In this document: one piece after another, positions 1 through 60,522 of the stretch
Layout of the letters: every line of letters begins with the position of its first letter
How positions within the stretch are numbered: position 1 is the first letter of the stretch
DNA from: Dimargaris cristalligena
Lineage: Eukaryota
Reading direction: 5' to 3'
DNA length: 60,522 nt
NCBI GenBank assembly: GCA_003614675.1
Contig: ML002243.1
Span: 1-60,522 of the forward strand
Translations under genes and position numbers: made by a program
The notes under the pieces: generated by a model
What the model was told of the DNA's origin: nothing
Seen by the model: the letters and a program-made list of their open reading frames with translations, nothing else
The model's database searches: none

Positions 1-55
1 GGTATAATTACCGCCTGCCACGCGGTAGACCCGGGTTCGATTCCCGGTCTGCGCA
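1..55 (+). tRNA. tRNA-Gly(GCC), 5' end truncated by window edge
   Basis: Anticodon arm ACCGC-CT GCC AC-GCGGT (GCC at 17-19), T arm CCGGG-TTCGATT-CCCGG, 3' acceptor end ...CTGCGCA. Confidence 0.93.
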
Positions 56-57
56 TC

Positions 58-63
58 TTTTTT
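58..63 (+). terminator. RNA Pol III terminator (T6) after tRNA
   Basis: TTTTTT immediately 3' of the tRNA end. Confidence 0.75.
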
Positions 64-395
64 CACCAATCTGGCGAAATTTTTAAGAACAGTTATTCGA
101 AACTTATTGTTGCTTATCGGTCAACGGAGTCAGCTGAGTTGACAGTTTAGTCTATTTTTAAAAAAAAAATCTTTACCTTGCTAAACTATCTATTTGGAAT
201 TTTGCCATGATGGAATTGCCGTTGTTCCCATTGTTGAATATTGGCCATTACTAGTAAGAGATATATATTTATTTATTTTTACTTGAGGGCCGCACACAGG
301 ATCGAAAAAAAGCAAAGAAAGACGAGTGGCAGTATACTCGAGGCAACTACCGAAAGTGGGACACCCCCAACGTTACCTGAGATTCTTTAAGTCGA

Positions 396-2486
396 TTAGA
401 CTGACGCGGCTTGGGGTGGCCTATAGGGACATACAAAAACGCCTGAAGTCGTGACCGCACCCACAAAGACCCGACCCCGTTCGTGGTCGTAGGCGGCCAC
501 GGTAACCAGACCCGGCACCGGCCCGGGATATGTCACCGCCAGTTCTGAGTTCTCGGCGGTGGCGGGGACTTCCGTACCCAAGGGGGCGGTGGTTGTAGTG
601 GTGGTGTTGCTGTTGTTTAGGACCGATTTCAGGTCAATCCGAACAACACCCCAACCAACGACATTGGCGGGGTCATAGGGATCGCCATGTTTGGGAATAA
701 AGCATTCGAGGGTTCGTGTAACTCCTAAATATCAAAGCCAAGTAACAAACGCGTATAAAATGATAGGGAGGGCGGGAAAATAGAATCTACATTAATGATA
801 CCTGTAATCATTACACCCAGTGGATGGTTGGTTCTATTGGCACATTTTGGGGCCCAAAGCCGAGCGTCAATGATTACGGGCGGTGGACCAGATTGGACAA
901 TTCCATACCAAATAGATGTAATAGGAACTAAGCTTCTGTTGATGTACTTACCGGCCACGAACAAACTCCCGGTCTGCCGGTCAAAACGCACATTGTCCGG
1001 TAAAATCGGCAGGTTATTCACAGTGCATATAGGTTTCAAATCTTGAGTAACCGGATCCCAGTCGAAAAACAGCACTGACCGACCCGTGGATGAAGCCACC
1101 GCCACTAACCGCTGTTCTAAATCGATGTCTATCCCGTTCGTATAAGCAATTCCGTATTGGGCCCAGTGGAGGGGGTGGTTAGGTTCCCGTAGCGCCACCC
1201 CACCCCAGGGTCGCCTTGTGACCGTCTCGTAAAGGCGAAGGGGTCCGGTGGGGTAGTGGAGGTCGTTGGTCACGAAAAAAGAGCGTCGCGAAAGGGCGAC
1301 TATGGCATTGGGATTAGGAACGTTAACGGGGTCTTTGGACGATGGGAAGGCTAATGATGGCGGTAATGAAAAAGAATTAGGGCTGGTGTTACCGGTGATG
1401 ACCGCTGTTTCGACGTGGGTTAGGTCGGAGGTACCCAGGATATGATCGAAAATTTCAACGACCGACCCAGTTGAGTCCACGTGATTGACCACCATGAACG
1501 TAACGGGGGCGGTTGCAGGTGCTTTGGGGTCAACGTAGATGGACATGCCGTGGGTGTGAAAGGGGCCTGAGAAATTAGTCAGAGTCAAGGGCGTGATTTG
1601 GTCGGTCTAGCGGGCATGGAATATTGAAGGTTGGAGGCCTTAAAGTTAGTCATTATTACCCTTTTTTGCCTTGGCTAGGCCTGCTGATGGTTTCAAGATC
1701 ATCCGTATAATAATAATTGTACAATTTACGCTACAAAGCCCCCCCCCCATTCTCCACCTTACTACTACTCCTCTGGAGGATAATGTTGGGCACCGCCTTA
1801 TCCATCCAGGCCTATATCACCTGGTGGTACGGACTCAACCGGGATTATATTTAATCCTCAACTCCGGCCTACCTTTAAATCGTACTTGTACACCACTCCC
1901 TGATAGCTGGAATGCTTCTTACGGATGTCCATGGGGGGAAACCACTTGGCCCGCACACTTGGGAGCGTACAGGCCATAAACGCCGTCTGTGACAGTTGAT
2001 GAATTACAATGTCCTCACAGGCTTCAGGGACTGTAAGTGATAAATGGGACCATAACGTGGGGGGAGGGGGAGGAGGAGGCAAAGGGAGAGGACACAATAC
2101 ATATATAATTGGGGTGAACAATCCATTCACTGGGATGAGTCACCGTGCGCATCGCACTGGGATATAGAGGCAGAGACAAACCACGGGAGCATTGTCTTAG
2201 GAATACCTGATTAATTAGAGGGCTTTACCAACACCGCCCCCCAGGAATGGCCGTCTCCTTGCGCCAAAGACCCGTGTGGATAGTATATACCCCCCTCCAT
2301 CCAGGAATGAGAGAGCCCACCCGGATGATGTATATCACGTAATTAGAACTTACTATTAATCAGGGTACATTGGCTGGAATTAATGGAGGGGAGTTTAGTA
2401 AAGTAGTTCATGAATAGTACATCCCAGGGCACCTGGGCCATAAGAAGACCAAGGGCGAGGAACAGACCAGCAGCGAACTTAAGCAT
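396..2486 (-). CDS. Paraoxonase/arylesterase (PON-like Ca-dependent six-bladed beta-propeller lactonase), 4 exons
   Basis: Phase-consistent exons 2486-2354, 2030-1873, 1606-952, 724-396. N-terminal hydrophobic anchor MLKFAAGLFLALGLLMA. PON-type motifs ACEDI, FHTHGMS, VVNH, NPNAI, FFVTND, TNGI, PDNV. Confidence 0.85.
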
Positions 2487-3307
2487 AGTAAGAAGGAACT
2501 TAAGCAAAGAGGCGCGCGTATTTAACTGAAGTAAGTGGAAAAAAGGGGTGAAGGAAGCGTAAATATAACCAGCTAAATATGGCGGCTGGGCTGAAATACC
2601 AAAACTCATCTGATGGAAAGCCAGACGGACAAACTTCGCAGGCTGAACGAGGCGGCGACCTGATGACCCCTTTTATACCTGCCCAGCACCGAATCCTCCC
2701 CCCCTACCTCATCCCCCATGCTCTCCCGCATCCTTTCCGCTGGGCTGGGTTTAGAGCTCCCAGACCATGCAATAGGAACAAAAAAACAGAAATGTACGCC
2801 CCCCATGCCGTATCGTAGCCCTTTCTTTGCCATATTTCCCATTTGGGAAGGGTAAAAATATTAATCGCAGAGTCCACCACGCGGGTCTCCCCAATTTAGA
2901 TGCTGGATACAGCTTTACCTTACAACTGGTTTGGAACAACAGCCCGCCTCAATTAGTACCAGCGAAGTGTTTGGGAGGCCTACGACCAGTCTAACAAAAC
3001 CCTTCATTTCTTGCTCTCTAAACTGAGTTGGTCCAAAATACCAAGGATGTTTTATTATAAAACCAACCCCACATGTTTAGAAGCGTCAAAGGGTGCATAG
3101 GCACACGTAGACAAACCAAATCCGCCACATCTAATCCCGGAGTATCATCGCGGCCAAGTGTCCCGCCCGGTCCGCAGGGTTCGGCCCCTTCTAACTACAC
3201 CAGCTGATTGACACTTCCCACTACGGGTCTGCACACATATTTAGATGGATTCGTCCGGGCTGTCTGCACATGTTAATGGCCCCTTGCACTGTTGTCGGGC
3301 TATGAGG

Positions 3308-3449
3308 ATATGGGAGAAGTTCATTCAGGCTGTATAATGAAAAATCCATTGGATAAGGCCAATATTACTGGTTAAAAGTTATTCTCACATATTCGCCCAT
3401 ACACGTATTATGTAAAACCTTATACAGCTAGTTTGAATTTCTCCCATAT
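3308..3449. mobile_element. MITE copy 1 (~142 bp, non-coding, terminal inverted repeats)
   Basis: Begins ATATGGGAGAAGTTCA and ends TGAATTTCTCCCATAT. Its reverse complement is collinear with the copies at 9504-9647 and 51393-51536. Confidence 0.85.
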
Positions 3450-4468
3450 GATGTGTCACACATACCCTTCATGCGTAATTTCCAATGCACGTCACCGAAA
3501 TAATACCTATGGTTGACGAACAACACCCCACACCTAGCGTTGGGGAGCGGCCATTACGGGTAACTAGAATTGGACTTGACGGATTCCCGCTCTAAGTGCC
3601 GCCAATGAATCACATGGGAAAACCGTCTCCTCCGCCCTAGACGCCTCATAAATCATTATATTTGCCAAGCAAACATAACAATGGCAGCATCCACTTTCAA
3701 AGGCCTCAGCCGTGATAATCATCAACCACCATCCCATTTTTGACTAATATAATAGCCATTTCTCAGATCGACATTTCATTGTGTTTTTGGTACACCAATA
3801 TCATTTGGGCGGAGTGCTTACCCTTTTGGAACATTTATATCGGATCCAAGGTTGTCCTCAATTTACTATCCATCATTATTCCCGAATTGGTTATAACCCC
3901 CCTCGCTCTCCCGTATAGTTCAATGCACTATTGTTGGATATTCAAGGTTCCTTGGCGCCTTGCACAGCCTTGGGAATAATACCCAAATAGACATCACATT
4001 CACCAACACCCCTGGCAAAAGGAGTGTGCCACTCCGGTTTAGGCCAAATCGATGGATCAGTCTCTTATCACTTCCTACAACCACCTACTACCCCACATAC
4101 TAACTCACGAGTCTCATTTAGTTATGCCGGAATCAACAGGGACCGGATTTTCTGACCCCTGAGTGAAGGACGGTATGCTTCTCCCTATTTATTGTCCAGT
4201 GATTCCTCGTGTGACTCTAAAGCCCATCCATTAATTTACCCTTGCTAAGAGCACCACACATTTCAGACACCTCCTATATGTTCCCATCTATGGCACAACA
4301 ATCGGGCTGCACGCACCGTATAAGTCATTTGAGGCAGGATGGTCGCCACAATTTAAGACAAAACCCCGCTATGGTTGTATCGACTGTCTTAATCAATTAC
4401 AGAAATGGACCACTGTTTATATGTACGAGCATATTAGCTATATTTTATACAACACGGGGAGATATCGA

Positions 4469-7337
4469 TTACCAGGTAGTGAGACAGACTGGGTATACGG
4501 GGTGATAGATTCGGTTAAGTCGCTGACCAGAATAATCTAAGTATAAATAAAAAGGCACAATAAATTGTATAAAAATAATCATATTATAGTTTAGTAATGG
4601 CATTCGTTATCGTGATAGGGCAAGATTTCCTGTATAAACTTAAATACTGCCGGTCCTGGCCTTTATATGTCTGAAATGTGTGAGTGAATAGGAAGTGAGA
4701 TAAACGTCAGGATACTAAAAAATATCAAAGGATGTACTTACTCCCCCCAAGGAACTCAGCATTGTCAAATATGAGCGGTACCGACCAGTGTCTGCGTCGC
4801 TGTAAGGCCATTTGTTTAGCTTGATCGTTAATCGCAATGCACCCCACGGATGACGATATCGAGTCGGGAAGTGTGTGTGCGTGAACATCCGTTATTTGGC
4901 CTATACGTTAACATTGAATCGCAACAGTCAGTACCAATGTAGAAAAACGAGTATACAGAATTGCTGCGACAGTATTGGTTTAGTTGGCCAATCATGCTAA
5001 CTAAGCTGAAATGCGAGGAAGAGTCCCAAATCTTAAGGGGTATGTAGTCGACAATATGATGTAGTTTGCCCAGGCCATGCACCTATGATTTAAGACCACC
5101 AAAGTGCCGTTAGCATACTTACCGGTTACATAGTTGACCAAGAAGAGTAGTGTATGGAACCCGAATCTATAGCAAAAATGGGTACAAACAAATAACATTC
5201 AAAACGTACATGGGTTATTGAGAATCACGATACAGAATCGTTTAGTGATAATATTTTTTTACCCTTGTTCAAGTGTGGTTCAGCAAGGCAATGTAACTCA
5301 CGGCCAGCTCGCTAGGTAGCCCACGGCTTATAGGTTGGACACATTTTATTCGTTTTGTTTTTTGTTTTTTTCAAAAGGGGGGAGTGGAAGGTGATTACTT
5401 TTTTCAACTTACTTTTTAATATTGAGCTTCCGGGAAAGAAATGCACAACTCACATAGAGGCAATCCCGGTACTCGCAGTTCTAGTGACGTGTATTCGAGT
5501 GGGGGAAGCATAAAGCGGTTGTAAGATCCGTCAAATTCAGGCCATATCTATTTTTGCCGGGGGTGGTTCACTTGGCCATTATGAAACGGAGGGAATGCTT
5601 ACCTGTACAATAATAAACGAATAGTCGTAAAGTCGTAGGTCGCTCTCTTTTCGCGACAAGTGGTCAAATAAATACATTTCTACATTAAGCAATCGAACAT
5701 TAGCCTAAATGGTATGGATTCAATTCCATATCGGAAAATCAATAATTATGCATGTAAGGGTATATACGTCGATTTAGTGCACTTGACATCTTAGAAGAGG
5801 CTGTATTTAACCCAGCAACATGTCCGCCGAAAAACGATACCGGGAATAAGGCATTAAACGATAATCAGGCCACAATTAGACTACCTTACCTCCCAGGTCA
5901 TAATGCGCCCAGACCCATCCCTGACAGACGAGGCTGTTATATCGAAGCGATCGTGTCCGTCTTCCCAGAACCTTCGGGACTATGTACCAGGTATATATAT
6001 ATAAAGAATGTGTGTAAAAATTAGCAACAGTTTGAATACTATGAAAAGTAGCATCAGGTATGGTTTATTTGATACCAGAAAGTGAATCTACGTGTTCGGG
6101 CTGATGTGGATACATTCAAGGTACCATGATACACTGTAGATTCAAATGGAGGCTGTCCACCTATCCAAGCCTCCCCTCGTGGACAGTTAAACATTAGGGA
6201 AATGAATATTACAGGTACTTACGCGATCCTCGGATGATTTCTGAAAAACTGACGGAGTATCAGTCGCCTGACTATACGTCACAAATAAAATACCGGATTC
6301 TTCTTTGTATATTAATAGCCGCGGCAGGGCAGCGAACAAGCTCAGATAGACGCGGGCACGCGCCGCATATGGCCGTATTCTTAGTTGGCTGGGCGATGCA
6401 TCGGGGGATAATCGTTGAACTGCTCATCACAACGAATCGGCCAGTCCGTGACAAGAGGGATATTCGAAAAACAAAGGTATAAGTTGTAGTGAGAAAATTG
6501 ATTTAACCATACATTAATTACACAAATGGGCAAAGTTAAGAGATTCCTTAGGAGGCTTTGATCACCACTGCTATTTGACGCACAACCCGGTTTTACCCGA
6601 CCAAGGAGTCACAGTGGGAGACAGATCAGCAACGGGACACACCCGAACCCATTACCTTCATTACAGTCAATGATGTAAAACTCGGCTTCGGCGTCGCCGC
6701 TTTCGAACTTCGCTTCGGTCCAAACCCCGAGTATATTGTCCGCCTGGGTCTGCAAAAGCCCGATTTGAAATTGGGATGCGGTGGTGGTACTGAGCACGAC
6801 CTCGCAATTCCGGATGAGCCGCTTCTGGAGGTTGAATTTCCAAAAGACGATGGAATAAATGTGCATGGGCTCGAGTTCGTCAGTGGTACTATCCGGCTCC
6901 GCCACCCGAACGCTTAACAAATGGTGGCCATCTTTAGTAAATCCTAGAATTATCTGGTTGCGAAGCTCGGGGCAGTCGATGGATTGAACCGAGATGGTGG
7001 ATCTAGTAGGACCGGGTGTGGGTAGGCAGTAAATGAAGCGGTTAGAAGGTGGTAGGGAGAAGGATTGGCCTATGCATTAATGGCGGTGGTTTCATCTGAT
7101 CAGATACCTACGATCAATTGGCAGTGTGGGGCGGGTTGGGTTTTATAGAACAGGCTTTATACTCCTTTAGCTGTGCTGCAATGGGAGGACATATATGAGC
7201 CACTTAGTATAGGGGTGCTAACTCTACCTGTTGGCATGTAAATACCGACGCACAGCCGCGCTGCTTGCTCGGGCAACTAGTTCCCGGCGCTGTATATAGT
7301 CACGCACGGACTCCTGCGAAGGCTTCGGGGGCACCAT
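4469..7337 (-). CDS. DCAF15/DET1-like DDB1-CUL4 substrate receptor, 9 exons, ~394 aa
   Basis: Hand-spliced exons 7337-7228, 7002-6656, 6419-6223, 5979-5890, 5704-5603, 5480-5413, 5166-5123, 4900-4742, 4536-4469. All introns are GT-AG, phases match, total 1185 nt with no internal stop. Segments ILGFTKDGHHLLS, IYSIVFWKFNLQKRL, YDYSFIIVQNC and FHTLLFLVNYVTG resemble human DCAF15 segments as recalled. Confidence 0.7.
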
Positions 7338-7787
7338 TGACAGGGGGAAAGCACATTCAGTCTTGGGGAATCGGCCAGTGGCGTGGATGACCTTTTATGA
7401 ATGCACAAACAGCCGTTCGTCTGCAATGGAAGTAGGGTGGCAACCCGAATTCTGGGCGAACGAAAAGGGTTGGTTGAGCTGGATTGGTACGTATGCATGG
7501 ACTGCTCCAATAGTATACGTATGTATATATATATGTATAATGGGCGCGGTTTATTGAATTAAGAAGACGAGAGGATATATGCTAAAATAAGATAAGGGAA
7601 GGCATTAACTAATATACTTGGTAGGCTGGAAGGGCTAGGGCCTCTAACTGTGACGGGAGATGGTGGTGGAAATGAGAGGCCAGGGCCTGGAGTAGAGCAA
7701 GAGATGGGCTGGGGCTTAGCTACGGCCGCCAGATTAATCTTAAATAGCTCCCACCTTGGGCGGGGTGTGGGAACGGTGCTCTACCAA

Positions 7788-8661
7788 CTACACTATACCA
7801 GCCTCCACTGAATGGCAGGGGCGCCGGACCGCGGATGGCGGTAGGGGAGTTAAGCTGTCCAGCGAACCCAGCCGGTGAGTAGGCCTGGTGGCCCAGCCCG
7901 AGGCATCAGGCAAGTTGGAGGGTGGCATAAATTTAGCTGGGTCATGGTTTGGTATATAAACAGGCGAATGATTAGGCAGTTGGAGAGTGACTGGAAGGAA
8001 GGGCGAAGGGGGCGGGATAGATGATAAAGGCTGAAACGGCACCCCTCCTCCTCCTTCTAATGCCCCACCGCCAGCAGCCGGGCCCATGGTGGTGCTCCAA
8101 GCGCTCTCCTCCTCGATATAGGGGAATCTAACCGCCGGACGTGGGACCGGTGGCCGTCGAATCAGCAGGCGTGAAAGAACCGCGACAAACTGGTATAGTG
8201 AAATAATGTGCATATGGGCAATATATAGGTCCGAAGGTGAGTGAAAGGGAGGGCGAAATAAATAGTTGGATAAAGGGGTGAGTCAGTGGAGACGAAGCAA
8301 ACAAAGTTGATCCGACTATCCACCCCGTGGTATAGGATAGGTTCTAATAAATAAATAAAACATTATTTAGTGCATAGTTTGCTGAATTATAAATAAACTT
8401 GAGTAACGACAAGGCGTTGGTCATACTTACCACTGCACAAACCACGGCGGTGCCCAACAGGCTGAACGATGCCACCGCCGTGGTGAGTTTGTAGTGCACT
8501 ACCGCAATGATGACCGCGACGAACAGACCTACGGCGACCATGAACCCGCTTAAGTTGATGAAGCATTGGATAATGTCCCTGCGCCGCTGACGGTCCGATA
8601 TGACGGGCTCGTCAAAGAACGAGTCGGCGTCGCTGTCTTTTTCCTTGTCGGCCGGTTTCAT
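7788..8661 (-). CDS. Hypothetical membrane protein (two N-terminal TM helices, Pro-rich tail), 2 exons
   Basis: Exon 8661-8431 (GTAAGT donor) joins in phase 0 to exon 8189-7788 (CAG acceptor). Hydrophobic stretches FINLSGFMVAVGLFVAVIIAVV and AVASFSLLGTAVVCAVFVAVL. Confidence 0.65.
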
Positions 8662-9503
8662 TTGGGTTGGTTGGCTTTAAATGGAGGGGATATGTATAGA
8701 TCAAATAGGGCGGATTCCGGGGGGGGGGTATTCCGGTGAGTGCGATGGTGAGTGCGATGATAGAACGGATAGCTGAAGCCTAGTGATATATATAATTTGT
8801 AGCAGAGGACATTATAAAGCAAATCAAGCCGCCGCTAAGTTTGGCCTTAGTATTGGACCGGTCACCCGAATAGTTTTAAATAGAGTATTATTAAATGGAA
8901 AGAGAAGAGTAGGGGGTTTCTATAGACCACTATTGCTTGAGGAAAAGGTACATAAAACCAGCCCTGAATAGAAAGGTGATTTGGCGATTGCAAGTAGCCA
9001 GCAAAGTGTATATATATATAATATTTATATGAAATATCGGAAAATAGTGTGAAAATGATATGTTATGGGTGGACAAACTACTCTTGAATAAAGGAAACAC
9101 AAAGGCAGAGACTGGCAGTAGCGGAACATTCCTTGTAACTTATACGATGTAGCCCACCGGCCAGGGGCGGTGTTGGGCGAACCGGCCGATTCAATCAAAG
9201 GTACGATGCGGCAATAAGCCACCCGAATATAATAGAGTAGAGGGCAGTGAGCTAATTCGAAGCAAGTGATACCTAGCAGGTGTCTCGAACTTAGATTAAT
9301 AATTTGCTGTTTTATTTGAGGGGTCCAGGCGGGGGACTCATAGTTCGAGACCAAAATCCAATCCGGATGTAAGGAGCAAGAGTGTAGGTAGACGTAGTAG
9401 TGGCTGGCTGCATATGCGTGGATGGGGAGGAGGGGGGGTGAGTTGGAGGCGAGGGGAGGGGGAATGTTTCAAAGCGGAGTTTAGAGGGGTTTCGGATTAA
9501 GGG

Positions 9504-9647
9504 ATATGGGTGAAATTCGGCCCAGCTATATAAGGGTTTACATTATACGTGTATGGGAAAATATATGGGAAATGTATTTTTAACTAGTAATATTGGCCGA
9601 ATCTAATGGATTTTTCATTATACAACTTGGATGAACTTCTCCCATAT
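9504..9647. mobile_element. MITE copy 2 (144 bp)
   Basis: ATATGGGTGAAATTC ... GAACTTCTCCCATAT; inverted relative to copy 1, with a collinear interior. Confidence 0.85.
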
Positions 9648-10423
9648 CAACAACGCGGTGAGGGGGGAGGCCCACTTACCAGTAATGGATAGAACGGCGG
9701 GGAAGGAAGGAAGGGGGGTATTCTCTTTGGAAGACGGGTCTCGGGTGATCATACCAAGTCAGGAGCCAGATAAGGGGTTTTATACGTGATCCGAATATAA
9801 TAGAAGGCGGAATTAACGGCGTCATCGGTTGATATTTAAACCGCAAAACTGACAATATATTAGGGAACCGAAACCCCAGCTACTTTGATGCAAGCACCCC
9901 ACTATGGTGGTGTATACTAGGTAGATGGCAGCCGGTTAAGGCATTGGCCGATCAAGTACATTTACCAGGGAAGGAGCCAACTAGCGGCGATGTGTGCGAG
10001 GCTCTTAAGCACTTTGCATATGAAAATAATGGGAGTAAATGGGACAAACTGTATTAATTAATTATTTTCCCGCCGAATTGGCAGGAGAAATTAATGCCCC
10101 AACCCACTCTCCCCGCACTCAACTAAAGGGAGTGTGATTTTACTAGTATCTCTCTAACTCGCTCAATATAACCCAAGGCAAGAGCGAGAAGAAGAGCCCT
10201 TGCTGTGAATTCCCCTTTCCTGGCTGATCTCGGACTGATCTAGCCGCTGCCTACGTTTACCTGTCCAACCCATCCCTTTGATTCCCAATCCCAGGCCACT
10301 CTACTACTTGTCTTTCTCTATGCTTCACTTAGAGCCTCTCCTTGATTGATTTTTCTTAGCTTTGATCCCCCCACTCCTTATTTCTCTATTTCTTTCTCTT
10401 TCTAGCCCTTGTTTTATAACACC

Positions 10424-10999
10424 ATGTCCGCCCCGCCCAATCCACTCCGCCGCCAGGACAACGGCATCGATCCGTCGCCCCGTCCCTTTGAACCCATCGA
10501 CCGCGACCCGCATTTCGCCCGTGTGGTCCGCTACTTCCGCCCCTCCGACTATGGCCTCTGGGCCGGCATGGCCGCCCTCGGCCCCGTCATTCTCCTCGGT
10601 CTCGAAAAGGTCATGCCCAGCCACGGCATCACCCGCGGCGACCTCCGCCAAGGCTTGCGGCACGCTTTCGGGGTCGGGGTATTGGGTGGTTTCCTGTATA
10701 TCTACCAAAAGAGCTCCTACCGTTTCATGGGTTTCCAGGAAAACGCCCGTGAACTGCGCATGGACCTGGCCGAGATGAAGGCCCGCGTCGCTAAAGGGGA
10801 GGAACTGTACGGCCAGAGTTTGTTGCCCCCCGATGTGCAGCGCATCGCCGCCGGTAACTCCAAGAACTCCCAGTTGTTGATGTTCTTCATTCCCTGGTTT
10901 AACCTCGTGAACCATAACCACCATGGCGTCGATACGTCCAAGTATTACGACAACGCGGAGGAGAACAAGGTTCCGTTAGCGAAGTCGGACAAGGAGTAA
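10424..10999 (+). CDS. NADH-ubiquinone oxidoreductase 21 kDa (NUXM / nuo-20.9-type) accessory subunit
   Basis: Motif PFEPIDRDPHFARVVRYFRPSDY, two TM segments, RFMGFQENAREL and PWFNLVNHNHHGVDTSKYY. Start taken at the first ATG (10424). Confidence 0.9.
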   Translation: MSAPPNPLRRQDNGIDPSPRPFEPIDRDPHFARVVRYFRPSDYGLWAGMAALGPVILLGLEKVMPSHGITRGDLRQGLRHAFGVGVLGGFLYIYQKSSYRFMGFQENARELRMDLAEMKARVAKGEELYGQSLLPPDVQRIAAGNSKNSQLLMFFIPWFNLVNHNHHGVDTSKYYDNAEENKVPLAKSDKE

Positions 11000-11590
11000 A
11001 ATTAAATCCCTATTTCATCCGAAATAAATCCCTTCCTTCATCCTTCACTCCCCCCCCCTCCTTCGAATCTTCTGTATCTTATCCGATAGCTGCCTCCCTT
11101 CCGATGATGGTCACCAGCACTAACACTTGCCCTCACCATCCCCTCACACTGCCCCCATAATGCCAAACGCCCAGGAACTGCGCGGGCTCGCCTCGTTCGG
11201 TGGTGCTATTTTTTTTAGAAGGCCTACCCACCCCGAATGTTGTTTTTATTTATACTCACCCCCCCCCCTCCTCTCGTTTCCCCTTATTTCCTTCAGCCAT
11301 CACTTTCGTTCAACCCACCACCCGAGCAATAAACTCACTCACCTACTCTATGACCGGATTTTATCCATATTTTCCAATGAACTACCATGGTTGACGTTGC
11401 TACTAATAATTTAAGTTAACCTATGCGGAATACGAACAGGTATTTGCTCCGGAAAACGATAAAAAATAACAAAAAAAAAACACCCCAACATCAGTCAGCG
11501 TAAGCGACATAATAAAACATATATTGTTTTTAAAAAACAAACAAAAAAAGACATAATAATATAACGGACATGATATTTTATCCACTCTTG

Positions 11591-13891
11591 TTAATACTTG
11601 GACAGCAACTCGTAAGGAGACACGGTAAATATGAGCATAATCAAAATAAGTACAGAGAGAATTATCAAAGTGAGATGGAACGAACTCACGGACAAGTAAA
11701 GACTGACGCACCAACAGGCCCCGACTATGCGGTCGGTATACCAACCCAGTCGCAGTTTCAACTGCCACCAGGGGTCAATGGTGAGGCCCGGTGGCCAGGA
11801 GTCATGGCAACGGCCATCCTCCGTATCATCCTCATCCTCATCCCCGTCATCATCATCATCAGTTTGACTGAAAACATTGGTCGGATCCGCCAGGGACGGA
11901 GAGGAAGGAGCAGCCAACGAAGCAGGGGTCGTGTGGACCTGGAATAAGCCGGATACCGGTCGATGGTCCGAACTAGTGTATGTAAAATGGGCCGAATAAA
12001 ACAACGGCACAATAGCCTGCGACTCGCCTACGCCTTTCACCAGTGACTGCGCCCGGGGTGGTTCCGTAGCACCCATGTCCCTGCTCCTACTCCTATTACC
12101 CATCCCAGGCCCATGGGTCCGGCGGTGCCGGGTTGGATTGCGCCGCGATGCTGGCCGGGACCAGAACAGGATCCGGTCACACCACGACGGATTCCGTTTC
12201 TTGTAGGTGTAGATATTACACCCGACGGTGAATTTATACGTGGGGTTGAACCGGATTTGGGCCTCGTCGAAATCGGCGAACGCGGCTCCGCTCTGTTTTA
12301 CGCGGATGAGTTCGTCGGACTGCAGAAGGATTTGGAGGTCTTTGTCGCGGAGTGGGATAGCCAAAGGTTTTTGGAAGTTTTTGGTGGTGCGGTAATTGAG
12401 GTCGCCGAGGAAGAACACGTGGTCGTGGTCGAAAAGCAGATCTTCGGCTTGGCCGACTTGAAAAGTGTGGGCGGGGGAATGGGTAGAAGGACGCGAAGAG
12501 GGACGGGTCCGGGAATAAAAATCGCCCTTGAGGTCATCGCTGCTACTAAAGGAGGAGGCAGAGGAGTCGTAATCATTGATTAAGCGGGGAATTACGACTG
12601 CAGGGGGGCCGGATTTATCGGGACTGCTGTCGACTGGTGCACGGAGGTTAAAGACGAGGCGGCGGCATATTTTATTATAGTCTCGGTTGCGTTGGGCGGT
12701 TAAATGTTCGTGGGCCGTGAGATGGGCCCCAATGAAACAGAGCTTAATAGGGGCCGGGGGTATCTTCGCCTTCGTACGGGTAAACGTAAATGATGATTTG
12801 GTCGACGGTGGCACTTCCTGTTCTTGGTAGGGGGGAGGAGGATCGTCATCGAGCGTGTCGGGTGGCTGAACTCGGTCGAACTGTAAACTAATTCCAATAG
12901 CGCCCTTGAGTCCAATAAAGGCCGGACCGCATCCCACTCGGTTGATTTGGACACTCCGGGGTGCCAACATGGGTACGGGTAAAGGAACAGCGCCGTCGTA
13001 TTTCAAAGTATAGATAAACAGGAGCATCCCCGCGTAGTGATGGACAACTAAGAGGCGGTAACGGAACCCCGTCCTAGCTTCTGCGGCCGTCAGATCCACT
13101 TCCGCACTTGCATGACTGCCGGCCAGCGAAGATGAGGAGAACGATGATGATGCAGATGCAAAAGAAGCGAATGAAGGGGCGGGAATATCCGTGTTGGCGG
13201 TTGAATCACCCGCTACCGTCAGTCCCGAAGAGGTAAAGGACCAAGTCAATTCCACAGGCAGCTCGACTTCGTTATTTGTTCCCGGGCGTAGCCGGCCCCG
13301 ACTGGCCAGGTCCGTGAGCTGGTCCAGGGAATTGGTGATCATGGTCGTACACGACCGGATAAGACCATTGTTGGAGTCTAACAGCGCGGTATTCAAAGGG
13401 CCGAATTCTTGGAACGCCATACAGTAGAGGTGGGGAAGGCGAAGAAGGAGTTGGCCACAGGGCCGGGGCTGGAATTGGGGCTGGGAGGAGTCGGCGGCGG
13501 AAGTAAGTGGCGTGGAAGGCGGGGACGAGAACAATGGGAGAGGCGGTGGGGACCGCAAGGGAACCGAGGCGGCGGGTGGAAGGGGCGGGGACGAGAAGGG
13601 GTCAAGTACGTGGGGCGGTGGGGACGACCGGTCGGCAGCCACTGGGTCAACATGGGAACTGAGCTTTGGGTTGGGGTTGGAGTTAGGGTCCGAGTTGGCC
13701 TGGGTGTCGGAGCTGGGGTCGACGGCAGTTTTGGAGTCGTCTTTGAGCAGCGTAACATTGGCCAATACCCCGGCCAATAGCCAGTCGTCGAGGGGTTGGT
13801 ATGGCAAACGACTTTGCGCATTGAAGGTGCCCGTGTATACTAGCAAGTCGCCGTGGGCGGAGGTCGCTGACAGTGGTTCGCAGGCGACCAT
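11591..13891 (-). CDS. Inositol polyphosphate 5-phosphatase with C-terminal TM tail (Inp54-like)
   Basis: 5-phosphatase motifs VYTGTFN, MAFQE, GLKGAI, GAHLTAH, FFLGDLNYR, PTYKF, PSWCDRIL, SDHRPV. Hydrophobic C-terminus LTLIILSVLILIMLIFTV. Intronless. Confidence 0.9.
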   Translation of the reverse strand: MVACEPLSATSAHGDLLVYTGTFNAQSRLPYQPLDDWLLAGVLANVTLLKDDSKTAVDPSSDTQANSDPNSNPNPKLSSHVDPVAADRSSPPPHVLDPFSSPPLPPAASVPLRSPPPLPLFSSPPSTPLTSAADSSQPQFQPRPCGQLLLRLPHLYCMAFQEFGPLNTALLDSNNGLIRSCTTMITNSLDQLTDLASRGRLRPGTNNEVELPVELTWSFTSSGLTVAGDSTANTDIPAPSFASFASASSSFSSSSLAGSHASAEVDLTAAEARTGFRYRLLVVHHYAGMLLFIYTLKYDGAVPLPVPMLAPRSVQINRVGCGPAFIGLKGAIGISLQFDRVQPPDTLDDDPPPPYQEQEVPPSTKSSFTFTRTKAKIPPAPIKLCFIGAHLTAHEHLTAQRNRDYNKICRRLVFNLRAPVDSSPDKSGPPAVVIPRLINDYDSSASSFSSSDDLKGDFYSRTRPSSRPSTHSPAHTFQVGQAEDLLFDHDHVFFLGDLNYRTTKNFQKPLAIPLRDKDLQILLQSDELIRVKQSGAAFADFDEAQIRFNPTYKFTVGCNIYTYKKRNPSWCDRILFWSRPASRRNPTRHRRTHGPGMGNRSRSRDMGATEPPRAQSLVKGVGESQAIVPLFYSAHFTYTSSDHRPVSGLFQVHTTPASLAAPSSPSLADPTNVFSQTDDDDDGDEDEDDTEDGRCHDSWPPGLTIDPWWQLKLRLGWYTDRIVGACWCVSLYLSVSSFHLTLIILSVLILIMLIFTVSPYELLSKY

Positions 13892-15515
13892 GGGGCAAAT
13901 GGTAAGTGTGTAGGCGGGTGGATATGAAGGGGAGGTAGTGCAACTGGATAAAAGCAAACGGGAAATGAAGAGAGGTCAAGAGGCAATGGAGCGGAGTGGA
14001 GTGGCGAGTGAGTTAACTAGGGGTATATAGTAAGTTTGGGTAGAAGAAGGAGGGGGGGAGGCGTCACTCTAGTGTACTTAGGTAGCCCCGGCAGCGGCTG
14101 GGGAAGCTAACTAACTAGCTAGGCACGCGTTATACACGCTCTCATTTGGAACTAACTATCCATCTGTCTCGATGTCTATGCGGCCTCTCTCCTATTCTTA
14201 GCTTCCAGTGCGATGGATACATGAGCGCAGTGCACGCACTCCTTCCTTCCTTCCTCCCTCCCTAATTCCCCCGCCCAGCCTCTTTGTTATCTGGGAATCC
14301 GCGGCCTCTATTTGCCACCTTTTCCCCCTGGTGTTGTTCCTCACTGCTGCACTTCACCTGCAGACTGACCTAAGGGGTTGCCGTGGAATTTACAGGCATA
14401 TGAGGGGAGGTGTTCGGTCTGATTGTTCAAGCCCGATGCATCTGGATTCTCCCAAGCGGCAATGAAATGCGATTATACGTCGGAAGTTCGCCACCACGGG
14501 CACATCTTATATGAGTATGTGGGAGGAAGATTAGCACAATACTCCCGATGAGACAATATTAATATTTTGCCTATCGCACCTATTCTGGATTAATGAGTGA
14601 TGATGATACGTGTCACGAGGAGAACGGGTCAGTCGAAATCACCGCCTTACATTGTCGTCCATTTGGCAATTGACCACCGCTCTCTGGCCACATCACCAGC
14701 AAATAATTTCGGAGGTTGATTACAATTGTATGTCGAACAGAGCTGGTGGTGGATGGTGTCCTCCGTAAGCCGATAATAGGGATATAATTTTGAGTAACCA
14801 ATGCGACAGCTTCACCTTTACTTCTAATTGAGCCTCGATATCTCTCCACCAAGATCACCCTGACCGTCATCTTTCTGCTCTGCCCCCAAGTTACGCATAC
14901 TGCTTCTTTTGTACGTGGTATGGGCGAAATGCGTACTTCCCTCCCGATTGATTAAATACCTTGCGATGTCCGGTTCCTTTAAGGAGTAGACATCGCCATT
15001 TCTTTGGCCACATCACCCCGTTCTCATCCCTCCGGCCGGTGTAGAACCAGACTGACGGGATGGTGATAAATTCAGTGACGTCACATGACTGGAGGCACCT
15101 AGTGGAGGAGGTTCTGCGGCTTCTTCAGGAGGATAAGAAGTATTTCGATTACACGCACTCAACGTCAGAAACCAACCAACCACTGCTACATATACTACTC
15201 ACCCATTAAGAACAGTGCTTGGCTGTCCCCAGCCCATATTACCGCAGCAGGTAGAGGGCATTAGTTATATACCCAGAGAGAGACCACCACACATCATCAT
15301 TCAGCCCCAGGCGCCGCATAAACTATTAAAGAAAGAGTCCAACGCATATAACTAATACCCCCCCTCCTATTCACTTTCAGTATTCTGAACCCACCGCTTG
15401 TCTTTCCTTTCCATTGTGCCATAATTCCCCCTACTAACTTCATTACCATTGATAACTACTACCCTTTCTCATTCCAGCATACTATACCATTCCTGATTAC
15501 CGTATAGTATACACC

Positions 15516-16796
15516 ATGTCGCCAAGGCCAGCAACCTCCCCCGAACCCCCCTCTAACGAGCCTCCTCCTAAATTCCAGGTCGTCGACCCCCTTGGCGAGG
15601 GCAACCCTTCTTTCGTACCTACCGTCACTGTGTCTCCTTCGTCGTTCCCCCCTGCCCCCACCCCCAGCCCCAATCCCAAACCCACCACCACCACCCTGCC
15701 GGTCTATACTTCACCTCCTTCGCCCCCCGCGGTCACTCGCACCCTGTCCCGACGCGAACGAGCCACCCGCAACATTCTCATATCCGGTACTGGCCTAGCC
15801 ATTCTCTTCGGTTTCACCGTCCTCATCGGTACCGTTCTCAAGGAATGGTTCGTCTTGGACCAATTCGCCACTAATCTAGAGCAAACCTTAGCCCATGCTG
15901 CTCCGGGTGCTCACGGGGTGCTACGGACGGCCGATAATAGCCATGGTGGAGGAGCGGCAGGTGGTACCCTTCATAAATTAGATTCAACGGTCGGCAGCCA
16001 TCCCCCCATCGACCCTCTTCTAAATATCCGACTCACCGCCGCCCAAACCACTTGGACCCAGTACCTACTCCTGTTCTTCGCCGACAAACGCAACCCCCTT
16101 AACCGTATTTTCGCCAAATGGGGCTGGGCCTGGACCACCGCGGTGTTCTTTACATATGTCCTGGTGGTGATTAACCGGCGGCTACCGGGAACGTGGCCCC
16201 GGTTCGCCTTACGCTGGGGTATGGCCACCCTGTACTGGTATTTGCTGACCCAATGGGCATTCGGTCCCTCCTTCTTTGACCGCGTATTCGTGGGGAGTGG
16301 GGGACGGTGTGCCGCCACCGCTAATAGTAACAACGACCTTGACGGTTTTGGTGCTGGTGAATCAACCACCCAATGGAATGCGGACGCGATTTTCAGCTAC
16401 GCACAATGCCGGCGGGCCCGCGGTACCTGGACCGGAGGGCATGATATTTCGGGACACTGTATGCTGTTAGTCCATGCCTCCCTTTTTCTATGGGAGGAAC
16501 TGTCGCCCTACCTCTTCACCATCACTTTACCCTCTTTCGCCTCGTTCCACCCCGACTGGACCCGCCGCCTCACAGCGGCCCTGGTTGTGACTTTTATTGT
16601 CCTCTGGTACACCATGCTGGTGGTAACGGCTACTTTTTACCATAGTATCCGTGAGAAATTCACCGGCTTGATCTTTGGGTTCCTCTACTGGTTTGTGGCC
16701 TATTTGTATCTGTTCCCCAGTACCACGTACCCCGGTATGCCCGTGGATAGTATTTTGGACGACCCCGCTTCCGAAGAAACCGACAAGCGCAAATAA
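15516..16796 (+). CDS. SCS3: FIT family (Scs3/FIT2) ER acyl-CoA diphosphatase
   Basis: KRNPLNRIFAKWGWAWT, WAFGPSFFDRV, GHDISGHCMLL and TATFYHSIREK motifs; multiple TM helices. Confidence 0.92.
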   Translation: MSPRPATSPEPPSNEPPPKFQVVDPLGEGNPSFVPTVTVSPSSFPPAPTPSPNPKPTTTTLPVYTSPPSPPAVTRTLSRRERATRNILISGTGLAILFGFTVLIGTVLKEWFVLDQFATNLEQTLAHAAPGAHGVLRTADNSHGGGAAGGTLHKLDSTVGSHPPIDPLLNIRLTAAQTTWTQYLLLFFADKRNPLNRIFAKWGWAWTTAVFFTYVLVVINRRLPGTWPRFALRWGMATLYWYLLTQWAFGPSFFDRVFVGSGGRCAATANSNNDLDGFGAGESTTQWNADAIFSYAQCRRARGTWTGGHDISGHCMLLVHASLFLWEELSPYLFTITLPSFASFHPDWTRRLTAALVVTFIVLWYTMLVVTATFYHSIREKFTGLIFGFLYWFVAYLYLFPSTTYPGMPVDSILDDPASEETDKRK

Positions 16797-17420
16797 TTAA
16801 GCGGCAAGTGAGGGTGAGGGTGAGGGTGCTGTGTGGTGGTTGGCTTTGGTTAGTAAAGATGTAGGCACCCTTTAGTATGGGATATTAATTGATGTATGCT
16901 TTGGCATTATAGTGTAACACTCACCCTCCCTCGTGTGGCGTGTACTTGTCGACCCGTATATGTATGTTTTATAGTGACTACATTTCCATGCATGTCCATG
17001 GCTCTAGAGCACTTCTTGTAAATTGCTAGGCGGTGTTGATACAGGGTAGGGTATACTGCCCTGCCCTGTTTTGTTTTTTAATAAAGATAAAAATCCAAAT
17101 CTAAATTAAAGGTTATTGAATAACCTTGAAAAGGGGAATCAAATTTTATTGAGGAAGTATTGTCCGGATTCAAATGTCTCTTTCATTGAAGTAGTAAATA
17201 TAATGATTGAATGGCTAAATATAAAAATAATAATATAGGGCCGGTGGGAAAGTCGGCCATCCTTTTGAAAGGCAAGAAGGTTGGGGGGAAGATGTGTGGA
17301 TATGGTAAGATGTGGGGGAGGGGGTGGTGGACTAACCAAAACAAAAAATAAAAATGAAATAAAAAGCAGGGGTATATATAGTAAATGGGGTGATCAAAGC
17401 CTGCTGCTATGACTGACAAA

Positions 17421-18689
17421 TTACAGATCCATGGGCTGGTTGGGAAGAGCACCGGCTGAGACCAGGGCATTTTCCAAGTCCTCCAGCAAATCCTCGGGAT
17501 CTTCAATACCGACGCACAAGCGAATAAGGTCCTCGGGCAAAGCCCGCTGTTGTCGCACATGGGCGGGAATACTGGCATGGGACATCTGACAGGGCATACT
17601 AATGAGCGAATTGACACAGCCGAAACTCACGCTGATACCCCACAGTTTGGTGGCTTCGACTATGCGTTCGCTCATCTCCACCTGGCCGGTTTCGAAACTG
17701 AGCACGGCACCGGGTCCGGAGGCCATAGACTTATGGAGGGCGTATTGGGGGTGGCTTGGGTTACCCGGGTAGTGGACGCGGAAGCCCCGCCGAATAAGGT
17801 AGTCGGAAATTAGGACGGCGTTGGCCTGCTGCTTTTCCATGCGGACGGCCAGGGTTTTGACGCCCCGGAGCAGCAGCCAGGAATCAAAGGGGCTGAGCCC
17901 GCAGCCGGTCGCGTTGATAACGTGGTAGAGTTGGTCAGCCACGGCGTTCGTTTTAGCGCCAATGACGCCGGCCATCAAATCGTGGTGACCGCTCAGATAC
18001 TTGGTACCCGAATGGTATACGATATCGGCACCGAGATCGAGGGGACGCTGGAGGTAGGGGGACATCATGGTATTATCCACGACGACCAGGGCGCGGGGAC
18101 AGTGTTTGTGGACCAAGTCAGCAATGGTGGGGATGTCAGCAATCTTAATCATGGGGTTGGTGGGGGTTTCCAACAAAACCATACGGGTCCGTTCGGGGTC
18201 GAGGGCCTCGATGATGCGGAGGGGGTCGGTCGTATCGACGTGGTGGGTGGTCACTCCCCCGTGGGTACCTAGGTACCCCAGCAGACGGTTGGTCCCGCCG
18301 TATAAATCGTCGCCCGCAATGATAGCCTCGCCGGCCTTGACCAGACGCAGAATCACGTCCAGGGCACTCATGCCGGAACTCACGACAAAGGCGCGCTGGG
18401 CGTGCATAATTTTGGCGAGGTGGGATTCGACATGGGAGCGGGTCGGGTTGCCGGAGCGGGAGTAGTCGTACTCACCGCTGCCGCTGGCGCTCGGTTGCTT
18501 GAAGGTGGCGGTTTGGTAAATGGGCACGGAGGCGGCATTGTAAGGGTCGCGGATGGTGGAGCCCGGACCGGTCCGACCGCAGATGTCGGTGGCGGAGGTG
18601 TCAATATAGACGAGTTCGGTCGCAGGGCGGTACCGTTTGACGGGATTGAGGGAGGGCGAGTTGGGTTCCGGAGTGAGAAGGTTGGTCAT
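17421..18689 (-). CDS. STR3: Cystathionine beta-lyase (PLP-dependent)
   Basis: YDYSRSGNPTR, SSGMSALD, ETPTNP, VDNTMMSP, PLP-lysine motif HSGTKYLSGHHD, ISVSFGCVNSLISMPC. Start taken at MTNLL (18689). Confidence 0.92.
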   Translation of the reverse strand: MTNLLTPEPNSPSLNPVKRYRPATELVYIDTSATDICGRTGPGSTIRDPYNAASVPIYQTATFKQPSASGSGEYDYSRSGNPTRSHVESHLAKIMHAQRAFVVSSGMSALDVILRLVKAGEAIIAGDDLYGGTNRLLGYLGTHGGVTTHHVDTTDPLRIIEALDPERTRMVLLETPTNPMIKIADIPTIADLVHKHCPRALVVVDNTMMSPYLQRPLDLGADIVYHSGTKYLSGHHDLMAGVIGAKTNAVADQLYHVINATGCGLSPFDSWLLLRGVKTLAVRMEKQQANAVLISDYLIRRGFRVHYPGNPSHPQYALHKSMASGPGAVLSFETGQVEMSERIVEATKLWGISVSFGCVNSLISMPCQMSHASIPAHVRQQRALPEDLIRLCVGIEDPEDLLEDLENALVSAGALPNQPMDL

Positions 18690-20272
18690 GGTGGTGGGAT
18701 AGTGGGGAGGAGGTGGTGGAGGTGGAGGAAGGTGGGTTCGGATGCGGAGTTGGAAGAGAAAAGAGAAGTAGACTGGGGAACAGAAGAGCAAGGAAGGGAA
18801 GGAAAAGGAGAAAGGCAGATATAAGGCAGAGGGAATTAATCAATACCTGGTATATAAAGCGATACGGGGTGGTGGCATTCACTCAAGTGAATAGAGGGTA
18901 TGCGTAAGTATATGCGGCAACCAGGCTTTTCTATGCTAGATTACAAAACTCGCTAAAACTAATGATTCATAATACAACCTGGTATCTTTGTAGGAAGTGG
19001 GTGGTTTGTGGTAGTGTTTGGGCCTAACGTAGGCTCTCTCTTCTCTAGGTTTTAGTATAGAAGGAGTGGGTAGCTGCTAGTCGCTATTTAGAGACCCGGA
19101 AAGAGGAGGAAGGTCACAGTCGGTGTGGAACCAATAGGCGGCCACGCCGATGGTGTGACTGGTGGTTGGCCGAACATGGATTGTTTTTACATTATGTTTA
19201 CAAAGCGAGTCGGCCGTGGGAGGAGAGTAGTGAAATATTAAGTACTGCTAATATGTTCGGGAATTGGGTTAGTTATGACCCTGTTTAGTTGAATTACCGT
19301 TAATAAATAAAATCCTCGCGAGAGATTAAATAACCCCATTTTCCTAACAACCTGATATTTACCACGTATGCAAACTACGGGCGGTAATTGTCAGTAGATG
19401 CCCCGTGCTATAGGGGGGGATATGAGATGAGAGTGGACTAATGATCGAGTATCCTCTCAACACGTACTCTTTAATCGGGCCGCCTCTGGATCTAGCAATA
19501 TTGTTTATTGTCGCATTACCCATTCATTCGCCGGCTTTCGATTGCCGGATCGCACTTATCACATGGACCCAGCGGGCTGGGCAGCATGGGGGGCCTCCGG
19601 TGACTGCTTGCCCTGACCTCGGTTGCCAGCATCTATTTTTATACGGTATGCACATACGCACAAAGCAGATGGGCGCGGATGACGACGACCAATCTGAGCC
19701 ACCACCGCCATAGCCGAACAGCCTATCCGGGCCAATCACCGTATGGAATTCGCATACATAGCAGCACCACCAATGGGACTTCAATCTGTGCGGGATAAGC
19801 AAAAATAAAATCCCATCCACGGGGAACTGGGCCACTGAAGAAGAAAGTAGAGATTATATACTATTCCTCTTCTCAACAGATAAGTAGTAGCATACTCTCC
19901 TTGTATGCGCATACATGGAATCCGAAATATAATAGGCCACATATACCCTTTTCACCACCACAAGGGGCTGCCGTGCCGTTCCAATCAAGCCTACTGTACA
20001 ACATGGCCCTTCCACCGCCCCAATCAAGTTCAAGAGTGTCCCAACAACCACACCCCAAGCCGAGGTAAAGAAAAAAAAACGACACCCTATAAAGACCCCA
20101 CACTCCCCCTCCCGCTTGTGAAAAGATAGCCCAGCAACGCATTCTCTACTTGCCTATTCCGTTCTTATTTAACCCAGCGTTTCCCGCTTTGTTGTTGTCC
20201 CCTTGCTTGGATCCCATCCCACCCTCCCTCCCTCTATCTCTCCCCATCCAACAACTGTCCACCTTTTTCACC

Positions 20273-20524
20273 ATGACTTCCCCCGCCATGCAACAGTTCC
20301 TGAAGCGCTGGTACGCCGTCGAGGTACTTCCCATCATCGGTATCATGACCTTCGCCGTGGGTGGTGCCGGCTGGTACTTGACCCGTCTGGCCCGCGGCCC
20401 CGAAGTCGCCTGGGACAAGAAGAACAACCCCTACCCCTGGCTGCACATTAAGCAGGACGAGAACGCCAAACTCATGTCCGTCAGCCACGACTTCGCTCGC
20501 TCGTGGAACCGCGACCGCTTCTAA
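20273..20524 (+). CDS. NDUFA4/MLRQ (B12D) family small mitochondrial subunit
   Basis: EVLPIIGIMTFAVGGAGWYLTRLARGPEVAWDKKNNPYPW family pattern; strong codon bias. Confidence 0.88.
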   Translation: MTSPAMQQFLKRWYAVEVLPIIGIMTFAVGGAGWYLTRLARGPEVAWDKKNNPYPWLHIKQDENAKLMSVSHDFARSWNRDRF

Positions 20525-21363
20525 ATACATCATACCACTCCTCGGCTTAGCTCAGCTCAACTGCGTTGTGGGCTCTCGTCTGACACAATCTCCCCATTTT
20601 TTTTCTTTTAATACATATTTACCCCTCCCTCGGACTGTGCAGTTGCTGCCCCCCCATCTGCTCTTGCTGGCTGGCTGGTTAGTCTCTCTAAACGAATGCG
20701 CTTAGATTCATAGAAGCAAACAACCTGGCCTATTTTCCCCTAAATAAACCCCCATCTTTGATATATATATGATTGGTATCTCATGTTGAAGCAATTACGG
20801 AAGGAGTCTTATCACTCCCCCTCCTCTCATCCCTCTATCTTAGCAAAGGGATTGTACGATGGTTAGACAGGCCAAGTGACCACCAGCTGTTGTTGCCGCC
20901 ACTCGCCGCTCATGAATACTATACATATCTCATAATAAGAGTGCATACTATGCTCATATGCGAGAGAATAAAAGGTGTTTACCGTCTTTTTATTGCCAGA
21001 TAGAAAAGGGGTAGGCCAAAATAAAGATTGGGGAGCGTGAGGTGGTGGAGGAAAATACGTATTTACGGTACATAGACAGGATTTGAGTACAGGACACATG
21101 AAGATAACGGTTATAAACGATTCAAAGAACGAAAAATAGAAGGAGCGGGGAAAACACAACCAGGGCAGCCCACATAATGGGAATGATAGAACGGAGCGAG
21201 TTAATAGTATAGCGAGAGAGCATGTGGAGGCAGTAAGTTGGAGAAAAGAAGGGGATGATGACAGCAACGACAGGGATTATTAGATACCATCCACAGGGAG
21301 GAGAGGGATTTCGAGGAGAAAAAGGTCAGGTATGGGGGAGAGAGATTATGGACCCGATCCCTT

Positions 21364-21951
21364 TTAAGCCTTATCAGCCTCGTGCTGGTCAATGGAATCA
21401 ATCTGCTCTTCGGCATCTTCTTCATCGGCGTAATCGACATCTTCGATTTCGCCGTCCAAATCCTCCTCGTCGTCGTCCTCATCATCATCGTATTCACCTT
21501 CATCCTCCTCTTCCTCGTCATCGAGGACCTCCTCGGCGGTGGCATCCAATTCGTAGTCGTCGTCTTCTTCTTCGTTGTAGTCGTCCCCGTCGTCTTTGAG
21601 TAAGGCGAGGGTCTCGGAAATTTCGACACCCACGGAATCATCCCCGGCCGCCATACCAGTGGGGGCTAGCGTCGACGCCGCTTCCGATTCCGCGGACTTG
21701 GCTTCGACATGGTCGCTCTTGGCACGCTTAGTCGCACGCTCGGTATCCGCATCGGTGGATTCGGTGGTGGTATTGGTGGTCACCGCCGCAGCAGCAGCAG
21801 CATCGGCAGATTCGATGTTAGTGGATTCGTCGAGCTTCTCGTCGTGGCTACCCCCGGTGGTTTTGCCAGTGGTGGTGGCGTTGGACGCGTCCTTGGGAGT
21901 GACGACCTCGACGGTCTCAATAGTGGTTCTGATTTCCTGGGCCACGGTCAT
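21364..21951 (-). CDS. Small, highly acidic disordered protein with basic patch (possible nuclear protein)
   Basis: 195-aa ORF with coding-like codon usage, RATKRAK patch and a long D/E-rich C-terminal third. Confidence 0.7.
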   Translation of the reverse strand: MTVAQEIRTTIETVEVVTPKDASNATTTGKTTGGSHDEKLDESTNIESADAAAAAAVTTNTTTESTDADTERATKRAKSDHVEAKSAESEAASTLAPTGMAAGDDSVGVEISETLALLKDDGDDYNEEEDDDYELDATAEEVLDDEEEEDEGEYDDDEDDDEEDLDGEIEDVDYADEEDAEEQIDSIDQHEADKA

Positions 21952-24900
21952 GCTGATGGATATAAACTAATGTAGGGGGGTGGAGGGAGATGCTGAGCCA
22001 ATAATGGAATGGTAGGGGGAGGTGATGATAGTGCAGGGTAGGGGAGACGCGTAGAGAGACACGGGTGGATCAAATAAATGGCAGATGTATGTATAGATAT
22101 ATATATAGATATATATATATATATATCAAGAGAGAAATGGGCGAGAGAACGACAAGAGTTGAGGTCGTGGTGGAGCGGAGCGGAGGGTGGATTTATATGG
22201 AGCGGAAGGTGCGACGGGGACGATGATATCAATCAAAACGGGGAGGGGGAGAAGAAAAGCATACATTCAGAGACCCACCCATCTAGGCTCATTGGAGCAT
22301 ATACCTCTATCGGGACGAGAAAGAAGGGAGGAGAGACTGAGGAATAGGGTGGTACACGCGTTTACAGCCTAAACAGCCGCCCACCCTCTTTTCCACCCGT
22401 TCCGTTTTACCTTATAAATAGGGGTGGTTGGCGTGGACAAAGAGGGAAGTCGCTGTGGCCAATAACCGGAAGAAGGAGGTGGGGAAAACAGATATAGTAG
22501 CTGGTACTTTTTGTTCCCACCAACTCTATTCCTATTTCCACCCATTTTTTCTTCCCTGTAGGTGTGATGTGGTGGGGGTCCTCCCATTGGAGAGCAGAGA
22601 AAAGAGGAGTACGACGGGTAGACTCGCCGCGCCCAATTAGTCAAAGGGTGTGATTATTGATATTATTGATATCATTGATATTGGCACCCTCCTATGAAGG
22701 AAGGAGGGAGGGGGAAACTGGCGACAAAGAACGGCTAGGTCCGGCAGCCAAGGAGGAGGAGGAGGAGGAGGAGAGAAGGGGCTATACCTCCAAGAGACCG
22801 TCACACCAAGACCACCCATCCTGTCCACCTTCCCGAGGCGGTTTGTTGTCTAATTCCCCTGCAGCCGGCTGAGGGGAGGGGTTGTTCCCAATCTGGCCCC
22901 ACCCTCCCATCGGTTGTGCCGCGTCCATCACTGGGTCAATCTTCACGGATACGCCTCCCTAACCTAACCATGGGTTCTCTCTCTCTCTCTATATAGAGCC
23001 ACTAAGCAGTGGGTTAGTTATTTACCACACCGCTAGAAGGGATCCACCTCCTCTCCTCTTCCGCTTCTGGCCTGCGCTTATTCTACTCACTAAGGCTTGG
23101 TACGAAGGAGAGCGTCATCGTGGAACACCACCTCTGAATCAATTATCCAGCGAGGGCCCCTCAACATATATAAAAATACCACACCAACCGTCGATGGCTT
23201 CGTATCCTAAGGATTGGCCCTCCTTGGGGATTCCGCCGCCTCCTATTTACCACCCTCCTAGTCCAGTCCAAACCCAGGCACGGAGGAAGGCCCTGCCAAC
23301 CGCGTCCGGTTCACATCTAACCAACTCTCATGTGACTGTTTCGATATGGAGGTGGCCTAGGGCGGTTGAACGAAGGAGTGCCACTTGACACCATTACCCT
23401 TCTCTAATCCCTTATCCCTCCTCTCCCCTACACGTGAACCATCGCATTCACCCTTGCCGGCGCTAACTAAAATACCCCTTACCGCTCGCACGAATCCCCT
23501 TTTCATCCGCACCACTCTATTCTGTCGGCCCAGTTCGCAGTGGGTGATTGTATCAACTTCCCCTTCCGACACCCGCCCATTATTTATAATCATAATAATT
23601 AGGCCCCGCGTGGTGGTTAATCAATGCTGCTCGCCGCCCCCTAATCACTATGTAAACACTTGGGACTTCAACCCAGCCCCCTCGCTAGGCAGCTTCGTAT
23701 TCGATGCTATATTTTTTCCACCACCCCTACACACCCACCTGTATTGACGCTCTATAGTCTCTCATAATATCTTAAATGGTTCCAGAGACTGTGCTCCGCG
23801 AGGTCCCTACCGGAAATTGACATGAACCGACGCGTCAATTCACATTCGTATTCGTATTTGCTTTATAAATACAATTGCCTAATCCAACTAAGCTACCGAA
23901 TCCGGCACGTGCGGAACGGGTCTACATTGGAGAGGCAATGTGTTGTTGTTGTGGGTTAATGGTTTCCCGACTCTAAAATCGACCCAGGCTCTGCCTTGTT
24001 AAACTGGCTTCATTAATGTAGAGTGATGATTATGATGATAGTCCGCACCCATCGCCTTGGGTGAACACATCTGCGTGACTTATTCGAATGACCGTGGTGT
24101 TAGTAATTGATGGCGGTGGGTGTGCGGTGTAGAGCGTACCTGGGCTGTGTGCATGCGGTTCCCGGGAGCAGCCCAAGGCCATAACTGGACATCACTAGGT
24201 CAATGCGTTGGCTCATTATTTCTTTGGGTAATATCCAGCCTCAAAATACCTCTGCAGGCCTCCAGACAGTAGCCAGTCCTTTTTGGAAAACACTATGATC
24301 CTTCTCACCTACACCCAACCCACATTACTTTCATGGTAATATGGTGCTGAATCGCCCAAGGGAAATGTACTTGTTATATAGAGTGTGCTGTAGGATCATT
24401 CCAAATTAACGCCATGCAGATGGGCCTCCCACACCAGCACTGCGCTACAGCCGGCAGTAGGTATAGGCGCCTATCTATAGTCATATATAGAAAGGGTAGT
24501 TCCGCCCATGAATCCTTCCATGTAACCCCTTCATGTTCACTGTATTTGCCCGTGCCAATTTACTCTCTCTATTTATATACATTTATTTCCAGTTGACAGG
24601 GTTTTTTTTACATAGTTAAAACCTTAAAACAATAAAGAGCAGACAAAGGTCCTTTTTCCTCGGCCTTAACCCAAAGTCGCCTCTACCAGCCCAGTTCAAC
24701 TCTCGTTAAATTGATCAGCTCCGACGCGTCGTGAATCGCCAACCCTTAACTTTGCCAGTAGGATCCCCTCTCTCGCGAGTCTATTGGCCCAGCGCACCAA
24801 CGTTTTTCAACAGTCCACACCTAACCATACCATACCCATCTACTTTCTTTTACTCCTGAGCATTCGGCCCCTTTTTAAATATCCTTATTGGTCTATTACC

Positions 24901-25589
24901 AACTCTCTTTCTTTCGCTACTCCACTCAATCTCTCCCTCATTTCCTACCTTTTGTTGTCCAGCGTCTTTAAAGTCCATCGCTCGCTTAACTCTCAGTTAA
25001 ACCACCCCGCTATTATTTGTATATAAACCACACGCAAGGTAAGCTACCCCAGTAGGACCCCTATACTTGTTACACGCGTTCATTGACGGTGCTACAGATG
25101 AGGTCCCCTACGTCTGGTATATAGTCCTCGGTAGCCTCCCTAGGTTATCGGAGTTGGGAAGATCATAGAGGCATTGGGTGGGTCATTCAACCTATCAACT
25201 CCATGTTCTCCTCAGGGATGTGTCCCAGATTCCCCCGACGATCGACTTGCGCTAGCCTAAGCGCAACCACTGCCCAGGTTTCACCCACTCTCGACGTAAA
25301 CACCGCCCTGTTCTAGCTGCGTTAAACTTTAATATCGTGGCCTCTCCCTAAAGCACTTTATAGTCGTTGCTCTACGTTCACTTGTGCCGACTCACTACAC
25401 GTCTTTATAAATTGTACGGGTGTAGCGAGGTGGCCCTTTTCATTAACTACATCCGCTTCTACCAATTTCAGTTTTAAAAACCCCTTATCTATTATTATTA
25501 TTTTGGCCACTCACTTACCGTTCTTTACTATACCCAATTCATTTCGCCCCTCGCTATTCATCCTTCCTCCCCAGCACTTTGTACCCAGA

Positions 25590-26827
25590 ATGGCCCGGAA
25601 AACCGCCGAGAAATCTCGCGCCATGAGTGTCGATTCCAGTGACGAAAGCGTCAGCGTCTCCACGGTCAAGGTCGTACCGTCGAAGAAAGCCAACGGCAAA
25701 TCCAAGTTAGTGGCTGCCCAGGATAACGATGTTGATGAAGGTGATGAAGCCTCCCAACCCGAAGAAGCAAAGGCCGAGGTTAATGGCGACGAGGTCGAAG
25801 ACTCCGAGGACTCCGAGGTTTACGTGGTCGAAAAGATTATCAAGCACCGAACGAAGGGGGTAAGCTATACTAACATTTGCCTAGCTTGATTCATTCTAGT
25901 CTCATCCCCCATATATATATATATATATACTCGCGTGATTTTTATTCGTATCCGAAGTCTACTAGAAAGTCGGTGATGATAGTAGTAGACCCGGTCCATT
26001 CCTACCGCGATGTTGGACTAACCCCTTCCGATGTTCTCCACCATCACATTGTCTGATTGCTGGCGACTCTCTCTCTCTCTCTCCCTCTCTCTAGGGCAAG
26101 ACGGAATACTTTCTCAAGTGGCAAGGCTACGGCGAGGAAGATAATACTTGGGAACGAGAGGATAACGTGTAAGTCCCATTTAACTAGATTTCTTATATCA
26201 GGGACCTATCTCTTATCCTCTACAGTATGTAGATTTTTATATATGTTGCATCACAAGTCATCTTCGTAGTCAAGATCAAACACGTACTTTTTTTTTTAAA
26301 AAAAAGTAATAATTGCCGAATATTAATGAAATTTATGAGCGTATCGATACACCTGGTTTTATTGCGCATCCCTTCTCACCCATTAACCTAGCTTCTGCCA
26401 TGATCTGGTAGATGCCTATTGGAAGAGTATCGACAAGAAGAACTCCCCCGCCAAGGCCACCCCCCGGGCCAAGCGTAAGCGTAACTCCCTGGCGGCCCAA
26501 TCGCCGACCATTTCCATTACCCCCATGGACGACGAGGTCGCATTCCCCGACCCCGATGCCGAGTCCTGGGAAGACTCTGTTAAACAAGTGGTGAACGTCG
26601 AACACACCGAAGACGGTCTCTACATTCACCTGGAGTGGAAGAACGGCCGCTTGACGTGCCATCGGAGTGATATCGTCAACCATAAATGCCCCCAGACCAT
26701 CATCTCTTTCTACGAAAGTAAGCTGCACTTCAAGCGGCCTACGGCTAAGGAGGCTGCCAAAGAGGCCGCTGCCAAGGCGGCTACCGCTAAAGCAGATGAA
26801 GAGGCGACGAAGGATGATTCGGATTAA
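25590..26827 (+). CDS. HP1/Swi6-like chromodomain + chromo-shadow protein, 3 coding exons
   Basis: Exons 25590-25859, 26095-26168, 26392-26827 give [50 protein letters not shown], a basic hinge KRKR and shadow domain SWEDSV...KCPQTIISFYESKLHF. Probable 5'UTR intron ~25039-25471. Confidence 0.92.
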
Positions 26828-27711
26828 TGCCTGAGATACTCCCTAGTTGACGTAGGAGGGGGGGGTTGGCGCTACCTGGCGGCTCTCATCCTCTCTCTTT
26901 ATTTTTAGTGTATAAAAATAATTTATATACTGGGCTTCCGAATTCCTCTTTATATTCGCCGCTGACCTCTTTTTCTTTTTTTTTCTGGTACTGTTACCGT
27001 TATTCGATTCTCTTCTCCATTCGTACTATAATGTATGTCCATTTATCGAGTATAACTGCATATTAAGTTGGACGCGATGTGGGTTAGTTATGGACTGCCT
27101 GTTTTTTTAAAACACACAATGTTCTAGTAAAGGTTCGTTTTAAGTCTCCCCTTTCCGTAATTTAAATGTCTGGAGCATGCTGGCTTGCTTGGACCGGTCA
27201 TTATTGTTGAGCGGGTCTACTGAGAAGATACGCCCTTTCTCCAACTTATCTATATCTGGGGCTTGGTAGTATCTCGCCCAATACCAAGGTATGATTCATC
27301 CATTTTTATATATTCAATGAATAATAAAATATATTTTAACGCAACCATGTAGATGGGCGAGCGAGGGCTTTATTCGCAAAACCAACGTTTGAAAAAATCG
27401 AAATTTGGATGGGAAGTGGGTGAGTTAAAGAGGGTGGGTAGTGGTTTATGTACAAATGGACCCCCGAGTAATACAAATAAATTATAGAGTAGACCCTACA
27501 CCGAGGGAAAAGAATCGAGTTAATGCAGTGACGGAAGCCTGCACATATATAACCCTGGGACTGTGTACAGGGGGAGGACGTATGGATCAGTAGTAGTGGC
27601 GACGGTCTCCACACCCAGGTGCTTTTGCTGAAACCTGGACCATAGTGACGGCAGAAGGAGAGTTGGGTTGGGAAGGGAAGGAGGTAAATGGTAAAAGGAA
27701 CATGAAAAAAT

Positions 27712-27957
27712 TTAGACGCTAATAGGGTCGCTTAGGGATATGGTACCGCCGTCGTCGTCGCGTTGGAAATCTTCGGGTTCGTAAATGACGCGAATAATGA
27801 GGGAGCAGCTCGGGCACCGGGCGATATCTTCGCCATCGAAAAGCTCCTCTTCGGTGATTTCGAACCGGTCACCGCAGGGACAGGGGTAATGGTACAGTTT
27901 GTTCGCTTCGTCAAACTCGAGGTCTTCGATTTCGATTTCGTCGTAGAAGGAGGCCAT
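27712..27957 (-). CDS. DPH3: Dph3/Kti11 CSL zinc-finger protein
   Basis: [12 protein letters not shown]...YPCPCGDRF...[12 protein letters not shown]. Confidence 0.95.
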
Positions 27958-30093
27958 GTTGGATAGTTTTTGGAATGTGGCGAGGCAGGGAGAAGGGGGG
28001 AGGTGTATATGTGGAAATGCAAGGGTGAGAAGTGGGAGGGGCGTAACATAAGGTAGTATGTAGAACTGGGCTCTTATACGGAATGCTAGAATAATCCGCA
28101 ATTTATAAATAGAAAATATATAAATGGAATGCCCTAGTTGCAAGAGACGGCCATGTATTGAAAGGTAATTGCGACAATTGGTGAAAAATGGCCCGGCTTG
28201 GTAGTTAAAGGTATAATTCAGTAGTATTAGTTAATGGCTTTTGTTATTTCCAAGGCAGAGTGTCAAAAAAGGGAAGAGGATGTGGTTGTTGCTCAGGTGG
28301 GGAGGCGGTCTGCGTTGAGCTGCATTGGAAAAGGAGAAGGAGCCACCAAACGACTATTGGATTCATCCCCAACCAACGAAACACGAAGACCGGTGTGGTC
28401 AATGAATGGGACAATGCCTCTCTTGGCTTTCCTTGCCAATTTAGGCAACACGCACCACACACCATTTTGCATTTCATCCATTAGTTATGGCTGATGACAG
28501 TAGCACGGATTAGTTCGTGTTACCTGCTCGGTCCAGCTTCCAGCCATTTCCCCTTATGGAAATTGATCAGGCAGCTGTTCCTGTTTGCTGTGGCCAGAAC
28601 AGCTGAGAATAGCTAATACACCTGGGTCGCCAAAGTTCTTTCGTTTTATATGCGGTCCGTCTCAATCGGTGGGCTGGATATGGATAAAATATCAAGGTAA
28701 TAATATCTCCTCCCACTATTATTGATTTTTCATAGCCCGGCGGCGACTATTTCGGTTCGAGCTATATAATCCGACGACCACTTAGCTTGAATTTGGGAAA
28801 GGGGGCGGAAGAGATGCATTGGTGTTTTAGTTTGCCAACCACGGCCCCGGTTGGCCCGACCAACTCTTACTTGGCCATTCTTCGTACCGCGGAATACTTT
28901 ATAGCTAGCGGCTAGTTCAAGTTGACATCGATCCACCGGGATTAACTATGTTATCCAATTGGGTGGGATCCGGGTACCTTCGGTTAATTAATAACTTTGG
29001 CATCCAGAGGAAACCAGAGGCCTAAAGTGGCTCAACCAAAGGGTTCGCTAGAGGGGGAGGAACACTGCAGCTCACAGACCCAAGGAAGAAAGTTCAATTT
29101 GTTTATAGGAAACATGGGTTGTTAATCTCACCGCAGTTACGGGGGGCTTCCAAGTAATATGAAGGAGGTGTGGGGGAGAAGGTCTAAGGAATGGAGGGGA
29201 AGGGAAGGATTTCCCGGGTGGAACCGGTGGGGCAGCGAAGGACAGTCGGTTACGGCCGGAGTTAGGAGTTCCGGGGATTGGGCCAGGTGTATGTCGGTCT
29301 TTCTTTCGCGGGTCAGGCCAGACTGGCCCTTTTTTATATAGCAGCCACGCCATCCCGGAATTTGTGGGTGTTGTTGTATGTGAGTATATGCATATATGCT
29401 TATATTCGGTTATTATTCCCCCATATTAACACGGCCCGGCGGATAGCGAAAGAGGGGTGCGGTTTAGTCGTTTTGGAGAGAGGGCCATATATTTTTAAGA
29501 CTGACTGACTGGGCAATAGTTATTTCTTGAGTTACTGGCATGTGATGAAAGGGGTTTCCTAAGGCTGGGTTTATGAAACGGGCCGAAAGTAGGATATATG
29601 CGCATTGATTGGGAAGTGCATCACCCCACTATTTCGACCACGCGATTGGCTCGTTCGTTACATGGGCGCGGCTTTGGTGTTAGTTGAGCGACAAGCGGGG
29701 AAGAAAGGAGTTGCCCGTCAAAATGGCCTACGCCCATCATGTTGTGGTGTGTGGATGGGGCGATACGACAACGAACATATCCCAACTAATAAATAATATA
29801 TACCATATTTCATTTCTCCTATAGCAACCTCCACTGTGCACAATATAAAGCCCCCCCTCCCGTCCCATGTATGTATGCATCATGTCCAGTCGACCTTATA
29901 TAACAACTCACTAGTCCTTCCCAGCAAACTAGCCTCACAAAAAAGTATAGACCCTTTCTTCTTTCTAACCCCCCCTTCTCCCTCCCCTCCGCCTTTTTAA
30001 CACCCTTGGCCAAATAGAACTCCTTTATCTTCTCCTCCACCCGTCTCTGTCACCTTTCCTCGCTCTTCTGCCCCGCATACCCATTACCGCAAT

Positions 30094-33796
<3,703 letters not shown>

Positions 33797-34555
33797 ATGA
33801 ATAGATATAGGGGGGGGAGTTCCCCCTCGGTTAATTTCCTGACTCGTTTTGACACCCGAATCCTAATTGAATCTACCCATTTGTACGCTGATATTTTCCG
33901 AATCGAGCGGGTGGCAAAGATGCACGTAGGGTCAGAATTGATTATCCTAGAGAATGGCAATTGGTTTAGTTAGTGCCTATAGCTAATATGTATATGTTTC
34001 GGACATTGAGTATGAAAAATCAATGGTTCCAAAAATCAAAACAACTACTTAACGGTGTGAACGAATCATTAAATGTATGTATGTTGTAAATTTGGACGAC
34101 CGATTCTTGAGCATTACCAAGCGTAGAATGGGAAGGGGGGACAAGATGCTATAATAGTTGGCTCATTCTAAATATGATATTTAATTGAACACTTCTGTAT
34201 CGAGATACGGTTGTGTGATAGGTGCTATATTCTCTGCTTATTCACGTTAATCGTTGTTTCCTGAGAAAAGTGGGGAAACGGTGGGCGAATAGCTCACCAG
34301 ATATTGGAACGGATGATGTGTCTAAGGATAACGTCATAAGGCCCGTTCGTAAAATGATAATAGGCCTTATATATTATCAGCATGCCAGTTGGCTCCTCCC
34401 ACCCAGCGAGTTCCAGCAGTCCGAATTTTATCTGAACCCCCTCGTTGAAAGAAGGCCAGCCCAGCTCAGCTGGTAGAGGTATCCTTCCCGACCTTCGCCT
34501 GCTTTTTCCGTATTGCCCTCAAAACTGCCACGGGTTTTATTCTCCTGTTTCCATT

Positions 34556-37500
34556 ATGCCTTCCCGTATGCGCTACTATGTGGGAGTGGATGTCGGTACC
34601 GGTTCCGTTCGAGCGGGTCTCTTTGCCCTAGCCCCTCCACCATCCCCGGTGGAAAGAGACGAAACGGCGTCTTCGACCTGCTCGCAAGGGACTGCTGCTA
34701 GTAGTAGTAGTAGTAGTTCCGCAGCTTCCGTTCCCGCCTCCTCTTCGGCCCAAATGGTGGCCCTTCATAAACAGGCCATTACCACCCGTACCAACTGGCA
34801 CCCCGTGTTCCGAGGTCCCCCTCATTCTACTTTTTCCTCCTCCTCTTCAACCTCTTCGGAAGCCGTTAGCGTGCGTCAATGCGTCCAATCCAGTACCGAA
34901 ATCTGGCAAGCGGTTTGCCATTGTGTGCAACAGTGTCTCCAAACCGCCCAAGCGCACCACCACCGGTTACAGCAACTGCAGCAGTCACCGGAGGGGGTTG
35001 CTTTTGATGTTACCCAAGTCGCCGGGATTGGTTTCGATGCCACTTGTTCTCTAGTGGTCTTGGCGGAGCCTCCCCCAACTACGCCTACGCCCACTTCTAC
35101 TCCTACCGCCCATAATACCACCACCACCACCACTACCACTTACCCAACCCTGTCCCAGGCCCCGGCTGAACAATGGCAGCCTATTGGGGTCTCCCAGACT
35201 GCTTTAAGGGCCCGTATCCACCGACTTTGCGGGGCTGAAGGGGGGACTGGGGAAATGAACGACCATGAAGGACGGGGGGAAAGGGGCGAGAGCGGGGAAG
35301 AAGGAGGCCCCGGCTCACCGTGTCCTTTACGTCAAGAGGCCGATGGTTCCACGAAAGATGATGATGATGATGCGGCTGATAATGCTGGTGAAGATGGAGA
35401 TGCTTTTAATGTTGTCCTATGGATGGACCACCGAGCGCCCGACCAAACCGCTCGTATTAGTCGGTCATCCGTGGGAGCCCAACGGGTATTTCGGTATGTG
35501 GGGGGCCAAATGTCCATTGAAATGGAACTACCCAAGATTCTGTGGCTGAAAGAGTACTGCCTCTGGGGTGATCACGGCCATCATCACCCCGGACGCCACC
35601 AGCCCCGGCCGTCGTACCCACCCAACTCGGAGGCCCCGAACTCAAACTCAAACTTGAATTCGACCTCCGCCTCAGCCCCAGCCCCAGCCCCAGCCCCAAC
35701 TCCAACCTCAGCCGTACCGTCCGAATCCGGCCAACGCGTTTGGGATTCGATGCACTTTTTTAGTCTATCCGACTTTCTGACCTTTCGCTGTACCGGTCGG
35801 CCGGCACGGTCCACGTGTTCGCTAATTTGTAAATGGGGTTATCTGCCCCCCGGGACCGTCCCAGCTGATTCTAGTGGAGGGGGTTGGGACGGGGCGTTTT
35901 TGCGGGATATCGGTTTGGCCGACCTAACCGTTGACCACTATAAGCGGATTGGTGGCCACAGCGGTACGGCCCATACCGAAAAGGCATGGGGTGGTGGTGA
36001 TGATCATGATATTCATAATCATAATCATAGTGGTGATCCCGCGGAACTAGTCCATCGGGCCGGCGACTGGGTGGGCAATTTGACCCCCCAAGCAGCTCGT
36101 GAATTAGGGTTGACCACCCAAACCCGAGTGGGTTCGGCGGTCATTGATGCCTACGCGGGCTGGATTGGGACGGTCCTCACCATGAACCCGGCTGATGCAG
36201 CCGTTACCCCGAATCAAAACAGCCACTCCCCTAATGGCCATGCGGCTGCTTCCTCCGGGACCACGGCACTGGTAGACCAAATGACCCACCGCCTAGTAAT
36301 TACGTGCGGTACTTCGTCGTGCCATTTAGCCGCCCACCCCCAGCCCCTCTTCGTGTCGGGTATTTGGGGACCATACTACAACGTTGCCGTACCCGGCCTG
36401 TGGCTCACGGAGGGGGGGCAGAGTGCCACGGGGGCCTTGGTGGACTACCTAGTAAGCCAGCACCCGGCTTACCCTTGGCTGTATCAGGCTATACGGCAAG
36501 GCCACTCCCCGTCCGCTCTTCTATCGGGGAATCCTTTTGCCGGACAAAGTGGCCGTGGCACTGCTTGTGTAGTACCTCCTAGAGGGAAACTACAGTCCGC
36601 TAAACCTACTTCAGCCGTCTACGACTACCTTAATGCCCTAGTTCGGGAGGCGGTGGCTACCCCCTCCTCCTCCTCCCCTCGTCACCAGAGCCCCGGGTTA
36701 GAGTTACCCACACCGGTGACCCAGCTGGAGCAACCCTATCGGGGGTACTTGGATCTCATTGACCACCAAACGTACCATTTTCTCCCCGACTGGCACGGAA
36801 ATCGTTCTCCACTCAGCGACGCCAGTTTGCGGGGGGCTATCGTGGGCCTTGCCCTGGACGAAGGGTCCTCTAACGATCACGGTAATCCCCTCGCCCTAGT
36901 CAAGGTGTATCTGGCGGCCTGTATGGCCCTGGCTTACGGCACCCGCCAGATTATCGACCGTCTCACCGGGCCCCAACCCAAACCTAAGCCTAAGCAGGGT
37001 AATCTTACTACCCATCATGCGGAGGGTCCCCATGTTTCGGCGGCGGAGTTGCCGCTCGGGCAGCAGCCGAGGCATGTCATCACTGAATTAGTAATGGCGG
37101 GTGGGTGGGCCCAAAACGACCTTTTTGTCCAGATACACGCCGATGTGACGGGTCGGCCGGTTTACGTACCGCAGGTGGACCAAGGGGCCGAAGTCGTTTT
37201 GGGGTCGGCCATGTGTGGCTATGCCGCCGAGTTAGCAGCGGAGGCAATGGAAACAACGGTAGCGGCAGCGACAACAACAGTGGATGCCAAGTCACCAGCC
37301 CCTCCTACCTGTCCACTGAACGAGCAGTCCGGGGCCCGACGATCCCCTCCTAATGTCAAATTCCCGATACCCCCCCTCCCAACTCCCGGCACGGACCCGC
37401 AGTTCTTGCTCACCGCTATGCGACATATGCGCCCCCCACCCGGCCGGGTGGTCCTGCCCTGTCTAACGGACCGGGAACGAACTATCCATGGGCGCCGGTA

Positions 37501-37570
37501 TCAAGTCATGTGTCGAATGCAACAGGACCAAAAGGCCTACCAAGCGATTATGGCTGGACAGTCGTTGTAG
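34556..37570 (+). CDS. FGGY-family carbohydrate (D-ribulose/pentulose) kinase with long low-complexity insertions
   Basis: YYVGVDVGTGSVRA, GIGFDATCSLVV, VLWMDHRA, EMELPKILWLK, IDAYAG, GTSSCH, WLTEGGQSATG, PDWHGNRSP. Intronless; start taken at ATG 34556. Confidence 0.92.
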   Translation: MPSRMRYYVGVDVGTGSVRAGLFALAPPPSPVERDETASSTCSQGTAASSSSSSSAASVPASSSAQMVALHKQAITTRTNWHPVFRGPPHSTFSSSSSTSSEAVSVRQCVQSSTEIWQAVCHCVQQCLQTAQAHHHRLQQLQQSPEGVAFDVTQVAGIGFDATCSLVVLAEPPPTTPTPTSTPTAHNTTTTTTTTYPTLSQAPAEQWQPIGVSQTALRARIHRLCGAEGGTGEMNDHEGRGERGESGEEGGPGSPCPLRQEADGSTKDDDDDAADNAGEDGDAFNVVLWMDHRAPDQTARISRSSVGAQRVFRYVGGQMSIEMELPKILWLKEYCLWGDHGHHHPGRHQPRPSYPPNSEAPNSNSNLNSTSASAPAPAPAPTPTSAVPSESGQRVWDSMHFFSLSDFLTFRCTGRPARSTCSLICKWGYLPPGTVPADSSGGGWDGAFLRDIGLADLTVDHYKRIGGHSGTAHTEKAWGGGDDHDIHNHNHSGDPAELVHRAGDWVGNLTPQAARELGLTTQTRVGSAVIDAYAGWIGTVLTMNPADAAVTPNQNSHSPNGHAAASSGTTALVDQMTHRLVITCGTSSCHLAAHPQPLFVSGIWGPYYNVAVPGLWLTEGGQSATGALVDYLVSQHPAYPWLYQAIRQGHSPSALLSGNPFAGQSGRGTACVVPPRGKLQSAKPTSAVYDYLNALVREAVATPSSSSPRHQSPGLELPTPVTQLEQPYRGYLDLIDHQTYHFLPDWHGNRSPLSDASLRGAIVGLALDEGSSNDHGNPLALVKVYLAACMALAYGTRQIIDRLTGPQPKPKPKQGNLTTHHAEGPHVSAAELPLGQQPRHVITELVMAGGWAQNDLFVQIHADVTGRPVYVPQVDQGAEVVLGSAMCGYAAELAAEAMETTVAAATTTVDAKSPAPPTCPLNEQSGARRSPPNVKFPIPPLPTPGTDPQFLLTAMRHMRPPPGRVVLPCLTDRERTIHGRRYQVMCRMQQDQKAYQAIMAGQSL

Positions 37571-39523
37571 GTTGGGCGAGGAAGTAACCCCCCCCCCTTC
37601 ACACTCTCGTGGTCCAGTATTTTCTTTAAAAAAATGGGATTTGAATAAAGCAATTGTTTTGGGGCTAATAATTATAGACCTTTTACCCCTCTCTGCCCTA
37701 TTGATCGAGGGGGACGCCGACACCACGCCTTGGGTGGTATAGCTGGGGACTTTATATTTTTTATTGAAGGAGTAGGTTGAAACTGGCTAATGTAATTGGC
37801 GATAAGTACGTGGCCTGTGTGTGTGTCTGTATAAACCCCCACTGACTAATATAATCCTTGGTTTTCGGAAGTTACGGATAGATTGGGCAGTGCCATTGTA
37901 ATTATTATCGAGGATGGGCTCAGGCTTTTCAACTATTGCCCCTGCTTTATATCTCACCGATGTAATATAAGATCCGAGAAGATTCGGACTGTAAGCCTTC
38001 GGTCAAATATCCAAGCTTAGAGTGGTCAGGAGGGGGGCAGAGGAGGTGGAAGGAGGGATATCGGAAACCCACCTTCGGCTTCCATGGCGGGGTTCGGAAA
38101 AATGCAGAGTAGTTCCAATTAGTCATGACGCCTCCCTCTCCCTCTCTTTCAACTCGAATAAAATAGTACATTAGTGTAATGGCCCATGCTTAGCCCTATA
38201 CATTTATATCCGGTTGCGCAGTAAAAGTTACACCAAGATATGAGCCGCGGCCATACTAACCGCGAGGGCCACACCATGGACTTATAGGCGGAATTTTGGA
38301 CCACTCAATGGACCCGGGCTCTGATATATATATATATATTCCGGGAACCCCCGTTTCAGAGGACAAAGGATCTGGGAATCATATGCCCAACGAAGGGTCT
38401 TTAGCCTTTTCGTCCGATCCCTCTTTCATCCCTCCCCACCCATCCAATAGGCGGGTACGGCCCCCAAAAATAGCTCGAGGCCCTCAATGAGGCCAGCGAA
38501 CATCCAATGCTTAGCAGCCCTTTTCCCTTCCTCCAGCTCTATTCTGGCAAATGGTTTAAGCCAAACTCCGCTGTATTCGATCTCCTACCTTCCCGTCCCC
38601 TCTGCTATACTCGCCAATTAGATATTGATGAGATCCGTGGCACAGAACAGGTGTACTTTATTCGCATATCCTTGGGCTGACCCAATTGACTGGTGTCGCC
38701 TTAGATTTGAGGGTACAGGGAAAGAGAAGGTGGAAAAAGAAGAGCCCAAGGATCTCTGTAAGTGGGGAGAGGGGGATAATTTAGGGAAAGGTCGAGGAGT
38801 TCCGAGCCGGCTAGCCATAGGCCCACACTATCCCCACCTCCTTGCTTTGGCTTCTTTCGATGCCTTCGGTGGAGAATATTACCCGATCCCGCCTCCCTTT
38901 GTTTAGTTTAACCAAAAGGGGCGTTCCTTCGATTTGCATAGTTTTAGTTCCTGCGCTAATTTTTAGGTGCGGCGTCGGCCACTTTGGTACCTTCCCGAAA
39001 ACCCTACCACTCAACAGGAACCATTCCCGCCCTATGCCCCGAAAAATGAACATATATAAATGGTCCCCCGCTCCCCTCTTCTGCTATTCAAAATCAACCT
39101 TACCACAGCCGATATTCACCCAGTCTAACACCAGTTTATTAATTGGAAGTCAACCGCCACTTATTTATATCACCAGCATTTGGTTTTTGAAAACGTTTCG
39201 CCCTATTATTCGTTTTGACCATTAATTCTACTTGTGATTTACATATAGTTTTGTCTATTCTTTTTTAGATTGATCCAGCCTAAAAAATAATATATATACT
39301 GGCGGCTTTCATTTTGAATTTTGACTATCCAGTTTAATAGATTTTTCGAGACCTGCCGGTCTGTGTATATAGGTTAATTTTTATAGATATTACTTTTTAA
39401 CTCGTCTTACTCTACCGTATCTAGCCCACTGCCACTAAATTATTTACCGTTTTACTTTTTTAAAACCCTGTTTTTACTTAACCCCCCGACCCCAGCCCAA
39501 AAAACCACCTTACTTTTATCATC

Positions 39524-40243
39524 ATGAAGATCCTCCTCGCTTACGTTGCCCTCCAGACCGTTTTGCCCGGCTATTTGGCCAGCCCGTCGCCCGCTCAGGC
39601 CACTGGTGGAATGGTACCTCTACATCGTCGGGACCTTGGTGGACCCTCTTCGTCAACCTTAGCCGCGTCCACCCCTTCCATTCAGCTCCAGAAGCGCAGC
39701 CCCTGGTTCAACCGGGAGGGCGAAACCGACACTAGCTCGTCCGACACCGATACTGACGAAGAGAACGTCCGCTACCCCGTCGAACAATCCAGTGCAGGCT
39801 TAGTGCGCCGCGGGCTTCGACTCCAGAAGCGCAGCCCCTGGTTCAACCGGGAGGGCGAAACCGACACTAGCTCGTCCGACACCGATACTGACGAAGAGAA
39901 CGTCCGCTACCCCGTCGAACAATCCAGTGCAGGCTTAGTGCGCCGCGGGCTTCGACTCCAGAAGCGCAGCCCTTGGTTCAACCGGGAGGGCGAAACCGAC
40001 ACTAGCTCGTCCGACACCGATACTGACGAAGAGAACGTCCGCTACCCCGTCGAACAACCCAGTGCAGGCTTAGTGCGCCGCGGGCTTCGACTCCAGAAGC
40101 GCAGCCCCTGGCTCAACCGGGAGGGCGAAACTGACACCAGCTCGTCCGACACCGATACCGATGAAGAGAACATCCGCGACACTGTGCCATTGGCGCGCCG
40201 TGGACTTTTCCGGCGTAAGTTTACGATGACGCGCGAAATCTAA
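39524..40243 (+). CDS. Secreted Kex2-processed repeat protein (peptide precursor)
   Basis: Signal-peptide-like MKILLAYVALQTVLPGYLA; four units each preceded by LQKR and followed by RR; 45-aa period. Confidence 0.85.
   Translation: MKILLAYVALQTVLPGYLASPSPAQATGGMVPLHRRDLGGPSSSTLAASTPSIQLQKRSPWFNREGETDTSSSDTDTDEENVRYPVEQSSAGLVRRGLRLQKRSPWFNREGETDTSSSDTDTDEENVRYPVEQSSAGLVRRGLRLQKRSPWFNREGETDTSSSDTDTDEENVRYPVEQPSAGLVRRGLRLQKRSPWLNREGETDTSSSDTDTDEENIRDTVPLARRGLFRRKFTMTREI
39686..40210 (+). repeat. 135-bp tandem coding repeat, 3 full copies + 1 diverging copy
   Basis: CTCCAGAAGCGCAGCCC starts at 39686, 39821, 39956 and 40091. Copies 1-2 appear identical; copies 3-4 carry a few substitutions. Confidence 0.95.
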
Positions 40244-41630
40244 TTAGCATTGCCAGCCTGGTCTATTTTGGGTAACATACAGCAAACATTGAAAGAGAAA
40301 CGTTCGAATAGTTCAGCAGACCATTACGTTTGTCGTATCAGAGGCATTGGTATTTTTAAATACGCATGCTAGTCTCGATACCATTACATACGCTCTTTCA
40401 GGAAGACTTCTTCTGCTAGTTTTACGATGCCTCGACGGCCTGACTATATTGCTTCGAATCGAGCTGGCCTACTCGATTAGTTTAGTTTTTTTTTCTTTGA
40501 TTGTGATGGAGTATGTAGCCCCGTGAGTGGGCTATTGGGTTAGTTTTTACTTATAGTTTTGAATTTTAGGATCTATTTATGGTTATATATTTGTATATAT
40601 TCTACTCGTTAGCTGGACTCAATAAACTGGAAGTCTTCCTTTTACTCTGGTCCTAGTCATGGTCCGCCGTGTAGTTCGAGCTAGGCCAATTCGTTGAATG
40701 AATGTATATCTGGCTCATACCCACTTGGATACTGTCCCACCCCCCCCCAGACTTTCTCTCTTGGTATACTTGACTGAACGGGGCTTTAGTTTGCCCTAGT
40801 CCTTTTCCCCACCGACCAAATCATAGATACACCCGACAAATTGGTCTGATAGCGGCATTTTTCAATTCTAACGGTGGCGGTGAACCAGGGAACAACTTCG
40901 GCTCAGCTCCTGAAATCTAAGTGCAGGCCTCGTGTATTATCGCCACAGTATCGCTTAGCACACCACTCTCATATTTCTCCTGCGGTAGGTACGATAGTTA
41001 GGTATGGGGCAGGGGGGAGAGGTGCATACTTGCCGTTAATAGTAGCGGTTCCCTCAGTTTATAAGAGACGGAGGCGACTAAAACCACCATCCGTTTTGCT
41101 GAGGAACTCCGCTCTCCTGGAACAGTTAAAAGCTCAACCTACCGATTCGAGATGGAAAGTACTTTTCACGCACAGCAACAGGAGCAGTTTTACCACACTC
41201 ATGTACGCGCACACACTCGCACTCTCGCGCATGTGGATTGGTGATGACTGGGTGTTGGCATGTCGGTGCAGTAGAAGTGGTCGACAGGAGAGAGAAGCAG
41301 TGGGGGTGAATTGTAGTATTCGTACGCAATTGAATTAGTCGATCCAAGGGAGAGTCATCGCCATATTCATAAGCAGTCCTATATAAGGTTCCGGCTGGGC
41401 ATCCGGGAATCGGATTTCTAAATGCCGTTCCTTATTTACACCCTCTAATGACCGGGTTAGTCTGTTTATCGCCCTCTTAGCCGTAAGCATCTCCACTTAC
41501 TTCTGCTTGTAATGCCCGTAACGCCCTGCACCGCTTCTCCCTCGTCATATTGATTTCCTCTTTCTTCCCATTCCTCCTCCTCCGCTGTGTTGCACTTCCC
41601 GACGAAATGACTTATTATAACTGTTTTAGT

Positions 41631-42014
41631 ATGAAGTCCCTTATCATGTTCCTCTCGCTCCAAGCCCTCCTGTCCGGCGGATACATGGCCCTTCCGATTG
41701 AAGAAAAGCAGCCGGCGCCCGGGGCCGGGGCCAGTCTGGGGGAACTCAACTCGCTTCTACCCACCGACTCCATCATCCAGACGCTAGAATTGTACATCAA
41801 GGGGAAGCCCATTCTTCCGTTTAGCCGGCGTAGCTGTGCCGAAGGCCACTCCGGTTCGGCGCCCAGCTACCGCCGTGTACCGGGCGGGGCGGCGGTCTCC
41901 AAGTGCCAGCCCCGTCCCAAGTCGGTCCAAGCGACCGCTCCGGGCTCGAACGCCGCGGATAGTAGTGACACCAGCGATGATGGGGAAACATCCTCCAGCG
42001 ACGACGACGATTGA
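41631..42014 (+). CDS. Small secreted protein, diverged paralog of the repeat precursor
   Basis: Signal MKSLIMFLSLQALLSGGYMALP aligns with MKILLAYVALQTVLPG-YLASP. Internal RR sites. Ends GETSSSDDDD. Likely 5'UTR intron ending TTTTAG just before the ATG. Confidence 0.72.
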   Translation: MKSLIMFLSLQALLSGGYMALPIEEKQPAPGAGASLGELNSLLPTDSIIQTLELYIKGKPILPFSRRSCAEGHSGSAPSYRRVPGGAAVSKCQPRPKSVQATAPGSNAADSSDTSDDGETSSSDDDD

Positions 42015-43161
42015 GCTCGTTATCCCGAAGACGCGTTCATCATCCGTCAGCCGCGCGGCCCTAATTTAAAGTCGAGGAATTGGGGGTTAAACCTGGGTTT
42101 CCCCCTCCTTGGACCGATTTTATTTTTTACTAGTTAGGCCATTGTCACCTAACCGGTTCGTCAGGCAACGTCGATCGGGTGCCCGTTTTAGGCGCAGCGA
42201 TTCGGCGACGCCTAATCAATCTCGAAACGTCCTTTCCGGGGTGGTGCATTTCGATGCCGTTTATCGATTTAATTATTTGCTATTCATCCATGCATAAAGA
42301 GCTTTTTATTTATGGTTCCCTTGATATCTCCCCCTTTATTCCTTCGCAGCTATATTACAGTGGGGTAAATTAACTGGACATGATCCTTCGGACCGCGGGG
42401 GTATTGGCTGATGCTATGAATTATACGGGGAATAGACTAGGCCGTGGGGGGGTCACAGGACAACCGCCGGTATAGTATAGGATTGGTAATGATGGGGTAA
42501 AGTAAATAGGCACACCCCAAATTAGTCAGGTGGGGTGGTTATCTTTTATTGGAGGAAACTCAGCAGCGTCACAGAGAGTGGTTCGTATTACAAAAGGGCA
42601 TGTGATGTGCTAAATCGCTCTAGTGTTGGCAGCCTGATAGATACCACGAGTTGTTTGTTCTCTCTCTGCGCTTGGTTGAAAGTGGTTGTTGAATGGATTT
42701 AGAAGAGAGGGTTCGTAATAAAGGCTAGATATATTGGCCACATTCAGTGACTTGCATTGCCCAAAGCCGCACAATCGAAGTGAGGCGGAATGGTATATAT
42801 AATATATATTACGCATACTACTGTCAGGTGCCAGCCTCACCCATTTAATGCTGTTCTCTTCGTACTAAACCGACCACCATTGTTTCCCCCGTTGTTTCTC
42901 GTTAGTTATCCACTGTTTCTAATACTATTTGGTTATTTATATCTCTATCTTTTATAGCTCCGTCTTTTAGCTTCAGCCTTTTTCTCCCGTTCGCCCCATT
43001 CTCTCGGCCCTTTGAGACATCCCACTGGCCAGGGCCTCCCCCTCTCCTTCCTTCTAATTAGCCTGCTACTTAGGTCCTGCCCAGCCATCCGCTACCTCGG
43101 TGCCTCAACTTATCCCTTTTCTTCTTAGCTTCTGCTTGCCCGCATCCTATTTCGGGTTTTC

Positions 43162-44629
43162 ATGGTGGATTCACAGGCGGTCAAGGCCACGTCTGAGGAG
43201 CATAGAGAACACCGGCTTTATGCTTTAAAGACTTTCATTGCTGGCGGTGTCGCCGGTTGTGCCGGTAAGTACCCCACCCTCCGTAAGGACCATTGTGTAG
43301 TTCCTCCATGTAGGTTCACCCTCCTGGCTGAATTGTCAATGAGAGCATTCCTTAGGGCGGATTGGTCAGACCCTCTTCTCCTCTCCCCTGGGTCCGGGCA
43401 GGGACTTAGCCTGGCGGTCCCAATGTGCCCCCTCTGCTCGCAAACTAACCCGCAGTTGATTCTCTCTTTTCTTTTGGTTATAATGCTCTAAATGCCGGCA
43501 CACTTGAACCGCCCTGAAGGGAAAACCGTGGTTGCTCCATTGGACCGGGTCAAAATCCTATTTCAGGCCAACCAGCCCCAGTTCCAGAAATATGCCGGTT
43601 CTATGACTGGCGTAGTACGTGCCGGCCGGGAAATTGTGGCTACTCAGGGCGTGTCGGGTTTGTACCGGGGGCACTCCATGTCCCTGCTGCGGATTTTCCC
43701 CTACGCGGCTATTAAATTCATGGCCTACGAGCAGATTCGACTGGTAAGTGCCGAGTTTCGGAGGGGCTATTTAACATTTAGTATTTATCCTTGATTAGGG
43801 ATACTATCGGCACAGTTAGGCAAGGGTGTTCGCACAGCTACTATTCGGCCTAATTAGTATGTACGTCAATCGTCACTCACCCCGCCCATTTCCCGTACCT
43901 GCTAATACCCTTCCGCCCCACCTTTACTAGATTTTAATGCCAACGGCCTCCCATGAAACGGACATACGAACCGCCTTGGCCGGGTCGCTGGCGGGTGTCT
44001 CCTCAGTTATCGTCACCTACCCCTTGGAGCTCATCCGAGTCCGTATGGCCTACGATACGACCCAGGGGGTCCGCAATAAGGTTTTAAAGACACTGCGTGC
44101 CATCTACGGCGAGTCCGGATACAAGTCTACGCTGTTCCGGCACCCTATTCGCAATTTCTACAGTGGGTTTGGGTTCACCATTATGGGTATGATGCCCTAC
44201 GCGGGGGTCTCCTTCTACACCTACGAATCCCTTTACCAAGCGTGTGTGAAGCGGTTTCCCGAATTGACCGTGATCAAACGCCCCCAAGATCTAGCGAATG
44301 CCGGCGCCTCTTCCAACAGCAAGAAGAAGCGGAAACGGGGACCCCGGTTGAACTGGTGGTCCGAGCTACTCATAGGTGGTACGGCGGGTATCATCGGCCA
44401 AACCATTTCCTACCCGTTTGAAGTAACCCGGCGGTGGATACAGGTAGCGGGCGTCCGTAATCCCGGGTCTAAGCCTAAACCCATGCAAATCATAGGCGAA
44501 ATTATGGCCACCAAGGGAATTCGCGGTTTCTACGTCGGACTTAGCATCGGATACATTAAAGTAGCACCCATGTCGGCCGTTGCCTTTTACGTTTACGAAC
44601 GTATGAAGTACCTACTCAAGGTTGAATAG
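43162..44629 (+). CDS. LEU5: Mitochondrial carrier, CoA transporter type (Leu5/SLC25A16/A42), 3 exons
   Basis: Exons 43162-43264, 43520-43743, 43931-44629. Carrier signatures [52 protein letters not shown]. Confidence 0.88.
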
Positions 44630-45490
44630 TGTGGCATGAATCTTCGGGATGTCATCTGTTTCTATTTTGTTTTCCTTCCGTGGTGGTTCCGGAAATAGAG
44701 GGAGATACCCTTTGTGTGTATTCCCAGGCAATGGGACCAACCAGCATATTCGCTTCTTGTTTAGTCCGACTTGCCTTGAGGAATTGTACACCACTTCTCT
44801 TATATCCCTCATATATTTATTTCCCCTCTTCTACTAGACTGTTATCTTGTAGCCCTTTGAGGGCCACACGCCTCCATCTCAATGCCAGTACATCGTAAAT
44901 TACCCAGGCGAACCGTTCCAATCTTCCATTGTAGTTCAACTGTTTTTTCATTCCTAACCAACCATATTACCCCTGTCGCCGTAATTCCCATTGTATTTAG
45001 CCACCCCGCTAATAAACCAAGGCATGTCGAGCAGTGCCATGCCGGAGTATTTATCATATATTGGGCTGACTTGCCTTACCATTGATTCTGTACTTGAGAT
45101 TGCAGGGTTGATCGATTATTACAAGTGGCTGAATTCATAGGGCTCGTGATTAATTATAGCATTGTTATGCAGTCTGAGGAATAGGTCTATTATAGTCGGG
45201 GACATCCTGTAAATAGTGATGGGAAGTTAGGCCCAAAGCCCACACGGTAACTAACCTCCTATTGGTACCCACCCCTGCTAAACAACGAGATGGCGATGTG
45301 TATTCCACCACACCTCTGCAACTCTCCAGGGTGCCCTACTATGTGCCGAGGTTAACTTCACCCTCCCATTGCTTCATCGTATAGCTCTTCCCATTGTCTT
45401 GCCTCCAGTTCCTCCCATTCCATCCGTTTTCCATTTTATTAGTTCGGTTCTTAGCACCCCCACTTTCTCCTCTCGATACATTGGCCTAGC

Positions 45491-48431
45491 ATGTCAAACG
45501 ACTCACCCCTGGATACGCAGGGCTCAGCCGCTCAGTTCAATTCCCGCCAGTCCACCGGATCGACCCAGGATCTGCCAGACGAATGGACTGAGTAAGACTA
45601 TTTCTCAATTGCTACCAGAAAACGGTAGGAAAGTGGAGGGGGTGGGTGAGTTGTACTACCCATCTCTAAGCTAGTTCCTGAGCTGGGGAACGTCATGTAG
45701 GGAGTTTTCCTTAGGCGCACCTCCTCCCAGCCCATTGCTTACCTAGTCCAGGGCCGCATTAAGCAACCGGCAATGCCGTTGCCATGAGTCGTTCAGCCCC
45801 CTCCCCTCCTCCATCGACCATTTCGTATATTGTTTTATGCTCGTATATCCCGTAATTCTAATCCACACTCTTTACTTATTCCTGCTCTTCCTGGACTACA
45901 CCAACACTAGAAAATTGCTCGAACCCGAAGACCCCACGAACCAAGATACCGTGTACGCCCGCCTAGAAAAGGAACTTCACACCGGTGGTAGCTACTACGC
46001 CCTACTCAACGTGCCTACCGATGCCTCACTCGAACAGATTCGCGATAGTTACCGGCGCCTATGTCTGCTGTTTCACCCCGACCGGCAGAATTCCCCTGAG
46101 GCCAGCCATATTGCCCGACACCAATTCGAGAAAATCCATCTGGCCTACGAGGGTAAGTTATTCCAGAAAGAAAAAATCCCAGACTTCACAAGACCCTGCT
46201 ATTTTACACTACTTTGGTTGATTCGGGATTTACCTATCCGGTGGCTGTAACGGCTCATTGTTATGTCCTACGTAATAGTAACCCCGCGGCCGTCATCTAC
46301 TTATTTTCCTATTATTTACTATCCATCGGGCGACGTACGATACACCACAGTGCTCTCGGACCCCCAACGACGCCTGGTCTACGATGAACTGGGCGAAGGT
46401 GGTCTATTCCTGACCAAAGACACTCAGGTCACCGAACAAGAAAAGGATACCTTGTTGGGCGCGGGTGTAGTCGGCCAACGATTCAAGACTCGCGACGAAT
46501 TGCGCCGGGAAATGGAACGCCGGATTCTACAGCAACGCCAGGAAACCCTACGCCACTTGATCAAATCAACCGGTGAAATTGAAATTCAGGTAAACGCAGT
46601 GCCCGTTTTAAATTATCGGCCGAAGGATGAATTGTTCTCCGATCCCCTGGCTCAGCCCCCTAAAGAAGAGCAGGAGGAAGAAGGCCCCGTTCGCCTGGTG
46701 ACTAACCAGGGCTCCTTTACTCTCGCCCAGACCGCCTCAGCCCTAACCCGTCCAATTCGGTCGGTTTGGCAATGTCTGGACCAGGCCCAATCCGAAAGCG
46801 TCAAGGTACAGCACGGCTTTGATGTTCCCTTGACGGACCAGCTGTCGGCCTCCCTGGTGGGTAGCATCACCGCCGGCGGCCAAGCGATGCGGGCCGATAC
46901 GATCAAGATGGTGCTGAAGCACCACCAGAGCAGTAATCTGTTTACCCAGTATGGAGTAACTCTCACCCAGCCCCGCCAAATCAGTTTCCAGGGGCAGTAC
47001 CAAATGGGGCAACAGGCGTTCATGAACTGGAAAACCACCATGAGCCGTCCGAATCGACCTCCCCCCGCCAGTTTTACCGTCGGCCGGGTCCTGTCGAATC
47101 GCGTCACCATGATGGCTACCTTCAAAACGGGTACGTGGTCCATCGGAAGCTGGGGCCGGCATCCCGGACTGGGGGGAGGCACCCGGCGGTCCCCGGCCCC
47201 CGTATCCGGCAACGGTTTGTGGCTATTCCCCAAGGCTTCCACCTCGCTCTGTTTCGTACATAATACCCGAAAGACCAATACCTCCGTGGATGTCCAGGCC
47301 GGACTAGCCGAGTCCTACCTGGCGGGCAATTACCGCCGTAATTTGCAGCCAGGGGTCGATTTAACCGGTATCGTGTCCCTATCCAACCAGTCGGGCCTTT
47401 ATTGTGCGCTGGGGACCGAAAATCGTGTCACCGCCCATTCCCGCCTGGGGTGGCGCTTAAGTTTCGGGTTTCCCATGGGTATCATCCTGCAGCTCCAGTT
47501 CAGCCGGCTGGGCCAGACCGTACGGGTCCCCGTCATCCTTACCCACTCCCCATCGTTGCGCACCCTAGTCCTAGCCCTCGCGGTGCCCATGGTCACCTCC
47601 GTGGCCCTCCACCAGTGGGTCGTCAAACCCCGGCGGCGGCGCCAAATTCGGGACCAGGTCGACGTGCTCCGCGACGAATTCCGGGACACTTTACTGACCC
47701 GTCGGCGGGAGGCCGAATCGACCTGGGAGATTTTGCGTCCCCTATCTGCCAAAAAGATGGCCGCCGAGACCCAGAGTCACGGTCTGGTGATCGTGGAGGC
47801 CTATTACGGCCACTTTGGTCGCCCCTTAAACGGATCTAAAACCCATGGGAGGGGTGGTCCCATTGCTGCCGCCGCCTCCTCCTCTTCGTCCTCCTTGCAC
47901 GCGGGCTCAACCATTTCTTCGACCCTCCGCCAGTCCCTAGCGTCCATTCCCCTCGGTATGTTCGTTCCATCGACCGCCAACGTCGATGATCAGCGGGGAA
48001 CGGACTCCTCTAAGAATAGTCCCCGGGTCATTGATGTCACCATCCCGGTACAATATTTGGTGACCGACTCCCGACTGCTTATCCACGGGGGTACGTCCAA
48101 GGCCGATTTGGTGGGCTTTTACGATCCTTGTTTCGGTGAAACTAAGCAGCTGCGGGTGACTTATCGGTTCAATGATCAGTTACATACCGCAATTGTGGAT
48201 GACCAGGCGCCCCTGGCATGCCCGCTACGATGTAAGTTAACTGATTTAATTTTATATCCTTTTGTTTGGACGCAAGGATACTAGGTCCCTTGGGTGGATT
48301 TGTGTTTGTAAATACTATGCTATGAATCACTGGAACTAATAGTTAATTTTTGCACAACTATGTTATATCTCTTATTACCCTAATGGGGTATTATCGCGTT
48401 CAACCCGAAAATTCCAGCCCATTTGGAATGA
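45491..48431 (+). CDS. DNAJC11-like J-domain protein, 4 exons
   Basis: Exons 45491-45591, 45911-46152, 46351-48231, 48418-48431. J domain YYALLNV...FHPDR...AYEVLSDPQRRLVYD; C-terminal RLGQ..VPV, GLVIVEAYYG, IDVTIPVQ, GFYDPCFGETKQLRVTYRF. Confidence 0.9.
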
Positions 48432-48869
48432 TGAAGACTGCTAAGACCACTCGCTGGATCCCTTTGCCATTAACGCCCGGCGATGGGTCACGATACAAAC
48501 AATTGAATAGACAACCATCAACACAGCATTCCTCGTATCCCATTTCCTCCCCCTCCCAATCTATTGGAGGTTGGTTTACATATTCATTACGCCTCGTTTC
48601 TTCTCCTACCTGGGTCTCTTATTTTTCTGAACATCAAATATAAATCGAAATATATCCATTTTCATTTTCATTGGTTTGTACATGAGAGGTGGTATCGGCA
48701 CTACTTTTTTTTTTTGGATTTCAGTGTTTAGCTAACAAAGTCCGCCTACAGTACCCCCCTACCTAGACTGCTTAATCTCGAGAGCCCAGTGCAGCTGAAA
48801 TACTTCCTACCAATACCAAGTTGGTAGTATAGGGGGAGGGGCACAGGCAGATGCTCGCCAATTGTCGGA

Positions 48870-50069
48870 CTAATCGTCCCAGATCAATTGGGGCTGCCCT
48901 TTTGACTGGGAACGTTTGGCCTGGGTTGGTGGTTTCGATGCAGTAGGCACTACCGTAGGGCCCATGGCGCCGTAGTTCACCGAATACACCGGTGATGGAC
49001 CTTTCTCCTTTTTCTTCGCCTGTCGGATTTCGTGTTCCATTCGCTCCCGGCGGTGCTGACGAAGTCGGGCCTCCTGGAGAGTGTCCCGAGCCTGCTTATC
49101 CTGCTGTCTCAATTCCCGGCGTTTCTGGGTTACCTTCTGGTTCTTGGTTAAGCGAGCCGGGGCGTCGCTGTAGGTGGCGGTGTACGGGGTGGACGAGGAG
49201 GGCGGGGGACGACCTGTTCAAAATACATTAAATATCAGGAGTAGGACCCAGCATGCCATCCAGAGGGGAAGATAGGGTATTGATGAGTGAATTCAGCGCT
49301 GGATCGGGCTTTCGAGTACCTTTGGATATATATTCAATTGACCAGTCAGCTATTCGGAGGTCTAGCGGCTTTGAATATGAAACACATAGAAAAATATATA
49401 ACAATTCAACTTACGTTTAGGCGCAGGGGAAGATTTAGACACTACTCGAAGAATGCCGAATGTTTTGCCGCTTTTCCGTGACTCATGATCCGACGGATGA
49501 GCCATAACGGGGGCCTCAGTGTCCGAGTCGTCTTCACTGCTGCTACTACTGTCGCTATTTTTACCGGCCTCGGGTTCAGCTGGAACAACCGGCGACTTCT
49601 TAGCCGTGGGTGTGGACCGATTCACTGTCGCTCCCTTAGGCCCCCGGACTGGCCCTGGTTTGGAGGTTTGGGTCTGATTGGATGTCGAAGTCGAAGTTGG
49701 AGCCGGAGCCGGGGAGGGAGATGCCCCAGGGGTAGGGGTTAGTGGAATACGGGACTGGGGCTTAGGCTTGGACTTGGGTTCGGGCACTGCGGGGCAGGAA
49801 GACGGTGGTGGTGGTGGTGGCGATGACGACGACGATGGCTTGCCGGTGGAGCCGGTTTCCGTGACTGGCTCTGGCGATGCTGGACCCTCTTTTTGGTTCC
49901 GTTTCTTCTTGCGGGCACGCTTGGCGGCCGATTTAGAAAGTTTGGCGGGTACATCGGCCGCTACGGGGGATGAAAGAGTGGATGAGGTTGGACTGGCATC
50001 TGGGCGACGCTGGCGGTTATACACGTAAGCACCCGCTATAGCGGAGGCCACCAAGAGGTAGGGCCACAT
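48870..50069 (-). CDS. Hypothetical N-anchored membrane protein with low-complexity linker and basic coiled-coil, 2 exons
   Basis: MWPYLLVASAIAGAYVY anchor. Exon 50069-49415 splices in phase to 49213-48870, giving LTKNQKVTQKRRELRQQDKQARDTLQEARLRQHRR. Confidence 0.72.
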
Positions 50070-50667
50070 GTCGGGGGCAGTACTGACTAATATATATATA
50101 AATATATATAAAAACAAGGAAATGAAGCTAAACAGGTTAAGGAGAATGGTCTATTGTTAACCTAGGCTGGATAAGGAAGCACAGTGCTGTGGAAGCCAAG
50201 CCCAAGGTTAGTAAGTATCGCGTATCTGAGTCAATTGTCTCACCAACGACAGTCACCAATTAACTAAGTCTGTGCTCTACTTCAACTGGCGTGACAGACG
50301 ACTATTTTGATGGGCAAAATGGCATTGGTCTAGCCCTGATTAGCCATGCAATCTTAGGGTCGAGTCTGTAGACTCGTTAGGCTAAACACTAACACGACGA
50401 TATATTCCTTGCCTCAAGAGACTTATAAAGCCATCCCAGGCATGTATCGCACCATTTACCCCGTCGATTTTAACTAAACTATTTTGCCAAGCGGTTTAGG
50501 TTTTTGAATTCCGAGTTTATTACTCAGATGGGCCACCATGCCTAAATATCTGATGAAAGAGAATACTTAAACAGAGGAATTTGTGCTTATAAGCCAAGCG
50601 AGGATATTCATGAACTGCTTGTCCTTCGGGGGGGGGAGAGAAGGTCGTTGTCCAACCGGATATCCAG

Positions 50668-50964
50668 TTACGATTCCTGGGTGTCTGGGACCGAGGGGGT
50701 TTCTGTGGAGGGAGCTGTCGAGGAATCTGGTTGACGTTTATTACCGATCAACGTTTTAATAGCATTTTTCGTCCCCGTAAACGGCGCCTTAAAGACATGA
50801 GCAGCTGCCCCGGCGAGTCTACTACCGGCGTTCGATACTTTTTGTACGAATCCGGTGGATTCGGGTTGGGTTATGGGCTGAGGGATAGGCGAGGCGCCGA
50901 TTTGCCCCGAGAAGGTCAGGGCAAGAACAACAAGAGTCATAAGGGGAAGGAGAGTTGAACGCAT
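50668..50964 (-). CDS. Small secreted precursor with cationic amphipathic core and KR site
   Basis: Signal MRSTLLPLMTLVVLALTFSGQIGA, pro-region SPIPQPITQPEST, basic core GFVQK...LIGN, KR, acidic tail. Confidence 0.72.
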   Translation of the reverse strand: MRSTLLPLMTLVVLALTFSGQIGASPIPQPITQPESTGFVQKVSNAGSRLAGAAAHVFKAPFTGTKNAIKTLIGNKRQPDSSTAPSTETPSVPDTQES

Positions 50965-51392
50965 GTTGGTAGTTGGGATGCGGAGGAGGGAGTGGGGTTT
51001 ATATACGAAATGAGCCGGTCAAGAATGGTGATGGAAGTAAGATTTAATGGTCAAGTCCAATGGATGGTATGTGATTTAATGAGTATAGGGGACATGAAGC
51101 CCGATATTTATATGCCATGAACTTCCACGCATCATAACGACAAATACAGTATAGGGTATGCTGAAATTCGGGCGACCCGACGCCCCATGCTTGAAACGCC
51201 GGGATTCTAACGGCAGCTATGAAATAGAAGCCTATGCGGAAATCAAGTGGCGAGTTTATTACTACAGCCTGCCGTACTATCACCAGGAAAATAAACGTTA
51301 TTAGCATTGGCGAATTCGGCTTATATTCGAAATCAGGCCCTGCAATCTAACTTTACCACCACATTTATGCCATATAGTGGCTGTGTTTAATA

Positions 51393-51536
51393 ATATGGGT
51401 GAAGTTCAGTTTGGTGGTGTAAGGTTTTAACCAATATGTATATGGGAAAATCGGTGGGATGTTTATTTTCAACCAGTAGTACTTACCTCATCAAATAGAT
51501 TTTTCGTTATACAGCTTGGATGAACTTCTCCCATAT
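51393..51536. mobile_element. MITE copy 3 (144 bp)
   Basis: ATATGGGTGAAGTTCA ... TGAACTTCTCCCATAT; same orientation as copy 2, with a more diverged interior. Confidence 0.82.
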
Positions 51537-54500
51537 CTTTGTCAAACACATATCCCATTGCAATTCTCTTAGCGAACATGTTCGCTTTTGTGGAATCATT
51601 TTCACCGGCACTCGATATTGGTCAAACAGCGCGAATAATCCCCTTTTATACAGGGGGGTGGATGGTTCTTTATGGGAGTCTTTTATTCATCGCCCTCTGT
51701 TTCTATGGAGGTTGAGGATCATCCACGAACTCAAGGATTATGTCTTAAAGCAAAATGGTGCACTAAACTGCTCTGAACTCCGGTCCACTGGCGATCGGCC
51801 AGCGGCCCTAAGCTGGTTAGGAACGAGTTATTTGCGAACGACTCGCACCGCCGGTTGGCCTGCTTCGCCGAGTGATTTCCGCCGGAAGCGTATGGGCTTC
51901 GGAAATTCTGGCCCAACAGGTTTGACTAGTTTGATGGTTTCATACTGGTGTCGTTTTATGGGATACGCTTGGGGATAGTGCAATATTGTTACGGTGGCTA
52001 AAAATACCACGCAAACCAATGCCAGGTGGTTTTGGTGAAGGGATGATTATTAAGGATTGGAACCGCCCACCCCCTCTTCTAAAGCGTTGGTTCAAGTCGG
52101 ACGGCTTGGTCCAAATACGATTGTAGAAACCCCGAAGGAAAATTCCAGGCCAAAGCTTCTGGCTAAATTGACCTTATATAGCCATCACGCACGTCATGAC
52201 GCTAGGTAATACACGCATAGTCTATGTAAGTTAAATTTCCTTGGTCGCCCGGTTGCCTGTCTGGAATGGCGGAACTTGGTGACTAGAAGCAGCTCAAGTG
52301 CGAAGTAGCTGGCTCGTCGTTGCGGGGTTTACAGATTTTTGGATACCTTTCCAACAATGCGTGCTTATTAACGGCATACCGTTTAATCGAGGCTATGGTT
52401 TCGCTCACCCATGTTGCTTCTGCTCATATCCAAACATATAATGGTCAAAAACCCGGCGGCCAATAACTCAGTCCTTCCATCCTAACTTCATAGACGCCGC
52501 TACCTTAGAAGGATTGGGGCTGCGTGGATGGGAGTTGATACGTATTAAAAAATAACTGCGATTTAAACAAAAATAAGGTGGGTCCAATCCAACCATTTAG
52601 TACGTCTATTCCGTGCAGCTAGACACGGGGGATTTTTTAAGCTATTTAAAAGAACGCACTGGCCCACCCACAAATTCCGCCTTCAGGTCCATCGACAGCT
52701 AGGGCGACCAGCCTCTAGAGGCTAGGGGAAGCTAACTGACCGTATATACCCAAGACACTGCAGGTATTGGACTAAAACAGTCGACTTTTGTTTATGTTTC
52801 TTTAATTAAAGAAAAGGCACCTGGATTGTCGTATTAAAGCTGAATGGTAGAGGGTAAACTGAAGAAGTAGCGCCTTTCTGCTATTCATTGAGGAAGTAGT
52901 TACATTGGATACCCCAAGGTTCAGGGGAGGGAAATGCAAATGAAATCATCCATGCAGTAGATACTCGAGGGGGAGATCCCCAACGGGAGCTGTTTGTCAG
53001 CCTCTAGTCCGCGTATAATATCAACTGCCGTACGCTTAAAAAGATGGACACGCAGCCCCCTCGACACCAGATAAAAGAACCAATTGGGACGGGGGCAGTA
53101 CTACTCCGTAAATCGGGAATGTTGCGATTTAATTATAGGTCACATTTGCTAATGGTCAGCCTGTCCTTAGGCGAGGGGTCCGCAGCCGTTATTGGTCATA
53201 TTCTCTGAGTTCGGGGGATATTCTCCTTTGGGTTATATTCTCGGCCCTTTCCACTCGGACTGTGGGAACGCCTTTGTTTCCACTGGGTAACACATAAAAG
53301 ACATGAGTTAGCCCATCTCCTGAAATAAAAGTGGTAGCTAATGATGTCAGCGGGCTGTGGCCCTATGTATCTATTCTTGGTCGCAAAGTGAATGATTAGT
53401 ACAAATCTTCCCTCCCTAAATATACTCCTAGTAGGCACAAGGGGACCCTGGTCCACCTGACTGGTTGTTATTCCTAAAGTTATACAGCAAAGGGGGGTCA
53501 ACGCCAAGACCAGCCAGACATCCATCCTACAGAATATTAAGGCAGTATGCAATGACTTCGATAGTACATGGTGTGGTTTAACTTACCGGCAGTGTCCAGG
53601 CTTGAAACATCTGCAAGAGGTGGATAGGGCATGCGCTAAACTACGGGAAAGCATGTCTCCTTTTGGGACATCAGTAATGCAAATCCAATGAAATTGACGG
53701 AATGGTGAAAGGAGAGGGGGCACAAGGTGTTTCATGGTCTAGATGCCAATATAGAAGGCTAGATTACATATTTCTGCACCACTGAGGGACAGGGATATTC
53801 AGGCCATTTGCCGGATAATGATGGTGTAATGACGCTTGCCGATAAATGATATAAATTACTCCAAAGAGCCCTTGGATTATCCGACCACAGATTTGATCTT
53901 GCACCGATTCAGTCTGGTGGATGAATAGTCCATGGCCCTATGACTCGGAGATTCCGTTTTCCGAATGAAGAGATAATAGTCGGCCTCGTGGACAGGCTGA
54001 TCCTTCCTCCGCTTCATCCACGAAGCAGGGGCCTGCGCGTCGCCATTACCATTACCATAATTAGCGTACCCCACAGCTATTGTGGGCCGCGGATATTGTT
54101 CAGTCAAAAAACGCCTCTGTTTCTGAGCGTAAAGCGGCTGACCCTGACTGACTACCATCAATGGCAGTAGAATGCCCATGTTCTAAGCCTCCGGCTGCTT
54201 CCCTTGCGGCAATCCCTGGCTATAATCCAAAAGGTCTTAGTCATTGGCAATCCGGGCTTGGCGGTTTGGTAGTCAGATTATTGTCTCAGAATGGGTGGAT
54301 AATCTCCGACTCTGGCCGACTTTGGGTATTGGCTATTTACACTGCCAATTATATATATATATATATTTATCTGTGTAGGCTCGGCTGTTCGTGGTGGCTG
54401 ATTTTCCCCTTTACGCACACCCCAAAGATGTTTGAGATATATTCGACTCGCCAGGACTTCCCACTCCCCAGGGATTGCCGTTAATATTAGTCCACCCTAC

Positions 54501-54901
54501 ACTCGGACCCGATGGGAAGGAGCCGCACTGGGAGCGGCGCCCTTATAAAAGTCCCTGGGCCTGCCCATGTAATAGCGGAGTGTAACTTACATTATCAGCC
54601 TCTTTTCCTACCTTGCTCTAGTTGGATTCGTATAAGTCTCCTTTTTCCCCGCCCAACTAGCTTTAGCTTGTTATCTCGCCAACCCCTTTGCACGCCGCGT
54701 CCTACGGAGCCCTACTGTTATTGGCCCGTATTTATTCTCCGAAGCACAGACGCCTCAGTGGCCAATAGCCAACCCCTTTTGCTGCTGCTTCAGTTCTTTA
54801 TTAACCGACGCGGTGCTCCTGTTCTCCACCTCGACGCCTACTTCCCTGTACATTGGGATAGGGTCCATTGACCGCACCCCTCTAGCCTTAGTTTAGCCAG
54901 C

Positions 54902-57900
54902 ATGTCGACTCCCCATCCCTCTTCTACACCGGGTGCCTGGGTTGACCCTACCATAGACCGGTCGCTTCTACGTTCCCGCACCTTCCCTCCCCTTTTGGCA
55001 GTCCCGGGCCAGCAGGCACCGGGCGGGCTGAACCGACAACCAACGTCCATGTCCAATGTCACCCTTTTTACCACGACCATGCCTACCGAGCTGTACAATC
55101 GGGAGCGACCCCCCGGCACCTACGAGTCCGGCTGGTGGCGCTTCCCGTCTCTGAACAGCCTCAGCTTCGAACTCGACGCAGGCATACGCGGTCGGGCCTG
55201 GTCCTTCTTCGATTTAAGTTTGAGCATAGCCCAATGCCTCCTGTTTATTTGCAGCACCGCGTATGTGGATGCAGCTGAGCGGCCCATTCCGCTGCCGGCT
55301 TACTTGAGCGGTCTGGAGATTCTCGTGGCCCTCACTATTTTGCTCGAGTCGGGACTGCGCAACCTTCTCCTATCCCGGGCCCGTCGGACCCTCTACGCTA
55401 CCATGCTGGTCCTTGTAACCGTTCCCCCGATGATAGCCGGCTGGAATGCCCTGCAGTATCCCGCCAGCGCAGCCACCTACCTTAGTGCGGGCAATTGGGT
55501 GCTGTTCTACCCGATTCGCTTTTACCGATTGTACCTGTCTAGTGAACAGGCCTTCGCTCCCGGGCGAGTACTTCTGTTTAACATTGGCCCCTTTTATCGT
55601 AAATTCGCCACCCTGGTTTCCGCCGTGCTTAGCACTATTATGGGCATAGCGGCTTTTATCCACGCCGTACTCCATTGGTACCCGGGTTCCCACGTTGAGC
55701 CCGAGTTCAGCTACTTCGATGCCTTCTTTTTCAGCGCCACCTGTATCACTGTTGGACCAAACGACAACATCGTTCCCGACGTTTGGCTGACTCGCATTAT
55801 GACGCTAGTCACTATTTTCGTGGCGGCCGTGTTTTTACCCACCCAGATCAGCGACCTTATCGGCATGATTGAGAAACAAACCTCCGGTTTTCAGTTGAGC
55901 GTGCCCGAAATCACATCCAGCCAGTGGGTGATTATTGCCGGCAATTTGAGCTTCGAGGTTGTACAGCCCTTTCTTAGAGAATTCTTCAGCCCTGACCACG
56001 GTGAGTCGATTCAGCGGGTCTCGGTGGTCCTGCTCAGCAAAGCCCACCTTAGTGATGATCTGCGCGGGTTCCTCGCCGATCCCATCTACTCTACTCGGGT
56101 GTTCCACTATCGCAAAGACCCCACCAACTACGAGGTGCTGGCCAAACTAAACGTGCAGCAGGCCAGTGCCGTATTTATCCTGGGCGACAAATGGACCAAA
56201 GTCTCGCCCCACGAGGAAGATGCCCATGTGGTTCGAATTACCCTGGCCTTTGCCTCGTTCTTCAAAAAAAAAAATTATGTCGTGGTGCCCCGTCTCTACT
56301 GCCAGGTGATCCTGCCCGACTCGCAGTTCCACTTTAAGGGCTGGGGGCTATACCGACCCACGGTCCAGTGCGTCGACGAATTCCGCATGGGCCTCATGGC
56401 ACAGAGTTGCACTACCCCGGGGTTTTCCACCCTGATGCACCTGTTGTCTTCCTCGGTGACCCAGGATACGGCCAATGTCATTACCGATGCCTTAAAAAGT
56501 CAACTGCCGACGGGTGAGCTCCCCTGGATGCCCATGTACTTGGAGGGAGTGATCCAGGAGATTTACCAAATACGCATCCCCACGGGCTACCACGGGTATC
56601 ACTTCGGCACCGTCGCCCGGTCCATTTACTTTAATTGCAAAGCGGTACTCATTGGGCTGGGGGTCCGGCCTACGAGCCGGGGCGGCGGGGCGGCCGCGGA
56701 CTACGCCCCCAGTTCGGCGGCCGAAGGGAATACCGGAACCCACCGCCTCTTGATGGCCCCCTTTAACCATATCATCACCAGCGGGGATATCGGGTTCGTC
56801 ATTGCCAAAGACGCTAATATCCGCGAGATCATTGACCGAATCCAAGTGGCGGTGAATCGGCCGCCCCCTAAATCCGGGGCAGGTAGTCAGCCGGCCGGGA
56901 CTATGCAGCTTTCGGCCAATATTACGCGTATCCCCTCTCAGACGTCCCTATACGATTCCGCGATGCTGCTACCCCAGACCCGTATCGGCACTGCGGAGAC
57001 GACCCCACTCCTGTCTTTGGAAAGTCCCGCCGATGATTCCCCTACTTACGATGGCAGTCCCGGTAATTCTGCTTCAGGTCAGTTGCACTGGGCCCCCCCT
57101 AATCGGCAAAACCCTAACAACCATAGCGATCACGATGATGGTAGCAGTATCCATGCTGACCCGGTCTTTGATTCACCACTACCCCGCCCGGTCAATTTGG
57201 CCGCTCGTACGGGTAATGGTTCCGCCCACCATTCGTCCGATGACGGAGGGACCGCACCCGGCAGCGTAGAGCCCACCGAGCAACTGCACCAGAGGGTCCG
57301 CCGAACCTTTGACCGGGTGTTTGAGTCCACCCCGGGCGTAGTCAATTACGTCAAGGACCGGTACGCCAATGTGGTTCGGGAGCAACGCCTGGTTCCCGAA
57401 GACATCGATAACCACATCATCATAACCGACTGCAGTCCCGAATTCCCGCGGAATATCGAATATCTGGTCGAATCCATCCAATTAGCGTATAGCCAGGAGA
57501 ACTACGATACCCCTCCGCCAATTGTCATTCTTAGCCCCGCCGAACCCAGCTTCTTGCTCAAGCGGTGGCTCGAGTCCATTGAGGATGTCCACGTGGTACC
57601 CGGTACGCCCCTCAATTACATAGATCTTAAGATGATCAAAATTAACCGAGCCCAAACCGCTATTGTGTTATGCCACCTGTCCCCGTCCGGTGACGGAGAC
57701 CTCTCGGCCCGGTCCATTGATGCGACTTCTCTAATGGCCGAAATGAATCTGCGCCGGTTTGGTAACCGAAACTTGAAAACGATTGTGGAGGTGGCCTATT
57801 CGGGCAACGCCCAGTTGATTCCCCAGGAGTTTTTCCCGGATATTGACGACCAGGACGTGCAGGATCTGACGCGACAGTCGTTCATGTCTGGATCGGCGAT

Positions 57901-58966
57901 TCTCCCGGCGATGCTAGATAATTTGATTTGTACCTCCTATTTCAATCCCTTCCACTTGGATATTTTTAAACACTTGATTTTTCCCTATGATCCGCAGGCT
58001 AGCCGGCGTTCCCCACCCTCCTCCCGCCGCCGGCAGCACCTCCAAAATGGGGGGGACCTAGCCCCCGCTAGCCCAGTACTGGTAGGGGCCAATCACCTTT
58101 TCCGGGCCAATAATGGCGAGTCAGCAGCCCAGGGCCCTGGTTTACTGAGCCCCACGGACATGCCCGACGCCATTGCTATTCGAATTACCGGGGATTCCGA
58201 CGAGAGTAGCGCCTCCAATTCCCCCACCAGTGAAATGATCGAGCGGTTCTCCCCGGCTCTCGGACCGGCCGCAGTAACTACCCGACCCGCGGATCCAATT
58301 GCCCAAAACCACCACCACCAACCCCTCCCCAACGGCGGGACCCCTCCTGTCGCTGGTTCGGGCCCTGCCTCGCTTAATACCGAGCCAGCCGCAGCCGGCC
58401 ACGGCAGTGATCGAGAGGACCACAATTCGGCCAAGTCCATCCGCCACTCCCAATCACTCCCCGCCCTGGACCAGCTTTACTCCGCCCAGTCCACCCCACT
58501 GAACGCGAGTTCCGCCATCTTAACCAGCGGGCGGATCTTCCTCATCCCGGTGACCCGGGCGGGGGAAAAGTACGGCAAACTCGTGAATCGCCTGGCCAAA
58601 TACGACCAGGCCATTGCCCTCGGCTTATACCGGCTGGTCGAGAGCCGTGGGTTCAGTTACCGGTGTGTCATGGTTAACCCTCGGGCTGATCACCTAACCT
58701 TGGAAACGGACCAGGTATACGTACTGGCTCCCCGGCGACCCGACCAACTGGTCGCCATGAATAACATGCACCCTAGTGATCCAAGTCTGGAACCTGACTT
58801 TAACCACCAACCGCAGTCGGATCACTCTTCCACCGGAGGGTCGGCCAGACCTACCCGTCCGTACCGACGACCCATATTCAACAATCTATTGAAAATCAGC
58901 ACCCACAACCAAGACCGTTTGAATGTAGTTCCTCAGGACGGTATGATTTCCCCCGTCGATATCTAA
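54902..58966 (+). CDS. Slo/BK-like channel (TM domain + two RCK domains) with non-canonical selectivity filter
   Basis: Multi-TM N-terminus; pore helix YFDAFFFSATCITVGPND; FLREFFSPDHG; VQCVDEFRMGLMAQSCTTPGFSTLMHLL; YLEGVIQEIY; NHIII; GTPLN; Ca-bowl-like DIDDQD followed by FMSG...LDNLICTSYFNP. Intronless, 1354 aa. Confidence 0.88.
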   Translation: MSTPHPSSTPGAWVDPTIDRSLLRSRTFPPLLAVPGQQAPGGLNRQPTSMSNVTLFTTTMPTELYNRERPPGTYESGWWRFPSLNSLSFELDAGIRGRAWSFFDLSLSIAQCLLFICSTAYVDAAERPIPLPAYLSGLEILVALTILLESGLRNLLLSRARRTLYATMLVLVTVPPMIAGWNALQYPASAATYLSAGNWVLFYPIRFYRLYLSSEQAFAPGRVLLFNIGPFYRKFATLVSAVLSTIMGIAAFIHAVLHWYPGSHVEPEFSYFDAFFFSATCITVGPNDNIVPDVWLTRIMTLVTIFVAAVFLPTQISDLIGMIEKQTSGFQLSVPEITSSQWVIIAGNLSFEVVQPFLREFFSPDHGESIQRVSVVLLSKAHLSDDLRGFLADPIYSTRVFHYRKDPTNYEVLAKLNVQQASAVFILGDKWTKVSPHEEDAHVVRITLAFASFFKKKNYVVVPRLYCQVILPDSQFHFKGWGLYRPTVQCVDEFRMGLMAQSCTTPGFSTLMHLLSSSVTQDTANVITDALKSQLPTGELPWMPMYLEGVIQEIYQIRIPTGYHGYHFGTVARSIYFNCKAVLIGLGVRPTSRGGGAAADYAPSSAAEGNTGTHRLLMAPFNHIITSGDIGFVIAKDANIREIIDRIQVAVNRPPPKSGAGSQPAGTMQLSANITRIPSQTSLYDSAMLLPQTRIGTAETTPLLSLESPADDSPTYDGSPGNSASGQLHWAPPNRQNPNNHSDHDDGSSIHADPVFDSPLPRPVNLAARTGNGSAHHSSDDGGTAPGSVEPTEQLHQRVRRTFDRVFESTPGVVNYVKDRYANVVREQRLVPEDIDNHIIITDCSPEFPRNIEYLVESIQLAYSQENYDTPPPIVILSPAEPSFLLKRWLESIEDVHVVPGTPLNYIDLKMIKINRAQTAIVLCHLSPSGDGDLSARSIDATSLMAEMNLRRFGNRNLKTIVEVAYSGNAQLIPQEFFPDIDDQDVQDLTRQSFMSGSAILPAMLDNLICTSYFNPFHLDIFKHLIFPYDPQASRRSPPSSRRRQHLQNGGDLAPASPVLVGANHLFRANNGESAAQGPGLLSPTDMPDAIAIRITGDSDESSASNSPTSEMIERFSPALGPAAVTTRPADPIAQNHHHQPLPNGGTPPVAGSGPASLNTEPAAAGHGSDREDHNSAKSIRHSQSLPALDQLYSAQSTPLNASSAILTSGRIFLIPVTRAGEKYGKLVNRLAKYDQAIALGLYRLVESRGFSYRCVMVNPRADHLTLETDQVYVLAPRRPDQLVAMNNMHPSDPSLEPDFNHQPQSDHSSTGGSARPTRPYRRPIFNNLLKISTHNQDRLNVVPQDGMISPVDI

Positions 58967-60522
58967 TTAAGTGGGTATATATTATATATTAAAGCATGCG
59001 CTTGGCTCAGGAGGGTTGGTAGTGGGAGTACTATTGGTTAGTTGCTGAGGATTCGCTACAGGGACAGAGAGGGGGGGGTATAATAGCCATGTTTTTTATT
59101 TTTTTTGAGGGAAGTTCATAAAAACATCCATGTGAGTTTTCGGATAGAAAATTCGAGTGTATCCCTAGGAAGCTCGGACTAGATTCTCGGTGTTTGATGT
59201 TACCATATAATTAATTTAGGTGGAGGCCACTGGAAAAATGACATTACTTGATATTGAGTGAATGTATAGTATAAATTGGTCCCGGAACATGTTTACTTGC
59301 CGATCGATCAAGTCAACCGGTGCCAGTCTGCTTAATGGAATATTGGTGGCAATGTGCGTGTGGTTCAGAGGATATATTTTACCATTATAACTAAACATCC
59401 CTATATTACAGTACCTTGCTTAAAGTAACTACTGGTATTATGAAGACTATTTACTAATATTCCTGGCTAAAGCTTGTAGGCCTCCTCCACCAACCTTCTT
59501 CTTCAATCGGGATCTTTTGCAGTTACCATTGGAGTCCTCCACAGACGTATAGTGAGGGGGGACTTCTGGTGCTGCCATTGCTATCCTTAGATGACCCCTC
59601 CCTTGGCGTCGACCCCGCATACAAATGCGCATGCCAAGTTACAGCCTGGTCATTTCTAGGTCTAACCTAAAAAAACTCCTTTTACACTCGCTCCCATTTA
59701 CTATCTATAGCCTTGGTGCCCATATTACAGTATTCTTGCCCGACTATTCCCCGCCAACTAGTACAATTTGAATAATAGTGCATCGATTATGTGGTAATAA
59801 TATCAAGAGGTAGTGTCAATCAAAACCAGTATACTACACTGTTAAACTTGGGCCTTGGGGTATTGGGCGCGAGGATACAAGTGGGGGGCGAGTGTTGCCC
59901 CCCCCCCCCCCCCTAGCGCTACTTAAGAGTGATAGGGCAGGTTCCCGATTTACCAACAATGCTATATTCCTTGGATTAAAAAAGGCCACTCTGGGGTGGA
60001 CATAGTCGATATTTCGACCGGTGGAAATAAGCTGATGCTTATCATAAGATGGAAGGAGGAGATATACGAAGTAGAAGGGTTACATTCGTAATGCTATTGG
60101 CCTTCGATAGTGGCCGCTAAAAAAAAAGAGAGAGATAAATAAAATGGGCAAATTAAGAAAATAAAGATTAACCACGAGGTTAAGCAGTGGAATCGCTTCA
60201 GAATTAGAAAACCTACTCTTTTCTATTATATCGGGTTGTGATTTAGTGCTTAGGTTATCTCATTCCATACACAGTTAGAAATATAGTTAGCTGTCCCATT
60301 CTTCAACTGAATTTTCATTAGTGAAGCCTCTAACTTTCCCTCATGCATAGCAGCAGAAATAATGAGTGGGCATATTATATTGAGCACAGATCCTTTCCTG
60401 TTGGTCGCCAGAAGCAACTGATACCAACAGTTAGAGTGCAACATTAGATTGTTGGATGGTACTGTCACCCCTCCTAATCCGTCCTAATCCAACCGATATG
60501 ACCGCCGTCATATCAGGCCGTA

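Follow-up and report, generated by a model that had tools for sequence, protein, structure and literature searches.

An intron-rich gene of the fungus Dimargaris cristalligena that probably encodes a compact DCAF15-family receptor

Introduction

Few ligases are exploited by clinical molecular glues; DCAF15 is among them, and what it does naturally is known only in part. The structural report on the human protein (10.1101/737510) describes a helix-loop-helix, formed by residues 35-59, that sits just before the core and enters the BPA-BPC cleft of DDB1, a body with a non-canonical beta fold distinct from typical WD repeats, and disorder over residues 1-31, 272-385 and 398-416; it also names Gly268 and Met265 of RBM39 as critical for recruitment by indisulam. 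In PMC11222469, the loop 274-382 of human DCAF15 is needed for binding of SMC1A and SMC3, and the reported link of DCAF15 to cohesin runs via this internal loop. Another known system of this type is DET1, adaptor of the CRL4-DET1-COP1 ligase (PF09737), which, according to 10.1101/2024.06.08.598067 and PMC12808801, shares with DCAF15 the DDB1-binding helix-loop-helix and a non-canonical propeller.

We examined a locus of the early-diverging fungus Dimargaris cristalligena for which an initial annotation, made from the letters of the DNA, had proposed a hidden nine-exon gene for a DCAF15-like substrate receptor. All positions refer to the window, i.e., the whole 60,522-nt stretch of contig ML002243.1 that was analysed.

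Results

Reconstruction of the gene

The proposed nine-exon model was rebuilt exactly on the minus strand, where 1185 nt of joined sequence specify 394 amino acids and a stop codon with 0 internal stops. Its eight GT-AG introns were likewise reproduced (225, 236, 243, 185, 122, 246, 222 and 205 nt in order; range 122-246 nt), and the peptide motifs quoted in its support (7 of 7) map to this strand and occur in the 394-aa fungal protein in the order given. The parts are as follows.

Exon 1, 7228..7337, minus strand: aa 1-37, from an ATG at 7337; a predicted pair of short amphipathic helices.
Intron 1, 7003..7227, minus strand: 225 nt, GT-AG; acceptor common to the rebuilt and deposited models.
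Exon 2, 6656..7002, minus strand: aa 37-153; DCAF15_WD40 match; strong coding signal.
Intron 2, 6420..6655, minus strand: 236 nt; donor and acceptor both uncertain, with alternatives for each.
Exon 3, 6223..6419, minus strand: aa 153-218; GTAAGT donor firm, start uncertain; model frame the best of three.
Intron 3, 5980..6222, minus strand: 243 nt; alternative parses; room for a further small exon.
Exon 4, 5890..5979, minus strand: aa 219-248; GTAAGG donor firm; start and frame the least certain of all.
Intron 4, 5705..5889, minus strand: 185 nt; an alternative acceptor would start exon 5 at 5679.
Exon 5, 5603..5704, minus strand: aa 249-282; GTAAGC donor; model frame best.
Intron 5, 5481..5602, minus strand: 122 nt; also found by the homology-free parse.
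Exon 6, 5413..5480, minus strand: aa 283-305; GTAAGT donor.
Intron 6, 5167..5412, minus strand: 246 nt.
Exon 7, 5123..5166, minus strand: aa 305-320; GTAAGT donor.
Intron 7, 4901..5122, minus strand: 222 nt.
Exon 8, 4742..4900, minus strand: aa 320-373; GTAAGT donor; model frame best.
Intron 8, 4537..4741, minus strand: 205 nt.
Exon 9, 4469..4536, minus strand: aa 373-394 and TAA; closes the frame; frame not favoured by the codon model with either training set.

The ATG at 7337 is the first in-frame ATG downstream of an in-frame stop. The donor of exon 1 at 7227 reads GTAGAG and is non-consensus, and the deposited model (see below) splices from 7245 instead. For exon 4 there is an alternative in the form of a longer exon from 6038, open in another frame.

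The splice chain compared with chance

Stop-free splicing is cheap in this region, as 124 of 300 Markov resamples gave a chain of at least 350 codons; being stop-free does not set the model above chance. The donor signal, by contrast, is strong: six GTAAG words lie on the minus strand within the span, all of which serve as donors in the model (6 of its 8 donors) and all of which are phase-compatible; shuffled sequences held a mean of 1.96 such words, and 15 of 1000 shuffles reached six. The longer word GTAAGT occurs four times on the minus strand, each time as a donor of the model, and one shuffle in 1000 reached four. Within long stop-free chains, none of the 300 Markov resamples had more than three GTAAG donors, compared with six on the real minus strand and three on the plus strand. 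Seven of the eight introns measure 185-246 nt and are similar in length to two introns of 275 and 204 nt (placed by alignment to a sister species) in the DDB1 gene of the same genome. U12-type donors near the gene gave 6 matches against 6.0 expected, which offers no indication of minor introns.

A codon model built from long ORFs of the D. cristalligena genome preferred the frame of the gene model in 8 of 9 exons when the training set was small and in 7 of 9 when it was larger, the larger-set model failing for exons 4 and 9; per-base codon scores were higher in exons than in introns save for these same two exons. Exons 3-9 carried a weak coding signal, with per-base scores of 0.00 to -0.11 bits. 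Such a signal, together with the readiness of resampled sequence to splice stop-free and the lack of a homologue among the annotated proteins of sister genera, would suit a decaying or truncated DCAF15 gene, of which just exons 1-2 are translated (in the manner of the deposited model, which stops near 6609), or a recent pseudogene, the 3' chain being a relic or partly coincidental. We consider this improbable: six consensus donors are intact, phase-compatible and set at regular intron lengths, exons 3, 5, 6, 7 and 8 favour the model frame, and the annotation source skips real short exons in DDB1 too.

A homology-free parse found the donors that end exons 3-7, plus exons 6 and 7 themselves; exon 6 was exact in 4 of the 6 top parses at one setting and in 6 of 6 at the other, and exon 7 was exact in most of the top parses. 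The proposed starts of exons 3-5 were not recovered by this parse, which favoured shorter models (score 60.0 vs 35.3). We gave it little weight because this hand-weighted gene finder wrongly cut exon 2 inside its Pfam match. When exons 1-2 and 5-9 were held fixed, with exon 5 starting at 5679 and with loose splice filters, 5142 alternative stop-free paths could be drawn through the middle of the gene. A multi-exon gene is very likely present at the locus; the exact 394-aa splice form may be correct, though we are somewhat doubtful of it, the starts of exons 3-5 being ambiguous.

The deposited model is a chimera

A deposited 279-aa D. cristalligena protein (RKP39792.1 / KAJ1989374.1 / UniRef100_A0A4Q0A329; two NCBI accessions, seen on 2 contigs) is identical to the rebuilt protein across exon 2 and the greater part of exon 1, and carries the automatic UniRef name [quoted passage not shown]. 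Its residues 1-77 come from 8661-8431, residues 78-101 from about 7686-7615 and residues 100-149 from about 7394-7245; the remainder comes from 7004-6612, where the model runs into intron 2, meets a stop at about 6609 and ends without exons 3-9. We rejected it as the true gene, since the first exon of an upstream gene has been fused on, together with spurious segments, and exons 3-9 have been lost. That upstream gene is as follows.

Upstream gene, 8661-8431 joined to 8189-7788, minus strand: small membrane protein of 210 aa; a separate gene.

The upstream gene closes by itself, through a 241-nt GTAAGT-CAG intron and a stop at 7788, and has homologues of its own, namely two proteins that match solely the membrane part of the 279-aa model. 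The claim that the receptor gene was hidden, and easily missed by annotation, thus holds for exons 3-9 but not for exon 2, which already bore a DCAF15 label. Errors of this kind are not rare here, as the deposited DDB1 of D. cristalligena likewise skips a real short exon. Contamination as the source of the locus was rejected on the basis of host-type introns, the presence of two accessions on 2 contigs, and neighbours that are ordinary eukaryotic housekeeping genes.

Family identity of exon 2

Exon 2 matched the Pfam family DCAF15_WD40 (PF14939) with 37.7 bits (E 2.4e-9; curated cut-off 23.9); the match lies at about 6738-6998 (aa 39-125) and corresponds to profile positions 15-102 of 213, so that 88 of the 213 positions are covered. 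Against the PDB at E<=10, all four matched sequences were DCAF15 (E 0.045-0.12), exon 2 aligning to residues ~77-122 of human DCAF15 in a 601-aa PDB chain. As a single sequence it scored 12-17 bits against human DCAF15 and is very distant from it. By ESM Atlas features DCAF15 ranked first (0.93; 203 of 256 shared), and DCAF15 was also first in the Atlas structure search (TM 0.68 by query, 124 residues aligned), for which the query was the deposited 279-aa model (pTM 0.41) and the match fell over its residues 142-266. No Pfam WD40 match was obtained on any exon searched, nor was a WDxR-like motif found in the 394-aa model, which agrees with a fold unlike that of typical WD repeats. The DCAF15_WD40 locus was the only one found in the D. 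cristalligena genome. Membership of exon 2 in the DCAF15 family is supported by these results. Of the comparisons with human DCAF15 offered in the initial annotation, the first two agree with the PDB alignment, whereas the three C-terminal ones were reproduced by no tool, and we take them to be plausible leads.

Second rank by Atlas features went to a plant-rich cluster in which 21% of members carry Det1 (0.92 vs 0.93 for DCAF15). This is one point in favour of a DET1-like receptor, or of a third lineage within a DCAF15/DET1 superfamily, acting as adaptor for another ligase or E2; others are the DET1-like tail that the initial annotation had proposed at the C-terminus, and the account, in 10.1101/2024.06.08.598067, of a DET1 helix-loop-helix closest to those of DCAF1 and DCAF15, with DDA1 similarly placed. 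No exon gave a Pfam Det1 match at E<=1 or E<=10 (with lower power for the short exons), the Atlas structure search returned DCAF15 and not Det1, and the resemblance of the tail to DET1 was reproduced by no tool (exon 9 against Pfam and PDB). The PDB matches of exon 2 and of the 279-aa model included no DET1 chain, although the copy searched may lack the human DET1 structures that have been deposited (PMC12808801). We regard a DET1-like identity as unlikely, and continue with DCAF15 as the family to which the gene belongs.

Exons 1 and 3-9

Exons 1 and 3-9, searched one by one where their length allowed, gave no DCAF15 or DET1 match in the collections to which each was compared (Pfam, PDB or Atlas); with such short pieces the power is low. 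Exon 3 had no match in any of the three collections, and exons 3 and 4, scanned alone against Pfam, were unmatched over PF14939 positions 103-213, which hold the strands of the aryl-sulfonamide pocket. Searched singly against Pfam, exons 5, 6, 8 and 9 gave no DCAF15 match, and exon 7 (15 aa) is below searchable length; in the PDB, exon 5 had no DCAF15 match and exon 8, at E<=10, matched unrelated proteins, while exon 9 had no match of any kind in either database. Our own single-sequence structure models of the fungal protein were too poor for use.

In exon 1 helix was predicted by a low-confidence AlphaFold model, and the segments aa 3-17 and 20-33 stand out as maxima of hydrophobic moment. 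A search of exon 1 against the PDB returned no match at all, solved DDB1-binding helices included, and prediction of its complex with DDB1 propeller C (808-1253) scored 0.02 in 2 of 2 runs, made without an alignment and without propeller A; this score was taken as evidence neither for binding nor against it. By its position and its predicted amphipathic helices, exon 1 is a candidate for the DDB1-binding helix-loop-helix. The protein could instead be a genuine homologue of DCAF15 that no longer belongs to the CRL4 ligase and now serves as a free beta-scaffold, as would suit its very long branch (human DCAF15 scores 12-17 bits) and an exon 1 without sequence match to solved DDB1-binding helices; yet exon 1 lies where it should and retains two predicted amphipathic helices, and DDB1 and CUL4 are both present in the genome, so we assign a low probability to such a departure and keep to the reading of a CRL4 receptor.

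Partner genes and RBM39

The genome encodes DDB1 (E 3e-64 to PDB DDB1) and CUL4 (E 1e-144, vs 1e-88 for CUL3; one of 4 cullin matches), together with an RBM39-like protein and PDS5. Genome scans for Det1 (PF09737), DDA1 (PF10172) and DCAF17 gave 0 candidates each, in scans that are uninformative on absence. For RBM39, RRM2 was compared by ungapped anchoring on Glu271-Pro272: the fungal RBM39-like protein has Leu at the position of Gly268 and Asp at that of Met265, and keeps Arg267, Glu271 and Pro272. Given Leu and Asp at 268 and 265, a native indisulam ternary complex is not expected, and this fungus is unlikely to share the connection to the drug.

Relatives in other fungi and in the literature

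When exon 2 was compared with proteins of 204-2000 aa, one of 134 candidates matched, this being its own deposited model; among proteins of 63-203 aa, 0 of 5 did. The 279-aa model, searched against 1.84 billion representatives, gave three matches, of which one was the model's own entry and two concerned the membrane part from the upstream gene. These searches are silent on distant members and on other fungi, for human DCAF15 itself scores just 12-17 bits. No orthologue appeared among annotated proteins, which counts against our reading, although the same collection includes the DDB1 proteins of four other Dimargaritales at 53-60% identity. This lack would fit loss of the gene, its rapid divergence or the absence of gene models for it. 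A metagenome locus (1 of 102 pattern matches) was set aside as chance, being a short peptide match in DNA without a comparable gene.

Literature titles and the starts of abstracts yielded no fungal DCAF15; one may be on record in supplementary orthology tables, in subscription papers or in the InterPro taxon list. The gene belongs to a known family, of which it is a member so far unstudied; it is probably compact and loop-less, and undescribed in the literature searched.

Discussion

The single-copy, intron-rich Dimargaris gene probably encodes a compact (~390-400 aa) DCAF15-family substrate receptor of the CUL4-DDB1 (CRL4) ligase. The gene-structure signal, the family match of exon 2, the presence of DDB1 and CUL4 and the fault in the deposited model are observed; the homology of exons 3-9 to DCAF15, the binding of DDB1, the ligase function and the mode of holding substrate we infer. 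The compact receptor would dock on DDB1 and present substrates to CUL4; its beta-rich core, encoded by exons 2-9, would, by analogy with the family, offer a substrate to the CUL4-bound E2, leading to ubiquitination and proteasomal removal. Length points to a compact, loop-less architecture (394 aa vs ~600 for human DCAF15, of which the ordered part amounts to ~440 residues, close to the fungal length), without the extended disordered loop found midway along the human chain. The folded core would then be the likely site of substrate binding, in place of the SMC1A-binding loop used in human cells; without the loop, cohesin is not expected to be reached in that way, although PDS5 is present.

If this reading is true, a loop-less fungal member would date the DCAF15 family to before the animal-fungus split and mark its ancestral surfaces, and the fungal protein, small and ordered by nature, would be a useful construct in the search for core substrates. 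A bolder version, which we consider rather unlikely, is that the gene preserves a minimal pre-animal DCAF15, with a folded core lacking the loop that binds cohesin, which survives in a small number of early-diverging fungi, is concealed by faulty gene models and holds its natural substrate in the core groove, and that DCAF15 and DET1 form one receptor superfamily older than the animal-fungus split; were this so, the groove hijacked by aryl-sulfonamide drugs in humans would bind an ancient natural substrate. The rebuilt gene corrects a chimeric database entry. No known mechanism is changed by these findings, D. cristalligena is hard to work with, and the gene does not represent a new kind of system.

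Among known systems, canonical WD40 DCAFs are built from WD40 repeats with a WDxR motif, and the fungal 394-aa model differs from them in having no WDxR-like motif. Relative to DET1, the length of the fungal protein seems insufficient for the helical E2-binding cup (described in 10.1101/2024.06.08.598067). DCAF15 itself (PF14939; PDB 6Q0R, 6PAI, 6SJ7, 6UD7, 8ROX) is matched by exon 2 over the first half of the Pfam domain, and, as in DCAF15, a helical N-terminus is predicted ahead of the matched domain. Compared with human DCAF15, the fungal protein is shorter by ~200 aa, as would be expected if the disordered 272-385 loop had been lost.

DDB1 and other loci of the genome

At the DDB1 gene of Dimargaris cristalligena (locus L006, on contig G000:C695), the reading frame shifts relative to the deposited DDB1 protein P0004 at a short homopolymer within L006:1913-1965. 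The frame change is probably an assembly indel, so other genes of this assembly could carry similar errors. The deposited model P0004 also lacks exon 2 together with the beginning of exon 3 (L006:4663-5352, minus strand), thereby omitting about 64 residues of propeller A that are encoded in the genomic DNA. The genome holds three further genes of the DDB1/CPSF1/SF3B3 family: an SF3B3-like gene, a CPSF1-like gene, and, as the fourth member, a divergent propeller gene (L005, G000:C285:22944-26345). Yippee-Mis18 matches were found at G000:C320:24348-24653 and G000:C671:5345-5491, one of the two being above cut-off.

Genes surrounding the DCAF15 gene

Features of the window (named from Pfam unless stated)
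725-1606, arylesterase
7788-8661 (-), small membrane protein with proline-rich tail (from sequence)
10406-10999, complex I 21-kDa subunit
11591-13975, endonuclease/exonuclease/phosphatase
15456-16796, FIT
17421-18839, Cys/Met PLP enzyme
34436-37570, FGGY kinase
39482-40243 (+), repeat-bearing ORF with hydrophobic N-terminus (from sequence)
43931-44629, mitochondrial carrier
46251-48284, DNAJC11
54872-58966 (+), ORF of 1364 aa scoring above cut-off for BK_channel_a and Slo-like RCK domains

The eight Pfam-named genes are ordinary neighbours of the DCAF15 gene, and no functional cluster with it was found among them. The small membrane protein encoded upstream of DCAF15 gave no Pfam family above cut-off and has two homologues, both unnamed (P0002 and P0003). 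The 1364-aa ORF is a predicted BK/Slo-type potassium channel of D. cristalligena. The repeat-bearing ORF, for which the Pfam search returned nothing above cut-off, contains 3.6 near-identical copies (97% match) of a 135-nt repeat, with dibasic KR/RR sites flanking each 45-aa unit; it looks like a Kex2-processed precursor of repeat peptides.

Follow-up and report, generated by a model that had tools for sequence, protein, structure and literature searches.

What does the repetitive open reading frame at positions 39524..40243 (+) of the Dimargaris cristalligena contig ML002243.1 encode, and what might its product do for a fungus that parasitizes other fungi? In the window, by which we mean the whole analyzed stretch of 60,522 nt, this ORF corresponds to a KEP-type (KEX2-processed repeat protein) precursor of 239 aa, and the evidence from frame, GC content, and codon usage makes it a credible candidate for a real, translated, and lineage-specific gene of this mycoparasite. 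The layout that a first-pass annotation of the same DNA had described, comprising the ORF, a pro-region, four units, a Ser-to-Pro exchange in unit 3, and the divergence of unit 4, was seen again throughout in the window sequence. Our reading, which we consider probable, is that the ORF encodes a secreted precursor that would be cut by Kex2 into linear acidic peptides.

Several features argue for a coding function. Across the repeat array, only 1 of the 6 frames, that of the precursor, is open, while the other five hold 3 to 8 stops. The GC content of the ORF amounts to 61%, compared to 34% and 40% in its flanks, and its GC3 is 0.70 (0.53–0.80 in ten comparison ORFs of the window). Its codon usage is like that of the 10 comparison ORFs, with a bias that was reached by 0 of 5,000 synonymous simulations. 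Upstream, a TATA-like box (TATATAAA, 39053..39060, +) probably represents the core promoter and is followed by an AT-rich (34% GC) probable 5′ leader (39080..39523, +), which may hold an unrecognized intron. Not a single ATG was found in the 444 nt of this leader, a result reached in 83 of 5,000 first-order Markov simulations; ATG-free gaps of at least 440 nt account for 4 of the 957 gaps on the plus strand, the leader being one of them and the array itself another. At the other end, the C-terminal tail (40196..40243, +) contains two more L-x-R-R sites, the last Arg pair of which harbors a perfect GTAAGT (40215–40220, +); several sites 33–158 nt further on might serve as its acceptor. The GTAAGT could be a splice donor, and an intron at this position would alter only the C-terminal tail, i.e., the last few residues.

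The exact 239-aa protein was absent from a collection of approximately 15 billion sequences, in which 4 of the 8 window proteins that were looked up, including a neighboring 127-aa ORF, were present. Therefore, gene callers apparently skipped the precursor gene; three other window ORFs were also missing from this collection, probably through different gene models. Searches with the whole protein against 221 candidates of 131–419 aa yielded no match at E ≤ 10, and none of 10 candidates of 57–182 aa matched the first 104 residues. Since no model was found in either length range or among 1.84 billion representatives, the precursor gene seems to be unannotated. The sole match among these representatives, irrespective of length, was a 908-aa protein (E = 5e-6, 29% identity) with an unrelated repeat of its own (TPR-like by eye), which we attribute to chance. 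PDB sequences contained no match to the precursor, and the 4 weak Pfam matches, none of them to MF_alpha, were all under the cut-off. In the ESM Atlas, the best score was 0.83, without a family, and nothing was found at 0.9. Among 100 pattern matches in metagenome contigs, a single locus (L001, 31% identity) was considered and rejected, as this chance tblastn match overlaps a prokaryotic ORF of 408 aa (L001, 4522–5748), whose product looks like a flavodiiron protein. In the literature searched, which covered few subscription journals, no description of the acidic peptide was found, and neither SPWF nor WFNR occurs in the supplement of Le Marquer (4 files, 89,120 characters; the peptide table is perhaps incomplete), whose list of genomes does not include Dimargaris. 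The precursor thus appears to be an orphan for which no true homolog was found, in line with the first-pass annotation, which did not recognize a described peptide in its core.

The genomic setting is one of housekeeping genes: exons for squalene epoxidase and the gene of an FGGY kinase are located upstream, and those of a mitochondrial carrier and a DNAJC11 homolog downstream. The FGGY-family carbohydrate kinase (34556–37570, +) reaches 1,004 aa through long low-complexity insertions. Elsewhere in the window, an exon with a Chromo shadow domain probably belongs to an HP1-type heterochromatin protein (26387–26824, +), and an arylesterase (paraoxonase-like) match lies close to the contig start (728–1546, −). 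Furthermore, a single ORF of 1,354 aa (54902–58966, +) carries the domains of a Slowpoke/BK calcium-activated potassium channel (Pfam Slo-like_RCK and BK_channel_a), a type better known from animals, and has its 90% cluster in common with KAJ1989358.1 of D. cristalligena.

A second orphan, probably secreted protein of 127 aa (P0001, annotated) is encoded on the strand of the precursor, 1.4 kb further downstream (41631–42014, +); ahead of it lie a TATA-like box (41380) and what is likely a 5′ intron (41483–41629). Its N-terminus looks similar to that of the precursor, it has 2 Cys and an acidic Ser/Asp tail, and the three codons that directly follow its stop read as an Ala-Arg-Tyr-Pro-like sequence, which may be compared with the Arg-Tyr-Pro of the repeat unit. 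The only one of 37 candidate homologs to match was the protein itself, and the Atlas was uninformative. When neighbor and precursor were compared against shuffles, the match was reached 4 times in 2,000 for the unit and 3 times in 2,000 for the N-terminus. However, when the window was divided into 1,482 tiles from all six frames, three unrelated ones beat the unit match (44 vs 43), the N-terminal match was equaled by a region without any relation to it (46), and the DNA similarity was no better than in shuffles (136/200). Paralogy of the two genes, which is not above chance in the tile control and at shuffle level in the DNA, is therefore unproven, with an ancient paralogy being possible.

Tandem Repeats Finder placed a 135-nt tandem array of 3.6 copies, which is also covered by DNA runs, at 39686..40177 (+), with 97% matches, no indels, and a score of 928; the next best score among its 9 rows in the window was 67. 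In the precursor, the array translates into three complete units of 45 aa and a fourth that is shortened. No difference separates unit 1 from unit 2, unit 3 departs from them at 2 bases, one silent (39973) and one changing Ser to Pro (40058), and unit 4 agrees for 29 codons, with Leu for Phe and Ile for Val, before it continues into a shorter, diverged tail.

Five DNA runs contain the stretch, and the array was covered in 4 of the 4 that were compared (at most 3 samples from 2 studies), with the frame intact and no loose ends; no RNA run was listed for it, which speaks neither for nor against expression. Three silent variants that are absent from the window (39727, 39751, and 39763 in unit-1 coordinates) occur in X3, X4, and X5, i.e., in 3 of the 4 runs. 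In X4, they are found together with the Ser-to-Pro change on one 122-base record, while in X3 a record with the three silent variants spans the Ser-to-Pro position without carrying this fourth difference (among 8 of the 22 X3 records). Since X4 joins Ser-to-Pro to the three silent variants, and unit 3 of the window carries Ser-to-Pro without them, we infer that the window probably shows unit 3 as a mosaic created during assembly and that Ser-to-Pro is not a fixed feature. In X5, unit 4 has Val in place of its Ile and thereby agrees with the remaining units at this codon (among 8 of the 76 X5 records). D. cristalligena has been proposed to be non-haploid (PMC9866270), so some of the array variants may be allelic.

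Record-depth ratios suggest about three full units each in X1 (2.7) and X4 (3.4), and either 2.4–2.8 or 6.8 full units in X3, where depth is uneven, depending on the flank taken. For X5, with even flanks (178 and 188), 5.2–5.5 full units were obtained, an estimate drawn from one 60-base record (8 of 76 records) and from depth, which is no copy number; this hints at a unit number that differs between isolates, with about five full units in X5. Another record with identical proteins lies on a contig that, at 60,673 bases, exceeds the window by 151, an excess that could mostly be explained by one extra 135-nt unit. A silent or decaying ORF, or an assembly artifact, would fit the missing annotation, the lack of relatives, and the mosaic look of unit 3 in the window. 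We nevertheless consider this improbable in view of the intact frame in all four runs from two studies, the codon bias, the ATG-free leader, and the bias toward silent changes described below.

The precursor would probably enter the secretory pathway through its N-terminus (39524..39601, +), where hydropathy evaluated by hand and the −3/−1 rule support the earlier call of a signal peptide as a probable one, with cleavage somewhere after residues 19–27. Lys2 is followed by a hydrophobic stretch, with 9-residue Kyte-Doolittle means of up to 2.1, and the h-region is broken by Gln-Thr. The simple −3/−1 rule fits a cut after residues 20, 22, 24, 26, or 27, but not after residue 19, the most natural-looking cut.

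Further downstream, the dibasic sites themselves are informative. Leu occupies P4 at all 10 KR/RR sites of the precursor (5 different tetrapeptides), compared to 4 of 45 in ten other ORFs of the window; with no more than two contexts counted as independent, P is still 0.008. Kex2 prefers Leu at P4 (motif: Leu/aliphatic at P4, K/R at P2, and Arg at P1; PMC8528282), and this extended motif was found at 10 of the 10 precursor sites. The first predicted Kex2 site (LHRR) is part of a V-P-L-x-R-R-x-L motif (39614..39637, +) that recurs in the tail. In an alignment picked by eye, the two copies have 6 of 8 residues in common, 5 of these 6 on different codons, and 13 of 24 bases alike; a motif kept on different codons is the pattern that selection on cleavage would leave.

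The architecture agrees with what has been defined for KEPs, i.e., three or more tandem repeats, each 8 to 100 aa long, between KR, KK, RK, or RR sites (PMC7329392), as the fragments here measure 36, 36, 36, and 31 aa. A second survey additionally requires that repeats make up at least 15% of the protein, with at least 4 fragments and no membrane segment (PMC6339444). In the precursor, repeats cover 4 × 31 of 239 residues (52%), 11 fragments result, and the best 11-residue mean hydrophobicity of the core is 0.25, as expected without a membrane segment. The KEP assignment of the first-pass annotation is thus borne out by the repeat definitions of both surveys, and the consistent Leu at P4 strengthens its Kex2 reading.

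In silico cutting after every KR/RR, followed by basic trimming, yields acidic peptides of 36, 36, 36, and 31 aa, as anticipated earlier (three of about 36 aa plus a shorter one). Peptide 1 would comprise residues 59–94 (36 aa; 39698..39805, +), and the predicted peptide 2 (39833..39940, +) is identical to it. Peptide 3 (39968..40075, +) carries the Ser-to-Pro change at 40058 in this assembly and is probably a mosaic of two unit types, while the predicted peptide 4 (40103..40195, +) has 31 aa, with Leu for Phe and a shorter C-terminal part. Further predicted products, which the first-pass annotation did not list, are three basic GLRLQ pentapeptides, the linkers between RR and KR (39812..39826, +, recurring at +135 and +270), a 20-aa pro-peptide, GLF, and short tail pieces. 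The acidic peptides have a predicted net charge of about −7.5, 9 Asp/Glu, 9–10 Ser/Thr (10 in peptide 1), and a GRAVY of about −1.2 (core, −1.22); the largest hydrophobic moment of the core is 0.36. Unmodified monoisotopic masses of 4003.7 Da (36-mer) and 3449.5 Da (31-mer) are predicted, which would fall to 3819.7 and 3265.4 Da upon loss of Ser-Pro, and 585.4 Da is predicted for the pentapeptide. The mature protein contains 0 Cys, each full core has one Tyr, and unit 4 has none. AlphaFold2, run on the single sequence without an alignment and thus weak as evidence, placed 0 residues at or above pLDDT 70, with a pTM of 0.12. It had been suggested that the acidic block could be phosphorylated, which we do not see confirmed: the core does not contain S-x-E, the Fam20C site, our literature search found nothing on a Fam20C-type secretory kinase in fungi, and O-mannosylation is what such Ser/Thr runs more usually undergo in fungi.

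This composition also raises the question of whether the protein is cut at all. With 10 Ser/Thr per 36 residues, the disorder predicted by AlphaFold2, and a tandem repeat variation as typically seen in surface proteins of fungi (bioRxiv 2024.07.18.603779), it might be a secreted and O-mannosylated protein of the wall or surface that stays mostly uncut or is cut in part, with repeats that would provide length and charge. However, each unit carries two optimal Kex2 sites (Leu was found at P4 in all 10 cases), which would be costly for an intact polymer, and the unspliced ORF offers no hydrophobic C-terminus for a GPI anchor. PIR cell-wall proteins are described as having a Q-D-G-Q-Q anchoring motif and usually a Cys-rich domain, and as being confined to Ascomycota (bioRxiv 2024.07.18.603779). 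Membership in this family is excluded, as the motif is absent from the unit and there is no Cys, and a surface protein in general seems unlikely to us.

If a Kex2-cut precursor is assumed, the question becomes which of its products matters. Between the units, 10 distinct substitutions were found, all of them transitions, and 7 of the 10 are silent (P = 0.020 under a transition-only null), a test that comprises 10 sites only, from repeat copies that are not independent. Without the two sites of unit 3 in the window, 6 of 8 unit substitutions are silent (P = 0.016). Codon symmetry gives the antisense frame 7 of 10 as well, yet this frame carries 3 stops. None of the 6 changes within the acidic block alters a residue, and both replacements among the first 29 codons are located outside the block. 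Since one of them replaces the Phe adjoining Trp in unit 4, the acidic block, rather than the Trp-led end, points to being the constrained part.

This distribution bears on the view that the acidic 36-mer serves as a spacer to be discarded, with the activity residing in the GLRLQ linker or in a smaller fragment that is released by cleavage at a single Arg. Such an arrangement would resemble the acidic-spacer precursors of animals, and it would suit the prediction of two peptides released per unit and the retention of R-R-G-L between unit and tail. Furthermore, KEPs in Pichia showed cleavage after single Arg (PMC9769878). A neutral spacer should tolerate replacements, though, and the 6 of 6 silent changes in the acidic block argue against one, whereas the linker segment varies (20, 5, 5, 5, and 3 residues); we regard the spacer as quite improbable.

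Another possibility is that the peptide is a self-signal. In this case, Kex2, Kex1, and a Ste13-type enzyme would free a Trp-led peptide, and its recognition by a GPCR of Dimargaris would serve zygospore formation, the coordination of hyphae, or quorum sensing. The first-pass annotation had likened the Trp-led terminus to that of alpha-type pheromones. To our knowledge, few sexual signals of Zoopagomycota have been described. All cores open with Ser-Pro-Trp, and the MF_alpha cluster ranked third in the Atlas feature search (0.78), though under the lead threshold of the tool. Ste13-type trimming has been demonstrated beyond Ascomycota, in mushrooms (PMC9769878). The precursors of ascomycete alpha-pheromones (MF-alpha, Ppg​A, and Ccg-4) are likewise similar in that KR is followed by X-P and then Trp, in their linear products, and in the lack of DUF3328. 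However, these precursors are described as containing peptides of 9–24 aa, often with repeated XA/XP after the dibasic site, and with a Cys pair or PYGxPxG (PMC6339444). In D. cristalligena, a member of a different phylum, the predicted product is strongly acidic and has 34–36 aa (29–31 in unit 4), without a Cys pair, a PYGxPxG motif, or an MF_alpha or MF_alpha_N Pfam match, so the pheromone slant fits poorly. The proposed Ste13 signature consists of one X-P dipeptide, Ser-Pro, from one independent context, with Pro plus Ala making up 10% of the residues of the mature protein. Moreover, unit 4 replaces the Phe next to the Trp.

A scan of all 144 stop-to-stop frames of at least 90 codons, which is confined to this contig and which shorter exons would escape, detected no pheromone receptor (STE2/STE3), processing protease, or DUF3328/UstYa family, and our literature search found nothing on the distribution of Ste2/Ste3 in Zoopagomycota. 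Among the early-diverging fungi of the Le Marquer set, yeast-like STE13 signatures are reported for Rhizophagus only (PMC6339444), and six KEP knockouts in Fusarium are described as lacking a sexual phenotype (PMC10589705). We regard a self-signal as doubtful.

For the Kex2-cut precursor, we propose the following route, which builds on general pathway knowledge and on the conservation of the sites. The protein would enter the ER via its signal peptide, a Golgi kexin would cut behind each L-x-[K/R]-R, and the basic pairs would be trimmed by a carboxypeptidase of the Kex1 type. One transcript would give rise to three copies of an unfolded 36-aa polyanion, a number that may be about five in one isolate, together with a 31-aa variant and the basic linkers, and these products would be linear and uncyclized. 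The length of the array would shift by whole in-frame units, which may tune the peptide dose. The N-terminal Ser-Pro might be removed by a dipeptidyl peptidase or might simply shield the terminus.

With respect to function, the core is hydrophilic and anionic, lacks an amphipathic stretch, and has no confident AlphaFold2 residue, which argues against a membrane-lytic or repellent peptide. Dimargaritales are parasites of other fungi and attack them via an appressorium and a haustorium (PMC9866270). Our guess, which we hold with somewhat less than even confidence, is that the acidic block acts extracellularly, at the wall or at the interface of appressorium or haustorium and host, and binds cations or cationic host defense peptides or proteins. 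As the changes in the acidic block are silent in 6 of 6 cases and the replacements lie outside, this role is favored over the doubtful Trp-led ligand. A bolder version, to which we give a rather small chance, would see the products as a dose-tunable polyanionic effector or signal of a haustorial mycoparasite, which either neutralizes the cationic defenses of the host or serves as a peptide hormone of Zoopagomycota. On peptide signals in this phylum, our literature search found only computational KEP listings.

These listings are nonetheless substantial. Umemura 2020 reported 7,878 KEPs, 2,560 of them stand-alone, with the highest KEP density of all phyla in Zoopagomycota (11.56 per strain) and 11 KEPs for D. 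cristalligena, 11 of 11 being of the stand-alone type 0 (PMC7329392). Since no annotated model was found for the precursor, it is unlikely to be one of the 11 and probably constitutes an additional KEP. The case suggests that annotation-based KEP catalogs undercount. In mushrooms, KEP peptides have been detected by mass spectrometry, and a role in biotic interactions was proposed because Coprinopsis knockouts reportedly lacked a phenotype in axenic culture (PMC9769878). These results, like those from Fusarium, are compatible with an interaction role for KEP peptides but are no proof of it. Mycoparasites were left out of most comparisons by Le Marquer as too few (PMC6339444). While the class itself is ordinary, with stand-alone and orphan KEPs being common, the precursor represents a clean test case, as it combines a gene missed by annotation with clear Kex2 sites, signs of selection on the acidic core, a hint of varying unit number, and predicted masses. 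If its product were demonstrated, a KEP peptide would become known for both a phylum and a lifestyle (parasitism of fungus on fungus) that surveys could hardly analyze.

How does the precursor compare to other known systems? The peptides of Ustilago maydis Rep1 and Candida albicans Ece1 (candidalysin) are hydrophobic and amphipathic. Both systems resemble ours in being long linear peptides released by Kex2 from a repeat precursor of a host-living fungus, with the Rep1 peptide measuring 37 aa (PMC6339444), and they act as surface-active or cytolytic peptides (PMC9769878, PMC6339444). In contrast, the core of D. cristalligena is hydrophilic and anionic by the values of GRAVY (−1.22), net charge (−7.5), and maximum moment (0.36) given above.

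The precursors of dikaritins (ustiloxin, phomopsin, and asperipin-2a) have the KEP layout and a Tyr in the core in common with our precursor, in which each full core contains one, and a cyclic RiPP of this type would be conceivable on these grounds. However, a DUF3328/UstYa gene, which would be expected within about 15 genes, is absent from all 144 frames of at least 90 codons on the contig, in agreement with the first-pass view of a linear product without a tailoring cluster, and DUF3328 proteins were not detected outside Dikarya in the 2020 survey (PMC7329392). Moreover, the known repeats comprise 8–14 aa (PMC7329392), compared to a core of 36 aa that is about three times longer. A cyclic product of this kind is therefore extremely improbable.

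The closest parallel is found in the stand-alone type 0 KEPs, with which the precursor has the probable signal peptide, the pro-region, the repeats between dibasic sites, the lack of a DUF3328 neighbor, and the lack of homologs in common. It differs from them in having two cut sites per unit, from which long acidic and short basic peptides would be released in alternation.

Follow-up and report, generated by a model that had tools for sequence, protein, structure and literature searches.

The stretch of DNA analysed here, which we call the window, comprises 60,522 nucleotides of Dimargaris cristalligena (assembly GCA_003614675.1, contig ML002243.1). Near its end lies an intact gene of the Slo family (positions 54902-58966, plus strand) that encodes 1354 amino acids from the first ATG with no internal stop, within a stop-to-stop reading frame of 54872-58966 (+). 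The database entry with the identical sequence is a hypothetical protein of D. cristalligena. Two Pfam families were found above the cut-off, BK_channel_a (PF03493, aa 488-586, E 4.6e-20) and Slo-like_RCK (PF22614, best stretch aa 836-960, E 2e-25), and two below it, Ion_trans_2 and Slowpoke_C. All 30 of the 30 PDB sequence matches are Slo channels, and the full-length profile match to Slo reaches an E value of 1.5e-128. Two marks of the Slo family are present: two tandem cytosolic RCK domains (Pfam and the full-length profile) and a six-helix S1-S6 core with a pore loop (AlphaFold models and structure alignments). The intact ORF with both RCK domains given in the preliminary description was thus recovered. 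The features of the gene are as follows.

54902..58966, plus strand: intronless Slo-family ORF with S1-S6, RCK1, RCK2 and long low-complexity linkers, without S0 (Pfam, PDB alignment, hydropathy)
55184..55552, plus strand: S1-S4 voltage-sensor-like domain, aa 95-217 (AlphaFold helices)
55517..55528, plus strand: S4 RxxR (R206, R209), reduced yet conserved voltage-sensor charges (alignment)
55589..55678, plus strand: S5 helix, aa 230-259 (two models)
55712..55750, plus strand: pore helix, aa 271-283, to 284 in one model (DSSP, two models)
55748..55780, plus strand: rebuilt selectivity-filter loop TVGPND-NIVPD, aa 283-293 (alignments)
55784..55882, plus strand: S6 helix, aa 295-327, with the conserved P313 (model, alignment)
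55922..56677, plus strand: RCK1, aa 341-592, with D365 and E553 (Pfam, alignment, structure match)
57407..57781, plus strand: first part of RCK2, PF22614, aa 836-960 (Pfam)
57824..57877, plus strand: acidic stretch, aa 975-992, containing 6 Asp/Glu and aligned with the Slo1 Ca2+ bowl (Aplysia Slo1 alignment)
58562..58726, plus strand: C-terminal Slowpoke_C-like lobe, aa 1221-1275 (PF21014, E 0.014, under the Pfam cut-off; Aplysia Slo1 alignment)

The AlphaFold model has a mean pLDDT of 88.4, with about 84 at the filter. Its transmembrane part superimposes on human Slo1 (8vav; Z 16.7, rmsd 3.4, 223 aligned residues) and its RCK1 on Aplysia Slo1 (9di8; Z 20.4, rmsd 3.4, 240 aligned). The homotetramer prediction, made with the transmembrane part only, scored 0.19 against a mark of 0.32.

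At the selectivity filter the protein reads TVGPND (aa 283-288, nt 55748-55765), aligned to TVGFGD of Aplysia Slo1, in agreement with the earlier assignment of a Slo/BK-type channel carrying this motif. Few ion-channel motifs are as conserved as the GYG/GFG signature, which in its canonical form, TxGYG/GFG, is absent from the query; the query's loop holds one Gly, no Tyr/Phe, one Pro, and Asn/Asp at the outer mouth. Five DNA sequencing runs from two studies contain this stretch, and we compared 4 of them over the gene, three of which may themselves be the source of this DNA. The filter is covered by all four, and in the run of the second study a single contig extends over the whole gene. This contig differs from the query gene at 12 positions, one of which is read in the same way in two first-study runs; 11 of the 12 differences are silent (p 1.5e-5, with the chance rate of silent changes assumed to be 30%), and the only one within the filter, T55750C, is among the silent ones. 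TVGPND is moreover identical in D. verticillata and D. xerosporica. Because the second study differs by one silent base there and two further Dimargaris species share the motif, a sequencing or assembly error is excluded as its source; the runs of both studies read TVGPND and not GYG, the outcome that the preliminary description had named as fatal to its claim. Purifying selection acts on the intact gene, so that an error or a decaying pseudogene, for which we found no supporting observation, can be dismissed.

The alignment of this loop with canonical filters leaves room for two solutions. The pore-helix aromatic F276 and the post-filter P292 are 16 residues apart, as in 50 of the 58 relatives outside the fungal clade described below, but the filter Gly stands at offset 9 from the aromatic and at 10 in these relatives. 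A plain one-residue insertion after the filter is wrong for the query and for the main group of the clade, since the span is unchanged; the additional residue is found only in the basal subclade and in a sponge protein. The Pro may thus stand in place of either the Tyr or the first Gly. In the two-gap register T-V-G-P-N-D would face T-V-G-Y-G-D, with one pore-helix residue lost and one gained past the filter, and in the gap-free register V-G-P-N-D would take the place of T-V-G-Y-G. HMMER and hhalign both pick the two-gap register, which is ahead by 15-16 BLOSUM points before gap costs, a lead that two gap penalties would cancel; the basal fungal forms with one additional residue also make it plausible. 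The modelled pore helix, which ends at T283 in one AlphaFold model and at V284 in the other, leans towards the gap-free register by the geometry of KcsA. Pro is unable to take the left-handed backbone angle of the first filter Gly and is compatible with that of the Tyr, and a left-handed Gly is commonly replaced by Asn/Asp. In either register the loop has lost the aromatic buttress and one Gly. The proposal that Pro and Asn occupy the YG positions is therefore likely but not certain, and the gap drawn between SATCI and TVGPND corresponds to one of the two registers, not to the sole one.

Looking at the relatives, we searched 50%-identity representatives and used the best 150 of 1285 matches; together with the matches of a further search, 154 proteins were aligned, and the 132 with enough coverage went into a tree from which the filter columns were left out. 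Among these best 150 of 1285 matches the query falls in a clade of 74 rows, a few of them near-duplicates (FastTree support 0.967), and GYG/GFG is found in 0/74 clade rows as compared with 49/58 other relatives. Nine of the 22 rows dropped from the tree have a whole filter, again without GYG/GFG (0/9). Besides the query, 26 clade members are named, all of them fungi or aphelid, from the genera Amoeboaphelidium, Globomyces, Zopfochytrium, Quaeritorhiza, Paraphysoderma, Sorochytrium, Massospora, Smittium, Kickxella, Martensiomyces, Mycoemilia, Spiromyces, Dispira, Tieghemiomyces, Dimargaris, Ambispora, Saitoella and Dipodascopsis. They comprise an aphelid, chytrids, blastoclads, zoopagomycetes, one glomeromycete and two ascomycete yeasts. 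A 39-row IQ-TREE analysis gave the clade a support of 93/89, just short of strong. A single-gene oddity is thus excluded by the loss in 74/74 clade rows. The preliminary description had left it to an alignment whether GPND is conserved among fungal Slo homologs: GPND itself is confined to Dimargaris (3 species), the loss of GYG/GFG extends over the clade, and the latter is the larger finding.

Several rows deserve mention in their own right. A Slo-like protein of the calcareous sponge Sycon ciliatum (P0080) reads TVGYVDD and is extended by one residue, just like the basal fungal subclade. It falls together with the fungal clade (99/97 with this protein included), a grouping that reflects an ancient Slo lineage of opisthokonts or, alternatively, long-branch attraction. 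Among rows that lie outside the fungal clade, the filter Gly is missing from a Phytophthora kernoviae protein (P0122), and one group carries GYS, GYN, GYE or GYQ variants (P0129, P0103, P0111, P0121, P0124, P0134, P0135). Saitoella and Dipodascopsis (P0048, P0056), the ascomycete yeasts that keep the family, could be convenient knockout hosts.

Within the clade several filter types were distinguished. The main group (53 rows) has the Gly in 52 rows, mostly followed by L-S-T-D/Q/N-I-x-P-D and preceded by Ser/Thr in 48; the commonest clade filter is S-T-S/T-G-L-S-T-D/Q. A basal subclade of 6 rows shows TVGY (2/6) or TI(S/A)Y, in each case followed by an additional residue, with a span of 17 in 6/6. 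The Pro group, 8 rows all from Dimargaritales, reads G-P in 8/8 and has an acid at 287 or 288 in 8/8, as against 4/53 main-group rows; G-P-E also occurs in two long-branch rows that were assigned to the main group. No aromatic occurs at 286/287 in 8/8 Pro-group and 52/53 main-group rows, and neither group has a second Gly. In S6, A308 of the query is at a position with Gly in most of the clade. The sister of the Pro group (7 rows, the named ones from Spiromyces, Martensiomyces and Kickxella) has short, degenerate loops, with a span of 14-15 in 6/7 and no Gly at offset 9 in 7/7. The Pro group and its sister together make up a branch (100/100) next to a G-L-S-T/G-L-x-S-D branch of the same fungi (100/99). 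Since the two adjoining branches come from the same fungi, the tree shows a duplication in Kickxellomycotina that freed one copy, which duplicated again in Dimargaritales. Three paralogs are found there: the query type, whose branch is long, a second Pro type, and a G-L-S-T type known from Dispira simplex, Tieghemiomyces and D. verticillata.

As regards the gating parts, no hydrophobic segment precedes S1 (over the first ~90 aa the 19-residue hydropathy peaks at 0.21), and S0 is absent. S4 is charged as in Slo1: R206 and R209 are Arg in 37/53 and 44/53 main-group rows, respectively, and in 7/8 Pro-group rows. In the Aplysia Slo1 alignment D365 and E553 are matched to acidic residues of the Ca2+ site in Slo1 RCK1; as most non-fungal relatives also keep these acids, they are no proof of Ca2+ gating. 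At the Ca2+-bowl position 5-6 acids per 18 residues occur in 4/4 orthologs (6 in the query) and 0-5 in other rows, although they do not form Slo1's run of Asp. For the query's ortholog group it is reasonable to infer Ca2+ gating.

Judging from its filter, the query probably passes ions other than just K+. With no Tyr/Phe and only one Gly, loss of canonical four-site K+ selectivity, as proposed in the preliminary description, is a reasonable inference. The filter of TbIRK prefers K+ without the signature (PK/PNa > 7, in the available text of PMC5429665). Our preferred reading, to which we give a probability of roughly 0.5, is a ligand-gated, non-K+-selective cation channel, possibly permeable to Ca2+. 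The query would be a functional subunit on the Slo scaffold, with a pore that has given up canonical K+ selection. Four subunits would assemble an RCK gating ring, and S6 would be opened by a ligand from the cytosol, most likely Ca2+ in view of the acidic stretch at the bowl position. The filter, wider, poorer in carbonyl sites and ringed by Asp/Asn, would let Na+ and K+ pass with little discrimination, and possibly Ca2+, in the style of NaK, CNG and CASTOR, so that the channel would depolarise or feed Ca2+ signals, not repolarise. The query has kept the S5-pore helix-S6 fold, the S4 RxxR and both RCK domains, and Pro and acid were gained in its own branch. According to the available texts, NaK with TVGDG is non-selective and its TVGYGD/TVGFGD mutants are K+-selective (PMC8689586), CASTOR, RCK-gated and without TVGYG, is Ca2+-regulated and Ca2+-selective (PMC6697748), and protozoan GYX paralogs are left as non-selective or non-functional (PMC3283738). 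Several points speak against the preferred reading: the degenerate loops of the Kickxellomycotina sister branch suggest that this duplicate can drift from conduction, the query itself sits on a long branch, and the two-gap register could leave the backbone K+-channel-like.

The first of these points leads to the non-conducting regulatory subunit of the preliminary description, that is, a modifier silent on its own that would co-assemble with the G-L-S-T or the second Pro paralog and tune gating, selectivity or trafficking. The Dimargaritales offer three paralogs, the duplicate branch (100/100) includes the degenerate loops of Spiromyces and Martensiomyces, and a precedent exists in TbK1, which lacks a conserved filter and whose partner TbK2 is required for current (stated in the available text of PMC6974456). 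The pore loop is, however, the best-conserved part of the protein among orthologs. With 3 orthologs, aa 276-286 ranked first of 676 eleven-residue windows (82% identity against a core mean of 39%) and aa 283-293 fell in the top 4%; when the second Pro paralog was pooled in, the rank of the pore loop fell to the top 4-12%, with 12% of windows as good as aa 281-291. D. verticillata matches 14/15 filter-loop residues of the query at 48% core identity, and the pore-loop fold superimposes on Drosophila Slo (Z 10.4, rmsd 3.2, 99 aligned). This conservation, the confident model and the intact fold argue against decay, with the caveat that the peak is centred on the pore helix, which is also a subunit-packing surface. 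The G-L-S-T partner, for its part, is known from the three fungi named above, which do not include D. cristalligena, no sign of a channel partner was seen among the listed ORFs of the window, and as this partner also lacks the K+ signature, a heteromer would still be non-canonical. The silent subunit is thus weakened and keeps roughly a one-in-five standing.

A channel that still prefers K+ through a differently built filter, with backbone carbonyl sites persisting in the two-gap register, appears unlikely. The register chosen by HMMER and hhalign is the one it calls for, the basal subclade (TVGY plus one residue) is a plausible stepping stone, position 284 is Ser/Thr in most main-group rows (48/53), and TbIRK sets a precedent (PMC5429665). 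Yet TbIRK still has Gly-Tyr, whereas both fungal groups lack the second Gly and nearly always the aromatic, and the modelled ends of the pore helix favour the gap-free register, where Pro would fall on the first Gly with its left-handed angle. The fold says nothing on selectivity, as in a search with the pore-only model HCN, Slo, hERG, AKT1 and CNG were tied within 1 Z unit and Foldseek gave no match at E 0.001 or better.

More improbable still is a pore that carries H+, an anion or some small solute, or a protein that senses voltage or a ligand and has its pore as a mere scaffold. Ser/Thr abound in the main fungal filter, which is not known to resemble any named filter, and S4 charges and RCK motifs are kept; on the other side, turret and pore loop of the query carry 5 acids and 0 bases, a net acidic outer pore that disfavours anions, and the literature examined held no precedent.

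The non-selective cation channel that we prefer can be set beside known systems. With Slo1/BK (KCNMA1) the query shares S1-S6 and two RCK domains, the S4 arginines, the acidic stretch at the bowl position and the best profile match (433.7 bits for Drosophila Slo vs 381.7 for chicken Slo2.2); it differs in the absence of GYG/GFG and S0, in having only two S4 Arg and a weaker bowl, and in an identity of about 20%. Like Slo2/KCNT (Slack, Slick), narrowly its top Foldseek matches, it has no S0, and P-D after the filter and the S6 Pro recur in a Slo2-like mollusc row; unlike them, it lacks the K+ signature and keeps the S4 RxxR. Two Slo2-like rows lie outside the fungal clade, in trees without named Slo1 or choanoflagellate rows and with weak deep branches. 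The nuclear RCK channels of plants, CASTOR/POLLUX/DMI1, are an analogue in working: their pore lacks TVGYG and bears an RCK gating ring, with, for CASTOR, Ca2+ regulation and Ca2+ selectivity (PMC6697748, available text). Their similarity is confined to a distant RCK match (E 3e-8, 74-128 positions) and does not extend over the whole channel, the query being a six-helix Slo homolog without the ADSGNHA-type filter given for them in that text. NaK and CNG resemble it in pore-loop fold, TVG-like start, lost Tyr and an acid in the filter, but have no RCK ring; NaK keeps both glycines, and homology is confined to the pore. TbK1/TbK2 and TbIRK of Trypanosoma brucei are likewise K+-channel homologs with non-canonical filters, of which one needs a partner and one is K+-selective; they belong to non-Slo families and are isolated paralogs, not a whole clade.

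More broadly, and tentatively (we would put it at about one chance in four), fungi and aphelids may, in a single early event, have turned the Slo/BK scaffold into a family that does not select K+. The Dimargaritales Pro/acid paralog would then be a Ca2+-activated, Ca2+-permeable channel, a BK-derived independent counterpart of plant CASTOR/DMI1, and paralogs with different filters might mix in one tetramer. A whole Slo clade has swapped GYG/GFG for other conserved motifs, and the resulting natural series on one scaffold (TVGYGD, TVGY+1, S/T-G-L-S-T, G-P-acid, collapsed loops) lends itself to tests of selectivity change. The clade may also reveal an unrecognised route of Ca2+ or cation entry in early-diverging fungi.

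In the literature searched, mostly papers outside subscription, we found no report of the filter loss, nor any paper about fungal Slo filters; supplements of 10.1101/2021.06.01.446568 (Figure S1, Table S1) and of PMC11995700 may list these proteins. In their available texts, the former, a preprint, notes fungal species with Slo2-like genes and is silent on the filter, and the latter counts KCN matches by phylum only. One fungal survey accepted only filter-similar matches and, in its available text, reported only K2P and Kv types (PMC3410928), and another removed sequences without G[YF]G[DE] (PMC7678990); as far as these texts go, such requirements would hide proteins of the present kind. A survey of Kv-like and CNBD channels describes filter deviations in single channels, with CNG as the one clade-level exception (PMC7576140, available text). 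ESM Atlas gave generic Slo/ion-channel clusters only. A word-index search with alignment over proteins of 2891-5000 aa gave no match, and a second such search gave 3 matches, all known proteins.

Elsewhere in the window, ordinary neighbours are an Exo_endo_phos2 phosphatase (11591-13975, minus strand), a FIT fat-storage protein (15456-16796, plus strand) and DNAJC11 (46251-48284, plus strand). An FGGY carbohydrate kinase of about 1000 aa (34436-37570, plus strand) is interrupted by long low-complexity inserts. A small protein with a hydrophobic N-terminus (39482-40243, plus strand), in which Pfam found no family above the cut-off, contains 3.6 copies of a 135-nt (45-aa) repeat, 97% matched (39686-40177). 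Each copy presents an acidic Ser/Thr-rich peptide after a Lys-Arg pair, and the protein is presumably a Kex2-processed repeat peptide precursor.
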